Source of the DNA: a virus
Reading direction: 5' to 3' (one strand)
IMG/VR virus record: IMGVR_UViG_3300019471_000109
Coordinates: 1 to 64,000 of that record
Length of the DNA stretch: 64,000 bases
Shown: piece by piece, positions 1 through 64,000 of the stretch
How positions within the stretch are numbered: the stretch's first letter is position 1
How the letters are laid out: every line of letters begins with the position of its first letter
Made by a program: the position numbers and the translations under genes
The notes under the pieces: generated by a model
Database searches by the model: none
Told to the model about the DNA's origin: nothing
The model's input: the letters and a program-made list of their open reading frames with translations, nothing else

Positions 1-72
1 GTGTTAGAAATGTACGCCAAGACCCAGTTAGAAATTTCATTCTTAGTAATGTAGATGCTTATACAGAGTTAA
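1..72 (+). CDS. 3' end of an upstream gene (partial; ends at TAA 70-72)
   Basis: Frame 1 is open from base 1 to TAA at 70-72. It contains an in-frame TAG at 52-54. Confidence 0.3.
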
Positions 73-206
73 CCGTGATATTCACTGGTAGATTTGCACA
101 TAATAACATTTAGTGGAATCCTCATAATTATAATGAGTAGCTAAGCTTAAATGGTAAAAGAATGAAAAAACTTACTATTATTTAGAATGGTATGAATCAA
201 TATTCT

Positions 207-229
207 GGTAATATACGCGGGCGGGGCGC
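207..229. other. GC-rich hairpin (7-bp stem ATACGCG/CGCGTAT, loop GGCGGGG) in an AT-rich intergenic region
   Basis: Perfect inverted repeat read directly from the sequence. It lies upstream of the LigT-like gene. Confidence 0.3.
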
Positions 230-274
230 GTATGAAGCATTTTAGGGATACGATGCAGTTATAACGGAGTTCAG

Positions 275-829
275 ATGATGAAAATAGCATACGGAAGATT
301 AATCGCATCAAAAGAAACTGATGAATATTTATTAAATTTGTGCAAGGAATTAGGTCTAAAAGATATTTAGAAAGAATTTCATATTACTTGCTTATACACA
401 CCCGGAACAGAAGAAACCTTAGAAAAATTAATTACAAGAGAAGCCTCGGATCTTGGTGTATAGTTACCGGCAAAAGCAAAATTTAAATCATTTAGACTTT
501 TTGGTAATACTTTAGTTCTTGAATTAGAATGTAAAGAAGCAACTGAGATTTTTAATCAATTAAAACTCAGAGGCGCAAAATGGAAACACAAAGAATTTAT
601 TGTTCATTGCTCATTAAGTTATAATTGCGATAAAATTCCAGATCAAAAAGTAAATATTAAAGAATTGGTATTTGATGACTATAAAGCAGAATACTAGAAT
701 GATGATATCAGTAAAGATAGTATTATCAGAGAACATATAGCGCAAAAAGAACAGAAATTATATTCTTTAAATGATTATTTCATTCAAAAATTAAATGAAA
801 AATATCAAGATTATAATTTTGGATATTAA
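275..829 (+). CDS. 2H phosphoesterase superfamily protein (LigT-like 2'-5' RNA ligase or cyclic phosphodiesterase); 3 in-frame TAG
   Basis: Two H-x-T/S-x motifs (HITCLY and HCSLSY). One frame is continuous from ATG 275 to TAA 827-829 if TAG is read as sense. Confidence 0.6.
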
Positions 830-835
830 TAATAA

Positions 836-864
836 AGGCAGGAAATCCTGCCTTTTGTTTTTCT
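836..864. terminator. Bidirectional rho-independent terminator (AGGCAGG aaat CCTGCCT + T-run)
   Basis: Hairpin plus T-tract between two convergent genes. Confidence 0.6.
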
Positions 865-956
865 AGCCGCTGCCTAGAACTCCTTCTACTTGCTCATTAT
901 AAGCTGGCCGAAGTTGCACTCTGCGGATTCCTATAAGAGGGAACATTTACTCTTTA

Positions 957-1874
957 TTAAAATTTAAAGAAAATCTAAACTTCTTCAGTTTGGTCCATCT
1001 ATCTAATAATAGGTGTTCTATTTTCAATATAAAGCAATTCACCAGAATGTTGAAGTAAATCATCTTTACGATGAGAATTCCCAGTAGCTTTAATTTTACT
1101 TTTCTAAGTGGAATTTTTTAATTCTGGGTTCATAATTAACCCTAATTGTCTAAACCCAGTATTTCCAGGTAATGTTGTCTCCGGAAAATAAATAGAATCC
1201 ATGTATGCTTTAAATCTAAGAGTATTACATTTTGTTCTGAATACTAATTGATTATCCTAGTCCCAGCTTAATACATTTTTATATCCCCATTTTTCTGGGT
1301 TTTTCTAAAGTTCATCTGGCATAGGAACAACTAGGTATTCATTTGTTACTCTATTCACAACAACATCAACTGGAATCGAATACAAATATTCCCATTTATA
1401 TCCATCTTCCATATCAATCGCATCACCCGTTCCTCTAGGAGCATAAATAGATTCATATTTTGGAGTCCATTTACCGCCAAATTTCTAGCATGTGATTTTA
1501 TCGGTTGCGATATCAATAGAACATTCACCTTCACTCGGAACATCAACACATCTATAAACTTTAATACCTTCACCCGGTGCGATCTGGTTAAAAATACCAG
1601 TATTCACTGCAATAATATCATTAATGTAGAATGTTTTTGAGGTTGCATATCTCTAATCGCCCCAATCCTTTCTTGGAATTACAGCATCAAAATAGGCCTC
1701 TGGTATCTTTATAATACCAACCATGTTATTCCATACGTCTACTATACCAGCAGTGTTATCTAGAGGCATCGGTGGGCTAAAATCCTATTCAGTTTCGCGT
1801 TCAGACCAAGATGATTCTTTACCAAACTACAAATAAATGGAATTTTTATCAGCGGAATCACCCACCTTGTTCAT
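957..1874 (-). CDS. Hypothetical protein, 305 aa, with 8 in-frame TAG codons
   Basis: Single continuous minus-strand frame from ATG (complement 1872-1874) to TAA (complement 957-959). The six-frame track shows only fragments because of the TAGs. Confidence 0.55.
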
Positions 1875-1936
1875 AAAGTTTACTAAGTTTTGTGTTCTAA
1901 ATTTAGATGTAATTAACTATCTATAACTTGGCATGA

Positions 1937-2482
1937 TTAAACTTTTTCAACATACGATTTAACTTTGTTAAATGCTTTTTCATCATCTCCAATGTGCCCT
2001 GAATTATAATCAAGCATAATTGAAGCAGCGATATTTGCATTTTTAAGTTTTGCAATTAAACCATCTAAAAATGTGTCTGTATTGAAATTTTTTGCATCAG
2101 CAACAGTATCTTTCGCAATTTTCATTAATCTTTTTGCATATTCTGTGTATAATGCTCTATAATCATCAGCAGGTTCATCTTTAAATTTTAAAGCTTCTGT
2201 TAAATTATCACGTTCAACCGATTCGAATAATTCTGGGAACATGTCTTCAGCATCTAACTTATCCATGTTATAGCCATCTGGTGATAAAATATATTTTTTA
2301 ACTTTATCTTTAGGGCCAGTGATATCACATTCGTGGCCACGTCTAAATTTAAATTTAATACCAAATTTCTTTTCGGTTTCTTTTTGTTCTTTAGCACCGC
2401 CGTCAAAAATTACATCAGCATCAAGTGTAATATTTTTTTCGGTGATTAAAGATTCGTTCATTAATTCTTGCAAGGATTTCAT
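1937..2482 (-). CDS. Hypothetical protein (181 aa)
   Basis: ORF track; no TAG inside. Confidence 0.6.
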   Translation of the reverse strand: MKSLQELMNESLITEKNITLDADVIFDGGAKEQKETEKKFGIKFKFRRGHECDITGPKDKVKKYILSPDGYNMDKLDAEDMFPELFESVERDNLTEALKFKDEPADDYRALYTEYAKRLMKIAKDTVADAKNFNTDTFLDGLIAKLKNANIAASIMLDYNSGHIGDDEKAFNKVKSYVEKV

Positions 2483-2502
2483 ATTTTACCTCTTTATTCC
2501 AT

Positions 2503-4131
2503 TTAGATAAATTTATTTAATATTCCAAAATCCTTTTCAATTAATTTATATGCATTACTCATATCTTCTTTTGACATATCAGAAATTTTAGATTGAATTT
2601 CTTGTTCAGATAGTTCAACGTATTCAAAACAATATAAATTTGAATCATCTGGGAGTTTATCATATAATTTAATTGATAATTCAATTAATTCATTTACTTT
2701 CTTCGCAAAGAATTCATTATTTTTATGATGTTTACGTTGGAAGAAAACTTTTTCAATTTCAATTGGAATAATGCCACGTTTATCTTTTCGATATAACATG
2801 CCATTTGCTGCTTGAGCATATTCTGTTGAAGTTTCTACTTCTTTATTCAAATATTTTTCAACAGAATGATAATCTGTTCTTCCGGCAATAGTTTCAGGAC
2901 TAATATTCCATTGTCTTACAATTGAGGGATATAAGCTTGTGAGGTCATCTGATACAATCCATCCGTATCTCATTCCAATTTTAGGTTCTTTTACATAAGC
3001 GCCAACATAAGTTTCTTTTGGATGAGATCTTTTCATTGGAACAATTTTATTTTGACTTAAAAGAGAATTAAAAATAATTCCATCCCATGTTGTTACAGGT
3101 GATAATACTTTTTCAAAATTAATATGTGAGTAATATGATAGACTTACCGCTAATAATAAAAATTTTAATTTATTATCAAGCTTTTCAATTAATAAAGTAT
3201 CTTGAATGTTATAATCACAATAACGTTGAGGATCTTCTTCAGCAAGTTTCCATAAAGGACCATCGTATTCAAGTTTATTTTCGCCAAGTTCTAATTCAGC
3301 AATAAAATCTAATTTATATGATGATCTTGCGGTGATTCTGAATTTTTTATATAAAGCAAGATAATCTAAAATAGCAATACCAGCAAATGAATAAGTTTTT
3401 TCCGGAAATTCATCATCAGCGCTTGAACCTTCTGCAATTCTAGAGCCAATAAAGCCAAATGGGCTAAAATTAGATGTGACTTTTTCTCCAAATAATTTAT
3501 TATATCTATTCACCATGTACTGGATATCATAATTGTCAATATTCCAGCCTGTTACAATATGAGGATAATTAGATTTCCAATATGTTAAGTAATCTAATAA
3601 CATTTCTTGTTCTGAATTAAAATACTTATATTTAGCTCGCTTTAAAATTTCTTTAGATAAAGTACTTTTATTTCTGTCCCATTTTCTAGTTGAAAAAAGC
3701 CAGATATCACCTGTAATTGAATCGATGTGAGAAATAGCATCAATTTCTTCTTTTGCTTCATTAGGATATGGGAAACCATTTTTTGAAACTGTTTCAATAT
3801 CGATAGATGCAATTCTTAATTTACTTGCATCAAAACTAACTGGGCCTGGATATAAATCAGCTAAATATAATAATTCAAGATTTTCTTGCCCAAGTACTTC
3901 TTGATTTGCGTCTATCATCAGCCGACGATTATCTCTATATTCTTTAACAGAATTAAAATCAAATCGTTGAACGTTATTCCCGTAAATATCTTGATAACCA
4001 GTTTCATGATTACAGTGCAAAAAATACCAAGGATTCATTTGAAATTTTTCAATTTTATCTTGACCATTTTCAAAATATCTGTGATATAAATATTCACCGC
4101 GCGAATACACATTTGAATAAAATTTATTCAC
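2503..4131 (-). CDS. 43: DNA polymerase (family B, T4 gp43-like), N-terminal gene segment: 3'-5' exonuclease domain through polymerase motif A
   Basis: Strong similarity to the T4 gp43 N-terminus: DIETVS matches T4 DIEVTG, EIDAISHIDS matches EIDAITHYDS, SPVTTWDGIIFNS, and motif A DLTSLYPSIVRQWNISPETI. It ends in TAA before motif B. Confidence 0.9.
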   Translation of the reverse strand: MNKFYSNVYSRGEYLYHRYFENGQDKIEKFQMNPWYFLHCNHETGYQDIYGNNVQRFDFNSVKEYRDNRRLMIDANQEVLGQENLELLYLADLYPGPVSFDASKLRIASIDIETVSKNGFPYPNEAKEEIDAISHIDSITGDIWLFSTRKWDRNKSTLSKEILKRAKYKYFNSEQEMLLDYLTYWKSNYPHIVTGWNIDNYDIQYMVNRYNKLFGEKVTSNFSPFGFIGSRIAEGSSADDEFPEKTYSFAGIAILDYLALYKKFRITARSSYKLDFIAELELGENKLEYDGPLWKLAEEDPQRYCDYNIQDTLLIEKLDNKLKFLLLAVSLSYYSHINFEKVLSPVTTWDGIIFNSLLSQNKIVPMKRSHPKETYVGAYVKEPKIGMRYGWIVSDDLTSLYPSIVRQWNISPETIAGRTDYHSVEKYLNKEVETSTEYAQAANGMLYRKDKRGIIPIEIEKVFFQRKHHKNNEFFAKKVNELIELSIKLYDKLPDDSNLYCFEYVELSEQEIQSKISDMSKEDMSNAYKLIEKDFGILNKFI

Positions 4132-4438
4132 TTTTTACCTCTTCTAAAGTCGTGAAGAAATCACTTAATTTATTTGTTTTATATTTCTTATCTGTAATAA
4201 TTGTAACACATTTCATATTAATTATTTCTACAAATTCACCAGAATAATATTCATTAAACACAAATTCATCTGAATAATAATCATACTTAATTGTTTGGTC
4301 TTCTTTATTTCTTGCTCGTAAAATAAGTTCTTTATTTTGGTCTTTACATAATACATAATAATTATATTGATCATCATTAGAAAAGACACCAGCATTTACG
4401 CTCATCGAAACCAATAAAGCAAATAATAACTTTTTCAT
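4124..4438 (-). CDS. Small secreted protein (signal peptide MKKLLFALLVSMSVNA)
   Basis: ORF track 4124..4489. The start is preferred at the internal ATG with an AAGAGG RBS; the N-terminus reads as a signal peptide. Confidence 0.5.
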   Translation of the reverse strand: MKKLLFALLVSMSVNAGVFSNDDQYNYYVLCKDQNKELILRARNKEDQTIKYDYYSDEFVFNEYYSGEFVEIINMKCVTIITDKKYKTNKLSDFFTTLEEVKSE

Positions 4439-4517
4439 AAAATCCTCTTTATACAAAATTGTTCTTAAATAATATAAAATAATTTGCAAATTATTACTAA
4501 AACAAAGGTTAACTTTA

Positions 4518-5375
4518 ATGAAATTTCAGAATAAGAAAAGATTAATTGACGTCGGAGAAATTGGTAACGCTTAGACCGGCGATATCATTTTTAATGGTGG
4601 CGTAAAAATTAATGAAGTTTTCTAGGATTTGTATAATGTATTTGGTGATAGACGATTACTAAAAGGTAACGATGGTCAAAATTTAATGATCCTTCATGGT
4701 ACTGGATATTATCAAAAACTTCCCAGATCAGAATATACAGCAGAAATAGAAATCGGTTAGATGCATGATATCAGCACATCTGATGGTCCATTAACAATCA
4801 GACTACCGACTAATTGTAAAGCAGGTGAACGAGTAAGAATTTAGAATTTTGATGGTTCATGGAAAAACTTTACTTTATAGGTTGATGCAAATTCTGGCGG
4901 TAATATTGATGGTAAGCAAGTACAAAAATATAATCAAGATTTTTGTGAAATTCAATTTGTGTGTACAGATGATTCACAATTAAACGTTCGTGGATGGAAA
5001 GCTTTAGTTACTCCGTTATATGGGAATCATTATGTTCCTGTAGATGATATTATTGATCTATAGAGACAACAAATTCTACAAAAAGAAATCTTTAAAACAA
5101 AAGACTATACTGCATTAAAATTATTAATTTCTGGCGAAGAGATTATTAATACATCAGAACAGACATATAAACAACTTATGGAAGTTCTTGTTTTAACTGA
5201 TAAAGATCAAGTATTAAGTACTGAATACGGTGTTTTATATACTTCTCCAGAAAAATTATTTACTGTTGAGTTTGTTTTATCCCAAGATAAATCTACAGTG
5301 TATGCAAAAATCTAGTAGAGTTCTACAAAACAACTTAGAATTCAAATTAAATCTATAGAGCAAATCAAAATTTAA
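4518..5375 (+). CDS. Hypothetical protein (285 aa) with 8 in-frame TAG, including a tandem TAG-TAG
   Basis: Continuous frame from ATG 4518 to TAA 5373-5375. It is on the opposite strand between the two polymerase segments. Confidence 0.5.
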
Positions 5376-5376
5376 A

Positions 5377-5401
5377 AAAAGGAGGCAATGCCTCCTTTAT
5401 T
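5377..5401. terminator. Bidirectional terminator (AGGAGGC aat GCCTCCT + T-run)
   Basis: Hairpin plus T-tract. Confidence 0.55.
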
Positions 5402-5614
5402 TTATACTCTTTCCTTCAAAAGATCATAACACTCTTCATATGTTCCGGCAACAGCGGTTAAAATAGTACCATTTTTATGTTCTTCAACAAAATAATGAGT
5501 TGTTAAAATAACATCTTTTATATATGGATGTCCTGATTCAACTTTAGCAACAAAGAAAATTTTATCATCTTTCTTGAATTCTGCTAAAATATTTTCTTTT
5601 ACAAAAATAAACAT
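5402..5614 (-). CDS. Small hypothetical protein (about 70 aa)
   Basis: ORF track 5402..5680. The start is preferred at the internal ATG preceded by AGGAGG. Confidence 0.45.
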   Translation of the reverse strand: MFIFVKENILAEFKKDDKIFFVAKVESGHPYIKDVILTTHYFVEEHKNGTILTAVAGTYEECYDLLKERV

Positions 5615-5669
5615 AAGTCCTCCTGTTAAATACGAATCTATTTTTATATCTTTACTATAATAATTAACT

Positions 5670-6791
5670 TTAAATTTCAAATAATGAACTTAAAGAAGCT
5701 TTTTTCTCATGTTGCCATCCAATTGCTTCAGTCATTAATTTTAATGGAGCATCAAATCCTTTTTCAATCATTGTGTTCAAATCTATCATATTTTCAAGAT
5801 CTAAATTAAATTCTTTTGGCGGCTTAGTTCCTGTTGGCCAACCGAACACTTCACCAACTGTATTAGGCATTGTTAATCTTAACATATAGATTTTATCACC
5901 TGACTTAATTGGTTCAAGGTCTTTATGATATTGTTGCAGTTTATTATATGCAGCAGCAGCCTTATGGTTTTGCCCTGCTCCTTTTAATGTAACCCATAAA
6001 TTAGTATCAATATACTTGTCAAATCCATTTACTGATGAAATTTGCGCAATTTGATCTAAAGGTTGGGATCTATATTCTTCTTTAACTTTCTTAACATATT
6101 TTTGAAGATCAGATTCATCTTTAGTTAACATAATTTCAATTGCTTTTTTCAAAGCTTTTTGCGCAAATGGTGGTGTACTAGATTTCTGAGTTTCTAATCC
6201 CATTACTTTTAGTTTATATGTTAGATGGCCAGTATCATCGTATACTCTATCACCTTCGGAATCCCACACTACTGCTGCATATTTTTTCTTAGCTGTCCAA
6301 AATGCTGAACTTGCAATAATTTCGCGGTCCATGAACATTAAATGTTCTAATGAATTCATATATTTATGGAGATCTTGATATGCATTGTCAATAGCAGGCT
6401 GAATTAATTTATTATGAAGTTCATCAGCTTTATTAACTCTCTGTTCCATAGATGAATCAGGATTTCTTGATATATACATTTGCATTAACGGGTCTATATT
6501 AACATAAGCACTATCGGTATCTTGGTAGACGATATAATCTTTATCATTTGTTTTTAATACTTGGTTTAGTTTATTACTAATAGCATGACCACCCCATTGA
6601 ATAACAAGTTGACCTGTAGAAGTAACTGCTTCTGCATTTCTTAAATCATAAAATCTAAAGTGATTATTCCCTAGCGCGCCATATAACTAATTGATGAGGA
6701 TCTTACGCGCATATTGATTTACATATTCTATAATAGAAATACTCGTTAAGTGTTTTTTGGTATTTTTTAATTTTTCTAATGATGGTTTCAT
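5670..6791 (-). CDS. 43: DNA polymerase (gp43-like), C-terminal gene segment: motif B (KILIN-TAG-LYGALGN), motif C (YQDTDS) and thumb; 1 in-frame TAG at the conserved Ser of motif B
   Basis: Similarity to the T4 gp43 C-terminal third (HLMFMDRE, MGLETQKSSTP, ASLSSLFEI). It has its own ATG and a GAGGA RBS. The TAG is at complement 6687-6689. Confidence 0.85.
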
Positions 6792-6800
6792 ATATCCTCG

Positions 6801-6830
6801 AAATAAAAAAGGGTTTAGAATAATTCTAAA
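6801..6830. terminator. Palindromic hairpin (GGGTTTAGAAT AATTCTAAACCC), likely a bidirectional terminator
   Basis: Perfect palindrome between the capsid gene end and the start of the polymerase C-segment. Confidence 0.5.
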
Positions 6831-6855
6831 CCCAATTATAATTTATTAATCTTAA

Positions 6856-8136
6856 TTAATTACTTTTTAATTTAATACCAACAAACATCTATAACTTCTA
6901 TTTGCCGATTAAGTTATTCCAATCATCACCACGATTAATCTTTTCATTCTAATCAATAAAAGGATTAACTGATAATGCATATCTTGTCATTAATAAGACG
7001 TTATTATGGAAACTCATAGGATCTCTTGAAATATAAATCTATGAGCCATCTTCTTCTTGGTAAGGGCAATAATATAAAGAACCGATAATATCATCTGGAA
7101 TATATTCTTCATCTTCAGGCTCTTCATCTTTTGATACAGCTTCAGCAATATCAATATTATGTTTACATCCAACTACAAAATAGTCAAATTTGCTATAAGT
7201 GTCAATGTAAATTTTGAGACCTGATTTTAAATACCCATGAGATCTTGTCATTTCTGATTCTTGGTTGAAAACAACTAAACCAGCACCACATAATAAACCA
7301 TACACATCAGGAGATACAATTACATAAGTAGCTGAATATGTTGTGTTCTATAACATTTTCGCTGCTGCAGCACCGATCATAGAATTGATATCTCTACCAA
7401 TTTGCCATAAAGGGTCAGTTCTTGTTGATAAATCAATAAAACCATTAGTAATACCCAATGCTTTATCATCAAAACGTTTACTTACAGTGATTAATTTACT
7501 AATAATATCTTTATTAACTTCATTAACCAAAGCTGTTGCTAATGTATCCTCAACAATTGCGACAGAATCCATTCCATTTGCCTCAAGATCTTGAATTAAT
7601 TCTTGTGTTAATTTGATCTAAATTTTTCTAGTTCTACATGGAACAACCCATTTACCAATTTCAAATTTAGCTTCAATAGGTGCTTCACCTTCAGTATATG
7701 AAACTTCAGCGGCGTCTGAATATAATCTTAATGTTCCATCGATAACAGCTTTTAGCACAACAACTGATAAATCTGCATCAGCACTTAATGTTCCAGCTTT
7801 AACTGCGATATAAATTGCATCATTATCAGGCGTTCTATATACTTTATCTTTAGTTACAGATAAACCACTTGATAAAACCGGTAAATCTTTAACTTTATTT
7901 TTACTATTTGTGCCAGTAACAGTTAAATTATTATCATGTAATGTTTGACCATCTTCAGTCAAATATTTTAACCCAAAAATTTGTGCTTCTGGGTTATTTG
8001 TTTGTTGAATAGCTACCATATCACGGAAAACTCTTGAGGCAACTGTTTTCTATAATGATACTAAGTACGGGCGAGTTCCCTAAATTGCGTTGGTTTTTGT
8101 CTATTCTTGTAGTAATTCTTCTAAAATTCTAGCCAT
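6856..8136 (-). CDS. 24: gp23/gp24-family capsid protein (closest to the T4 vertex protein gp24), 426 aa, 9 in-frame TAG
   Basis: The N-terminus MARILEELLQE-TAG-TKTNAI matches T4 gp24 MAKINELLRESTTTNSNSIG. QDLEANGMD, KIYIDTYSKFDYFVVG and LMTRYALSVNPF are also conserved. The track ORFs 7039..7305, 7348..7572 and 7618..8019 are pieces of this one frame. Confidence 0.75.
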
Positions 8137-8148
8137 TATATGCCCTTA

Positions 8149-8892
8149 TTATTTTGTAGAAGTTAAGTACTCATTTACAAGTAGTAAAAGCTCTGTATAT
8201 CCAGGAGCAAATAATACTTTATCTTCAGTGATCCAATAATATAAGTTTGTATTTGTATCGCGATAGAACACAATTTTGTCTTTTACTGAAATTGCTTGGT
8301 TATAAACTTTTCTAGTAGATGGATCTTTAATTGTTCCAGATAAAATTTCATTTGCTTGATATGTAAAAATGAAATCAAATTTAACACTTTGAGTGCTTGT
8401 TAAAATAGGATAGCCAGAAACATCTGTATCAGATTTTTCTTCTGTAGCTGTAGGTTTCTATTCGGTTTCTTCTAAAGTGTCTGTATGGGCTTCTAATTCA
8501 TCCTAAACAGTATTAGTTTCTTGTACTTCAGGTTGTTCAGTAACTTCTGTAGTTTCTTGAACATCTTCATGATGTTCAGTATCTTCAACTGTTTCGGCAG
8601 TTGTTTCAGCAGTTTCTTCTGGACTAGATAATTCAAAGCCAATCACTAATGGCTGAGGCTCATCTTGAATTGTAATATAAAGTTCAACTTTATCTTCTGG
8701 GTTGTCAAATTTAATAACAGCAGATTTGTTTAATTTTACTTCTGGCGTTAAAATATTTGCTGTAGTCTATTTTACTTGAGCAGTAATATTTCTTTGACCG
8801 GTAATTTCTTTTCCATCTTGTTCAATTTTTAATGGAACTGTATAAACGCCGTTTTCAACGGTATATTCTGGAGTATAGTTTAATCTAATCAT
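8149..8892 (-). CDS. Acidic Glu/Thr-rich protein, possibly a prohead core scaffold (gp22-like by position and composition); 3 in-frame TAG
   Basis: Continuous minus frame ending in TAA TAA. It sits immediately upstream of the capsid gene. The gp22 assignment rests on position and composition only. Confidence 0.4.
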
Positions 8893-8973
8893 TTGCAAAT
8901 TTTCTCTATTAACTATATTTTTATTTTATTATTTATTATAAAAATAAAGGCGATTTAATAATCGCCTATAAAA

Positions 8974-10005
8974 TTATAAAGAAATCAAATATTCACGAAC
9001 TGATTCAGCAACACGTTTATTAAAAAGTTTAATTACTTTATCTAATAATGTGATATCTTCAAAATCCTTTTTAATATCTTCTACTGCATCTAACAACGTT
9101 TCTTTCACCACATTACCAAATACTTTTTGTAATTCTTCACGCTCAGAAATACCGAGGTGAGAACACACATTCGAAACACGATTTACATTAGCATATCCAA
9201 TAATCTGTTCTAAGAATTTTTGTTCTTCTTCAGACAAAATAGATTCTTTCTTGATCGGTTTAGATGTATGATTTTCTGAGAATTTTTGATTTTTATTTTT
9301 CAGAATAATACGCCCGAATCTTGCGAAAGTAACTTCAGTTGGCTCAATAACAACACCTTCGGTAATATTTTTACCAGTGAATGTTAGTTTTTCTTTATCA
9401 TATAATTCTTGATTATATTTTAAATTACCGGAAATAGAATCAAAATCATTAGGAAACGATAAAGCTTCATCTAAGTTATTTGTTTGTAACAAAATAACAG
9501 GAGATGCTAAACCATAAGTATTTGCTAAAATTTTAACCGTTTCTTTATTAACTGCTAATGGAACTTCAGCATCATCATTAACAAATGTTAAGAAAATGTC
9601 AAACAAATAAAATTCTTGATTACCATAGTCAACTTCTTTTTGAATTTTATTACCAGCGGTTAATGTTCCGGCATATTCACCAAATAAATTAACTACTTTT
9701 AATGTAGGTCCATAAAAACTACGAAGATAATCGTTTAATTCAGTTACTCGCTGAATTAATGTTTTTCCATTATTTTCTACACGTTTTAACCCAGGCAAAT
9801 CATAGAAACTTGAAAATTCATCTAATAATTGATTTCTTGATGCGAAAGAAATATTATTATTTTCATCAAAGATAATTTGAAAATTAGCACCATGAATTTT
9901 TTCAGAAACAATCCATGTTTGTTCCGGTAAATTCATACGGATATAATCGATTACTTTCTTTTGGGAAGCATTTGTAATACTTGGATATTTTTTAAACAAA
10001 TTCAT
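8974..10005 (-). CDS. rnlB: RNA ligase 2 (T4 Rnl2 / gp24.1-like)
   Basis: The KIHGANF nucleotidyl-transferase motif and overall similarity to T4 Rnl2 (FGEYAG, KNQKFSE). Confidence 0.8.
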   Translation of the reverse strand: MNLFKKYPSITNASQKKVIDYIRMNLPEQTWIVSEKIHGANFQIIFDENNNISFASRNQLLDEFSSFYDLPGLKRVENNGKTLIQRVTELNDYLRSFYGPTLKVVNLFGEYAGTLTAGNKIQKEVDYGNQEFYLFDIFLTFVNDDAEVPLAVNKETVKILANTYGLASPVILLQTNNLDEALSFPNDFDSISGNLKYNQELYDKEKLTFTGKNITEGVVIEPTEVTFARFGRIILKNKNQKFSENHTSKPIKKESILSEEEQKFLEQIIGYANVNRVSNVCSHLGISEREELQKVFGNVVKETLLDAVEDIKKDFEDITLLDKVIKLFNKRVAESVREYLISL

Positions 10006-10014
10006 ATTTTACCT

Positions 10015-10434
10015 TTAATACGTTACTTTAATTGTTACATCAACCGCATCTAATTCTTCAATCATAGTTTCTTTTAAAAGAGGGAGATCCGATAATAAAT
10101 CATCAATAGCATTACCAACAATCGTGGCTGGTGTTAATGAAATCAATAAAATGTTATCATCTACGGTATACAATTTCTCTACAACTAGTTCGTAATCCCC
10201 AAAAGCTTGACGATAATCATACGGTTGTTCCGGGTCAATTTCTTTGCCATCATTTTGGCCAATCATGTTAGCAATAAATTCAGAATGAATGTGTTTCACT
10301 TCATCTCTTGTTAAGCTTCCTTTAGGGTTAGACACATTAATAAAAATCGAAGGTGATAGATTATAAGATAATCTTTGTTCTAAAATCGCAGCCAATTTAT
10401 TAACTACTTGAATGGAAATCATATTTTCTCCCAT
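10015..10434 (-). CDS. Hypothetical protein
   Basis: ORF track. Confidence 0.55.
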   Translation of the reverse strand: MGENMISIQVVNKLAAILEQRLSYNLSPSIFINVSNPKGSLTRDEVKHIHSEFIANMIGQNDGKEIDPEQPYDYRQAFGDYELVVEKLYTVDDNILLISLTPATIVGNAIDDLLSDLPLLKETMIEELDAVDVTIKVTY

Positions 10435-10856
10435 TAGAATTTTTTAAGACGTTGTTCAAGAACGTGCTTATATGCTTTTAATAATTCAAATTGTTTTTGT
10501 AACAATTCATCCGATGATAAATGAGAACAAACTTTAGCTAATTTTTCAAGTTTTGTTTCCAATTCATCAAGTTCAATTTTAACATTATCTTCCCATGTCA
10601 AAACTTTTTCTCGATAATATTTTTCTTGTACTTGATACCCATATACATTCCACATTTTATCAAATGTATTATCGTATGCAACTTTTTTACCAATTTCAAA
10701 ATCAAAATTTTCTGGATCGATTACCCCAGCATCACCCTGAAAAACATATCCATTTTTAACCGTAATAACGCAATGAACACATCTGCCAGGAACAGTTTTA
10801 ATATATTGAACATCTTTGATTTGTGATTCTAAAAATTCTTTTGTTAATCTGTACAT
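10434..10856 (-). CDS. Hypothetical protein
   Basis: ORF track. Confidence 0.55.
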   Translation of the reverse strand: MYRLTKEFLESQIKDVQYIKTVPGRCVHCVITVKNGYVFQGDAGVIDPENFDFEIGKKVAYDNTFDKMWNVYGYQVQEKYYREKVLTWEDNVKIELDELETKLEKLAKVCSHLSSDELLQKQFELLKAYKHVLEQRLKKF

Positions 10857-10857
10857 A

Positions 10858-11268
10858 TTATTTCCAAAATTTTAATAATTTATAAAGTAATGATTCTTCT
10901 TTTGTTGGATATTCAACAACAGGTTCCCAAGAAACCTTAACAATATATCTAATGAATATACTATATTCTGCTTTATACCCATTTGCTTTAAAAATTTTAA
11001 CAAGCTTTTCACATATTTCAACAACTTTTTCATGAAGTCCTAATGCTTGCATATCTATAACATGAAATGGGATATCTCTTTCGTTTTCTAGAAATATGCT
11101 AGCTTGATAATCACCTTCTTTTGCTTTATATGCAATTTCTTGATTTAAATCATTAATGAATTTATTAATATCATTAAGTTCTTCAAGAATTTCACCAGCT
11201 TTATCACGTAAAGGTGATAATTCTCTAGGAATATTAATATCAATTGGTTTAGCTGTTATTTCAGTCAT
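10858..11268 (-). CDS. Hypothetical protein
   Basis: ORF track. Confidence 0.55.
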   Translation of the reverse strand: MTEITAKPIDINIPRELSPLRDKAGEILEELNDINKFINDLNQEIAYKAKEGDYQASIFLENERDIPFHVIDMQALGLHEKVVEICEKLVKIFKANGYKAEYSIFIRYIVKVSWEPVVEYPTKEESLLYKLLKFWK

Positions 11269-11348
11269 TTAAAGTCCTTGTAGTTAAGTTAAATATCTAT
11301 ATAACTTTTATATAATAAATTAAAAATAAATTAATTAAACTTATAATT

Positions 11349-12857
11349 ATGATTAGATTCTAGAAAATTAATGAAACATACGGTAAAATCTAGACTCTTG
11401 ACAACGATGCCTTATGGGAAATTAAAGATTATTGTTAGTTTCAACCAGAAGGCTATAGATTTAACAAAAAATATAAATATGGTGCTTGGTCCGGAAAGAT
11501 TTAGCTCGTTGGATAGAATGGAGAATTTCCATTAGGTTTACTAAAAATCATTGTTAAATTTTGCGTAGAGTCTAAATATAAAATCGAAATCTCTGATACA
11601 TTAAAAACTCATAAAGCATTTGAATCAAAAGAAGAATTTGATAAATGGATCGATTCAAAAGAAATTTGGGCTAAAGGTGTTAGAATTGATCCATATTGGT
11701 ATCAAAGAGAATCTGTTTTTCAAGCATTACAAAAAACCCGTGGAATTATTAATGCGCCTACTTCAGCTGGTAAATCTTTAATGATTGCATTACTTGCAAA
11801 ATGGTTTTCGGAAAATTTTGATCAAAAGGTATTGGTGATTGTTCCAACTACATCTTTAACTGTGCAAATGAAAAATGATTTAGTTGACTATAGATTATTC
11901 AAAGAATCTGATATCGCTGAAATTAGATCCGGAACTTCTCATTTTGTTTATGATAAAACAGTTGTAGTTTAGACCTGGCAATCCGCTCATAAAAAAGACC
12001 CTGAATGGTTTGAACAATTTGGAATGCTTATTGTTGATGAAACACATTTAGCTACAGGTGCTAGCATATAGCAAATGGTTAAACTAATGACTAATTGTGT
12101 TTATAAGATAGGTTTATCCGGTTAGTTAAAAGATGGTAAAGCAAACATTTTAAATTATATCGGTTTATTTGGCGATATTATTAAACTTGTTTAGACTAAT
12201 CAGTTAATGGAAGAAGGACAAGTTGCTAAATTAAAAATCAAAGCACTAAAAATTGATTATCCGGAATCAGACAAAAAAGAGCATAAAAAAGATACTTACG
12301 ACGAAGAAATAAAATTCATTACAAAAAATGAAAAACGTAGTAAATTGCTAGCAAAACTTGCTATTGGGTGTTCTTCAAAAAATAATGATGAAAATACTTT
12401 GTTAATGTTTAGATATTAGGAACATGGTAAAATGATGTACGAAGAAATTTGTAAATCATATCCAAAAGAAAAAGTATTTTTTATTAATGGTGAAATTAAA
12501 ACTAAAGATCGCGTAAAAATTCAAGAATTAGCAGATAAAGTTTCTGGTATTATTATTGTGGCATAGTACGCAACAACAGGTACTGGTATCAGTATTAAAA
12601 ATCTTTAGAATGTTATTTTTGGATAGCCGATTAAATCTAAAGTAACAGTGTTACAAACAATCGGAAGATCTTTAAGATTACATAAAGATAAAGAATTTGC
12701 TACAGTTTATGATATTATTGATGATTTAAGTATCAGATCTGCAAAAACTGGAAAAATTACCCATTAGAATTATGCACTAAAACATGGATTAGATCGTATT
12801 AAACGATATAATGAAGAGAAATTTGAATACTAGATTAATTCTTATTAGTTAAAATAA
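11349..12857 (+). CDS. uvsW: UvsW helicase (SF2 DNA/RNA helicase), 502 aa with 16 in-frame TAG
   Basis: Aligns along its whole length with T4 UvsW (NAPTSAGKSLM, VIVPTTSLT, VVV-TAG-TWQ, DETHLATG, LSG-TAG-LKDGKAN, IVA-TAG-YA, VLQTIGRSLR). The track ORFs 11781.. and 12207.. are in-frame pieces. Confidence 0.8.
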
Positions 12858-12880
12858 AAGGAGCTTAATTGCTCCTTTTT
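12858..12880. terminator. Rho-independent terminator (GGAGC ttaatt GCTCC + T-run)
   Basis: Hairpin plus T-tract directly after the uvsW TAA. Confidence 0.6.
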
Positions 12881-13052
12881 AATTTGTTATGATGCATCGA
12901 CACCCATATTATACTTCCCAACCTTCGTTAGAAATAAATCCATCCCAAGCTTCTGCTGGCGAGCCGTTCCATCCTTCAGAAAGTGTGCCACGTAATTTAA
13001 TAGAATTAATGATTTTACTTAATTCTAAATTTAATAAACCTAATTTACTCAT
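12879..13052 (-). CDS. Small hypothetical protein (57 aa, 1 TAG)
   Basis: Minus-strand ORF in the same direction as the downstream operon. The antisense + ORF 12889..13071 is an alternative reading. Confidence 0.3.
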
Positions 13053-13062
13053 TAAACACTCC

Positions 13063-13257
13063 TTAACTTAATAATTGATATTCAGAAATCTCATTATTTA
13101 CTGATTCAGTAATTGGTTTATCATGATAATTTTCATTATCTTTTGTTAATAATTCAACCATTACCTGGGCACAATAACCTTTATGGACTTTCTTGCCCAT
13201 AATTTCTTCTACATCTTGATCTAATAATTCAGTTTTACAAATAGGACAAATTCTCAT
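13063..13257 (-). CDS. Small Cys-containing protein (CPIC...C, possible zinc ribbon)
   Basis: ORF track. Confidence 0.5.
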   Translation of the reverse strand: MRICPICKTELLDQDVEEIMGKKVHKGYCAQVMVELLTKDNENYHDKPITESVNNEISEYQLLS

Positions 13258-13258
13258 T

Positions 13259-14119
13259 TTATACCTCTAATTCTTTTATCGGATTTTTGTATAATCTTTT
13301 TTCATATTTTTCTTCATATCCATAAGGATTTGAAATAAACTTAATACCTTGTTCTTCAAATTCAATTGGGCTATGAATATGTCCAGAAATCCAATAATTT
13401 GGCTTTCTTTGTAGATCTTTAAACATTTTAGAACAATCAGTAAAATATGAATAATCTAATAATTCAATTTCCGGTTTCCAGTTTCTAAGTTTTCTAAAAT
13501 TATCAACAAACTTTTGCAAAGGAGCATGATGTGTAACTACAATAAATGCTTGATCTTTTCTTAATCCTTGTGAAGCAGAAATTAATTTTTGCCAAGATTG
13601 ATCAAATTCAACAAATGCATCTTCTGGTAAAAATTTTCTATAACCAGCTTTTAGAATCATTTTTCCGAAATCATTCATTTTTAATTTTGCTTCTAACATC
13701 GCCATCGGTTCTGCCTTATTAAAATTTGTCCATAATGTTGCACCGTAAATTCTTACGGGTTTATCTTTTATAAACAAATCAATATATTCTTTTTCTAAAA
13801 AATATAAATTAGAAAATAATTCTTGTTGTATTGATTTGCAAAAGAATTTAGAATCAGTTAATTGATTTTGGTAATTTTCATGGTTTCCCTTAATTAAAAT
13901 AACTGGGCAACCAAAAGAACACATATGTCTGATAAATGTGATATATTTCCCTTTAGCAGTTGAGTTATGACATTGACCTATATCACCAGCTAAAATAATT
14001 AAATCAAATTCATCTGTTTCTTTAATTTTTAATAACTTAAAAACAGTTTCTTTATCAGATAAATCAGAATCCCAGAAGTCAATATGAAAGTCAGACGCAA
14101 TAAATGTTTTTAATTTCAC
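13259..14119 (-). CDS. Calcineurin-like metallophosphoesterase
   Basis: DFH, GDIG and GNHE metallophosphatase motifs. It uses a GTG start. Confidence 0.7.
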   Translation of the reverse strand: MKLKTFIASDFHIDFWDSDLSDKETVFKLLKIKETDEFDLIILAGDIGQCHNSTAKGKYITFIRHMCSFGCPVILIKGNHENYQNQLTDSKFFCKSIQQELFSNLYFLEKEYIDLFIKDKPVRIYGATLWTNFNKAEPMAMLEAKLKMNDFGKMILKAGYRKFLPEDAFVEFDQSWQKLISASQGLRKDQAFIVVTHHAPLQKFVDNFRKLRNWKPEIELLDYSYFTDCSKMFKDLQRKPNYWISGHIHSPIEFEEQGIKFISNPYGYEEKYEKRLYKNPIKELEV

Positions 14120-14533
14120 TTAGAATTCCCCTTGTTCAAATTTATCCCTGTCTAGAATATTCTTCAATGCAAATCCACGTTGTTTAATTGCTTCTAATGC
14201 TTCTCGAATAAAATCTAATTTTAAGCTTAATACATATAACTTCTAGTCTGCTTTTTGTAATTCAGTATCAGCCGCTAAAACAATTTTCAATTCAGACTTT
14301 TCATATGATTCCATACAAATACCTTCGCGGCCAGTATAATAATCAAGTCTTGCTTTTAATGTTCTAGATTTTTCATTTTCAGCTTGCTTCATTAAAAATT
14401 TTACGTTCTAAAAATAATTAAGCCACTTAGAATACAAGTAAGGATTATTTGCGATTTGCTATTGCAACCCAATTAGATTAATTTTAATATCTTCAGCAAG
14501 TTCTTGCTGTAATTGTTCTAAATTTTTTTCCAT
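14120..14533 (-). CDS. uvsY: UvsY recombination mediator (137 aa, 3 in-frame TAG)
   Basis: Clear similarity to T4 UvsY (LYSKWLN, KARLDYYTGR, YEKSELK, RGFALKNI). Confidence 0.8.
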
Positions 14534-14547
14534 AATTACATAAAAAT

Positions 14548-14572
14548 AAAGGTAGACTTATTATCTACCTTA
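14548..14572 (-). terminator. Terminator hairpin (AGGTAGA...TCTACCT) downstream of nadV
   Basis: Inverted repeat plus T-run on the minus strand. Confidence 0.5.
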
Positions 14573-14603
14573 TAATATAATTTTATTTAAGCTTTGTAAC
14601 TTT

Positions 14604-16244
14604 TTAGTTCATTCTGTTATTTCTACGAACATCATCGAATGAATATTCTTTAATCAATTGACCGTTTTCAAATACAAGTTCAAGTTTACCGCCTTCATCT
14701 TGCCCTTTTGACAAATTATCAATAAAGGTTTCAGAATCTAAAACTTTTACACGGCCTTTTTGCGATTTTTTCATTCCGCTATCAGTTTTTGGATCTTTGA
14801 AAATCGGAACTTCTTTACCGTTAATAATTGCTGAAGTTGCTTTGATTGCAAATCCAAAAGTATCACGAGTATTATATTGGAATGTATATGATCCGATACC
14901 TAAGACGATATTACTTGAAGCAAAACCTTTTTCTTTTAATCTTGAAAGAATTTGTTCAGCACGTTCTAAAGTAATAGAATCGCCGTAAATAGCACCGATA
15001 TGAGGATCTAAAACTTTATATCCTTTATCATTAATATATCCACCGAAAGTTTCATATAAGCACTGAATCAAGCCTTTTACATAAGGTTCATTTGTTACTA
15101 ATTTGAAACTAGGTTCAAAAATATTTGTACTTGTTACTAAATAGATATCTTCATTAATAATACAATATTTAGGACCAAAGACTGGCGAATTTACATAATA
15201 ATTAAATGCGTCTTTTAATGAATTGAAGTTAAATGCTTCAGATAAATCTACGCCACAAATAATTTCAACAGGATCGCCAGAATCTGGGCGAATAACCAAT
15301 TTACCTTCACGATTTAAAATTTTATCTTTTAACGCAGGCAAAACATTTTCAACCACGTTCCAGAAATCATATGTGTCCGATACAACTGAGAAAATACCTT
15401 CTTTATATAAATCAAGTAAAAATTCAAATGTTTTCTTATCATCTAAACCGTGTGAACTCATTACAGAATGTTCTGTTGCAGGAATACTTGTTCCAACTAA
15501 ACCTTCTGCGTTATAATATTTTTCAACAGCAGTAATTGCTGGGATTGTATCAGTTCCAACAAATGATACCAAATGGCCTAATCCAGATAATTCAGCAGAT
15601 TCTAAAGAACTCATTCCACGCATTGAAAAATCATGACCTTGGAACATAATATGATTATTATTATCACAAGTTTCTTCAGAGTATTTTTCAAAGATTTTTC
15701 GATATGCTAAAGAAATAGATGCAGAAGTCATTGGTTGCCATGTAGTGCAGCTAATTAAAGTTTCAAAATAATTTGTTAACCAATAAAATTTAGGATGTGT
15801 ATTTTCGATTGTCATTACCGGAACTTTAATTCCAACCGCTTCGCCTTCAGGAATTGCTTTAATTCTTAGCGGTAAGTAGCCAAGTTCATGAAGTTCTTTA
15901 AGGTGTTCGCCATTGTCTTCAACACCTAATGTATTTTTAATAAATGCTTTATACTGAGCTAAAACTTGTTTTAACGGAACTTTAAAGAAGTTATCATTAA
16001 AGAAATCAATTAAGTATTTTTTAATTAAGTATTGAAATCCTAATACAACAACTTGGTCAATAGGTTTTTCATTAACTTTTGGAGCATATTTATTTGTACG
16101 AGGAGTTAATGTACTATAAATTACTTCAGTTCCCGTTGGGTATTGCGCTCGATGCGAAATTTTATAAAAATCGCATAATAAAGCAGGGATACTTGATGTT
16201 TTTAAAATATTATTCATTAGTCTCTCCTTTATAATTGTAGTCAA
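14604..16244 (-). CDS. nadV: Nicotinamide phosphoribosyltransferase (NadV/NAMPT)
   Basis: 546-aa ORF with the overall NAMPT architecture. No TAG. Confidence 0.85.
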   Translation of the reverse strand: MTTIIKERLMNNILKTSSIPALLCDFYKISHRAQYPTGTEVIYSTLTPRTNKYAPKVNEKPIDQVVVLGFQYLIKKYLIDFFNDNFFKVPLKQVLAQYKAFIKNTLGVEDNGEHLKELHELGYLPLRIKAIPEGEAVGIKVPVMTIENTHPKFYWLTNYFETLISCTTWQPMTSASISLAYRKIFEKYSEETCDNNNHIMFQGHDFSMRGMSSLESAELSGLGHLVSFVGTDTIPAITAVEKYYNAEGLVGTSIPATEHSVMSSHGLDDKKTFEFLLDLYKEGIFSVVSDTYDFWNVVENVLPALKDKILNREGKLVIRPDSGDPVEIICGVDLSEAFNFNSLKDAFNYYVNSPVFGPKYCIINEDIYLVTSTNIFEPSFKLVTNEPYVKGLIQCLYETFGGYINDKGYKVLDPHIGAIYGDSITLERAEQILSRLKEKGFASSNIVLGIGSYTFQYNTRDTFGFAIKATSAIINGKEVPIFKDPKTDSGMKKSQKGRVKVLDSETFIDNLSKGQDEGGKLELVFENGQLIKEYSFDDVRRNNRMN

Positions 16245-17073
16245 ATGAATTTGATGTAGTTACTGATTTAAGATCGTCAAGATCTTTTAGTTTTCCTGAA
16301 AAGAATGATCTTTCAAGATGCGATACAATTAAATGAAAACCTGGAATAAACCAACGTTTTTTAATTTCATCAATCGCGCCTATAAATGTTCCTCCATAAG
16401 AACAAATATCATCCACAATAACAACTTCTTTATGGTCGAAGTCATTAACATCAGATAATACTTTCAAGTCAAACGATAATAACTTACCGGTGTTAAAATC
16501 TCTGATTTTTTCAATTGAAATTGCGCCATAAAATTCATTTGCTAAATGACCATAACGTTTAACCGCGGTTTTATCTGGAAAGCAAATTACATAATCCTTT
16601 AATGTTTTTCCAAGTGGAATTTCTGCTATTTTAAATGAATTATAAATTAACGAATCAATTTTGTTAATATTTTCTACATTTTTAACAACATTCAATAACA
16701 TATCTGAATGAGCATCATTGACAATTACTTTTTCAAATCCCAATGAATTTATGAAATCCGCTGCATATTGCAATGAAAAGAATTGATTAGGTGTTTTTAC
16801 ACGGTCCATTCTTGCGTACGGAAAATACGGAATATGTAATTCTTTAAAATTTTTATAATAAGGTGGAATTCCAGGCATACCTTGTTTCATGCTTTTGATT
16901 TTTTGAACAATAAACCATAAAGTCATAAAATCTTTATCATCTTTATAATGCCATTTGATAACAACATCTTTTGATTTCAAAATTGCATTTAGATTTTCTT
17001 CTGATAACTCAAGAATTTGTTCTCCAACAGGGTATTCATTTTGTATAAATTCCGTTCCGTTTATCGTAATCAT
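16210..17073 (-). CDS. prs: Ribose-phosphate pyrophosphokinase-like (Prs; PRPP-binding motif VVIVDDICSYGGTF)
   Basis: Type-I phosphoribosyltransferase/Prs motifs. The start is set at the internal ATG with an AGGAG RBS; the track's N-terminal extension overlaps nadV. Confidence 0.7.
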   Translation of the reverse strand: MITINGTEFIQNEYPVGEQILELSEENLNAILKSKDVVIKWHYKDDKDFMTLWFIVQKIKSMKQGMPGIPPYYKNFKELHIPYFPYARMDRVKTPNQFFSLQYAADFINSLGFEKVIVNDAHSDMLLNVVKNVENINKIDSLIYNSFKIAEIPLGKTLKDYVICFPDKTAVKRYGHLANEFYGAISIEKIRDFNTGKLLSFDLKVLSDVNDFDHKEVVIVDDICSYGGTFIGAIDEIKKRWFIPGFHLIVSHLERSFFSGKLKDLDDLKSVTTSNSFDYNYKGETNE

Positions 17074-17207
17074 AAGATCTCCTATTAAGTTAAACAAAAT
17101 AATTTGAATTTTAATAATAATAATTAAAGAAATTACTTTTATTTGTAAAAATAGTATCATCTAGAATGTACTTTTTCATCTTAAATGATAAATTATATCA
17201 GATAATA

Positions 17208-17278
17208 TCTAGAATGCATTCTAGAGTGTTCTAGATGCATTTATAAGATTTAGTAGAAAATCTGAATAAATATTCAGA
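17208..17278. promoter_or_regulatory. Two perfect palindromes (TCTAGAATGCATTCTAGA at 17208-17225; TCTGAATA-AA-TATTCAGA at 17261-17278) in a 420-bp intergenic region
   Basis: Read directly. Additional TCTAGA-containing half-sites lie at 17161-17235. Confidence 0.4.
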
Positions 17279-17585
17279 AAAACTGAATAATTATACGGTA
17301 GTTTAATAAAATCAAATAGATACACTATCAAAAATTCTATCATAAAACTTTATTCCTTTCTAAATCAATAGGTTATGCATTAGAAGTTAAAAAGTGCATT
17401 TTGACTAGTATAATAAGAATTAAGTTCTGCCGGTTGGGTTAGATATATAGAAAAGAGACTGGAATTAAAATCTTGATATACAAATAATAGAAATAAATAA
17501 AATATCAGATTGGAGCTTGCTCCGTTGACTGGAAACCAGTCAACTAATTCTAGTTTTATAGAAAGGTAAAAAGGTATTTGCTTTA

Positions 17586-18113
17586 ATGAATATATTTCCT
17601 AATAAATAGATAGCTCATAATATAAGAGTAGAATTTCCTTAGTTAAGAGATCAGACTGTTGCTAGTTCATGGGCAGCTCAGATGACTCAGTTACCTTAGT
17701 TTACATTAAATGCTTCTCAGATTGCAAATGGTCCTTGGATGATGTCTAGTATTCCAGCAGCATCAGTACAGTTTGAACCTATCACAATTTAGTTTTTACT
17801 TGATGAGAAATGGCAAGTATACGAAGAAATGTATAAATGGGCTCTAGGTGAAGGTGATTATATCAAAGGTCATTAGAATGAAATAACTACAACTCCTAGA
17901 GATATGCTTATTCATGTGTTAGATAATAAAAATGAAAAGATTGTAATGACATTCAGATTTTCTAAAGCATTTCCTAGTATGTTTGGTGGCGTTGATTTCG
18001 ATTACACAGATGAGCAATCTACATATAATAAACTTCAAATAACCTTCCAGTATGCATGGTTTACTATTGAGAGAAATGGCGAAACATTATATAAAGCTAA
18101 ATTCAAGAAATAA
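17586..18113 (+). CDS. 19: Tail tube protein (T4 gp19-like), 175 aa, 5 in-frame TAG
   Basis: Similarity to T4 gp19 (N-terminal NIRVEF versus NLFQVEI; the C-terminal half). The track ORF 17904..18113 is its C-terminus. Confidence 0.65.
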
Positions 18114-18168
18114 GTTAATTAAAAGATCATTTTGTTATAATTAAAATTATTTTTAGCAAGGAGATTTT

Positions 18169-18840
18169 ATGGTTATTGTATTAACTGGTCAAAAACGAAC
18201 AGGTAAATCTACTGCAGCTGATTTCTTCAATAAGAAGGGATTTAAATCAGTTGCTTTAGCAGATGGATTTAAACGTGATTTAGCGTTTACTATTGATAGA
18301 TTAAAATTTTTAGGTAGACCGTTTAGTTATCAAGACGCGAATGGCGAAACTGAATTTGATAGAGAAGAAAAGATTTTTTCTAAATTTATAAGCGAAATTA
18401 TTGTTCAAGAAACTTTTAAAAGAATTTTAGGTGACGATCAAAAATATTATTTTGTTGATGATATTATTGATGAGTATTTTGATTCAGATGAACGAGAAAT
18501 GTATTCATTTCGTGAATTGATGCAAATAACTGGTACTGATATTGGTTGTGATGAAATTGATACACAAATTTGGACGAAAAAAACTATTTCAGAAATTATT
18601 AATTCTAAAGAACAAAATTTTATTATTTCAGATTGTCGGCAAGATCACGAGTTAAATGCATTTCGTAAATTAGGATTTAAAGTTTTACATATTAAACGAG
18701 ATACAACAGGAATTGTTGAAACTGATACTCATATTACAGAAAGACCTTTGTTAATCAAAGATAATGATATAGTTATTAATAATAATGGAACTTTAGATGA
18801 ATTTTATATCAAGTTAAATAATTTTTTACACAAGGAATAA
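18169..18840 (+). CDS. 1: Deoxynucleoside monophosphate kinase (T4 gp1-like)
   Basis: P-loop GQKRTGKST and DCRQDHE, with overall similarity to T4 gp1. Confidence 0.85.
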   Translation: MVIVLTGQKRTGKSTAADFFNKKGFKSVALADGFKRDLAFTIDRLKFLGRPFSYQDANGETEFDREEKIFSKFISEIIVQETFKRILGDDQKYYFVDDIIDEYFDSDEREMYSFRELMQITGTDIGCDEIDTQIWTKKTISEIINSKEQNFIISDCRQDHELNAFRKLGFKVLHIKRDTTGIVETDTHITERPLLIKDNDIVINNNGTLDEFYIKLNNFLHKE

Positions 18841-18842
18841 AA

Positions 18843-19109
18843 ATGGACCAAACTCAATTATTATAGCAATTACAACAACAAAATGCTGCGTTAAAAATTC
18901 GTGTATTTGATGCGGAAGAAGAATTAAACCATATCAAAACAAATATACAATCGTTTTTGAATGGTGTTGCTGATTTACTTCAACAAGATCAAATTACTCT
19001 TCAGACTGTTTATGATTATATTAAAGAGATTCATCCTGAATCTCAAAAAGAAGCAACTGATACTAATAATGATAACGGTGAAACATTATTGTTAGAGGGT
19101 AAAGAATGA
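18843..19109 (+). CDS. Small coiled-coil protein (88 aa, 1 TAG)
   Basis: Continuous frame; its stop TGA overlaps the next ATG. Confidence 0.45.
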
Positions 19110-19552
19110 GTAAAGTAAATTATGTTGGATGTAATCTTGGTAAAGTTGCTCAACAGATGATTTCTGACCTTTATAAAGAATATAAAATTCCAGAAGAAAA
19201 TCAAGTTAACTTAGACGATTTACATATTACTATTTTCAAGTCAGCTGAATTATTTGATTTTGATGACGATGAAAAAAATCTTTTAGAAGCTTTAGATTTT
19301 AATGAAGTAGAAATTGATTATTGGACACCAACTGGCAATCAAATGATTCTAAAAGTTAAATCTCAATTTTGTAATGATATATTTGAATCGTTACAAAAAA
19401 TTGCGAAACCGATTTATGATGATTATATTCCTCATATCACAATCGCAAGAGATTTACCGGTTGAAGTATTAAATACTTTACCAGAAAGATTAACTAAAGT
19501 AAAATTGAAATATTATCCAATTATTACAGAAGTTTATTCTAAAGTTCTTTAA
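19106..19552 (+). CDS. 2H phosphoesterase (LigT-like) paralogue
   Basis: HITIF and HITIA motifs (two H-x-T-x). Confidence 0.7.
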   Translation: MSKVNYVGCNLGKVAQQMISDLYKEYKIPEENQVNLDDLHITIFKSAELFDFDDDEKNLLEALDFNEVEIDYWTPTGNQMILKVKSQFCNDIFESLQKIAKPIYDDYIPHITIARDLPVEVLNTLPERLTKVKLKYYPIITEVYSKVL

Positions 19553-19594
19553 CAATTTAAATAATTTAAAGTTATATTAAACAATAATATGGTA

Positions 19595-19720
19595 TTATAG
19601 ATCTGTAAACAACAATACGGATCTATAATTTAAACAATATAATAGATTACATGCAGCAACAAAATAGTACTGTTGATTATTAGGTATATAAAAAGAGTGT
19701 AATCTGTTATATTGTTTCAT
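19595..19720 (-). CDS. Small hydrophobic peptide (41 aa) with a strong AGGAGG RBS
   Basis: Minus-strand ORF preceded by AGGAGG at an 8-nt spacing. Confidence 0.3.
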   Translation of the reverse strand: MKQYNRLHSFYIPNNQQYYFVAACNLLYCLNYRSVLLFTDL

Positions 19721-19886
19721 AAGTCCTCCTTGTTGTTTAAGTTGAAACGATTTAGCTTGCAGTAGTATAAAATACAGCAGATCTTATATTAAAATAAGAA
19801 ATTTTCATTTTGGTTGAAAAAAGTTCGAGTAACAGGTCTTGAATTAAAATAATAAAATCTGGAACTATGCAAGCTGTTTTTAATTT

Positions 19887-19963
19887 GGTCCTATGGTATA
19901 GATTGGTTAACATACTGCGCTGTCACCGCGGAGTCACGGGTTCGAGCCCCGTTAGGACCGCCA
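19887..19963 (+). tRNA. tRNA-Asp (GTC)
   Basis: Cloverleaf folded by hand: acceptor GGTCCTA/TAGGACC, anticodon loop CTGTCAC, GGTTCGAGCC T-arm, CCA encoded. Confidence 0.85.
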
Positions 19964-20060
19964 ATTTCAAAAACAACTATAAAAATTTAGTGTTTTAGCG
20001 CTGATGTTCAAGGTTATAATAAATTAACTACAAGGCCTAGTTGTTCACTATTTATTAAAT

Positions 20061-20137
20061 GCCCCGTTAATTCAATTGGATAGAATATTCGCCTTCTAAG
20101 CGAACTGTTGCAGATTCGAATTCTGCACGGGGTGCCA
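20061..20137 (+). tRNA. tRNA-Arg (TCT)
   Basis: Acceptor GCCCCGT/ACGGGGT, anticodon loop CTTCTAA, TTCGAAT T-loop, CCA encoded. Confidence 0.85.
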
Positions 20138-20234
20138 AATATTTTAAATCAGAATACTAACAGCAATAATTATTTTTATATTTTTCATGGTTAGATAGAA
20201 CGATAAAACAGTATTCTGTTTTAAAATATTTCAT

Positions 20235-20308
20235 GCGTCTATGGTATAATGGTATTATTCTTGGCTTCCAACCAAGTGATGAGAGTTCGATTCTCTCTAG
20301 CCGCACCA
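20235..20308 (+). tRNA. tRNA-Gly (TCC)
   Basis: D-arm GTATAATGGTAT as in T4 tRNA-Gly, anticodon loop CTTCCAA, TTCGATT T-loop. One T-C mismatch at acceptor position 4:69. Confidence 0.75.
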
Positions 20309-20531
20309 AATTATAAAATAAAAGTTTATACATAATTTTGTATGATATAATAAAACAGAATTACGTAATCGTGAGTGAACCACGTTAATAGTTCGGTAAG
20401 AGAGGCAAAGTACTCCTTATGGCTAAAACAGAGGTGTAGTTAGTAAAGACAATGTCTAAAGTCGAATTACTAAGTTTAATTTTATATTAAATGGTTTATA
20501 GATACCCAAACGAAATCTAAGAAGACACGTA

Positions 20532-21299
20532 TTATGTATTCTTTTTGCAGTATTTACTACAAAATTTTACTTTAGATTTTCTTTTATTATTAGTAGAAAA
20601 TTCTTTGTTACATCTATCACAAATGTATGTATATTTTGGTTTGTAATTTTGATACATTTCTTGTAATTTTTTATTAGGAAAATTAACTTTAAACCAATTG
20701 AACATAAAATCTAAATCTTTCTTATATAATATTTGTATATTATATCCTTGTGATTTTGCAGCATTTAATTTTAAATCTACTAATGGGGTATGAAATCCTT
20801 TTATTTCTATGATTGTATTATCTCCTAGAATAAAATCTGGATAATATTTTTTATTATTATCATATAAAATATAGAAATCACATCTTTTGAATTTTATATT
20901 ATGATGTAAATTATAGATTACCCATAGTAATTCATATGTTGACCCGCAAAATATATTGTTATAATAACCCTGGATAGATCGACCACTATTTTCTCTATAT
21001 CCTCCGGTGTTACCTTTATTAACATTAGAAATATGTTTCGCAGCACATTCTAGGGAACAACATTTTTTATTCTCTTGACATGGATTGACATACATAATTT
21101 TATTACAAATAATACAATTTTTAATAATTTTAGGCTTCTTTAATTTTTCGGAAGCTTCTTTAAATTTAATCTAATTTTTGATAGATTTCTATAATTTTTC
21201 TTTATGTTCTTTAGACCATGATCTGCTATTAGCACATTTTCTAGAACAGAAAGCGCCGGATTTATTATGTAGTGTTTTACATTTAGGACATTCTTTCAT
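20532..21299 (-). CDS. Free-standing nuclease, probably a homing endonuclease: three CxxC...CxxxC zinc-ribbon repeats plus a PD-(D/E)xK-like core (YYPDF...IIEIKG); 2 in-frame TAG
   Basis: Track ORF 20532..21095 extended upstream through two TAGs to ATG (complement 21297-21299). It lies between tRNA genes, as segB does in T4. Confidence 0.55.
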
Positions 21300-21360
21300 A
21301 ATATTATTTTAAATAAAAAGTTATATATATTGATTATTTAAATAAAATCAATTTAAAAAT

Positions 21361-21388
21361 AAGGGTTCGATTCCCTTACGGAATACCA
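21361..21388 (+). pseudogene. Isolated tRNA 3' fragment (T-arm AAGGG TTCGATT CCCTT + ACGGAAT + A + CCA)
   Basis: T-arm and 3' acceptor strand with CCA, but no upstream D-arm or anticodon arm. Confidence 0.4.
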
Positions 21389-21508
21389 AATAAAAGTTTA
21401 CATACATAAATTTTTATGTATTATTAAAAAGAATTTTGGATTAACTACAGCAACTTAATTAGACTTGACTTTTAATCAATAATCTAGAAAGAATAATCCG
21501 TTTTATTT

Positions 21509-21584
21509 GGCTCAGTAGCACAATGGTTAGTGCGTTCGGCTGTTAACCGAGAGGTTATAGGTTCAAGTCCTATCTGGGCCGCCA
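21509..21584 (+). tRNA. tRNA-Asn (GTT)
   Basis: Acceptor GGCTCAG/CTGGGCC, anticodon loop CTGTTAA, CCA encoded. Confidence 0.85.
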
Positions 21585-21606
21585 AAATTTATTCTATTGA
21601 GTCTAT

Positions 21607-21695
21607 GGAAGACTGGCAGAGCGGTCTAATGCAGCGGATTCTAAATCCGACAACCGGACGTATCCGGTTCCCGAGTTCGAATCTCGGGTCTTCCG
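21607..21695 (+). tRNA. Amber-suppressor tRNA with tRNA-Ser identity and a CUA anticodon (tRNA-Ser(CTA)); the anticodon is at 21641-21643
   Basis: Type-II tRNA with acceptor GGAAGAC/GTCTTCC and G73 discriminator. D-arm GCAGAGCGGTCTAATGC with a 3-bp stem as in E. coli tRNA-Ser. Anticodon loop TTCTAAA has U33, CUA and A37. The long variable arm AACCGGA-cgta-TCCGGTT and T-arm CCGAG TTCGAAT CTCGG follow. CCA is not encoded. Confidence 0.8.
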
Positions 21696-21781
21696 AGAAA
21701 ATTTTAATTTTAGAGTTTTCCCGGAAGATTAAAAATGATTGAGGTTAGACTATTTTGGAATAGTAGTAGAAATATTTCTAT

Positions 21782-22429
21782 TTGTATAAAATTACAAATT
21801 TAGTTAATAATAAAATTTATATCGGTGCTCATTCAACAACAAATTTAAATGATAATTATATGGGCTCTGGTAAGCTAATAAAATTAGCAATTAACAAATA
21901 CGGTATTAATAATTTTAAAAAAGAAATTTTAGAATTTTTTAATTCAGTTGAAGAGTTATATAGCAGAGAAAAAGAAGTTGTTAATCTGGATTTTGTGAAA
22001 AGATCTGACACATATAATTTAATTGTAGGCGGAACTGGTTAGTGGTTTTACGTTAATAAATTTGTTAATTCAAATGAGTTTATGACTAAAATCGGAAAAC
22101 TTGGCAACGAGGCATTTTCCGCTAAACTGAATAATGATTCAAATTTTAAAAATTCTTGGAAAATAAAAATATCTAAAGCTAAAAAGAATTTTTATAAAAA
22201 TAATCCGGAAGCAAGGTTTAAAAATAGATATAAACATGATGGTTTTAAACATTCCGAAGAAACTAAATTAAAAATGAGAGAAATAAAAAAGAAAAATCCT
22301 CCGGTAGGAGATAAAAACTCTCAATATGGCACGATGTGGATTTGTAATTTAGATTTACAACTAAATAAAAAGATTTCAAAATATGAACAAATTCCGGATG
22401 GTTGGATTAAAGGCCGGAAGGTAAAATAA
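21782..22429 (+). CDS. GIY-YIG homing endonuclease (SegB-like) with a NUMOD-like DNA-binding motif; 1 in-frame TAG
   Basis: GIY-YIG N-terminus ([17 protein letters not shown]...R...E). Track ORFs 21782..22042 and 22082..22429 are in the same frame, joined by a TAG. The C-terminal [15 protein letters not shown] is a NUMOD3-like motif. It sits inside the tRNA cluster as segB does in T4. Confidence 0.75.
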
Positions 22430-22473
22430 ATAAGTGTAAAAAAATACTAACAGCAATTATTTGTCGCTGAATG

Positions 22474-22545
22474 TCGGCGGGTAGCTTAATTGGAAAAGCA
22501 GCAGACTGAGAATCTGTATATCTTGGTTCGAATCCAAGCCTTGTA
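22474..22545 (+). ncRNA. tRNA-like element with an unpaired acceptor: good D-arm (GCTT/AAGC), anticodon arm (loop CTGAGAA) and T-arm (CTTGG TTCGAAT CCAAG), but 5' CGGCGGG and 3' CCTTGTA cannot pair
   Basis: Hand-folded. It is either a degenerate tRNA or a tRNA-like structure. Confidence 0.35.
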
Positions 22546-22615
22546 AATAGTATTTTGTTTTTAATTAAAATGAGTTTTATTAAACCAGAATTCGAACAGC
22601 AATTATTTTCTTAAA

Positions 22616-22686
22616 TTTTCCTGGTACGAAAAGGGTGTAGGTTCGAGTCCTACTGCGGAATTTCCGTATGGTGTAATGGGAGCATG
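22616..22686 (+). ncRNA. Permuted or fragmented tRNA-like element: anticodon arm (TTTTC CTGGTAC GAAAA, anticodon GGT/Thr), T-arm (GTAGG TTCGAGT CCTAC) and 3' acceptor TGCGGAA-T, followed directly by a matching 5' acceptor TTCCGTA plus a D-arm (GTGT AATGGGA GCAT)
   Basis: The two halves make a complete cloverleaf only if joined in permuted order. All 7 acceptor positions pair (6 Watson-Crick plus 1 G-U). Confidence 0.35.
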
Positions 22687-22722
22687 TAAAAGAAAGAATC
22701 CTGATTTAATATAATTTGTTAT

Positions 22723-22800
22723 TGCGATGAATTAGAGCTGGTGCACTAACTGGTCTCATAAGCCATGATTAGGTGGGTTCGATTCTCACCATCGCAACCA
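22723..22800 (+). tRNA. tRNA-Met or tRNA-Ile2 (CAT)
   Basis: Acceptor TGCGATG/CATCGCA, anticodon loop CTCATAA, T-loop TTCGATT, CCA encoded. The D-loop is slightly long. Confidence 0.7.
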
Positions 22801-22802
22801 AT

Positions 22803-22878
22803 AGGCCGTTAGCTCAGTCGGTAGAGCAGTTGACTTTTAATCAACTGGTCACAAGTTCAAATCTTGTACGGCCTACCA
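22803..22878 (+). tRNA. tRNA-Lys (TTT)
   Basis: Acceptor AGGCCGT/ACGGCCT, D-arm GCTCAGTCGGTAGAGC, anticodon loop CTTTTAA, CCA encoded. Confidence 0.85.
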
Positions 22879-22891
22879 AATTTATTATTTT

Positions 22892-22968
22892 CTCGGATTA
22901 GCTCAGCTTGGTAGAGCAAAGTCTTGATAAGGCTTGGGTCACTAGTTCGAATCTAGTAACGAGAACCA
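22892..22968 (+). tRNA. tRNA-Ile (GAT)
   Basis: D-arm GCTCAGCTTGGTAGAGC, anticodon loop TTGATAA, T-arm ACTAG TTCGAAT CTAGT, CCA encoded. Two mismatches at the base of the acceptor stem. Confidence 0.7.
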
Positions 22969-22974
22969 ATTTAT

Positions 22975-23050
22975 GTGGCGGTATCATAAATGGTAATGAT
23001 CTGGATTGTGATTTCAGAATATGTTGGTTCGAAGCCAACTCGTCACCCCA
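22975..23050 (+). tRNA. tRNA-His (GTG)
   Basis: Acceptor GTGGCGG/TCGTCAC with two G-U pairs, anticodon loop TTGTGAT, C73 discriminator, CCA encoded. No encoded G-1 is evident. Confidence 0.65.
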
Positions 23051-23099
23051 AATAACTATAATAATATTTGTACCTTAAAATTTTATGGAGTAGCTAATT

Positions 23100-23339
23100 T
23101 TGGTTACTCCTTTTTATTATAAGCGGAGCACAGAATATAATATGAAATATGTGTTTAAATTATTAAATCAGCCTAATACAGATTTAAATTTGAATTTAGA
23201 TGATTTGTATATCGGTGAGTATCAAAAGAGCATTACAGGTGATCTAGTCATCAAAATTACATCAAATATTCAAGAAACTAAATCGTATGATTTTTTAATT
23301 CCAACTGATAAAGCAGAAAAACTTTATACTTGGCAATAA
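23100..23339 (+). CDS. Hypothetical protein (79 aa)
   Basis: ORF track. Confidence 0.5.
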   Translation: MVTPFYYKRSTEYNMKYVFKLLNQPNTDLNLNLDDLYIGEYQKSITGDLVIKITSNIQETKSYDFLIPTDKAEKLYTWQ

Positions 23340-23406
23340 AACTATTTACATTTGTTAAAATTTTTGGTATTATATATTTCTATTAAACAACAAAGAGGAA
23401 TATAAA

Positions 23407-23667
23407 ATGGCTTGGAATGATGGATATGATAGTTGGAGAACTGCAGAACCAGAACCAACAAAAGCTGAAATGTTTTCAGAAAAATATGTTGAAGAAAAAT
23501 CTGAAGAAATTGTAAAATTTTTACAAGGATATGATGAGTTAGATTTATGTGAATTTGTTGATTGGGATAAGTTATCAGAAGTGTTATCGGAAAAATCTGA
23601 AGAAGCACGACAAGATGCTAAAGACCAAGCAAAAATTGATGCATATGAATCTAGATTCGATTACTAA
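23407..23667 (+). CDS. Small acidic protein (86 aa)
   Basis: ORF track. Confidence 0.55.
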   Translation: MAWNDGYDSWRTAEPEPTKAEMFSEKYVEEKSEEIVKFLQGYDELDLCEFVDWDKLSEVLSEKSEEARQDAKDQAKIDAYESRFDY

Positions 23668-23669
23668 AG

Positions 23670-23693
23670 AAGGTGGCGAATGCCACCTTTATT
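23670..23693. terminator. Bidirectional terminator (AAGGTGGC gaat GCCACCTT + T-run)
   Basis: Hairpin between convergent genes. Confidence 0.6.
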
Positions 23694-23694
23694 T

Positions 23695-24327
23695 TTATGC
23701 TAATAGTTCTTTATATTCTCTAGTTCTATCTTCTAATCCAATTGTGCCGCCATTAACTCTTTTTGTTAATAACACAAAATCAGAGATTCCCTAAAGTTTA
23801 TTTACATCCCAAAAGAAAACACCAGTCAAGACAATCAATTTAGCTGAACTTAAAATTTTATCGGGATTTGATAAAATTTCTGGGTCACCTAACCATTTCT
23901 AAAATCTTGTGTAATTATCTTTTCCTGTTAATTGAACTACACCACGACCACGATATTTCCAACCGTCGCCCGTAGATGCAGGGCCATTTCCCATTCTGTT
24001 TGCATACACAATATTTGCGATTCCAGCTTGGTCGGCTTTTTGAACAATTACGCCTGCTTTGTTTTTAATGTAACCATATTTCTATGATGTTATTCCTGGA
24101 AAATATTTTGGAAATGTTTTTCTTAAACCATCAGAAGAGTAATTTAAATTTTCCTAAAATTTCTAAAAACCAGCTGATTCATGGGCACATTGAGCAATAA
24201 ACATGGCTAACTGATTATCGGTCTAAATACCAGCTTTTTGTACATTCTAAATGATCTCCTGATAAATTCCGGGTAATGCTTTTGGGTATAATTTGTTGAA
24301 CTTTTGTTCTGTTAATTTAAAAGCCAT
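23695..24327 (-). CDS. Endolysin, glycoside hydrolase family 19 (chitinase-like lysozyme), 210 aa, 7 in-frame TAG
   Basis: GH19 signatures [31 protein letters not shown] and INGG..G, in a single continuous minus frame. Confidence 0.75.
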
Positions 24328-24346
24328 AATCACCTCATAAAATTAA

Positions 24347-24378
24347 AGGCAGATAACTTGTTGCCATCTGCCTTTATT
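24347..24378. terminator. Hairpin (AAAGGCAGAT...ATCTGCCTTT)
   Basis: Inverted repeat plus T-run between the endolysin and the holin-like gene. Confidence 0.5.
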
Positions 24379-24390
24379 ATTTAATTTTAG

Positions 24391-24606
24391 TTATTTATTA
24401 TTTTGTGATTTATGATATTCGATACACTGAGAAGATTCTGGGTTTTTACAGATTTGATCTTCCATTTCAAAATACCCAGCGGCACCTAATGCTAATAAAA
24501 TAAAAATTAAGTATCTGTATTTGTACAGAAGAGCTGATGCCTTTTCAGAGAGATCTGCAATTTTTGTTAATAAACTGCGGTTATCATTAAATTTTACGTT
24601 TTTCAT
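24391..24606 (-). CDS. Small membrane protein with one transmembrane segment, holin or antiholin candidate
   Basis: Hydrophobic segment YLIFILLALGAAGYF. It lies immediately upstream of the endolysin on the same strand. Confidence 0.45.
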   Translation of the reverse strand: MKNVKFNDNRSLLTKIADLSEKASALLYKYRYLIFILLALGAAGYFEMEDQICKNPESSQCIEYHKSQNNK

Positions 24607-24649
24607 ATTGAACTCCTAGTTGTTAAGTTAATTTGTTTTTGTTGTAGAT

Positions 24650-24678
24650 ATAATACTACTTTTATCAGTTGATGTAAA
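24650..24678 (-). promoter_or_regulatory. Sigma70-like early promoter (-35 TTTACA, 17-nt spacer, -10 TATTAT) on the minus strand
   Basis: Matches the recurrent TATTTACAT ... TATTAT motif of this window. Confidence 0.5.
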
Positions 24679-24737
24679 TAGAAATTTTAAGTTATTTTTA
24701 AAATTTTTTCATTAAATTGATATAAACAGGAGGATTT

Positions 24738-25388
24738 ATGTCAAAAGTATATTTTATTTCAGACCTACATCTTGGTCACCGAAACATTCCGAAGTATCGT
24801 GAACAATATGGTGATCAATTTAAAACTTTAGAATCCCATAATGAATTCATTATCTCTCAGATTCAGAAAACTGTTGGGCCTCGTGATACATTATGGATTT
24901 TAGGTGATACATGTTTTACTAAAGAAACGCTACCTTTATTAAATGAAATTAACTGTGTTAAACATTTGATTTTAGGAAATCATTGCACGGAACGACTACA
25001 TATTTCTGAATACTTAAAATATTTTAAAGATATTCACGGAATGTTTAAACATAAATCCGGTATGTGGCTGACGCATGCTCCTATTCACCCAGATCAATTA
25101 CGTGGTAGATTTAATATCCATGGTCATATTCACGGTGATAAATTAAGTATTCAGTCATGGAAATATTTTAACTGCTCTGGCGAAAATATTAATTTTAAAC
25201 CGATTGAACTTGAAGAAATTCGTGAAAAAATTTGGAATAACTTTTTGTTGAGTAATCAAGATATTTTAACAGAAACAAATATTTCAATTCAAGATATTTT
25301 GATTCATAATGGATTTACAATTCATAAAGTAAACAAAATGTTAAATAAAAATCTTTCATTACCTGAGGTAAAGCATGAATCAAAATAA
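24738..25388 (+). CDS. Metallophosphoesterase (Ser/Thr phosphatase or ApaH-like; DLHLGH, GD, GNH motifs)
   Basis: ORF track; calcineurin-like motifs. Confidence 0.7.
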   Translation: MSKVYFISDLHLGHRNIPKYREQYGDQFKTLESHNEFIISQIQKTVGPRDTLWILGDTCFTKETLPLLNEINCVKHLILGNHCTERLHISEYLKYFKDIHGMFKHKSGMWLTHAPIHPDQLRGRFNIHGHIHGDKLSIQSWKYFNCSGENINFKPIELEEIREKIWNNFLLSNQDILTETNISIQDILIHNGFTIHKVNKMLNKNLSLPEVKHESK

Positions 25389-25590
25389 AGAAGTAAAAGT
25401 TTTTAATAATCCATTAGGTATTCCATCAGAAAATATCAATGGACTTATTTCAAATGGTGTAACAGATAGCATTGAAGTTTCCTCAATAAAATCTATTATC
25501 ACCAATTATATTAAAGGTAATGATTTACCTGAACACAAAAAGCTTCGATTAATTGAAGCAACAAATAAGTTAATTGTTTTACTTAACTGA
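25375..25590 (+). CDS. Hypothetical protein (71 aa)
   Basis: ORF track. Confidence 0.5.
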   Translation: MNQNKEVKVFNNPLGIPSENINGLISNGVTDSIEVSSIKSIITNYIKGNDLPEHKKLRLIEATNKLIVLLN

Positions 25591-25597
25591 TGATAAT

Positions 25598-25696
25598 ATG
25601 AATTACTTAGCAATGATATTAGGCGCCGTGATTATGTATGGCATTATGGAATTTTTCAAAAAACACAAAATCGTTAAAAAGGATGACAATGAATGA
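25598..25696 (+). CDS. Small membrane peptide (32 aa, MNYLAMILGAVIMYGIMEFF...)
   Basis: Short ORF whose TGA overlaps the downstream ATG. Confidence 0.3.
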   Translation: MNYLAMILGAVIMYGIMEFFKKHKIVKKDDNE

Positions 25697-26628
25697 ACAA
25701 ATTAAACGTATCAATTATTTCTTTTGTGCTACTGGCTATTGTCGCTATTTTTGCAATCGGTTCATCGATTTATTCTGTAGATGCTGGCGAGACAGCTATC
25801 GTTACCAAATACGGTGAAATCGTTGACCAAAAAACATCTGGATTAAATTTTAAATCACCAGTTGAAAATGTTACATTTTTCAGTACACGCGAAGCTAAAG
25901 TAGATTTTGGCGATTTTGATAAAACTAGCGGCGATGTTATTTCTGGGTTGTCTGCTTATACTGCAGACCAACAAACCGCAACCGTTGCTTTAACTGTTAC
26001 TTACCAGATTCACGATCCAGAACAAGTTTATACACGATACAAAACAACAGAAAACATGATTAACACTTTGTTGTCACCTAAAGTTCGTCAACAACTTGAA
26101 ATCGTATTTTCTAAATATACCGCTCAAACAGCAATTCAAAATCGTGGTGAATTTGGTGCAGCATTAAGATCTGGTATTCAAGATGCGTTTAAAGGTTATC
26201 CATTAATTATTACTGATGTTCAATCTGTTATTAATTTCTCAAAAGAATATGAAGCACGTATTGAAGCTTCTGTTAATAAAGATGTTGAAATCAGAAATAA
26301 AGAGCGTGAAACTAGAATTGCAATGGAAGAAGCGCGTGCTCAAAAAGCAAGAGCTGAAGGTGAAGCCGCTGCAAGATTAGCATTAGCCGAAGGTGAAGCA
26401 AAACAAAAAGTTGTTCAAGCGGATGCTGATGCTCATGCAATTAAAGTTAAAGGGGAAGCTGAAGCTGCAAATGTAAAAGCAATGGCGGATGCTTTAGCGA
26501 AAAATCAAGAACTTGTTGCTTTGGAAACTGCTAAACGTTGGGATGGTAAATTACCAACATATTTACCTCAAGGTACTATGATGCCATTTATTAATTTACC
26601 AAATATGCCTCAAGCAGTTCAAAAATAA
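25693..26628 (+). CDS. SPFH/band-7 (prohibitin or HflK/C-like) membrane protein with an Ala/Glu-rich coiled-coil C-terminus
   Basis: N-terminal transmembrane segment, then SPFH motifs (ETAIVTKYGEI, GLNFK.P) and a coiled coil. Confidence 0.75.
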   Translation: MNKLNVSIISFVLLAIVAIFAIGSSIYSVDAGETAIVTKYGEIVDQKTSGLNFKSPVENVTFFSTREAKVDFGDFDKTSGDVISGLSAYTADQQTATVALTVTYQIHDPEQVYTRYKTTENMINTLLSPKVRQQLEIVFSKYTAQTAIQNRGEFGAALRSGIQDAFKGYPLIITDVQSVINFSKEYEARIEASVNKDVEIRNKERETRIAMEEARAQKARAEGEAAARLALAEGEAKQKVVQADADAHAIKVKGEAEAANVKAMADALAKNQELVALETAKRWDGKLPTYLPQGTMMPFINLPNMPQAVQK

Positions 26629-26652
26629 TTTTATAAAATCTTAAAATAATAG

Positions 26653-26704
26653 TTTACATCCTCATTTGTTCTTGATATTATAGCTACATCAACAAACAAA
26701 TGAG
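26653..26704 (+). promoter_or_regulatory. Promoter/palindrome cassette copy A: -35 TTTACA (26653-58), -10 TATTAT (26676-81), flanked by the inverted repeat CCTCATTTGTT / AACAAATGAGG
   Basis: Shares the 3' 50 nt with the cassettes at 37975 and 62378. Confidence 0.55.
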
Positions 26705-26715
26705 GATTTTTTATT

Positions 26716-26922
26716 ATGAAAACATTAGAATTTAAAAATGACAGCGAAGAACTTATCGTTGAAAAATTTAATGATGGATCTGTAGAATTGTCTATTGAAT
26801 ACGAAACGCCGATTTGGGCTTCATCGGATTCCCCTGCTTTTGTGTCATCATCATTTACTCTTCCAAAAGAACAAGTCGCTTCTCTAATTGAATTTTTAAC
26901 CAAAAGTTTAGAAGGAAAATAA
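26716..26922 (+). CDS. Hypothetical protein (68 aa)
   Basis: ORF track; it follows promoter copy A. Confidence 0.55.
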   Translation: MKTLEFKNDSEELIVEKFNDGSVELSIEYETPIWASSDSPAFVSSSFTLPKEQVASLIEFLTKSLEGK

Positions 26923-26923
26923 A

Positions 26924-27934
26924 ATGGGTGGTAATGCATTTCATGGTTTATCCAGAATGACTGAAGCTGGATATATTTTTGCTACAAATGTAGTTGCAAA
27001 ACATATGAACCTAATTGGTTTACATAATTCTTATTTTCCAAAAACATTTAGAAAAGAAAGTTATGGTGATGTTGATGTATTTTTAAAATGTGATGATAAA
27101 ACATTATTTGAACAAGATACAGGTCTTTTGAATATTATTGACAAAAGAACAAATGGTGATTCAGTTCATTATCTTTGCGAAGTTAAATTAGATTTAGATA
27201 CATCATTTAAATTCCAGGTTGACTTGAATTACTGTGATAATCCATTATTCCAAGCTGAATATTTTTCTTACGGTGGATTATGTGTATTTTTAAGCTTAAC
27301 CGCAAAAACACTTGGTTTAAAATTTAATAATAAAGGGTTATTTTTAGAAAAAGAATACATTAATTTAAAAGGTCGTAAAGAAGAACCTATTACAATTTTA
27401 ATTGATAGTTCTTTTGATAGAATCCTTAAAAAGTTGGGATTCAGCCCAGTTGAATTCAGTCGTATAACTAATTTTGAAGAAGCTGTTTTATTTTTGAAAA
27501 AGTCGAAATACTTTAATGACTATGAAATTTTAGATGCAAAAATTAAACAAAAATTTGAGTTATTAGATTATTTCAGAAATAACTATTTAAGATTATCACC
27601 AACATATAAAAACGATTATTCTTTTTCTGTTGAATCTGTAATTAATTATTCTTATTTAGCATATAAATTGCGTTTTGAAATTAAACAACGACGAGCTAAA
27701 GAACATTTTAATAATCGTTTTAAATTTAACCGAGTTTATAAATTATCAAAATATTTACTTAGAACACATAGAATTAAATGTGAATTAACTAATGAAGATA
27801 TTGGAAATGTAATTCGTTTATCAAAACAGCGATATTATATGAACAAATTAAAATATGAATCACGAGCAGCATTAAATTGTTTAATCTCATGCGTGATTAC
27901 AGAATATTGTGCAGCAAATAAAAGTTATTCTTAA
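26924..27934 (+). CDS. Hypothetical protein (336 aa)
   Basis: ORF track. Confidence 0.6.
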   Translation: MGGNAFHGLSRMTEAGYIFATNVVAKHMNLIGLHNSYFPKTFRKESYGDVDVFLKCDDKTLFEQDTGLLNIIDKRTNGDSVHYLCEVKLDLDTSFKFQVDLNYCDNPLFQAEYFSYGGLCVFLSLTAKTLGLKFNNKGLFLEKEYINLKGRKEEPITILIDSSFDRILKKLGFSPVEFSRITNFEEAVLFLKKSKYFNDYEILDAKIKQKFELLDYFRNNYLRLSPTYKNDYSFSVESVINYSYLAYKLRFEIKQRRAKEHFNNRFKFNRVYKLSKYLLRTHRIKCELTNEDIGNVIRLSKQRYYMNKLKYESRAALNCLISCVITEYCAANKSYS

Positions 27935-27993
27935 TCAAAACAGATTAAAATAAAAATCTCAATTTCCGATAAACAGACAAGAAGGATAAAATT

Positions 27994-29457
27994 ATGTCAG
28001 CATTATTTCAAGCATTAACTGCAACCCCAACAGTATATACTGAAAATGGTATGCCAACCCTAGCCACATCTGGTAATGAATTACTTGATTTATTTGGTAT
28101 TATTGGTAATCGTAATTTCAATTTTGAATATAACAATCATAAAATTGAAGTTGCAAAAACAACAGATCCTGTATTAACCGGCCGTTTATTTTTATGGGCA
28201 CGTGATTGCCGTGGTGGTGCAGGTCATCGCGATCCTATCCGTAAATTAATTTTAAAATATGCAGGAAGCGATTTAAAATTTGCATTAGCATTAGCTGCTA
28301 AATTGCCAGAAGTTGGTTATTATAAAGATTTAATTTATCTTTATGAAAACACCTTCTCAAAAGATGAATTTGTTGCATTTAAAACTGGTATTGTTGATTT
28401 AATCATCATTGAGTTAACTAATGCATTAAAAGAAAAACGTTTTTCATTATTAGCAAAATATATGCCTCGAAAAGGTCAAACTGCTGTAATGCTACGTAAT
28501 GAATTGAAATTATCGCCTAAACAATATCGCAAACTCGTAGTTCAATTATCAAAAACAGTTGAACAACAAATGTGTATGAAAGAATGGGATAAAATTAAAT
28601 TTGAAAATGTTCCATCTGTTGCAATGATGCGTTACCGCCGTGCTTTTGAACGTCATACTTCTAATTATGAAGAATTCCAAAATAAAGTAGCAAAAGGCGA
28701 AACTAAACTTAACGCAGCACAATTAACACCGGGCGAAATTGTATACCAAGTTGAGCGAACTTCTCGTTCTGAGAGCACTCAATTAACATATTTGCAAAAT
28801 GCGTGGAATTCATTACCGGATTATCTTGATAATTCAACTGAACGTTGGTTACCTGTAATTGATGTATCTGGCTCAATGACAACTCAAGCGGGAAATACAA
28901 ATATGACTTGTATGCAAATTGCAATGGGTTTAGGTGTATATTTGTCAGAACGTAATAAAGGAATCTTCCAAGAACAATTTATTACATTCTCAAGTAATCC
29001 AGCTTTCGTTGATATGAAAGGTAAAAAATTCCAAGATATCAAAAATAAATTTGATTGGATTGCTCGTCAAAACTGGGATATGTCAACAAATTTAGAACGA
29101 GTATTTGATTTAGTATTAAATGCAGCTGTTGAAAATTCTATTAAAGAATCTGAAATGCCAACAAAAATTGTTATTTTCTCTGATATGGAATTTAACTCTG
29201 CAACACGCAATTCAAATGATCGTGCGTTAACAATGATTAAACGTCGTTATGTAGAAGCTGGTTATTCAATGCCTCAATTAGTTTTTTGGAATTTAGCTGG
29301 TCGTGGTAATAACATGACAGTTAATATTAACGATAAAGGTACTTGTCAAGTTTCTGGTTATAGCCCAGCGGTGTTGAAAAACTTAACTAATTTGGAAGCA
29401 TTTACTCCAATGTCTGTGATGCTGCAAACATTAGGTTCAGATCGTTATTCATTTTAA
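27994..29457 (+). CDS. vWA-domain protein (MIDAS DVSGSM) with an N-terminal region carrying a GxGHRD-x-IR motif reminiscent of Ro60/TROVE proteins
   Basis: The vWA MIDAS motif is clear. The TROVE-like resemblance (WARDCRGGAGHRDPIRKLI versus Ro60 GWSHKDLLRL) is tentative. Confidence 0.6.
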   Translation: MSALFQALTATPTVYTENGMPTLATSGNELLDLFGIIGNRNFNFEYNNHKIEVAKTTDPVLTGRLFLWARDCRGGAGHRDPIRKLILKYAGSDLKFALALAAKLPEVGYYKDLIYLYENTFSKDEFVAFKTGIVDLIIIELTNALKEKRFSLLAKYMPRKGQTAVMLRNELKLSPKQYRKLVVQLSKTVEQQMCMKEWDKIKFENVPSVAMMRYRRAFERHTSNYEEFQNKVAKGETKLNAAQLTPGEIVYQVERTSRSESTQLTYLQNAWNSLPDYLDNSTERWLPVIDVSGSMTTQAGNTNMTCMQIAMGLGVYLSERNKGIFQEQFITFSSNPAFVDMKGKKFQDIKNKFDWIARQNWDMSTNLERVFDLVLNAAVENSIKESEMPTKIVIFSDMEFNSATRNSNDRALTMIKRRYVEAGYSMPQLVFWNLAGRGNNMTVNINDKGTCQVSGYSPAVLKNLTNLEAFTPMSVMLQTLGSDRYSF

Positions 29458-29463
29458 AAGTAA

Positions 29464-29490
29464 AGGAGGGAAACCTCCTTTTTATAATGG
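29464..29490. terminator. Terminator (AGGAGGGAAACCTCCT + T-run)
   Basis: Hairpin plus T-tract. Confidence 0.55.
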
Positions 29491-29498
29491 AGAAATAA

Positions 29499-29753
29499 AT
29501 GGAAGATAAAGTTGTTGAAATGACAGATGAAGTTGCTAATAAATTAATTGAAAATATTCAAAAATCCATTGATAAAGAAAACAATACAGAAGTAAAAATT
29601 TGGCATGATCCTAATACAGATATGTTAAAAATTGAAACCGAAAATTATTCATTTTATCAAAACGTTTGGGATTTTTCAATTAATGATGTTATTGAGTTGC
29701 TTCAATCATTAGGTCATAGTACATTCTTAAAGGAATTTAATTACGATGAATAA
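29499..29753 (+). CDS. Hypothetical protein (84 aa)
   Basis: ORF track. Confidence 0.5.
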   Translation: MEDKVVEMTDEVANKLIENIQKSIDKENNTEVKIWHDPNTDMLKIETENYSFYQNVWDFSINDVIELLQSLGHSTFLKEFNYDE

Positions 29754-30234
29754 GTTAACAAAAGAACAAACTTTTATTTCAATGGCTTTGTCAATGGCAG
29801 GTTTATCGAAATGTGTTTCTCATAAGGTTTGCGCTCTAATTGTTAAAGATAACCGTGTAATTTCAACTGGTATTAACGGTACTGCTCATGGTAGAATTAA
29901 TTGCTGCGATTATTGCGAAACCAAAGGATGGTTAAATGATGACGGTACATTAAATCAAGTATACCGACAAGATCATTCTAAATGGTCAAAAATCAATGAA
30001 TTACATGCGGAATTAAATGCAATATGTAATTCAGCTAGACTAGGAATTTCATTAGAAGATTCAGAGATGTATTGTACATTAGCTCCGTGTACAGATTGCG
30101 CCAAAATTATTAGTTCTGCTGGGATTAAAAAATTATATTATTATAAAGAATATGACAATCCAGCTCAACAGGATTTATCATGGAAACAGATTCTAGAAGA
30201 ATCTGGTGTTAAAGTAGAAAAGGTTGACTTATGA
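29746..30234 (+). CDS. cd: dCMP deaminase (T4 Cd-like; HAELNAI and PCTDC zinc motifs)
   Basis: Cytidine/deoxycytidylate deaminase motifs H-A-E and PC..C. Confidence 0.8.
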   Translation: MNKLTKEQTFISMALSMAGLSKCVSHKVCALIVKDNRVISTGINGTAHGRINCCDYCETKGWLNDDGTLNQVYRQDHSKWSKINELHAELNAICNSARLGISLEDSEMYCTLAPCTDCAKIISSAGIKKLYYYKEYDNPAQQDLSWKQILEESGVKVEKVDL

Positions 30235-30569
30235 CAAATAAATATGATAGCTTAACAGAAGCTCAAAAAACTAAAGTACGTAAACATTTATCTGGTTTAT
30301 TTTTAAATGGAAATGTTTCATTCAGATTTTACAAAAAGGATGGTACACTTCGCGATTCTGTTGGCTGCTTAGATCAAGCAGTAATGGAAGCAAATAATGC
30401 TTTACCTAAAGAAAAATCTGAATCAGAACAAAAACCAATTAATTTAAATGTGTTTAAGTATTTTGATTTAGATAAAAAAGCATGGCGATCATTTAATTTA
30501 TCATCCCTAGAAGATGTGATGGAAGTTAAATTTGATGATTTGATTGATAAAATTATTACAAATCCTTAA
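30231..30569 (+). CDS. Hypothetical protein (112 aa)
   Basis: ORF track. Confidence 0.5.
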   Translation: MTNKYDSLTEAQKTKVRKHLSGLFLNGNVSFRFYKKDGTLRDSVGCLDQAVMEANNALPKEKSESEQKPINLNVFKYFDLDKKAWRSFNLSSLEDVMEVKFDDLIDKIITNP

Positions 30570-30632
30570 TTGGATTTTAGGTTCCGGAATTTATTCCCGG
30601 GTTTTATTAACCCTTAATTATTAAAGGTTATT

Positions 30633-30992
30633 ATGTCAGATAAACAATTTCATATTGTTCCCCTCGCTATCGGTGAATATGTTGTTCTAGAAACATTTGC
30701 AATTCATCCTGATAATTTAGAAGAAACGACTGATTCCGGTATTGTGATTTCAACACAAAAACAGGATTTCTCTAAAGCATTGCCTCGATATGCTAAAGTT
30801 GTGTCGAAAGGTTCTTTAGTTCCTGACTCAGAATTAAATGTTGGTGATTTTGTTGTATTTCCATTAGGAGGTCATGCTTCAAATATTGAAGATCCTCGTA
30901 TTGTAAATGGACAAAAAATTACTGAAAAAGAAAAGCGTCAATTTTCATATGTTCACTGGAAAAATATCGGCGCACGTTATATTCAAGAATAA
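30633..30992 (+). CDS. 31: Co-chaperonin (T4 gp31-like GroES analogue)
   Basis: P.AIGEYVVL, SGIVI and VGDFVVFP resemble T4 gp31. The position next to cd matches T4. Confidence 0.65.
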   Translation: MSDKQFHIVPLAIGEYVVLETFAIHPDNLEETTDSGIVISTQKQDFSKALPRYAKVVSKGSLVPDSELNVGDFVVFPLGGHASNIEDPRIVNGQKITEKEKRQFSYVHWKNIGARYIQE

Positions 30993-31009
30993 ATTAAAAG
31001 GAAAAGAAA

Positions 31010-31348
31010 ATGTCATATATTGATTTAGAACGACCAAACGCGCCAACTTTCGAAACTCAAGAAAAAGTTCGCAAAATTATTAAAGACGCATTAACTGCAC
31101 AACGTAAATACTACGATAAAGAATGGCCTAAAGATCAAGGAAATTCTGTAATTGATATTTTATCTTATGCAGTTGATAATATTGCTGGAACTAAACGTGT
31201 GTTATATTCATTACCTGAATTCACTGGTTCTAATTACTCTGCAATGTATCATTTAGCTCATGCTAAACGTTTAAATCATTCTGTAGTTACTTTCTTGAAA
31301 AAAGAACTTGCGTTTTTGGCACCAGTAGAACAAACCGAAACTAAATAA
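31010..31348 (+). CDS. Hypothetical protein (112 aa)
   Basis: ORF track. Confidence 0.5.
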   Translation: MSYIDLERPNAPTFETQEKVRKIIKDALTAQRKYYDKEWPKDQGNSVIDILSYAVDNIAGTKRVLYSLPEFTGSNYSAMYHLAHAKRLNHSVVTFLKKELAFLAPVEQTETK

Positions 31349-31362
31349 TAAGGGAACAACAA

Positions 31363-31839
31363 ATGGCAAAATTAAAAGCATCAACAAATAAAAAAGCTCG
31401 TTTTCAAATTTACGAAAAAGAAAATCGTTTTGCAAAAAACAAAAAACGTGATTTAGAACGTCATTTAAAATTACACCCAAAAGATGAAGTTGCAAAAGAA
31501 GCGGTTAAAAATATTCCAGCAAAACCAAGCCGCAGTACGCATGTATCATCTGGTGTTCCGGAATTTAAAGAGATCACTAATAAAACATTAGTGAAAGGTA
31601 AATGGATTGATGTTGTTGAACGTAAGATTCGTGTTAGCCGTTTAGATAAACAAATTGCTAAATTAGTTAAACGAACTTTAGTATTCAAAGATCCAACTTT
31701 AAAAGCTAAGGATGAATTGTTTAAACAAACCTCATTAGCAAATGGTTTAAAAACTGCTCATGAACATTTCGATCGTATTCGTAAAGAAAAAGAAGAACGT
31801 AGTAAGAAGCAAGTTAAACCTGCTGGTAAATTAAAATAA
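31363..31839 (+). CDS. Lys-rich basic protein (158 aa), possibly nucleic-acid-binding
   Basis: Composition only. Confidence 0.5.
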   Translation: MAKLKASTNKKARFQIYEKENRFAKNKKRDLERHLKLHPKDEVAKEAVKNIPAKPSRSTHVSSGVPEFKEITNKTLVKGKWIDVVERKIRVSRLDKQIAKLVKRTLVFKDPTLKAKDELFKQTSLANGLKTAHEHFDRIRKEKEERSKKQVKPAGKLK

Positions 31840-31883
31840 AATATGTAAGGAAGCATTTGCTTCCTTATTTTATAGAGGTATAA

Positions 31884-32528
31884 ATGAAAAAAGTTATCAT
31901 TACTGATGTTGATGGTGTATTATTAAAGTGGCAAAGTATGTTACCATTTTTCGCCCAAGAAAAAGGTATTGATTTGTCTGAAATTTTGAAGTGTCAATAT
32001 ACTGAGGAATTCATTCATACTAAAGATCTCTTTAAATGCACATTAGACAGAGCTAGAAAGCTTAAACATGAATACCATAATTCTAATTGGATTCGTCATT
32101 TAACAGCTTATAATGATGCTCTAGAAGTGTTGAACTCTTTAAAAGATGAATATATTTTTATTGCGGTCACAGCTTTAGATAATACAGACACTGCTTTAGA
32201 AAATAGATCGTATAACTTAAATGTTTTATTCCCGGGTGTATTCTCTGAAATTCATTTAACTGATAATGATAAAACTGGTGCATTTACTGAAATTATTGTT
32301 AATCAGAGTAGAAAAGGTAATGAAATTGTTGCTTATGTTGATGATTTACCTGATCATATTTTAACATTCAGAGAAACATATAAAAATTTAACGCGGGATG
32401 ATTTCCCATTCGAAAATTTATTTTTATTAGCAAGAGGCCCTAGAGATTCATTTTTTAGCTATGACACCGAAAAATATAGAGATTGTAAAGTGAATAACTG
32501 GTATGAAATTAAGGAAAAATTATTATGA
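31884..32528 (+). CDS. HAD-superfamily hydrolase (DVDGVL motif; possible 5'(3')-deoxyribonucleotidase or polynucleotide 3'-phosphatase)
   Basis: HAD motif I DxDGV and a C-terminal DD. Confidence 0.6.
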   Translation: MKKVIITDVDGVLLKWQSMLPFFAQEKGIDLSEILKCQYTEEFIHTKDLFKCTLDRARKLKHEYHNSNWIRHLTAYNDALEVLNSLKDEYIFIAVTALDNTDTALENRSYNLNVLFPGVFSEIHLTDNDKTGAFTEIIVNQSRKGNEIVAYVDDLPDHILTFRETYKNLTRDDFPFENLFLLARGPRDSFFSYDTEKYRDCKVNNWYEIKEKLL

Positions 32529-33592
32529 GTTTAAAAGAACGACTTTTAAAACGAAGCACATTAAAATCAACAGCAGTTTTTGCTGAACAGGAATTATTTT
32601 AGTTCGATAAAATCCCAACAGAAGTCCCGTTAATTAATTTAGCATTAACTGGTAAGTTTGACGAAGGTGTAACTCCAGGTTTAACAGTTTTAGCAGCGCC
32701 TAGTAAACATTTTAAATCAATGCTCGGCCTTGTAATGGTAGCAGCATATTTAAAAAAATACGATGATGCTATTTGTTTATTTGTAGACTCTGAATTCGGC
32801 GCATCTAAACAATACTTCAAAAATGCTGGAATTGACCCGGAAAGAGTTATTCATATTCCAGTTCTAAATGTTGAAGAAGCAAAATTTGAATTAACTGCTC
32901 AGTTAGATGAAATTCAAAAAGGTGATCATGTTATTATCTTTATGGATTCTATTGGTAATCTTGCGTCTAAAAAAGAAGCAGATGATGCATTAGATCAAAA
33001 AAGCGTCGCAGATATGGGGCGTGCTAAACAAATTAAGAGTTTATTCCGTATTATTACACCTCATTTAACTTTAAAAAATATTCCGATGGTTGCAATTAAT
33101 CATACAATTCAGACTATGGAAATGTTTTCTAAAACTGTAATGACTTCTGGCACTGGTGTTATGTACAGCTCTAACACAGTTTTATTTGTAACGAAAGCTC
33201 AAGAAAAAGAAGGTACAGAGCTTGTTGGATATAATTTCACGTTAAAAGCAGAAAAATCTAGATTCATCAAAGAAGGCTCTAAATTACCATTAACGGTAAC
33301 ATTTGATAAAGGTATTAATAAATATTCCGGTTTATTTGATTTAGCTTTAGAATTAGGATTCATTCATAAAAATTCTGCAGTAAGTTATTCAAGAATGTTT
33401 TTGGATAAAAACACAGGGGAATTAGTTCCAGAAGATAAAAAATGGCGTCGTAAAGAAGCCGATTGTAAAGAATTTTGGGAACCTATGTTAAATGATGAAT
33501 ACTTCAAAGAAACAGTAGAAAAACATTATTTACTAGATGCTCCTACATTTTCAACATCAGAAGCAGATGAACTTGTAAGTGAAGATGAATAA
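32525..33592 (+). CDS. uvsX: UvsX recombinase (RecA-like), 355 aa, 1 in-frame TAG near the N-terminus
   Basis: Aligns with T4 UvsX (PSKHFKSMLGL, CLFVDSEFG, DPERVIH.PV, NLASKKEADDAL, MGRAKQIKSLFRI, AINHT, ALELGF). Confidence 0.85.
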
Positions 33593-33893
33593 TTTATCAT
33601 TTCAAGAAATCCAAAATTATATTGAGGAGTTAGAACGCTCCTCTTATAAAATAGTTATAGATGGCATTAATGTCTATATTATTGATATGAAATACGTGAA
33701 CGGTAAATTGGATTTATCTTATATCTGTTTTGACCAAAGATCAAAAACTCCAGAATTTGATTTAAAAATCAGAACAACCGTTCAAAGTTTAATTAATAAA
33801 GAAATTCAACAAGGACAAAAATGGTACAGCATCTTATCTTCGAAAATCTATGCTTTAATAAAGATTATTAGAAAACGGTTTGGCCTTTCCTAA
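33579..33893 (+). CDS. Hypothetical protein (104 aa; gp40-like by position)
   Basis: ORF track. It overlaps the start of gene 41 in another frame. Confidence 0.4.
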   Translation: MKMNNLSFQEIQNYIEELERSSYKIVIDGINVYIIDMKYVNGKLDLSYICFDQRSKTPEFDLKIRTTVQSLINKEIQQGQKWYSILSSKIYALIKIIRKRFGLS

Positions 33894-35245
33894 AAAAAGA
33901 ATATTTCAATTCCAATCAAGAAAAGATTATTTTCGATTTGTTTAATTCTTATTATGAGAAATATAAACAAATGCCAAGTAAAGAATCTTTGTTAATTGAT
34001 TTAGCTGCTAAAACTGGAATTAATACTGCAGATCATGATTCTGTAAAAGAAACTATTTCTTCTTTTAAAGAAAAAACAAATAACTTGCAATGGTTAATCG
34101 ATACTACAGAAAAATTCTGTAAATCACAAGCAATTTTTAATGCTCTTTCAGAGTCTATTATAATCCAAGAAAACTTTAAGAAAGATGAATCGCAAAGATC
34201 TTCTAAAATCCAAGATATCGGTGCTATTCCAGATATTCTTAAAAATGCTTTATCAGTTTCTTTTGATAGTTCTATTGGTATGGACTATTTTAACGATGCT
34301 GAAGCTAGATATCAGTCTTATATTCAAAAAGTCGATAAAATTCCATTTCAACTAGACATCCTAAATAAAATTACAAATGGCGGTGTTGAAAGAAAAACAT
34401 TAAATCTTGTAATGGCTGGAACTAATGTTGGTAAATCTATTTGGTTAGTAAATATGGCATCCCAGTATGTACAACAAGGATACAATGTTTTATATATCTA
34501 GATGGAAATGTCAGAAAAAGTTGTTGGTAAACGTATTGACGCAAATGTTTTAAATGTATCGTTAGAAGATTTTGAAACATTAACGAAAAATACATTTTTA
34601 GATCGTTTTAGCAATTTATAGAATACTAAAAAACTTGGTAAATTATTCATTAAAGAATATCCTACATCAAGTGCTCATGCTGGCCATTTTAGAACATTAT
34701 TAAATGAATTATCATTAAAGAAAAATTTTGTTCCTGATGTAATTTGTGTAGACTACTTAGGAATTTGTGCATCCTCAAGAATTAGATCTGGCGCTGAAAA
34801 CAGTTATGCTTTAGTTAAAGCAATTTCTGAAGAAATTCGTGGTTTAGCTGTAGAACAAAATTGTGCCGTTTGGTCTGCTACTCAAACTAATAGAGGCTCA
34901 TGGGAAAATTCTGATTTTGGATTAGAAGCTATTTCTGAATCAACTGGCCAAGCAATGACTGCTGATATGATTTTGGCGTTAATTGAAACCGAACAATTAG
35001 CTTTACAAGGTCAACAAATGGTTAAACAGCTTAAATCTAGATATGCCGATAGAAATCAGAATTCTCATTTTATTTTAGGTGTATCTAAATCTAAACAAAA
35101 ATATTTTGAGTGTGAAACTCAACAAGTAAATTCACAACAAAATAAAATTGAAGAGACTAGTACAAAACTTGAAAAACAAGTTATTCAAAATAAGCTTCAA
35201 ACATCACAAGAAAAACGATCAAGTATGGAAGAAATACAATGGTAA
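33821..35245 (+). CDS. 41: Replicative helicase (T4 gp41, DnaB-like), 474 aa, 3 in-frame TAG
   Basis: The N-terminus MVQHLIF...KTVWPFLKKEYF matches T4 MVEIILSHLIF...SKVWPYMDSEYF. GAIPDIL, NLVMAGTNVGKS, VLYI-TAG-MEM versus T4 VLYISMEM, NELSLKKNFVP and SRYADRN also match. The track ORFs 33938.. and 34955.. are pieces. Confidence 0.85.
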
Positions 35246-35421
35246 AATAGTTAAAACAATTAGTTGAAGAAGTTGTAGCTGGCGATGCTGGCGGGAATCC
35301 TCAAAACATTGCAGCGGGAACGAACTCTGGTGCAATTGTAAATAAAGGCCCAGAAGTTATAGGTAAAAAGAAAAAGATTAAAGAATCTGATGAAACAAAA
35401 GATTCTGACAAGAATAAGTAA
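35239..35421 (+). CDS. Small protein (60 aa, 1 TAG)
   Basis: Its ATG overlaps the gene 41 stop (ATGGTAA). Confidence 0.35.
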
Positions 35422-35478
35422 TTTTTTAATAAAGTCTATTGTATAATTATTATATGATAGACTTTTGTTTTAATTATT

Positions 35479-36531
35479 ATGAATGATAATTTATTTTTTG
35501 AAATTCAAAAAGCAATAGAAGTATGTTCTACTTTTGATAGATACCGTTTGGTTCGTTGGAGCCCACTTAAGCTAAACTGCAGATGCCCTGTTTGTTCTGA
35601 TAGTCAGAAATCTAAAATAAAAGCAAGATTTTGGGTAAATGAAAAAAATGGCGCTTTATTAGTGGGTTGTTTCAACTGCGGTTATCATTCAAATTTTACT
35701 TCATTTTGTAAAGATTATTATCCAGAAACATTCAAAGAACTGATGTTTCAAAAATATAATAAAGATAAGCCTAATGATCAACCTAAACCAGAATTACCAA
35801 AAGAACATGGTAATTCGTTAAAAGTATCTGAAAAATCAAATATTGAAATACAAGTAAGAAAATATTGTAAATGTGTTAAAGAATTGCCAGAATCGCATCC
35901 TATTGTAAAATATATTAAAAACAGACAAATTCCTGAAGAATTTTATGATTACTTTTGGTTTACGGATAAATGGCAAGAATTAGTTCATAATATTCAATCA
36001 GAATCATATAAAGATCCTAAACCTGAGTATAGATTGGTGATGATTATAAAGGATTTTGATAAAAGATGGACTGCGATTCAAGGCAGATCATTAGAAGATA
36101 ATCCTAGAAACAAGTACATCACTATCAAAGAATCAGATACTGCAAATAAAATTTTTGGATTAGATAAAGTTGATATTAATAAAACAGTATTTTTAGTTGA
36201 AGGTATTGTAGATTCTTTGTTTATAGATAATGCAATCGCTATTACAGGCGGTTCATTAAACTTTGACGAAATCCCGATTAAAAAAGAAAATCGCGTATGG
36301 TGTTGGGATAATGAACCTTATGCAGAACATACAATAAAACGAATTGAAAAAGCCGTAGAAAATAATGAGAACATTGTGTTATTTGATAAAACTCAATGGT
36401 CCTCAAAAGATATTAATGACCTGATTACAAAAGAACATATTAGTCAAAAAGAAGTTAATGATTATCTTAAGGATAATATTATAAATGGTCTAATGGCTCA
36501 ACTTAGATTTAAACAATGGAGAAAAGTATAA
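35479..36531 (+). CDS. 61: DNA primase (T4 gp61-like; zinc ribbon CRCPVC...CFNC plus TOPRIM)
   Basis: ORF track; zinc-ribbon and TOPRIM features. Confidence 0.8.
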   Translation: MNDNLFFEIQKAIEVCSTFDRYRLVRWSPLKLNCRCPVCSDSQKSKIKARFWVNEKNGALLVGCFNCGYHSNFTSFCKDYYPETFKELMFQKYNKDKPNDQPKPELPKEHGNSLKVSEKSNIEIQVRKYCKCVKELPESHPIVKYIKNRQIPEEFYDYFWFTDKWQELVHNIQSESYKDPKPEYRLVMIIKDFDKRWTAIQGRSLEDNPRNKYITIKESDTANKIFGLDKVDINKTVFLVEGIVDSLFIDNAIAITGGSLNFDEIPIKKENRVWCWDNEPYAEHTIKRIEKAVENNENIVLFDKTQWSSKDINDLITKEHISQKEVNDYLKDNIINGLMAQLRFKQWRKV

Positions 36532-37052
36532 TGTCAGAATTTAACAGTTGTGCTTCTTTAATTAATAAAGAAGATTACGAAAAAGCAAAATTAGAATATG
36601 AACGCGAATTAATCGCTGGTCGTGATCCTTTATGTGTTTTGTTTGGTATGCAAAAATCATTACAAGATAAACTTGCTGATTCATTAGGTCGTATTCCAAG
36701 AATTGAAGATATTAAAACCAAAGGCCAATTATATGATTGGATCGAAGACCAAGAATTAGCTTTACGGGATGAACATCGTGAATTAGTTGAAGCTATCGCT
36801 GGTATGGAAAAACCTGAAAAAGATCGCTCTGCAATCTGGAAAAAATGGAAAGCTAAATATAACGAAATTCGCAATGAACCTATTTCTAGCTTAAGTGATT
36901 TTGAACAAAAAGAACTTAAATTTGAAATTATAGACGCCCTACATTTTTATATCAATAAGCTATTAGCACTAGGCATTGATCCAAAAGAAATGTTCATCCT
37001 TTATTATCTAAAAAATAAAGAAAATTTTGCAAGACAAGAACGGAACTATTAA
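36516..37052 (+). CDS. 56: dCTP pyrophosphatase (T4 gp56-like, MazG family)
   Basis: KDPLCVLFGMQ, AIWKKWKAKY and LYYLKNKENFARQ closely match T4 gp56. Confidence 0.85.
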   Translation: MEKSIMSEFNSCASLINKEDYEKAKLEYERELIAGRDPLCVLFGMQKSLQDKLADSLGRIPRIEDIKTKGQLYDWIEDQELALRDEHRELVEAIAGMEKPEKDRSAIWKKWKAKYNEIRNEPISSLSDFEQKELKFEIIDALHFYINKLLALGIDPKEMFILYYLKNKENFARQERNY

Positions 37053-37320
37053 TATGCAAGCTAAATGGAAATCACCTTTAAAGTATTTGCCTACAGAAGG
37101 TGCTAGAACTATTGTTTTATATTATAAAAATGGTTTCAAAAACACAGAAAATAATTTAGAATTTTGTTGCTGTGTATATCAAAAAGGTAAATTTTATTCT
37201 ATTGAAACTCAAGTTTCAAAGGATGTTTATAAATGGGATTATTTAGACCCGCAAAATTCTTTAATGGAATTTTGGAAAAGCCTTAAATTGCCTCAACTAA
37301 AAGAAGGTCTTACAGTATGA
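37027..37320 (+). CDS. Hypothetical protein (97 aa)
   Basis: ORF track. Confidence 0.5.
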   Translation: MQDKNGTINMQAKWKSPLKYLPTEGARTIVLYYKNGFKNTENNLEFCCCVYQKGKFYSIETQVSKDVYKWDYLDPQNSLMEFWKSLKLPQLKEGLTV

Positions 37321-37970
37321 AATCATTTATCTTTGATACAGAAACATTAGGAAAATCACCTGATGGTGTAATTCTTGATATCAGTTGTTTAGTGGTTGAT
37401 TTAGATCAAGTAGAAAACCCTCCTAAATTTATGGATTTGGTTAGAGCTGGTAAACAGTGGAAACTTGATGTAAAAGATCAACTTAAACTTGGCCGCAAAA
37501 CTGATCCTAAAGTTATTGAATGGTGGAAAGGTAAATCTGATGAAGCTAAAAAAGTTTTAGTTACAAATGGAACTGAAGTAAAACTTAACGATGCTCTTGA
37601 TGAATTTAGCTTATATCTAACATCAAACGGAATTGACCAAAAAACTTCATTAGGTTTTTGCCGTGGAATGTCGTTTGATTTCCCATTACTGGTTCATAGT
37701 TTAGCTCAAAAATATAATCAAGATACTTTTGAATATGAACCATGCAGATTTTGGAACCAACGAGATATCAGATCTGTTATTTCTGGTTTATTACTTGATG
37801 ATAAACGAACAACTACTCCGTTAAGAAAAGGTATTCTCCAAGGATTTGTTAAACATAATAGTTTACATGATATTGCAAAAGATGCATTGATGATAATTTA
37901 TGCTAAACGTTATGCTCTTGGATTAGAAGAAATACCATTAAATGATGACGTAGACCCAGAAAGTTTGTAA
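37317..37970 (+). CDS. dexA: Exonuclease A (T4 DexA-like, DnaQ-fold 3'-5' exonuclease)
   Basis: FIFDTETLG, CRGMSFDFPLLV, CRFWNQRDIR and HNSLHDIAKD match T4 DexA. Confidence 0.85.
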   Translation: MKSFIFDTETLGKSPDGVILDISCLVVDLDQVENPPKFMDLVRAGKQWKLDVKDQLKLGRKTDPKVIEWWKGKSDEAKKVLVTNGTEVKLNDALDEFSLYLTSNGIDQKTSLGFCRGMSFDFPLLVHSLAQKYNQDTFEYEPCRFWNQRDIRSVISGLLLDDKRTTTPLRKGILQGFVKHNSLHDIAKDALMIIYAKRYALGLEEIPLNDDVDPESL

Positions 37971-37974
37971 AATC

Positions 37975-38052
37975 TTAAAAATTTTTTGAAAAATCTATTT
38001 ACATCCTCATTTGTTTTTGGTATTATAGCTACATCAACAAACAAATGAGGAT
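37975..38052 (+). repeat. About 78-bp promoter/palindrome cassette copy B, identical to the copy at 62378..62455 (-35 TTTACA 37998-38003, -10 TATTAT 38021-26, inverted repeat CCTCATTTGTT/AACAAATGAGG)
   Basis: Read directly; identical to copy C over about 78 bp. Confidence 0.7.
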
Positions 38053-38058
38053 TTTAAA

Positions 38059-38580
38059 ATGAAAACAGAGCGTGATTTAGTATTAGATTTTTTTGATGCA
38101 ACAGAGATTTCTCCGTGTGGATGCAAAGCTGTGGTAAATAATCGTTGGGAATTTATTACAGACTTAATCGTTAAATACCGCAGAAATCAAAAATCTAAAC
38201 AAACTGCAAAAATCAGACAACAAAAAATCGTAGCTGAATTTAATTTAGTTAGAGATACCTTAGTATCAGAAGTCGAAGATTTTTGTAATGATTTATTTAG
38301 AAATAATGAAGATATCGTGGTTTTTGTAAATAGATCATCTGTTAATGTGTTTGACCCAATTACACAAACAACAGTTTACACAATGTTATCACCTATTTCG
38401 CATTGTATTTGTTTTAAATCAAAAACAGTAGAATTTTCTGCAATCAAAGATTTAGCTAAATCGTTAAATTATAATGTTGCTAAAAGTAAACATGAAGAGT
38501 GTATGGTAAATCAGTTAAAAGAAACCCGTGAAGTAGCCGAAGCAATTTTCGATATTTTATTAAAAGTTCGTTATGAGTAA
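38059..38580 (+). CDS. Hypothetical protein (173 aa)
   Basis: ORF track; it follows promoter copy B. Confidence 0.55.
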   Translation: MKTERDLVLDFFDATEISPCGCKAVVNNRWEFITDLIVKYRRNQKSKQTAKIRQQKIVAEFNLVRDTLVSEVEDFCNDLFRNNEDIVVFVNRSSVNVFDPITQTTVYTMLSPISHCICFKSKTVEFSAIKDLAKSLNYNVAKSKHEECMVNQLKETREVAEAIFDILLKVRYE

Positions 38581-39949
38581 TATTCAATTTATTTTACAAA
38601 AGCTTAAACAGAAATGTTCTGATAAGGTATTTGAGGAAATCATAACAGATATCAAGCAGTTAAATGAGGACCAACGAGCTGCGTTGGTCACCTCTATTAA
38701 TATTTTGTATAATACAAGAGATTCTGTTTGCATTTCTGGCCCTGCTGGAACTGGTAAAACATTTTTAACTAAAGTTTTATTAAAAATTTTAGAATCGTTA
38801 TATGATTCATCTAAGATTGCGTTATCAGCACCAACTCACCAAGCTAAAAAAGTATTAGCAAATAGTTCTGGTAGAGATGCATTTACTGTCCATTCATTAT
38901 TTAGAATTCTGCCTAATCTTGAAGAAGACCGAACAGAATTTACTCAACGGGGTGATGACCTTCCTAAATTACAAGATATTTTATTTTTAGTTATTGATGA
39001 AGTATCGATGATTGATGAGAAGTTATTCAGAATCATTTACGAAAAACTTCCAATGAATACACGAATCATTGCTCTTGGTGACCCTTATCAATTAGCACCA
39101 GTGAATTCAGAGTCAATCTCATTATTCTTTACCCACAAAGATTTTACTCAAATAAAGTTAACTAAGATTATGAGACAGTCATCTGGTTCGCCAATTATTG
39201 AACAGGGTGATAATATTCGAAGACGAGTACAGAATAGTTTAGTAACATCAAATGATGGAAAAAATGGAATCTTTGGTTTTAATACTGAACGAGAATTTTT
39301 AGACAAATATTTAAGTATTGTTAAAACCGCGGATGATGCTATTGATAACAGAATTATTGCTTACACTAATAATAAAGTTAATGAGCTGAATAACATTATC
39401 AGAAAAGTTATTTACAAAACGAATGATCAAATAGTCAAAGGTGAATTACTTGTATTACAACAAGCAGTAATTAACGATAATGAATCGGTTTTCGATAACG
39501 GAGAAATTTTAAAGGTTCTTAATATTAAAGAAAAACACCAGTATTTTTTCTTTCCTGAGTCAAAAGATGAAATAAAGGTTAAATATTATAATATTGAAGT
39601 ATTATCTTTAGATACTAGTTGTTCTCATTTTATTAATATCATTTCTGATGAAGACATCGGCGATTTTAATTTTAAAATGCATTGTGAAGCTTCACAATTA
39701 AAATTAAGAAAGAAAAAACAACCTTATATTAGACTAGGCCAAGAGTGGAAAGAATGGTGGGCAAACAAAAATTTCTTTGTTGAAACAAAACCAATTTTTG
39801 CATCTACTGTTCATAAAGCACAAGGTGTTAGTTTAGATAATTGCTTTGTTTATCAAAATGATTTTGATAAAGCTAGATTAGTTGATAATTATTATCAGCT
39901 ATTATATGTAGCAGTCACTAGAGCAAAGAATAATATTTATTTTGTATAA
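38573..39949 (+). CDS. dda: Dda-like SF1 DNA helicase
   Basis: Walker A GPAGTGKTF and SF1B motifs, with a size and position similar to T4 Dda. Confidence 0.8.
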   Translation: MSNIQFILQKLKQKCSDKVFEEIITDIKQLNEDQRAALVTSINILYNTRDSVCISGPAGTGKTFLTKVLLKILESLYDSSKIALSAPTHQAKKVLANSSGRDAFTVHSLFRILPNLEEDRTEFTQRGDDLPKLQDILFLVIDEVSMIDEKLFRIIYEKLPMNTRIIALGDPYQLAPVNSESISLFFTHKDFTQIKLTKIMRQSSGSPIIEQGDNIRRRVQNSLVTSNDGKNGIFGFNTEREFLDKYLSIVKTADDAIDNRIIAYTNNKVNELNNIIRKVIYKTNDQIVKGELLVLQQAVINDNESVFDNGEILKVLNIKEKHQYFFFPESKDEIKVKYYNIEVLSLDTSCSHFINIISDEDIGDFNFKMHCEASQLKLRKKKQPYIRLGQEWKEWWANKNFFVETKPIFASTVHKAQGVSLDNCFVYQNDFDKARLVDNYYQLLYVAVTRAKNNIYFV

Positions 39950-39995
39950 GAAGTTCTGGCGAAACTTCTTTTAAACTATAATAGGAGAATAAAGG

Positions 39996-40562
39996 ATGAA
40001 ATCCTTAAGGTTACTATCGAAATGTTTAATTGTAATTGCTAGTTTAATTACTTTTAACGTACACGCATCGGGGTCTAATCATAATAATCCAAAATCCTGG
40101 GAATTTTCTAAAGACCAAATTAATGTCTTAAAACATGTTAAGCAGAAATGTAATTCTAAAGGTGTTAATGGGGATTTATGTGCTGCGATTGTTTGGCATG
40201 AATCATCTGCTGGGAAGAATAAAATCGGTGGTGGGTCTGTTGGAAATTTTCACAATCAAGTTAGTACAGTTGTGAATAGAGAAAAAGAATGGAAAAAGAT
40301 TAATGATTCCAGATACTCTGGGTTTGTTTCTAGATCTGCTGTAAAAAGTAAATTATTAAATTCGATGGATTATGAGGTGAAACATGCATCCGCTCAATTA
40401 AGTGAATGTAAATCTCATTTGTCAAAGATTAATAAATTTAATAATCAGAATATGTTATCTTGTTATAACGGCGGGTTAAATGGATATAAAATTCCGGCTG
40501 CTAAAACGTATGCAAAAAATGTTTTAAAGAAAAAAGATTATCTTAAACAAAAAGGAGTTTAA
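39996..40562 (+). CDS. Secreted SLT-domain (lytic transglycosylase or lysozyme-like) protein
   Basis: Signal peptide plus the SLT catalytic motif AIVWHESSAG. Confidence 0.6.
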   Translation: MKSLRLLSKCLIVIASLITFNVHASGSNHNNPKSWEFSKDQINVLKHVKQKCNSKGVNGDLCAAIVWHESSAGKNKIGGGSVGNFHNQVSTVVNREKEWKKINDSRYSGFVSRSAVKSKLLNSMDYEVKHASAQLSECKSHLSKINKFNNQNMLSCYNGGLNGYKIPAAKTYAKNVLKKKDYLKQKGV

Positions 40563-40564
40563 CT

Positions 40565-40966
40565 GTGTTGAACTTTTTAATTCAGAATACTAAATTTATT
40601 CTAGTTGTTTTAACACTTCTATTAAGTGTATAGGGATATTTTAATTATCAGCAATAGGTTACCATTAACTCATTAAATCAGCGTATTCTAGACGTTTCTA
40701 ATGAGCTTAAAGAAGCTAAATTAAAAATATCCAAGCTTGAAGAAATTGAAAAATTTAGAGTAGAGCAAATTAACAAATGGGAAACCGAATCATTAGCAAA
40801 AGAAACAGAACTTGCAAAAGCAACTGCTAAAATTTTAAATCAACAAAACCAATTAGATTCTTTATCTAAAGATAAATGGGAAAAGATTGAATTTACTAAT
40901 GATTGTAAGAAAGATATTAATATTCTAAAACATCATGCTTTAGATATTAAAGGAAAATGGAAATGA
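40565..40966 (+). CDS. i-spanin (Rz-like: N-terminal transmembrane segment plus coiled coil), 2 in-frame TAG
   Basis: GTG start after a GGAG RBS. Membrane anchor then coiled coil; the stop overlaps the o-spanin start. Confidence 0.5.
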
Positions 40967-41259
40967 AGAAGTTAATATTTTTATTTTAGATTGTATTATT
41001 AGGATGTATTTAGTGTACATAGAAGCCTAAAGTACAAGTTGTGAAGGTTCCTGTTTATAGTTGCCCTGTGGTAGAAATTCCAGAAAAACCAAATTTAGCA
41101 TTAAATGATATTAATGAAAAATCTTAGGATTCATTTGTGTTAAAATCTTATGGCAGATCTATAGATCAACTTATAAATTACTAGAATTCACTTATAAGTA
41201 TTATACAAAAACAAAATGAGTTATCAGAGAATAGTAAATTACATCAAAATGATAAATGA
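40963..41259 (+). CDS. o-spanin (Rz1-like lipoprotein, lipobox LLGC), 5 in-frame TAG
   Basis: MKKLIFLF-TAG-IVLLGC lipobox. Pro-rich. Its start is embedded in the i-spanin end. Confidence 0.5.
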
Positions 41260-41518
41260 CATCAAAAGAGATTTAAATTTACTTAAAGAATATGATATCC
41301 ACTTTGAATATCAAAACGGGCTTGGATTTATTTGTTCAAGCCCGTTCTTTTTTAACTTTTATTTTTTAATTGTTCTTTTTGATGGCGGTTATCAAATAAG
41401 AACATATAGAAATGGGTTACTTGAGCATAATTTCAAAGAGCAAGAATACTTTTCATATTTTTTAATTAAAGATATTATAAACATTATCAACAAGGAAATT
41501 CAATATGAGCTTCAGTAG
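41216..41518 (+). CDS. Hypothetical membrane protein (100 aa)
   Basis: ORF track. Confidence 0.45.
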   Translation: MSYQRIVNYIKMINDIKRDLNLLKEYDIHFEYQNGLGFICSSPFFFNFYFLIVLFDGGYQIRTYRNGLLEHNFKEQEYFSYFLIKDIINIINKEIQYELQ

Positions 41519-41996
41519 ACCAAATAATCTTTGGATCACCGTTGGTATTTCTGGTTCTGGCAAAACATTTTACTCTAAATTTTTAACTAAAAATTTTGAT
41601 TTTGTAAATGTTAATAATGATGATATCAGAAGAAGTTTATTTGGTATAGATCATTGGGATGAATATGATTTTAGATTAAATGAAAAATTAGTTGATAAAA
41701 TTAGAAAAGATAGTATCAAGAGATTAATTGAAGATTCTAGAGATATTATAGTTTCTAATATTCATTTAACAGAAAAACATCTTAGATATTACAAAAAACT
41801 TGCAGAAGATGCTGGGTATAATTTTAAAGTTATTTTGCTTGACACACCTATTGACGTTTGTTTAGAACGAAATAGTAAAAGAACTGAAATGAGATTAAGA
41901 GATGAAAGAATAGTTAGTCAACATGTAGAATTTTGTAAAATATATCAAATTGTTCTGAAAGAATATAATTATGAAATTATAAAATGGAGAAAATGA
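41505..41996 (+). CDS. pseT: Polynucleotide 5'-kinase (T4 Pnk kinase-domain-like, no phosphatase domain)
   Basis: P-loop GISGSGKTF, VNNDDIR, SNIHLTEK.R and ERNSKR match the T4 Pnk kinase domain. Confidence 0.65.
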   Translation: MSFSRPNNLWITVGISGSGKTFYSKFLTKNFDFVNVNNDDIRRSLFGIDHWDEYDFRLNEKLVDKIRKDSIKRLIEDSRDIIVSNIHLTEKHLRYYKKLAEDAGYNFKVILLDTPIDVCLERNSKRTEMRLRDERIVSQHVEFCKIYQIVLKEYNYEIIKWRK

Positions 41997-42448
41997 TGTT
42001 AGAAAAATTTTTGAAATTAAAAGAAGATTCTATTTTATATACAAGTACTATTGTTGACGAAATTAATTTTAGGCTGGATGAAAAGGATCGCATACCATTT
42101 GCTCCATTTAAGGAACTTGGAATTACTCGTCCAATTGATTATATTAATAATGTAGAAAATCTATTGAATTACATCTCTGATAATTATTCTACAAAAATAA
42201 ATCCGGATCTCCCGTTATTGTATGAATTAAACTATAACGATAAATTAACTTTACAAACTTTTAAATTATCAAATTATAATAAGTTGTCTAGCGAAGTTAA
42301 CCCAAAAATCAGAAATTACATTTTTGAAGTCGTTGATTACTTTAAGCGTAATGGGATAACTAATTTTGACGGTAAGATTACATTTTGTTTTAATAAAAAA
42401 GACCTATTTGTTTACTTATTAAGGGTTAAAGAAAACGATGTAGACTGA
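41984..42448 (+). CDS. Hypothetical protein (154 aa)
   Basis: ORF track. Confidence 0.5.
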   Translation: MEKMMLEKFLKLKEDSILYTSTIVDEINFRLDEKDRIPFAPFKELGITRPIDYINNVENLLNYISDNYSTKINPDLPLLYELNYNDKLTLQTFKLSNYNKLSSEVNPKIRNYIFEVVDYFKRNGITNFDGKITFCFNKKDLFVYLLRVKENDVD

Positions 42449-42857
42449 TTTAAAGCAATTAAAACAAATAGGGTTTTAGTTTTTAACCGATGTTTAGTTA
42501 GATCAAAATGGTTTATTACAAATAAACAAAAATGATGTAAAAAATTAGGTTTATGCTATTTACATCAATGATACATTAGTTTATATTGGTAAAACAAAAC
42601 GATGGAGAAAACGCTGGGATACTTATAGAAATGCGGTTAATTGGGTATCTGGTAATTCATCAAATGTTAAAAAGACATCTTTATTAACAGAAGCTATAAA
42701 GCAAGGAAATGTTATAAAGGTTTATTATAAACAAGCAATTTTTTAGTATTCTTTTAAAGATTTTGATAATAATGATCTTATTGTTTAGTCATTATTAGAA
42801 GAAGAAAAAAGAATGATTAAAAAATTCAAACCAAAGTGGAATATTCAACATGCCTAA
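42438..42857 (+). CDS. Small GIY-YIG endonuclease (139 aa) with 6 in-frame TAG, including codon 2
   Basis: VYAIYINDTLVYIGKTKR...R is a GIY-YIG core. The frame is continuous from ATG 42438 to TAA 42855-57. Confidence 0.55.
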
Positions 42858-44010
42858 TTATACAGCTAAAGAAAAGGTAAAAATGTTATCCTTGTTTGAT
42901 AACCTAATGGAACTATGTTCTGATGAAAGCAATACATTTTTCTTTGTAGATACTACAAGTTCAATGCAATCTAAATTCCGAATTTTTTCATATTATATTG
43001 CAAGTTATTCTGAGTGGTTAAAACCAGGTGCCTTAGAATGCCGCGGTATTATGTTTGAACTTGATGACAACAATAATCCTATTCGTATTGCAGTAAGACC
43101 GCCTAAAAAATTCTTTAATCTTTTTGAAAATCCATTTACGGAAGATATTAAAGATGATCAAGTCGGTTTAGCTTTTAAAAAAGAAGATGGCTCATTAATT
43201 AGTTCATTTATTGATAAAGGCGAATTGTTTTTAAAATCTAAAGGTTCTTTATTTTCTCAACAAGTTTTAGATTCTCAAAAATGGTTATATGATGAACGCC
43301 GTAAACCTTTACTTGAATGTTTAAAATGGTATGCAGAAAATGATATTACTATTAATATGGAATGGGTATCGCCAGATAACCGAGTCGTTTTAACATATGA
43401 TGAACCTAGACTTATTATTTTAAATGCAAGAAATAATATCACTGGTGAATATATTGATCTTGAAGATTTAGTTAAAGACCAAACAGTTAACCAATATATG
43501 GTAGATAACCATCCATTTGAAACGATTAACGAATTAATTAAAGAAGTTCAAGAATTAAAGGACCAAGAAGGTTATGTTGTGTATGATTCAAAAGGAGCAG
43601 AACCTGTATTTAAAATTAAATGCCCATGGTATGTTCATTTGCATTCTGTAAAATCTTCTGTTAGTTCTGATAAAAATTTATGGGAAGCTGTTGCTGAAGG
43701 TGTTTCTGATGATATTAAAGCACTATTTGAAACAGATAAAGCATCGTTAGATAGAATTGCTAAATTCGAATCTATTTACAAAAAACAATTTTCTTTTGTT
43801 TATAAAACTACAACAGAAATTTATAATAAATTGCGTGGAAGCAGCCGTAAAGATTACGCAATTGAATCTCAATCAATTTTAAATGAAATGGGTTGCCCAC
43901 AGATGTTTAATATTGTAATGCGTTTGTACTTAAATGGCCCAGATGAATCAATCGTTGATTTGATTAAGGATCATTTAGTTAAATTTATTGATGTGTATTT
44001 GGAGTTATAA
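42850..44010 (+). CDS. rnlA: RNA ligase 1 (T4 Rnl1 / gp63-like)
   Basis: LFDNLMELC, RIFSYY.ASYSEWL.PGALECRGIMFE, KEDGSLIS and FKIK.PWYV.LHS.KSS match T4 Rnl1. Confidence 0.85.
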   Translation: MPNYTAKEKVKMLSLFDNLMELCSDESNTFFFVDTTSSMQSKFRIFSYYIASYSEWLKPGALECRGIMFELDDNNNPIRIAVRPPKKFFNLFENPFTEDIKDDQVGLAFKKEDGSLISSFIDKGELFLKSKGSLFSQQVLDSQKWLYDERRKPLLECLKWYAENDITINMEWVSPDNRVVLTYDEPRLIILNARNNITGEYIDLEDLVKDQTVNQYMVDNHPFETINELIKEVQELKDQEGYVVYDSKGAEPVFKIKCPWYVHLHSVKSSVSSDKNLWEAVAEGVSDDIKALFETDKASLDRIAKFESIYKKQFSFVYKTTTEIYNKLRGSSRKDYAIESQSILNEMGCPQMFNIVMRLYLNGPDESIVDLIKDHLVKFIDVYLEL

Positions 44011-44012
44011 TC

Positions 44013-44375
44013 ATGATTGATATCAGAAATGAAAATGCTTTGCCTATTAGTATTACACTTATTAAGAAAGTTCAGAATGAATACGATTTACAAATGATGA
44101 ATGCTTCTATGCAATTCAAAACTGCGATTGACAAAAATCAAAGCATTGAACGACAAGTTTTCGGTTATCTTAAAGGAAAGGAAATTTTTACAGGATCAGT
44201 TGATATTATTATTACTAAATTTAGCAGAGATGCTTTATTGAAATTAATGAATCATGAACCTAATCAAAATTATACTGAATTGGTTAAAGAATTTCAAAAA
44301 TCTGAAGAAAAGGTTTTGTCTTTATCGGTTTGGATTAAAAATGAAACTAAAATCGAATTGTTGGAAAATTGTTAA
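44013..44375 (+). CDS. Hypothetical protein (120 aa)
   Basis: ORF track. Confidence 0.5.
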   Translation: MIDIRNENALPISITLIKKVQNEYDLQMMNASMQFKTAIDKNQSIERQVFGYLKGKEIFTGSVDIIITKFSRDALLKLMNHEPNQNYTELVKEFQKSEEKVLSLSVWIKNETKIELLENC

Positions 44376-44378
44376 TAA

Positions 44379-44400
44379 AAAGGGATCGTATAGATCCCTT
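44379..44400. terminator. Bidirectional terminator (AAGGGATC gtata GATCCCTT)
   Basis: Hairpin. Confidence 0.55.
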
Positions 44401-44405
44401 TGAAG

Positions 44406-44795
44406 TTATTTAGGCAGCTTAGATTTATTTCGCTTCCATGCATACCAACCAAATAATCTAACAAATAAATGAATTAAATGACGGATTCCTGCAGCAACCT
44501 TATCATCTTTCATTGCTTCGTAGAAAATTTTATCAGCTTCTTTCCTAGTTGTGTTTTGTTTTGAATACAAATAATCATGAACAACAGCAGATTTCTAATA
44601 TCTACCAAATGGAGCATATAAAAACCATAATGCTCTAGGAATCTAAGCTAAATCTGTTATAAATCCTTTAGGGACCGTAATAACCTCATTTGTTTTTGTT
44701 ACTGTGTAAACAACATCTTCCTTAAGTTTCCATTTAACGTTAGTATTGCTAATTGGTAACTCTTCTAAAATAAGATTTTTTGTCTAAAATCCCAT
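44406..44795 (-). CDS. Hypothetical protein (129 aa, 3 in-frame TAG)
   Basis: Continuous minus frame with a GGAGAAAATC ATG RBS. Confidence 0.45.
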
Positions 44796-44906
44796 GATTT
44801 TCTCCTTTTATAAACAGATATTTTATTTATATTATTAAGTTCAAATAGTATTTTGATCAAAAAATGACCATTTAAAAGATTTTTCTAAAATTTCTTAAAA
44901 TAACTA

Positions 44907-44934
44907 TTTACATACTTCAAAAATATGATATTAT
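44907..44934 (+). promoter_or_regulatory. Early promoter (-35 TTTACA, 16 nt, -10 TATTAT)
   Basis: Motif match. Confidence 0.5.
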
Positions 44935-44997
44935 AGCTACATAAAGTTAATCAACAAGAAGTTAAGTTGAAAACTTAAAAAAAAATTCAAATAACTA

Positions 44998-45026
44998 TTT
45001 ACATCTGTGGATTTCTGATATAGAAT
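44998..45026 (+). promoter_or_regulatory. Early promoter (-35 TTTACA, 17 nt, -10 TAGAAT)
   Basis: Motif match. Confidence 0.45.
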
Positions 45027-45059
45027 AACCACAATAAAACAACAAATGAGGGCAACAAA

Positions 45060-45734
45060 ATGACTACTTCAATCAAATCTGTAAACCATCACGAAAACTT
45101 TGTTAAAGCAATTGTTCCATCAGAAAAACAAATTGCTAAATTAGCAGAATTTGGATATGATGAAGAAACCACAAAATTATTCGTAAATGCTGTTAACTGG
45201 ATTTCTGTAAATGACAACGATCGCAAATCAATGAAATTTTTCAAGAAAAATCAACCTTTAGTTGATTTAGGTTTAGCAGAAACTTTTGAAGAAGATGGTA
45301 ATACTTACATGCGTTTAACTAATAAAGCAGTTAAAGTAATGCAAGGCCGCAAAAATAAAATCAATGTATCATCTGAACCTCGTCAAAAAATTAAACAATC
45401 AAAAGGATATACTGCAAAAGCAGAAATTCCGGTTGAAGTTCAAGAATTTTTAGACAGAACTGGTTGGTCAGTTCGTTCAACTGAATTAATGAAACCTACT
45501 TACAACCTACGTGTTCATAAAGAAGGTTCTGCTCGTGCGATGCTAGTTGCTATTTATGAAAATGATGTTAAATTCTGCTTCTTTGGTAAATATAAACAAG
45601 ACATGATGAATCATGTATTAAGTTTAATCCCATCTGATTTAGTATTACATCAAAAAATGTCGAACACCTTTGGATTTATTTTAGTAAAACAATCAGATTT
45701 AGTTAATTTAACTGAAGAAATGTTTACATTTTAA
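45060..45734 (+). CDS. Hypothetical protein (224 aa)
   Basis: ORF track. Confidence 0.55.
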   Translation: MTTSIKSVNHHENFVKAIVPSEKQIAKLAEFGYDEETTKLFVNAVNWISVNDNDRKSMKFFKKNQPLVDLGLAETFEEDGNTYMRLTNKAVKVMQGRKNKINVSSEPRQKIKQSKGYTAKAEIPVEVQEFLDRTGWSVRSTELMKPTYNLRVHKEGSARAMLVAIYENDVKFCFFGKYKQDMMNHVLSLIPSDLVLHQKMSNTFGFILVKQSDLVNLTEEMFTF

Positions 45735-45776
45735 TAATTAATTGGAGGGAAACCTCCAATATTTTTAGGAGTAAAT

Positions 45777-46265
45777 ATGTTAATTATTAAACACGGCGAT
45801 ATTTTTGAGGAATTTAAAAATTCTACAAATTGCATTTTAGTTCATGGATGTAATTGTTGTAATATTATGGGTGCTGGTATCGCAGCTGCTATTAGCATAA
45901 AATATCCTATGGCGTATGATATTGATAAAGCTATGCACAATTTACCAAATAATAAAGTAAATGAATTAATGGCAGGTAGATATTCAATTGTTCCAGATTT
46001 CTCAAATAGATGTAAGTCAAATTATATTGGAAATCTTTATACTCAATTATTTCCCGGAAAACATTTTAGCTACGACTTATTCATTTCTTGTTTACATAAT
46101 TTAGAAAAAGAAGTGTTAAAATCGTTTGGAATCAAAAAGATCCTGATGCCTGCTATCGGTTGCGGTATTGGCGGAGGCAATTTTGATTATGTAGTTAATA
46201 TTGTTATGAATTGGTGTAGATTTAATGTTCCGGATATTGAAGTACATTTATATTATCCGCAATAA
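45777..46265 (+). CDS. Macro-domain protein (ADP-ribose binding or ADP-ribosyl hydrolase)
   Basis: ILVHGCNCCNIMGAGIAAAI is a macro-domain signature (N-x-x-G-G-G/A-V-x-x-A-I pattern). Confidence 0.6.
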   Translation: MLIIKHGDIFEEFKNSTNCILVHGCNCCNIMGAGIAAAISIKYPMAYDIDKAMHNLPNNKVNELMAGRYSIVPDFSNRCKSNYIGNLYTQLFPGKHFSYDLFISCLHNLEKEVLKSFGIKKILMPAIGCGIGGGNFDYVVNIVMNWCRFNVPDIEVHLYYPQ

Positions 46266-46281
46266 ACTATAAGGTAATAAG

Positions 46282-48183
46282 ATGACTGATTTTAAAGTAT
46301 TAACTGACCGAGATCATATTTTGCTCCGTCCTGCAATGTATATCGGTTCAACTACATTAGAAGAACACCAACAATTTATTTCTGGTAAATGGACGGAATT
46401 AAAGTATTCTTCTGGTTTAGTAAAAATCATTAATGAAATTATTGATAACTCTGTGGATGAAGCAATCCGTACTAAATTTAAATTTGCAAATAAAATTGAT
46501 GTGCAAATTGACAATGAAAAAATTAGTGTTGCTGATAACGGCCGAGGAATCCCACAGGATTTAATTGAAACTCCTGAAGGTGAGAAATTATTAAGACCCG
46601 TTCTTGCATGGACTAGAACAAAAGCTGGTAGTAATTTCTCTAACGATCGCGTTACTGTTGGAATGAATGGCGTTGGCTCAAGTTTAACAGCAATTTTCTC
46701 GAAAGAATTTATAGGTATCACATCAGACGGTAAAAATGAAGTTCTGGTGCAGATTAATAATAATGCTGATGATATCAATTGGACTCAAAAGAAAAGTGCT
46801 TCTATGGGCACTACAGTGTCATTTAAACCAGATTTAAAAAGATTTGAATGTACAGAAATTTCTGAAGATGTAGAAAAATTAATTTTAGAAAGACTCCAAT
46901 CATTATCTGTTGTATATCCAAAAATTAAATTTTCTTTAAACGGTAAAAATGTTAATTTGAAGTTAACTGATTATTTTGATCAATTTGGGTTAAATGTTCA
47001 ATACAAATCAGAAAATTATTCTGTTGCATTAGCTGCTTCTGAAGACGGGCTAAAACAAAACTCATATATTAATGGGCTTTATATTAAAAATGGTGGTTCG
47101 CATCAAGATTTCTTTTTAGACCAATTTTGTCAAGAATTATTGGTACTAATTAAAAAGAAACATAAAAAGTTAGATATCAAGCCTGCTAGAATTAAAGAGT
47201 GTATTACTTTTGTGATGATTGGTTCAAATTTTAATAATCCAAAATTTGATTCACAAACAAAAGAACGATTAACAAATTCAGTTTCTGAGGTGAAGGAATA
47301 TTTTAATTTAGATGAGAAAAAATTTAAAAAATTCGTAAAAGAATTTTTTGAAACATCTGAATTATTAGATCCTATTATTGAATCTGCATTAGCTAGAATT
47401 TTGGCTGCAGAAAAGGCGCTAGAAACAAAATTAGCTAAAAAGATCAAAAAGGTTAACGTTCCATCACATATCAAAGCAGGACAGAAAGAAAATAGTATTT
47501 TATTCTTAACAGAAGGTGATAGTGCCATTTCATCTTTATTAGATTCAAGAAATCCAAAAATTCATGGAGGATTTCCGTTAAGGGGTAAAGTACTTAATAC
47601 ATTTGGTGAAACTAATGCAAGAATTTTAGAAAATAAAGAACTTGCGAACATTATTAATATTCTTGGATTAGAATTTAACAAATCGCCAATTGAAATCGAT
47701 AAACGTGGTAATGTTATTTGTAATATGAATTATGATTATATTGGTATCATGACTGATGCTGATGTGGACGGTGGCTCTATTCAATTATTATTATGTTTAT
47801 TCTTCTCTAAATGGCCTGATTTGTTTAAACATAATAGAGTAAAAATTGTTAAGTCGCCTAGATGGATTTTAACATCTAAAACTGAATCGTTATTCTTTTA
47901 TACAGATGAATCGTATGAAGAATTTTGTAGTAAGAACAAAATTAATTCATATGAAATTAGATATATCAAAGGTCTTGGTAGTTTACGTAAACATGAATAT
48001 AAGAAAATGTTAAATGAACCTTTCTTTGTTGATGTTAAGTTAAATGATAATTATCAAGATTGGTTAGATATGTTATTTGGTAATAATGCAGATTTACGAA
48101 AAGATTGGATGTTAGAAGGAATTACCCCAGCAGAAGTTAAATCCGCTCAAAATAATAAACAAAATATTTTTGAAGGTTTATGA
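46282..48183 (+). CDS. 39: DNA topoisomerase II large subunit (fused T4 gp39+gp60, GyrB-like ATPase plus TOPRIM)
   Basis: GHKL ATPase motifs (DNGRGIP) and TOPRIM; 633 aa as in T4-likes with fused 39/60. Confidence 0.85.
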   Translation: MTDFKVLTDRDHILLRPAMYIGSTTLEEHQQFISGKWTELKYSSGLVKIINEIIDNSVDEAIRTKFKFANKIDVQIDNEKISVADNGRGIPQDLIETPEGEKLLRPVLAWTRTKAGSNFSNDRVTVGMNGVGSSLTAIFSKEFIGITSDGKNEVLVQINNNADDINWTQKKSASMGTTVSFKPDLKRFECTEISEDVEKLILERLQSLSVVYPKIKFSLNGKNVNLKLTDYFDQFGLNVQYKSENYSVALAASEDGLKQNSYINGLYIKNGGSHQDFFLDQFCQELLVLIKKKHKKLDIKPARIKECITFVMIGSNFNNPKFDSQTKERLTNSVSEVKEYFNLDEKKFKKFVKEFFETSELLDPIIESALARILAAEKALETKLAKKIKKVNVPSHIKAGQKENSILFLTEGDSAISSLLDSRNPKIHGGFPLRGKVLNTFGETNARILENKELANIINILGLEFNKSPIEIDKRGNVICNMNYDYIGIMTDADVDGGSIQLLLCLFFSKWPDLFKHNRVKIVKSPRWILTSKTESLFFYTDESYEEFCSKNKINSYEIRYIKGLGSLRKHEYKKMLNEPFFVDVKLNDNYQDWLDMLFGNNADLRKDWMLEGITPAEVKSAQNNKQNIFEGL

Positions 48184-48356
48184 TGGAAGTTTATCAAAAT
48201 TTATCCGGAGATCACACAGAAGGAATTGAAATCAGGAAAGAACAGAATCTCGTTAAGCTTACTGTTGTTAATTTTAATAAATCAGTATCTGTTTATTTGT
48301 CTGAAAAACAAATCATAGAGTTACATAAAAATTTAATCTTGGTAACTCAGTCATAA
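48183..48356 (+). CDS. Small protein (57 aa)
   Basis: Short ORF overlapping the gene 39 stop (ATGATGG). Confidence 0.35.
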   Translation: MEVYQNLSGDHTEGIEIRKEQNLVKLTVVNFNKSVSVYLSEKQIIELHKNLILVTQS

Positions 48357-48363
48357 TTCTTGA

Positions 48364-48392
48364 ATGGTCAATTTTTAATCAATTGACCATTT
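48364..48392. terminator. Hairpin (AATGGTCAATT tttta AATTGACCATT)
   Basis: 11-bp inverted repeat followed by a T-run. Confidence 0.5.
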
Positions 48393-48407
48393 TCTTTTAA
48401 AAATCTA

Positions 48408-48435
48408 TTTACATCACTTTTGAAATGTATATAAT
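48408..48435 (+). promoter_or_regulatory. Early promoter (-35 TTTACA, 16 nt, -10 TATAAT)
   Basis: Motif match upstream of 48460. Confidence 0.5.
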
Positions 48436-48459
48436 AGACCTTGTTAAATCAATTTATTA

Positions 48460-48786
48460 ATGAGGACTTACAAAATGATTAAAACAGAAAACCAAAAACC
48501 AGAAAACAAAAATTATGAATTATGCGCTGACATCTTAGCAACATTTTCGATTTTAGAAAAATGGGGATTTGATAGTATCACAAGTAATTTATCTTTGTTT
48601 GCTGAGGTGTTAAATGAATTAGATTTCAAAACCTTTAATGGATTACCGCTGAATTCATCGAACTTATCTAATATGTTCCGCCGTTTATCTAAAAAAGAAC
48701 GTGAATCATTATTAGAAGAATTCAATTCTGGTTTCAGATCATTCCATTTAATGCAAGAACAAAACACAAGAAACATTATTCACTAA
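48460..48786 (+). CDS. Hypothetical protein (108 aa)
   Basis: ORF track. Confidence 0.55.
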   Translation: MRTYKMIKTENQKPENKNYELCADILATFSILEKWGFDSITSNLSLFAEVLNELDFKTFNGLPLNSSNLSNMFRRLSKKERESLLEEFNSGFRSFHLMQEQNTRNIIH

Positions 48787-48806
48787 CAGCATGTAGGAGA
48801 AATTAA

Positions 48807-51320
48807 ATGATTATTAATCAACCTAAATCAGAAATCTTTGGCTCACAGGTAGAAACAAATAGTTTTTCTATCAAAAGTTCACCAAAAGCATTCCAGATTT
48901 TGTCATCTAATTTATATTCAAACAAAATCCGTGCTGTGATTCGTGAATATTCTTGTAATGCATTAGATGCTCATCGTTATGCTAAAAAGGAAAAAGAACC
49001 ATTTCAAGTAACATTACCATCTGAACTGCAACAAAATTTTATTGTTCGCGATTTTGGTAATGGATTATCGGAACAAGAAATTAAAGAATTATTTACCACA
49101 TATTTTGGTAGTTCAAAAGACCAATCAAATGATTTTACTGGTGCATTAGGATTAGGTTCTAAATCTGCGTTTAGTTATACAGATTCATTTAATTGTACTT
49201 CTTATCATAATGGAACTAAATCAGTTTATTCATTATTTTTAGACCAAGGTGAACCTAAAGTTACTTTGATGTATCAATCAGAATCAGATGAACCGTCTGG
49301 GGTTGAAATTAATATTCCAGTTCAATATAACGATATTTACTCATTTGAAAATGAAGCTCAAATTGTTTACTCTGCATTTGATGTAAAACCAATTGGATTT
49401 GATAATAAAACAGAAATTCAATATTACTTTAAAGACTTTGGTACAATTAATTTACAAAAATCTAGCATTAGTCGTGATGAATTCGCTGGTAAATACATTT
49501 ACGCTAGAATGGGTAATGTTTTATATCCAATTTCATCAGAATATACAAAAAATTATAGATTTAATCTAGAATTATATGGATTTGATTCTTGGTCAAACAT
49601 CGTATTTGTTGATTTTAATATCGGTGAATTAGATATTGCCCCATCTCGTGAATATTTATCTTACGATAAAACAACGAGTGAAAACATCGACAATAAATTA
49701 AAACAAATTTTTGAAAATACTATTTCTAAAATGGTAGAATTCCATAAAGATGAAGTCAATAAGGAATCATGGTTTAAATTTGGTAAATCTATTGCAGAAA
49801 TTACTATAAAATGCCATGGGTTATCGCGATTTACTCGTGCTTGTCATTGGATGGCTGATTCGCATGGAATTCAAAAATATCTACTTAGTTTATCTGAAAA
49901 AATTAATGGGTATACATACCAAGAATATAAAAAGCTTACATTTAAAGATGTGGTTAATGATTCTTATTATAATAAAGTAGATCTTAATGGTGTTGAAATT
50001 GTTCCTGAGCCGGTTACAGTTTATTCACGAAATCGATCTTTAAACCGATATAAACCAGTTCGTACTGGTTCTAATTATATTGACCAAGTTTCGCATACTG
50101 ATTTGTATGAAAAACCGCAAATGTTCTTTGATGTATTGTGGTATGATATGCAAGAAACAGATGTGGTTATTGTTTTAGACAAATCTGATTATAAAAGACG
50201 TAAATCAGTTATGGATTATCTGGTTCATGAATATAGCAAAACTAAAAACGGATTTTTGATTATTTCAACTAACAATAAAATTTGTGATGACATCAAAAAA
50301 TTCTTAGAAACTAAATACAAAAATACAGAATTAGTTCTATTAGATTTAGATAGCAATCTAGAACAAAAAGTTAAGGATTATACAAGTTCATTAAAACCAG
50401 AAACAAAAAATAAACCTCAAAAAACAGATCCAATGGGAACTATTTTTGAAATTAATAAAAATACTTTTGATAAAGAAGGAACAACTAAAGACGATTTAAC
50501 TAAAATTGATTTATTTGGTATCAAAGATCTTCGCGCATTTGTTGCAGATAATCCAGATGCTTTATTTGTTCCTTTATATGAAGGTTGGTATAACTTGCGT
50601 TGGATATTTAATAATTCTGGTTTTAATGATATCAGCACATCTAATTCGCAGGAAATTAAAAACCTTATTGAATTAGCAGAACAAACCGGTAAAAAAGTTT
50701 ATGGATATATGTTTAAAGACAGATGTTCCGATTCTTGGTATGATGTAATAAAACCATTTAAATATGACTTACAAACATTCTTATCAGCAAACCCATTAGG
50801 AGCTGACGCTAAAGATATCTATAAACCTTTGATTAAACTTGGTTTTTATAACAGTTATGGTAGCTGGGAATCATATAATTTAAAATGGGATTTAGGAGTA
50901 TTCAATCTTGGTCGTTTTGTTAAATTAAATGATAAAGAACAAGCCGTATATGAACAGTTAAAAGACATTGCTAGAAAAAATGCATTTTGGATTGAGCCTA
51001 ATTTAGACTTTTTTGATTCTCAACTAGATGAAATGGAAATAGATATTCCGTTTTATGAATCAGAATTAAGAAATCTATTTACAAAGGTTTTAGAACTTGA
51101 TAAAATTAAATTCGAAACATTAAATGAAACAATTAACAAAATTATTTCTAAAATTAAACCGTTAGAATATATCCAAGAAATTTTAGGTGAATTCGGTCCA
51201 AATAATGTTTCACAATATTCTGATTTTTTAGGGGATTCTGATTCAGGCTCCTATGAAGAACAAGTTAAAGTATACGAATCATTTAGTAAAATGATGAAAA
51301 ATCAACAAGAGGTATTTTAA
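48807..51320 (+). CDS. rIIA: rIIA (membrane-associated GHKL-ATPase-like protector from prophage-induced early lysis)
   Basis: N-terminal GHKL motifs (CNALDAH, VRDFGNGLS) and size. It is followed by rIIB as in T4. Confidence 0.8.
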   Translation: MIINQPKSEIFGSQVETNSFSIKSSPKAFQILSSNLYSNKIRAVIREYSCNALDAHRYAKKEKEPFQVTLPSELQQNFIVRDFGNGLSEQEIKELFTTYFGSSKDQSNDFTGALGLGSKSAFSYTDSFNCTSYHNGTKSVYSLFLDQGEPKVTLMYQSESDEPSGVEINIPVQYNDIYSFENEAQIVYSAFDVKPIGFDNKTEIQYYFKDFGTINLQKSSISRDEFAGKYIYARMGNVLYPISSEYTKNYRFNLELYGFDSWSNIVFVDFNIGELDIAPSREYLSYDKTTSENIDNKLKQIFENTISKMVEFHKDEVNKESWFKFGKSIAEITIKCHGLSRFTRACHWMADSHGIQKYLLSLSEKINGYTYQEYKKLTFKDVVNDSYYNKVDLNGVEIVPEPVTVYSRNRSLNRYKPVRTGSNYIDQVSHTDLYEKPQMFFDVLWYDMQETDVVIVLDKSDYKRRKSVMDYLVHEYSKTKNGFLIISTNNKICDDIKKFLETKYKNTELVLLDLDSNLEQKVKDYTSSLKPETKNKPQKTDPMGTIFEINKNTFDKEGTTKDDLTKIDLFGIKDLRAFVADNPDALFVPLYEGWYNLRWIFNNSGFNDISTSNSQEIKNLIELAEQTGKKVYGYMFKDRCSDSWYDVIKPFKYDLQTFLSANPLGADAKDIYKPLIKLGFYNSYGSWESYNLKWDLGVFNLGRFVKLNDKEQAVYEQLKDIARKNAFWIEPNLDFFDSQLDEMEIDIPFYESELRNLFTKVLELDKIKFETLNETINKIISKIKPLEYIQEILGEFGPNNVSQYSDFLGDSDSGSYEEQVKVYESFSKMMKNQQEVF

Positions 51321-51322
51321 TT

Positions 51323-52492
51323 ATGAAAGATTTATCTTTATTAGATATTACACGTGAAAGACGCAACGAATATCTTCGCGATTATTATTCACAAGGTTAT
51401 ACATATTCAGAAATTGCTAAAGCAACTGGATTAACTTATGATACTGTTCGCGGTGTATTACGCAATGAACCAAAACCAACTACCCAAAAAGTAGATTCAA
51501 CCCAAGCACCTGGTTTATCTGAACTTCATTCATTAATGGGTATCAGTACAGTAACACAAGATGAACTTGATGCACCGGTTGAAGGTAATTCAGGTCAAGA
51601 TTACAATTATTCAGATGATTTTGCTGTGGCTGACGAACATTTAGTTCCACCTGTTGAACCTAAAAATGTGAAATGGGTTGCAAATAATACGATGGTTAAT
51701 ATTGTTATTAACGGTGAAGTAGTAAATGCTGATTATACACATCCATCTTTTAAAGAAATTATTGCAGCATGTTTAGCAGAAGATTTTGAAAAAGCAATTA
51801 CTTTAGCTAATACAGGTAAAACTATTGAAAAATGGTCTTTAGGTGCATTTGAATTCAAAAATGGTAAATTATATTTTTGTGGTGAAACATTACACGGTTC
51901 TTTAATTGAAAAGATTATTAAATCAATTCAAGAAGGTGATCAAAATGTGAACAAGTACGTATTCTTCCTTGAAGATGCACTACGTAATGATAAAAACTCG
52001 TATAATGAAATGTGGGATTTTATTAAACACAATGATATTAAGATTCATGATAATGGTGCAATTATCGGTTATAAAAAAGTAACCGTTGGTGCTGATGGTA
52101 AATTATACGATTCTTATACTCATACAGTTCCTAATGACCCAGGCACATTAGTTCAAATGCCACGTCATTTAGTTAACGATAATAAATCAGAAACTTGTTC
52201 TTATGGTTTACATGTTGGTTCAATTGATTATGTTCGTAATTTCTCTGGCAATCAAATCGTAAAAGTATTAGTCGCACCGGCAAATGTTGTTTCTGTTCCA
52301 ACAGATTATAACGGCCAAAAAATGCGTTGCTCTGAATATTTTGTTTTAGAAACTTTAGACTATGACATGAACACTTTAGTGCATGAAACTAAATGTTTAC
52401 GAGTTGCAACTGTTAACCGCGAAGGTTTATATTCTGTGGAAGAAGTTGATGCAGGTTCTGCATAGAACATTTATGTAAGAGAAATTAAGTAA
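51323..52492 (+). CDS. rIIB: rIIB (389 aa; 1 in-frame TAG 9 codons from the end)
   Basis: YSQGYTYSEIAKATGLTYDTVRGVLRN matches T4 rIIB YSSGNYTQQELADWQGVSVDTIRRVLKN. The C-terminal CSYGLHVGS...VKVLV...VSVP.DYN...MRCSEY is also conserved. Confidence 0.85.
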
Positions 52493-52496
52493 TATA

Positions 52497-52520
52497 AAGG
52501 GCTAAATGCCCTTTATTTGG
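52497..52520. terminator. Terminator (AAAGGGC taaat GCCCTTT + T-run)
   Basis: Hairpin plus T-tract. Confidence 0.6.
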
Positions 52521-52527
52521 AGCACAA

Positions 52528-53178
52528 ATGATTACTAAAACAGATTTATTTTTTAATAAGTATCATGAACATTTAAAACCGTATATAATGCCAATTAAAT
52601 AGTTCAATAATTGCAGAACATCTGGTGCATTACATTATTCTCATCCAGGTGATGAAAGATCCGTTGAGGATAAAATACTTAATATTAGTATTGGCGAAAC
52701 TGTTGAAGATTATTTTATTAATCGATTTGATGATTTAAAATTAAACGGAAACAAACATAATAAAGAAGATCTACATTCTTATTAGTATGATCTGTTTGAT
52801 ATTCAAAACAATCTCAGAATTGAAGTGAAAACATATTCTAGTAATACGATTTCATTTACGATGAGAAATAATAAATGGTCTCCAAGACATGGCACTTATC
52901 ATCAAAGATGTTTAGATTTAACACATCCTATTAATGGTTCTGCTGATATTATTATTTTCTGTCATTATGAAATGCTTAATGAATTTGAAATCAAAATTAC
53001 ACCAACATTAATTATTGATGCTGAACTTCATATTCTTGATAAAATTGGCAACAAAACATTAAGTCATAATACATATACGAAAAATGGAAAGTTATATGTA
53101 GGTGCAAATTGGATAGGATGTAATACAAATTAGGTAAACGCACATAATAAAGAAGGCGAAGGTATTAGAAAGCTATGA
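52528..53178 (+). CDS. denB: Endonuclease IV (T4 DenB-like), 216 aa, 3 in-frame TAG
   Basis: Its position between rIIB and gene 52 matches T4. The frame is continuous from ATG 52528 to a TGA that overlaps the gene 52 ATG. The track ORF 52825..53133 is an internal piece. Confidence 0.55.
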
Positions 53179-54509
53179 CAAACAAAGACCACAATAGATT
53201 ATTATCTGACATTATTAATACAGAAGGGTTAGAATATGCGATGTACACAATTGAAAATCGTGCAATTCCTTCAATGATTGATGGTTTAAAACCGGTACAA
53301 CGATTCTTCTTATATTCTGCGCTTCAAACGGCAAAAGATAAATTTAATAAAGTAGCATCTATTGGTGGTCGAGTTTCTGAATGGGGATATCATCACGGTG
53401 AACAAAGCGCATGTGAAGCAGGTATTTTAATGGCTGCTGATTATTGTAATAATATTACATTACTTACTGGCGATGGCGCATTTGGTTCTAGATTTATTCG
53501 TAAAGCAGCTGCTGCTCGTTATATCTTTGCAAAAATTTCTGATAATTTTAATAAGATCTATAAAGATATTGATATTTCCCCGGTTCACGAAGATCCAGAA
53601 CATATTCCACCAAAATACTATTTGCCATTAATTCCTTTTGTGTTAATTAATGGTGTAAAGGGTATCGCAACTGGATTTGCAACACAAATTTTACCTCATG
53701 ACTATCAATCAGTTGCTGATAAAGTTAAAGAATACTTAGAAACAGGTGATATCAAGGAAAATCCACTCGTTAAGTATTATGACTTCAAAGGAACTATTGA
53801 ACCATATAGCAAAATTGTGAACCAGAAGCTTATTAAAGGAGTTACTCTAACTGGTCTATATAAACTATCAGGGTTTACTTTAACAATCTCAGAACTTCCT
53901 TTTAACACTGAACGGGAAGACTATATTGCATTACTTGATAAGTTAGAAGAATCTGGTAAAATCGTTTCATATACAGAAGAAATTAGTTCAGAACGAGTTC
54001 ATATTGTTGTTAAATTAAAACGCGATTTTTTAACAACAGATACAGAAAAAAATCATCAATTAATTTTAAAAGAATTTAAACTACAAGAATCTATTGCTCA
54101 AAATATTACTGTACTTGATGAAAATAATAAATTGAAAGTATATGATGAGCCAAAAGAATTAATTAAGGATTTCGTAGATTTTAGATTAACGTATTTTGAT
54201 AAACGTATTCAAAACAACATCAAAAAAGAAACCGATAAATTTAATTTAGCTACCGCAAAAATTATTTTTATCAAAAAAGTAGTTAACAAAGAAATTGTTT
54301 TAGATAAATTATCAAGAAAGGATTCTATTAAACTTATTGAAAGTTATGATGAATTGAAGGATTATTCAGAAGAACTTATTAATATGAAGCTTTATCATTT
54401 AACAACAGATGAAGTTAAAAAACTGGAACAGCAGCAAGAAGAACTAAAAAAATCTTTAGATTATTGGAAAACTACTACTGCTAAAACAGAATATCTTAAA
54501 GACTTATAG
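53175..54509 (+). CDS. 52: DNA topoisomerase II medium subunit (T4 gp52, GyrA-like)
   Basis: KPVQRFFLY and the rest of the GyrA-like N-terminal region; 444 aa versus 442 in T4. Confidence 0.85.
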   Translation: MTNKDHNRLLSDIINTEGLEYAMYTIENRAIPSMIDGLKPVQRFFLYSALQTAKDKFNKVASIGGRVSEWGYHHGEQSACEAGILMAADYCNNITLLTGDGAFGSRFIRKAAAARYIFAKISDNFNKIYKDIDISPVHEDPEHIPPKYYLPLIPFVLINGVKGIATGFATQILPHDYQSVADKVKEYLETGDIKENPLVKYYDFKGTIEPYSKIVNQKLIKGVTLTGLYKLSGFTLTISELPFNTEREDYIALLDKLEESGKIVSYTEEISSERVHIVVKLKRDFLTTDTEKNHQLILKEFKLQESIAQNITVLDENNKLKVYDEPKELIKDFVDFRLTYFDKRIQNNIKKETDKFNLATAKIIFIKKVVNKEIVLDKLSRKDSIKLIESYDELKDYSEELINMKLYHLTTDEVKKLEQQQEELKKSLDYWKTTTAKTEYLKDL

Positions 54510-54526
54510 AACAAGTGAGGTAAGTT

Positions 54527-55201
54527 ATGAAATTATTAAAGAAAATTATTATTGCTCTACTTTTATTAGTTGTTGGCGCAGGAGCATATGTTGGATATTA
54601 TTATGTAACACATGATGAAGTAGTTTCTCCTCAAAAATACAAGGAATCATTAATCCTAAAAAATAAAGTGTATGAAAAAGATTTAGTTCAAAAAGAAGGC
54701 GTTTCGTTTACTACAATGGGTAAATGGAATATTTTCAAATCAGAATTAAACTGTAATACTGATAAATACATCAAAGCTTACAGACTAGGTTCTATAGATT
54801 ATAAAAAATGTACAGACAAAGAAACATTAGAATATTCACCTGATTTGAGTTATAGCACAGATAAATTAGACAGATTAATTGATGATGCAAATGCTTTTGA
54901 TCGTTATGTTTCTAGCGGAGATTTTGAGAAAAATAAATTTAAAGTAAACACCCCTGAAGAAGTATTTACATTTTTAATTGAAGGCCATGATGTTGTTAAA
55001 TCATTATATTCAGACATGCAGTCCGGTAAATTAAGAACCAATGATAAATTTTTTGTATCACAAATTACATGCGATTTTGTTAATGCATCAAAAGCAAAAG
55101 AAGAAAATAAACCATTTAAAAATTGTGATTCGTATGATGTATTTAAATACTATAAAACAGAACGGTATATGACGCTGTTGCGTAAATTGGCAAGTATTTA
55201 A
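54527..55201 (+). CDS. Membrane-anchored protein (224 aa)
   Basis: N-terminal transmembrane segment. Confidence 0.55.
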   Translation: MKLLKKIIIALLLLVVGAGAYVGYYYVTHDEVVSPQKYKESLILKNKVYEKDLVQKEGVSFTTMGKWNIFKSELNCNTDKYIKAYRLGSIDYKKCTDKETLEYSPDLSYSTDKLDRLIDDANAFDRYVSSGDFEKNKFKVNTPEEVFTFLIEGHDVVKSLYSDMQSGKLRTNDKFFVSQITCDFVNASKAKEENKPFKNCDSYDVFKYYKTERYMTLLRKLASI

Positions 55202-55558
55202 ATGTATCAATTATTTGGAAAAAAGATTAAAGAATATAAAAAACAATTATTTGAAGAACAAAATGGTTTATGCAAAATTTGTAAAAGACCATTGAATTCA
55301 GTTGGTGAAGCTCATCTTGATCATGACCACTCTGTAGTTGGCGAAAATGCCGGTAGATGCCGTGGGTTATTATGTAGAGCATGCAATAGCCTAGAAGGAC
55401 GAATTAAAAATCGTTTTGTTAGGGAAGGTCTTAGAGATAAGGTTGATTACAAAACATTTTTAAGATCGTTAGCTGATTATTATGAACAAGATTTTACAAA
55501 AAATCCAATTCACCAAAATTTTCCAAATGATTTTATTAAACACTATAAGCGATTGTAG
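55202..55558 (+). CDS. 49: Endonuclease VII (T4 gp49 Holliday-junction resolvase)
   Basis: QNGLCKICKRPL...HLDHDH...RGLLCRACN matches the T4 gp49 zinc-binding core. Confidence 0.85.
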   Translation: MYQLFGKKIKEYKKQLFEEQNGLCKICKRPLNSVGEAHLDHDHSVVGENAGRCRGLLCRACNSLEGRIKNRFVREGLRDKVDYKTFLRSLADYYEQDFTKNPIHQNFPNDFIKHYKRL

Positions 55559-55567
55559 TTATCTGAG

Positions 55568-55681
55568 ATGAAGGATTATTATAATCAATATGGATTTGTA
55601 TTACCTAATGGAAAAATCACAAAAGAAATTTTGATTAAAGATTTTTCAAAACAATTTAAGAAGTATCAGAAGTAGTTATGA
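55568..55681 (+). CDS. Small protein (37 aa, 1 TAG)
   Basis: Short ORF; its TGA overlaps the next ATG. Confidence 0.3.
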
Positions 55682-55938
55682 AAAAATATTCTTTACAAGA
55701 ACAAGAACTTATTAAAATTTTCCGTTTAAACCAAGGAAATCAATTTTTAGCCGATTTTGTTGAGTTATTTGAAAAATTATATTATGGTCCTAAAACATTT
55801 ATTTGCGAATGTGTTGACAATGTTATTGTGAAAGTAGTTAACAACGAAGAAATCACTGGTGATTTTTCTAAAGAAATTTTTAAAGCGATGCAAGTATATG
55901 CCGCTGGATATGCAAATGGGCAGGTTGATAATGAATAA
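55678..55938 (+). CDS. Hypothetical protein (86 aa)
   Basis: ORF track. Confidence 0.5.
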   Translation: MKKYSLQEQELIKIFRLNQGNQFLADFVELFEKLYYGPKTFICECVDNVIVKVVNNEEITGDFSKEIFKAMQVYAAGYANGQVDNE

Positions 55939-56287
55939 TTTAGAATTTTATGATAAAGTAAAATCAGCTTTAACAGATAAAGAATTAGAACGCGAAGTTA
56001 TTTACATGTTCGCCTCTGACGGTGAAACTACTGATGGTTCTAGTTTTATTAAAGAATATGGCTACTACAAAGAAGTTTTGAATATATTAATGGGTAGTAT
56101 GTTGAATACATTATCAGATGATAATTCTCATTATGCGGATAAATACTTACCATTGCTTAAAACATTTTTCTATGGTTATTTTTCTGGGCAGCAAAGAATG
56201 CTAAAAGGCTCGTCTGAATTTTATAAACCAAAAACAGGTTGTATGCCGGCAAATATCAGACTTTATGGAGATGTTGGTGAAAGTTAA
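55931..56287 (+). CDS. Hypothetical protein (118 aa)
   Basis: Track ORF 55859..56287 trimmed to the ATG that overlaps the upstream stop. Confidence 0.5.
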   Translation: MNNLEFYDKVKSALTDKELEREVIYMFASDGETTDGSSFIKEYGYYKEVLNILMGSMLNTLSDDNSHYADKYLPLLKTFFYGYFSGQQRMLKGSSEFYKPKTGCMPANIRLYGDVGES

Positions 56288-56555
56288 AATTTATGGATTT
56301 GATTCGTCGTTAAAATATTGTATGTATTGCGAAATGGCGAAAAAATTATGTAGTCGTAAAAAAATTGATTTCGATTTTATTTCTGTAATTAAAAAAGCAG
56401 ATAATAAAGATGGGTATGAATTGATCCCAGAAATTGAAAGTGAATTAGTTAAACTTTTAGGTAAGTCTGAATTGAAAGGAACAACAATGCCTCAGATTTT
56501 CGTGGATGGAAATCATATTGGCGGTTGCGATGATTTTAAAAAATTTTTAAATTAA
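56265..56555 (+). CDS. nrdC: Glutaredoxin/thioredoxin-like (T4 NrdC-like, CMYC active site)
   Basis: KIYGFDSS...CMYC...PQIFVDGNHIGGCDDF. Confidence 0.7.
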   Translation: MEMLVKVKIYGFDSSLKYCMYCEMAKKLCSRKKIDFDFISVIKKADNKDGYELIPEIESELVKLLGKSELKGTTMPQIFVDGNHIGGCDDFKKFLN

Positions 56556-56619
56556 TTTAGTTTTAAACAAGTCTTTATAGTGTATTATTCATTATAAAGA
56601 CTTTTCTTTTAGGTGGTTT

Positions 56620-56913
56620 ATGAAAGTTAAAATTTATGGATTTGACACTAATTTATATCCATGCGAATCATGTTTAAGAGCAAAAGAATTTCTAGATTAT
56701 CATAAAATTGATTATGAATTTCTTTCAGTTATTGAACGCGATGAAAATGGTAAATTAGTACATAAGGAATCTGTTGTTAAGCAATTAGAACTAGAATATG
56801 GTGATGATGTATCTGGTATAAGTTTACCTCAGATTTTTGTAAATGGCAAATACGTCGGAAAATTTGCAATCTTTAAACAAAAGTTTCTTGAAGGAGTTTT
56901 TAATGGAACTTGA
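56620..56913 (+). CDS. Second glutaredoxin-like protein (CESC active site)
   Basis: KIYGFDTN..CESC...PQIFVNGKYVG. Confidence 0.65.
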   Translation: MKVKIYGFDTNLYPCESCLRAKEFLDYHKIDYEFLSVIERDENGKLVHKESVVKQLELEYGDDVSGISLPQIFVNGKYVGKFAIFKQKFLEGVFNGT

Positions 56914-57142
56914 TCTAGCAAAAATTGATAAAACTAGTAAAGAATATAAAACAGCAGTACGTAATATGATTAAGTCTGATTGTTTTGAAAAATATTCTGA
57001 TGGTTTAGAAAATGGTTGGAAAATTTCAAACAAAGAAATTTCTAGTTTCTGTGAAGACTATAAAGAGTATGGTTCTGAAAATTATATCAGAGCAATTATT
57101 GTTCCGATGCTTTTAGAAAATTTTGGTGATTGTATCAAATAA
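56903..57142 (+). CDS. Hypothetical protein (79 aa)
   Basis: Track ORF trimmed to the ATG that overlaps the upstream stop. Confidence 0.45.
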   Translation: MELDLAKIDKTSKEYKTAVRNMIKSDCFEKYSDGLENGWKISNKEISSFCEDYKEYGSENYIRAIIVPMLLENFGDCIK

Positions 57143-57495
57143 GGATAATTATGAAAACTATTAGTTATTATATTTCATTATTCATTCGTTGGTTTTTGTT
57201 CCAAAATGCAACGTTTGAAAATGTTGTTAAAGATTTAGACCAAAAGAATTTTTATATTTCTGGTAACTTTAATCATGCCCATGATTTAGTTCACAAAGAT
57301 CAAACGTATAAAATTTGCGGGTTAAATCATCTTAAACCAACATTTTTAAATATCAAGGATCTTAATACGAATAGCATTGGGATTGATTCTGAATATATCC
57401 CATTAATTTATCGTGTAATCATTTTCATCAAAGCTAAAAAATTATATACAGAATTATTTTTTGAAAAGGTTGAAGAAAAACTAAAAAGTGAATAA
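57130..57495 (+). CDS. Hypothetical membrane protein (121 aa)
   Basis: ORF track. Confidence 0.5.
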   Translation: MYQIRIIMKTISYYISLFIRWFLFQNATFENVVKDLDQKNFYISGNFNHAHDLVHKDQTYKICGLNHLKPTFLNIKDLNTNSIGIDSEYIPLIYRVIIFIKAKKLYTELFFEKVEEKLKSE

Positions 57496-57500
57496 ATCTA

Positions 57501-57529
57501 TTTACAACAGATCTTAAATAGATTAATAT
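57501..57529 (+). promoter_or_regulatory. Early promoter (-35 TTTACA, 17 nt, -10 TAATAT) inside an inverted repeat AATCTATTTA/TAAATAGATT
   Basis: Motif match. Confidence 0.45.
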
Positions 57530-57560
57530 AGATCTAAATTTTAGTAAATAGGAAACAAAA

Positions 57561-57743
57561 ATGAAACAGATCAAAATCACAAAACAAGAATACCTTGGCA
57601 TCTTAAATGATAACTCTAAAAAATTAGTTGTTAAAAAAGTTAAGCAAGGTCTTAAATTTAAAGAAGTTATTTTTTCTGGTGTTGATGTAGTTGCTGAACG
57701 TGTAGTAACTGCTGATGGTGTTGAGTACTTTAAATATGCGTAA
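57561..57743 (+). CDS. Small protein (60 aa)
   Basis: ORF track. Confidence 0.5.
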   Translation: MKQIKITKQEYLGILNDNSKKLVVKKVKQGLKFKEVIFSGVDVVAERVVTADGVEYFKYA

Positions 57744-58362
57744 ATTTTTATAGATTATTTTATTAGGATTAACATTTGCAAGCCCATCAATCGCTAAAGC
57801 AGTTGAGTGTCCTGATATTGAAACTTAGTTAAAAGTTGAAGTACAGTCTGATGATATTGTAAAAATTTGCAATGATCAGTATATTTAGTACTTTAGTAAA
57901 GAATGGAAAATTCCAGTTGCTGTTGTTGAAAAATTAGAAGAATCTGATTTTAAACAAAATAAAGCTCATAGAACAAATGATTTTAGATTTGATTCTAGAC
58001 TTAGCTATAAAGATCAATTAAATCCTAAGCAATATGCTAAAAGTGGTTATGATAAAGGTCATCTAGCAGCATAGTCAGATACATCTGATTATGATACTGT
58101 AAGTCAATAGTACTTAATGACAAATATTGTTCCACAAGATCCTGTTTTAAACAGAACTACATGGAAAAATATGGAAACATTTGCAAAGGATTTAAGAAAG
58201 TCTAATTATCATGCTAAGTATGTGATTTCTGGTATTGTATTTGATAATTGTGAAATTCATAAAACAAAAAACGGAATGAATATTCCTGATAAAATGTTTA
58301 AAATCATTGCGCATGATAGAATTTCTACTGTATTCTTTATTGACAATATAAAACCAGAATAG
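57736..58362 (+). CDS. Secreted non-specific DNA/RNA endonuclease (EndA/NucA family, DRGH-like GYDKGHLAA), 208 aa, 5 in-frame TAG
   Basis: Signal peptide MRKFL-TAG-IILLGLTFASPSIAKA and the catalytic KGH motif. The track ORF 58117..58362 is its C-terminus. Confidence 0.55.
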
Positions 58363-58457
58363 AATAAAATTTTTAATTATGAATCTAATTTAGGTGTTGT
58401 AAATTCATAGTTATGCAAGGTAAAAATTAAGTTTAATCCAGAATAAAGGTAATTATA

Positions 58458-58874
58458 ATGGCTTTGATAAACGAAATTGAAAAACTTGATGAAAAAGAAC
58501 GTCAACAACTGTTTAATGATTTTATTAAACTTTTGAATAAAAAACACGAATATCACGAAATCCAAGAAAGAATTGTGTGTTCGGCTTGTCAAGTTTTTGT
58601 TGATGAACGTGATGGCACTTTAGAAAACGGCGATTATATTATTCACGAAGTATATGGTTTAAGACACTATGATTCTTTTATGAATAAACAAATTAAAGAA
58701 CTTGAGAAAATGTATAAACATGCTTTATTAGATTGGGAACAAGGTTTTTTGACAAATAAAGGTCGTTTTGTTGGACGTGAAGAAGCAATGAAAATTGCTA
58801 AAGAACAAAATCAGATTATTCGTTTATCAGGCTCACCTAATTCTGATATTTTGTTTTCCGAGGATTTATATTAA
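58458..58874 (+). CDS. Hypothetical protein (138 aa)
   Basis: ORF track. Confidence 0.55.
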   Translation: MALINEIEKLDEKERQQLFNDFIKLLNKKHEYHEIQERIVCSACQVFVDERDGTLENGDYIIHEVYGLRHYDSFMNKQIKELEKMYKHALLDWEQGFLTNKGRFVGREEAMKIAKEQNQIIRLSGSPNSDILFSEDLY

Positions 58875-59158
58875 TGGCTGCAATTTAGTTAGATGGTGCA
58901 AGCACTACAGGACATGGAAATTTTCCTCCAACAACATGTAAAGCAACTGTATAGAATGTTGTTGTAAATGGAAAGGCTCCATTAATCGATGGCGATCAAA
59001 TGTTAACCCATTGTGATCCATCGCCATCTTGTCATGACTCTGTTGTAATCGGAAGTTCAACAGTGTTCATAAATGGGAAATCTGCAATTAAAATCGGTGA
59101 TTCTACTGCGTGTGGAGATACTGTTGCGGATGGTTCTGGTAATGTATTCATAGGATAA
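58874..59158 (+). CDS. 5.4: PAAR-repeat protein (T4 gp5.4-like spike tip), 94 aa, 2 in-frame TAG
   Basis: GDQMLTHCDP...H...VVIGSSTVFINGKSAIKIGDSTACGD is a PAAR pattern. Confidence 0.6.
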
Positions 59159-59163
59159 AATAA

Positions 59164-59364
59164 ATGAAAAGATTAGAAAATGGTCGTTTTGAATTAACTG
59201 AAGAAGAATTGGTTAAGTTATTTGCGGCTGAAGCTGAATTAGAAGCATTAGAATGTGCTGGTGTCGATAACTGGAGCGGTTACGATTATCGTTGGGAATA
59301 TCTTGAAGAAGATGGTTTTGAAACATTCCGTGGGTATGCTGAAGATAAAGTAAAAAATCTTTAA
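59164..59364 (+). CDS. Small acidic protein (66 aa)
   Basis: ORF track. Confidence 0.5.
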   Translation: MKRLENGRFELTEEELVKLFAAEAELEALECAGVDNWSGYDYRWEYLEEDGFETFRGYAEDKVKNL

Positions 59365-59371
59365 AAATTAG

Positions 59372-59400
59372 TTTACATCATATAAATTTTGTAATATTAT
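59372..59400 (+). promoter_or_regulatory. Early promoter (-35 TTTACA, 17 nt, -10 TATTAT)
   Basis: Motif match upstream of the adhesin gene. Confidence 0.5.
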
Positions 59401-59465
59401 AAAAATCGTTACTCGGTTAGATTCTGCGGTAACGATTTTATTTTTCTTAATTAATAGGAGTTTAA

Positions 59466-64000: not shown

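Follow-up and report, generated by a model that had tools for sequence, protein, structure and literature searches.

TAG as a probable serine codon, read by a phage-encoded tRNA-Ser(CUA), in a T4-like phage with TAG-rich late genes

A T4-like phage very probably reads the amber codon TAG as serine by means of its own tRNA-Ser(CUA), and the recoding most likely acts as a timing lock on late genes. The evidence comes from one 64,000-nucleotide stretch of viral DNA, called the window throughout, and from its relatives: TAG lies inside conserved genes and is translated, the residues found opposite it fit serine best, and the window contains a tRNA gene with a CUA anticodon and the features of a bacterial tRNA-Ser.

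RESULTS

The phage and its probable host

The window is from a T4-like (Straboviridae-type) phage. Pfam searches detected the T4 core genes gp8, gp9/10, the Gp23 family, gp19, gp41, UvsW, UvsY, Rnl1/Rnl2, and topoisomerase II, and the best matches of gp41 were to the KVP40/nt-1 (Vibrio) group at 53%. When the tRNA region was compared by megablast with deposited phages (50,697 genomes), short tRNA and endolysin matches were obtained but no close relative; over a short stretch, the endolysin region matched the endolysin DNA of a Mannheimia phage. The closest relatives of the window were IMG/VR contigs with approximately 93% DNA identity and sample numbers of the form 7000000xxx, which we take to be Human Microbiome Project assemblies of the kind used in the Ivanova survey discussed below. 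Genes for a YadA-like adhesin and an OmpA-like lipoprotein, neither of which contains TAG, lie at the end of the window, and the OmpA-like gene was closest to those of Pasteurellaceae (Glaesserella, 54%; Volucribacter, 51%). Judging from these two likely host-derived genes, our best guess is that the host is a standard-code gammaproteobacterium, probably a member of the Pasteurellaceae. No release-factor or SerRS gene was found in the 64-kb window.

TAG is a translated codon

TAG is a translated sense codon in this phage. In a greedy ORF call, coverage of the window was 77.6% with code 11, 79.4% with TGA as sense, and 91.2% with TAG as sense; the rise from 77.6% to 91.2% is the outcome of the recall, table 11 versus TAG as sense, that the initial annotation of this DNA had proposed. 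That annotation had also reported more than 100 in-frame TAGs with homology on both sides of the codon. We counted 120, spread over 91 ORFs; removal of spurious ORFs that merely overlapped the tRNA array left 115 in 86. Pfam domains ran unbroken across the TAGs of gp8, the Gp23 family, gp9/10, gp19, GH19, Endonuclease_NS, Acb1, and UvsY. Over-extended starts probably account for a few of the N-terminal TAGs, such as those in 'MEXXXK' at 21755. The ORFs ended in TAA (72) or TGA (14), TAG ends being ruled out by the construction of the call, and TAG was found two to three codons before TAA or TGA in 4 genes vs 3 expected by chance. The positions first annotated for the polymerase motif B codon (6687–6689, minus strand), the gp41 codon (34499–34501), the gene with tandem TAG-TAG (4518–5375), and the gene with TAG as codon 2 (42438–42857) all proved correct. 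The principal TAG-bearing genes are:

957..1934, minus strand: gp8 baseplate wedge gene, 10 TAG (PF09215 residues 7–325, E 5e-113)
4518..5375, plus strand: gp9/10-like baseplate gene, 8 TAG including the tandem TAG-TAG (PF07880)
5670..6791, minus strand: split family-B DNA polymerase, C-terminal part, with a single TAG at 6687–6689 (motif-B Ser in 45/45 homologues)
6856..8136, minus strand: Gp23-family (gp24-like) capsid gene, 9 TAG (PF07068, E 2e-68)
11349..12857, plus strand: UvsW helicase gene, 16 TAG (75 homologous loci)
12564–12566, 12624–12626, and 11970–11972, plus strand: UvsW TAGs at Ser columns (75/75, 72/75, and 66/75, respectively)
12606–12608, plus strand: UvsW TAG at an invariant His column (75/75 homologous loci)
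14120..14533, minus strand: UvsY gene, 3 TAG (PF11056, E 5e-35)
17586..18113, plus strand: gp19-like tail tube gene, 5 TAG (PF06841)
23695..24333, minus strand: GH19 endolysin gene, 7 TAG (PF00182)
33821..35245, plus strand: gp41 helicase gene, 3 TAG, that at 34499–34501 in a Thr/Ser column (homologue alignment)
42438..42857, plus strand: GIY-YIG endonuclease gene, 6 TAG, one as codon 2 (Pfam)
57715..58446, plus strand: secreted DNA/RNA non-specific endonuclease gene, 7 TAG (PF01223)

Relative to the IMG/VR contigs with ~93% DNA identity, 98 window TAGs were kept as TAG. Codon differences 3′ of each gene's first TAG comprised 663 synonymous and 161 nonsynonymous changes (80% synonymous), compared with 73% synonymous in TAG-free genes. 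The conservation of the 98 TAGs, together with the constraint downstream of them, excludes the readings in which they are pseudogene remnants, assembly errors, or laboratory amber mutations. We give such artefacts, including a laboratory multi-amber strain, virtually no probability, and we found nothing in their favor: the TAGs recur in independent metagenome assemblies and purifying selection continues past them, relatives at 80–82% protein identity are also recoded (see the gp8 lineages below), and none of the 50,697 deposited phage genomes is a close match. This candidate was therefore rejected.

Serine fits TAG best

Serine is the best-fitting residue at TAG, and three independent tests, all of them comparisons of related sequences, agree on it. 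The reading of TAG as serine was already made in the initial annotation, and the homologue, swap, and gp8 comparisons described here all favor it.

For the homologue test, window proteins with TAG written as X were compared with 151 standard-code T4-like loci and 69 gp8 proteins, and the residues opposite TAG were scored against those opposite each candidate's own codons in the same proteins. TAG recoding was not clearly seen when it was sought among the 151 distant T4-like loci; these loci were therefore taken as standard-code references. With 47 TAG sites the scores, in log units relative to Ser at 0, were −5.2 for Thr, −13.2 for Ala, −15.8 for Asn, −16.9 for Gln, −46.4 for Leu, and −53.3 for Tyr; Ser was best in 88% of bootstraps and Thr in 12%. 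A version of the test with 37 sites also favored Ser. TAG occupied invariant Ser columns in polymerase motif B, where it had been proposed to replace a conserved Ser and where Ser was present in 45/45 homologues, and in UvsW (75/75, with other columns at 72/75 and 66/75). A further UvsW codon that had been placed at a Ser, in 'RY-TAG-EHGK', aligns instead with Val, the first alignment having been off by one.

TAG also occurred in near-invariant columns of other residues, namely His (75/75), Arg (72/75), Lys (68/73), and Val (66/75) in UvsW, and Lys (41/43) in the gp24-like protein. As ordinary Ser codons of the same proteins fell in such columns at a similar rate (13% vs 18%), these TAGs provide no argument against Ser. 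At conserved-Thr columns, TAG was found in 4/33 cases vs 4/225 for ordinary Ser codons, and all of these were mixed Thr/Ser columns. The UvsW TAG at the invariant His column remains odd.

The second test used the 13 swaps between TAG and a sense codon that were found in real genes relative to the ~93%-identity relatives. Ser codons accounted for 6/13 (TCA twice, TCG twice, AGT, and TCT), and AGT, TCT, and TCA require two to three base changes; the non-Ser swaps were to Gln twice (CAA/CAG), Ala, Tyr, Pro, Glu, and Gly. When the swaps were scored by observed substitution patterns, Ser was best by 7.6 log units, with Gln at −10.7. The Ser-codon share of swaps at TAG was 46% vs 77% synonymous for ordinary Ser codons.

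The third test used gp8. A single-sequence locus search reached close relatives only, whereas a protein search reached lineages at 80–82%; in all, gp8 relatives at 93%, 82%, 82%, and 80% identity were obtained and their DNA was recovered. Among four lineages there were 19 codon positions with TAG in at least one genome, and the 41 alternatives at those positions consisted of 33 Ser, 4 Thr, 2 Asn, 1 Tyr, 1 Ala, and 0 Gln, the Ser alternatives coming from both Ser codon boxes. The proteins of these relatives in the database (P0001–P0004) have Q at every TAG, from which we conclude that the pipelines assumed code 15 and that the Q is not evidence.

A type-II tRNA gene with a CUA anticodon

The candidate for the decoding tRNA lies within a tRNA array:

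21607..21695, plus strand: predicted tRNA-Ser(CUA) amber suppressor gene, type II (ARAGORN, Rfam, sequence, tRNA alignment)
21641..21643, plus strand: CUA anticodon, in the loop UUCUAAA (U33, A37, A38) (ARAGORN, sequence)

ARAGORN called a 91-nt tRNA with anticodon cta at 21606–21696 (plus strand), and Rfam gave an RF00005 match over 21607–21695 (49.2 bits, E 1.7e-7), both in agreement with the type-II tRNA with CUA anticodon first annotated at 21607–21695. Direct reading of the sequence gave the acceptor stem GGAAGAC/GUCUUCC, the D stem GCA/UGC, which provides C11-G24, and the 5-bp anticodon stem GCGGA/UCCGA, which provides G30-C40. The variable arm is 20 nt long with a 7-bp stem, AACCGGA/UCCGGUU, the G at 21695 is the discriminator G73, and the CCA end is not encoded. 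The predicted fold is a normal 7/5 cloverleaf plus the extra variable arm.

The label 'tRNA-Pyl' assigned by ARAGORN is due to the cta anticodon alone. Hallmarks of tRNA-Pyl are a 3-nt variable loop, a 6-bp anticodon stem, a small D loop, and pylS/pylBCD genes nearby. That identity was rejected on the basis of the 20-nt variable arm, the 5-bp anticodon stem, and the lack of pyl genes among the window ORFs.

The bacterial tRNA-Ser identity set consists of G73, C72, G2-C71, R4-Y69, C11-G24, a large variable region, and G30-C40, and the long variable arm is the main determinant of SerRS recognition (PMC9976931). By sequence comparison, the window tRNA(CUA) contains the whole of this published set, with the pairs G1-C72, G2-C71, A4-U69, C11-G24, and G30-C40, so that the tRNA-Ser identity elements claimed for it at first, G73 included, are all present. 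As expected for an amber suppressor, CUA is flanked by U33 and a purine at 37 within a 7-nt loop, and the same is true of all three variants considered below. Because a local ARAGORN scan of the fetched loci gave too few type-II tRNAs, annotated tRNAs of T4, ZC08, E. coli, and PAK_P3 were used as the type-II comparison set. In this alignment G73 was common to the window tRNA and the T4, ZC08, and E. coli tRNA-Ser, whereas T4 tRNA-Leu and PAK_P3 tRNA-Tyr have A73. Outside the anticodon, identity was 71–73% to ZC08 and E. coli tRNA-Ser, 66% to tRNA-Tyr, and 45% to tRNA-Leu. The full-length matches in the phage and E. coli collections were all annotated as tRNA-Ser; the likeness to tRNA-Tyr was confined to the 5′ half.

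TAG is concentrated in late genes and has a biased 3′ context

TAG makes up 8.6% of TAG-plus-Ser codons, a share above that of TCG, AGC, or TCC, and its use differs strongly among genes (G = 306 vs a simulated maximum of 141), with 55/86 genes lacking it vs 31.6 expected. When genes were assigned to early and late classes, for which we presume that T4 timing can be transferred by homology, late genes contained ~26 TAG per 1000 codons vs ~1 per 1000 in early genes. The classes and two TAG-free examples are:

Late in T4 (61 TAGs, 2311 codons): gp8, gp9/10, gp24-like, its neighbor at 8149–8898, UvsW, UvsY, gp19-like, and endolysin genes
Early in T4 (7 TAGs, 6897 codons): replication and nucleotide-metabolism genes, in the two sets that follow
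Early, first set: both polymerase parts, Rnl1, Rnl2, NAMPT-like, phosphoribosyltransferase, phosphoesterase, and dCMP deaminase
Early, second set: UvsX, gp41, primase, Dda-like helicase, topoisomerase subunits, rIIA, and rIIB
46282–48183, plus strand: topoisomerase II large subunit gene, TAG-free
48807–51320, plus strand: rIIA-like gene, TAG-free

The last two, within 46282..51320, contain 123 ordinary Ser codons and 0 TAG. The early genes are not strictly TAG-free, as gp41 has 3 and UvsX has 1. Exact matches to the T4 late promoter TATAAATA numbered only 4 in the window and did not mark the TAG-rich genes, and reading of the upstream regions by eye gave no clear motif.

In-frame TAG was followed by A in 55% of cases and by G in 13%; for the ordinary Ser codons in those genes the shares were 39% (p 0.006) and 30% (p 0.0006), respectively. 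This is the pattern expected from selection for efficient suppression beside a release factor; it lends indirect support to competition with host RF1.

The late-gene concentration of TAG, its presence in invariant columns of residues other than Ser, and the bias in its 3′ context are observations absent from the initial annotation.

The tRNA array and related suppressor alleles

ARAGORN found eight tRNAs between 19887 and 23050, and Rfam gave an additional partial tRNA match within the array, at 22480–22540. The elements of the region are:

19887..23050, plus strand: tRNA array, Asp, Arg, Gly, Asn, Ser-CUA, Lys, Ile, His (ARAGORN, Rfam)
21755..22429, plus strand: GIY-YIG homing-endonuclease gene, immediately 3′ of the suppressor tRNA (Pfam GIY-YIG/SegE)

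The suppressor tRNA directly follows tRNA-Asn and occupies the same slot in two relatives, L083 and L206. Their tRNA(CUA) allele is only ~74% identical to that of the window, with flanks 92% identical; the differences are compensatory and lie in the anticodon, variable, and T stems. Conserved between the two alleles are the acceptor stem, D arm, G73, and anticodon loop. L083 is without the GIY-YIG gene, the window segment 21730–22440 having no counterpart there. Co-conversion around the GIY-YIG element would account for the diverged suppressor allele. The ORF at 21755 begins with three tandem TAGs (codons 3–5), which probably lie upstream of the true start of the gene.

An exact search of IMG/VR with the window's anticodon arm gave no match because the relatives carry the diverged allele; a degenerate pattern of D arm plus anticodon loop identified 5 contigs. 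Among them was L207, an unrelated 62-kb contig of 38.6% GC with a third tRNA(CUA) having G73 and a long arm; its coding coverage rose from 0.61 to 0.81 with TAG as sense. The L083/L206 and L207 variants keep CUA, G73, the acceptor stem, and the long arm, and their stem changes are compensatory. The variable arms in L083 and L207 are 17–18 nt, and the relatives' tRNAs have G30-U40 where the window has G30-C40.

Alternative explanations

TAG could be read as glutamine (genetic code 15), as it is by crAss-like, Lak, and other recoded gut phages; no TAG reassignment is commoner among phages, and public gene-calling pipelines take it as their default. The 2/13 close-relative swaps to CAA/CAG and the Q at every TAG in P0001–P0004 would agree with it. 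We consider this reading extremely improbable: the database Q reflects the code table of the pipelines, Gln lies 16.9 log units behind in the homologue test and 10.7 in the swap test, it provides 0/41 gp8 alternatives vs 33/41 for Ser, TAG stands at invariant Ser columns, and tRNA-Gln belongs to type I and has U1-A72 (PMC9976931), unlike the long-armed, type-II suppressor tRNA. Decoding as Tyr or Leu, which also have long-arm tRNAs, as Thr, or ambiguously as Ser plus another residue is very unlikely, though somewhat less so. Positions 8–43 of the tRNA are 89% identical to a PAK_P3-type tRNA-Tyr, and a single change would convert GUA to CUA, but the Ser discriminator G73 blocks both TyrRS and LeuRS, tRNA-Tyr and tRNA-Leu having A73 (PMC9976931), and the homologue test put Tyr at −53 and Leu at −46 log units. 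Thr was only 5.2 log units behind Ser, with conserved-Thr columns enriched at TAG; those columns are all mixed Thr/Ser, however, Thr appeared in 0/13 close-relative swaps and 4/41 gp8 alternatives, and ThrRS needs the anticodon GGU (PMC9976931). Ambiguous decoding would draw on the few TAGs at invariant His, Arg, or Lys columns.

If TAG is serine, its uneven distribution could still lack a regulatory role and reflect a history of module exchange or differing tolerance of termination, an explanation that we regard as unlikely but that deserves more weight than the preceding ones. In keeping with it, the likely host-derived YadA-like and OmpA-like genes are TAG-free, as expected for recent imports; the homing endonuclease genes, mobile within the lineage, are TAG-rich; the early genes do contain some TAGs; and the promoters gave no support for timing. 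Against it, vertically inherited core early genes (~6900 codons; those named as such are the polymerase N-part, primase, Dda-like helicase, topoisomerase, and rIIA) have 7 TAGs vs 61 in core late genes (~2300 codons), and a similar early/late split occurs in unrelated recoded phages (PMC7886860). The fast turnover of TAG between gp8 lineages further indicates that the bias is actively maintained rather than frozen. We favor serine decoding with a role in the timing of late genes.

DISCUSSION

How serine decoding might time late genes

Recognition by bacterial SerRS depends on the long arm, the acceptor stem, and G73, not on the anticodon, so the SerRS of the host, which we guess to be a standard-code Pasteurellaceae-like bacterium, should charge tRNA(CUA) with serine. 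Once charged, the tRNA would compete with host release factor 1 at UAG. Early genes would have to stay readable in the standard code of the host, whereas full translation of late genes would await accumulation of the phage suppressor tRNA, and in this way the code change would hold back late and lysis functions like a timing lock. The same timing logic has been proposed for TAG-to-Gln and TGA-to-Trp phages and most likely applies here too.

Relation to known systems

Laboratory serine amber suppressors include T4 psu1+, a mutant T4 tRNA-Ser, and E. coli supD (serU). In both, UAG is read as Ser by a tRNA-Ser with CUA, which SerRS charges whatever its anticodon, as we propose here; they are single mutants selected to rescue nonsense mutations, whereas the present lineage has its suppressor fixed and relies on it for ~115 codons within 64 kb. 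McClain's genetics of T4 tRNA-Ser is cited in PMC11143913. T4 tRNA-Ser itself has a UGA anticodon and G73 and lies in a tRNA cluster, and that cluster contains a GIY-YIG homing endonuclease gene, segB, like the one in the window's array. In allo-tRNAs, anticodon-independent SerRS recognition likewise lets a Ser tRNA capture a new codon, although the codons and organisms are different and their acceptor/T-stem geometry is 8/4 or 9/3 rather than the normal 7/5 of the window tRNA.

Among recoded phages, crAss-like, Lak, and Garnet/Topaz/Agate phages use TAG-to-Gln (code 15) or TGA-to-Trp (code 4) (PMC7886860; Borges 2021; Peters 2022, PMC9523058). They share with the present phage a code that differs from that of a standard-code host, here a presumed one, a suppressor tRNA of their own, and a concentration of recoded stops in late, structural, and lysis genes; unlike them, it uses Ser and a type-II tRNA-Ser derivative, and it is T4-like. 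In crAss-like phages recoded stops are restricted to late genes (PMC7886860), and in the Borges preprint this restriction is the basis of a regulatory model.

The initial annotation held that amber-to-Ser had not been described and that only Gln and Trp were known. According to a 2015 review (PMC4695839), Ivanova et al. (2014; Science 344:909) found phage UAG reassigned to Ser and Gln, in phages that encode Gln-tRNA(CUA) or Ser-tRNA(CUA); a phage-encoded RF2 is mentioned there as well. As portrayed there, those phages resemble ours in having UAG as sense, a Ser-tRNA(CUA) of their own, and an origin in human-associated metagenomes, and they differ in the phage-encoded RF2, which the window lacks. 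Since the review credits phage UAG-to-Ser to the 2014 survey, the claim of novelty does not stand in that form, and amber-to-Ser here is probably not a first. The primary 2014 paper aside, our search of the literature on phage TAG-to-Ser found nothing beyond this review. Later surveys of phage recoding name Gln and Trp alone (Yutin 2021, PMC7886860; Borges 2021 preprint), and Borges et al. give only these two where the phage code differs from that of the host. It is possible, although we rather doubt it, that the Ser code of this lineage was never properly described before and that the 2015 attribution was loose or about other phages.

If so, this would be the first properly documented natural amber-to-Ser code, held by a T4-like, probably Pasteurellaceae-infecting clade (extending to 80% gp8 identity) and possibly by the unrelated L207; TAG would be a late-gene lock with a 3′ context tuned against RF1, and the suppressor allele would have been spread or protected through the adjacent homing endonuclease. 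We know of no NCBI or other standard translation table in which TAG is Ser, and public collections, with TAG as Gln, would have the wrong residue at ~0.6% of positions, rising to as much as 3% in the late proteins of such phages. The phage provides a well-supported natural example of UAG as serine. It shows tRNA-Ser to be a ready donor for codon capture, because its synthetase ignores the anticodon, and since the phage is T4-like, its early/late split in TAG use, its context bias, and its tRNA could, given a Pasteurellaceae-type host, be examined against the best-understood developmental programme of any phage.

TAG codons and their context

At residue 420 of UvsW (window 12606-12608) a TAG codon occupies a column in which all 75 of 75 standard-code UvsW homologues have His. 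The alignment at this residue was unambiguous, the window reading SIKNLXNVIFGXPIKS (X, residue encoded by in-frame TAG) versus SIKNLHHVIFAHPIKS. When all in-frame TAGs of the window were considered, the next base was A in 53-55% of cases and G in 12-13%, compared with 32-39% and 30-32%, respectively, after ordinary Ser codons. This bias gave p = 4e-6 over all genes; with the same-gene control the values were p = 0.006 for A and p = 0.0006 for G.

The family-B DNA polymerase is encoded in two genes, at 2503-4131 and 5670-6791, both on the (-) strand, between which lie:

4124-4489 (-), small ORF
4518-5375 (+), gp9/10-like baseplate gene, in opposite orientation to the polymerase

In the related locus L200, an additional 396-aa ORF with MTES_1575/DUF7487 matches lies directly ahead of the C-terminal part of the polymerase.

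The suppressor tRNA locus and the tRNA array

Immediately 3' of the suppressor tRNA gene (21607-21695) lies:

21755-22429, GIY-YIG homing-endonuclease gene

Comparison of the window with L083, a relative with 93% DNA identity, showed that L083 lacks this gene, the insert corresponding to window 21730-22440. The tRNA(CUA) alleles themselves (window 21607-21695; region compared, L083:20114-20242) are only ~74% identical; whereas their flanks are 92% identical. Low identity of the alleles between well-conserved flanks, together with the adjoining GIY-YIG gene, suggests from sequence comparison that co-conversion or cleavage resistance may account for the diverged allele. The arrangement resembles that in T4, where segB lies within the tRNA cluster.

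Elsewhere in the array, L083 and other relatives carry four extra tRNA genes (Gln, Pro, Thr, and Trp) between tRNA-Lys and tRNA-Ile (L083:20682-21116), which are absent from the corresponding site of the window, 22886-22897. At 22480-22540 Rfam gives a partial tRNA hit that scores 52 bits over model positions 6-65, with no ARAGORN call; the hit may represent a degenerate or truncated tRNA.

TAG-free accessory genes

The following genes contain no TAG, the last two being located at the window's end:

14604-17160, NAMPT-like nicotinamide phosphoribosyltransferase gene and phosphoribosyltransferase-domain protein gene
59466-61550, YadA-like trimeric autotransporter adhesin gene, with signal peptide
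61615-62379, OmpA-like lipoprotein gene

The first pair we take to resemble the NAD-salvage pair of KVP40-group phages. The nearest matches of the OmpA-like gene are from Pasteurellaceae, suggesting that it and the YadA-like gene are likely host-derived and providing a hint to the host.

TAG recoding beyond the window

An unrelated 62-kb viral contig of 38.6% GC, L207 (IMG/VR 3300033072_000678), also encodes a tRNA(CUA):

6730-6819 (-), tRNA(CUA) with G73, GGAAG acceptor stem, and long variable arm

Reading TAG as sense raised its coding coverage from 0.61 to 0.81, and L207 may represent a second, independent TAG-to-Ser phage lineage.

In the public gp8 protein clusters of the window's clade (P0001-P0004; loci L198-L201), every TAG is shown as Gln. 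The gene callers detected the recoding in this clade but applied code 15; therefore, if TAG encodes Ser, the public proteomes of the clade are mistranslated, with Gln in its place.
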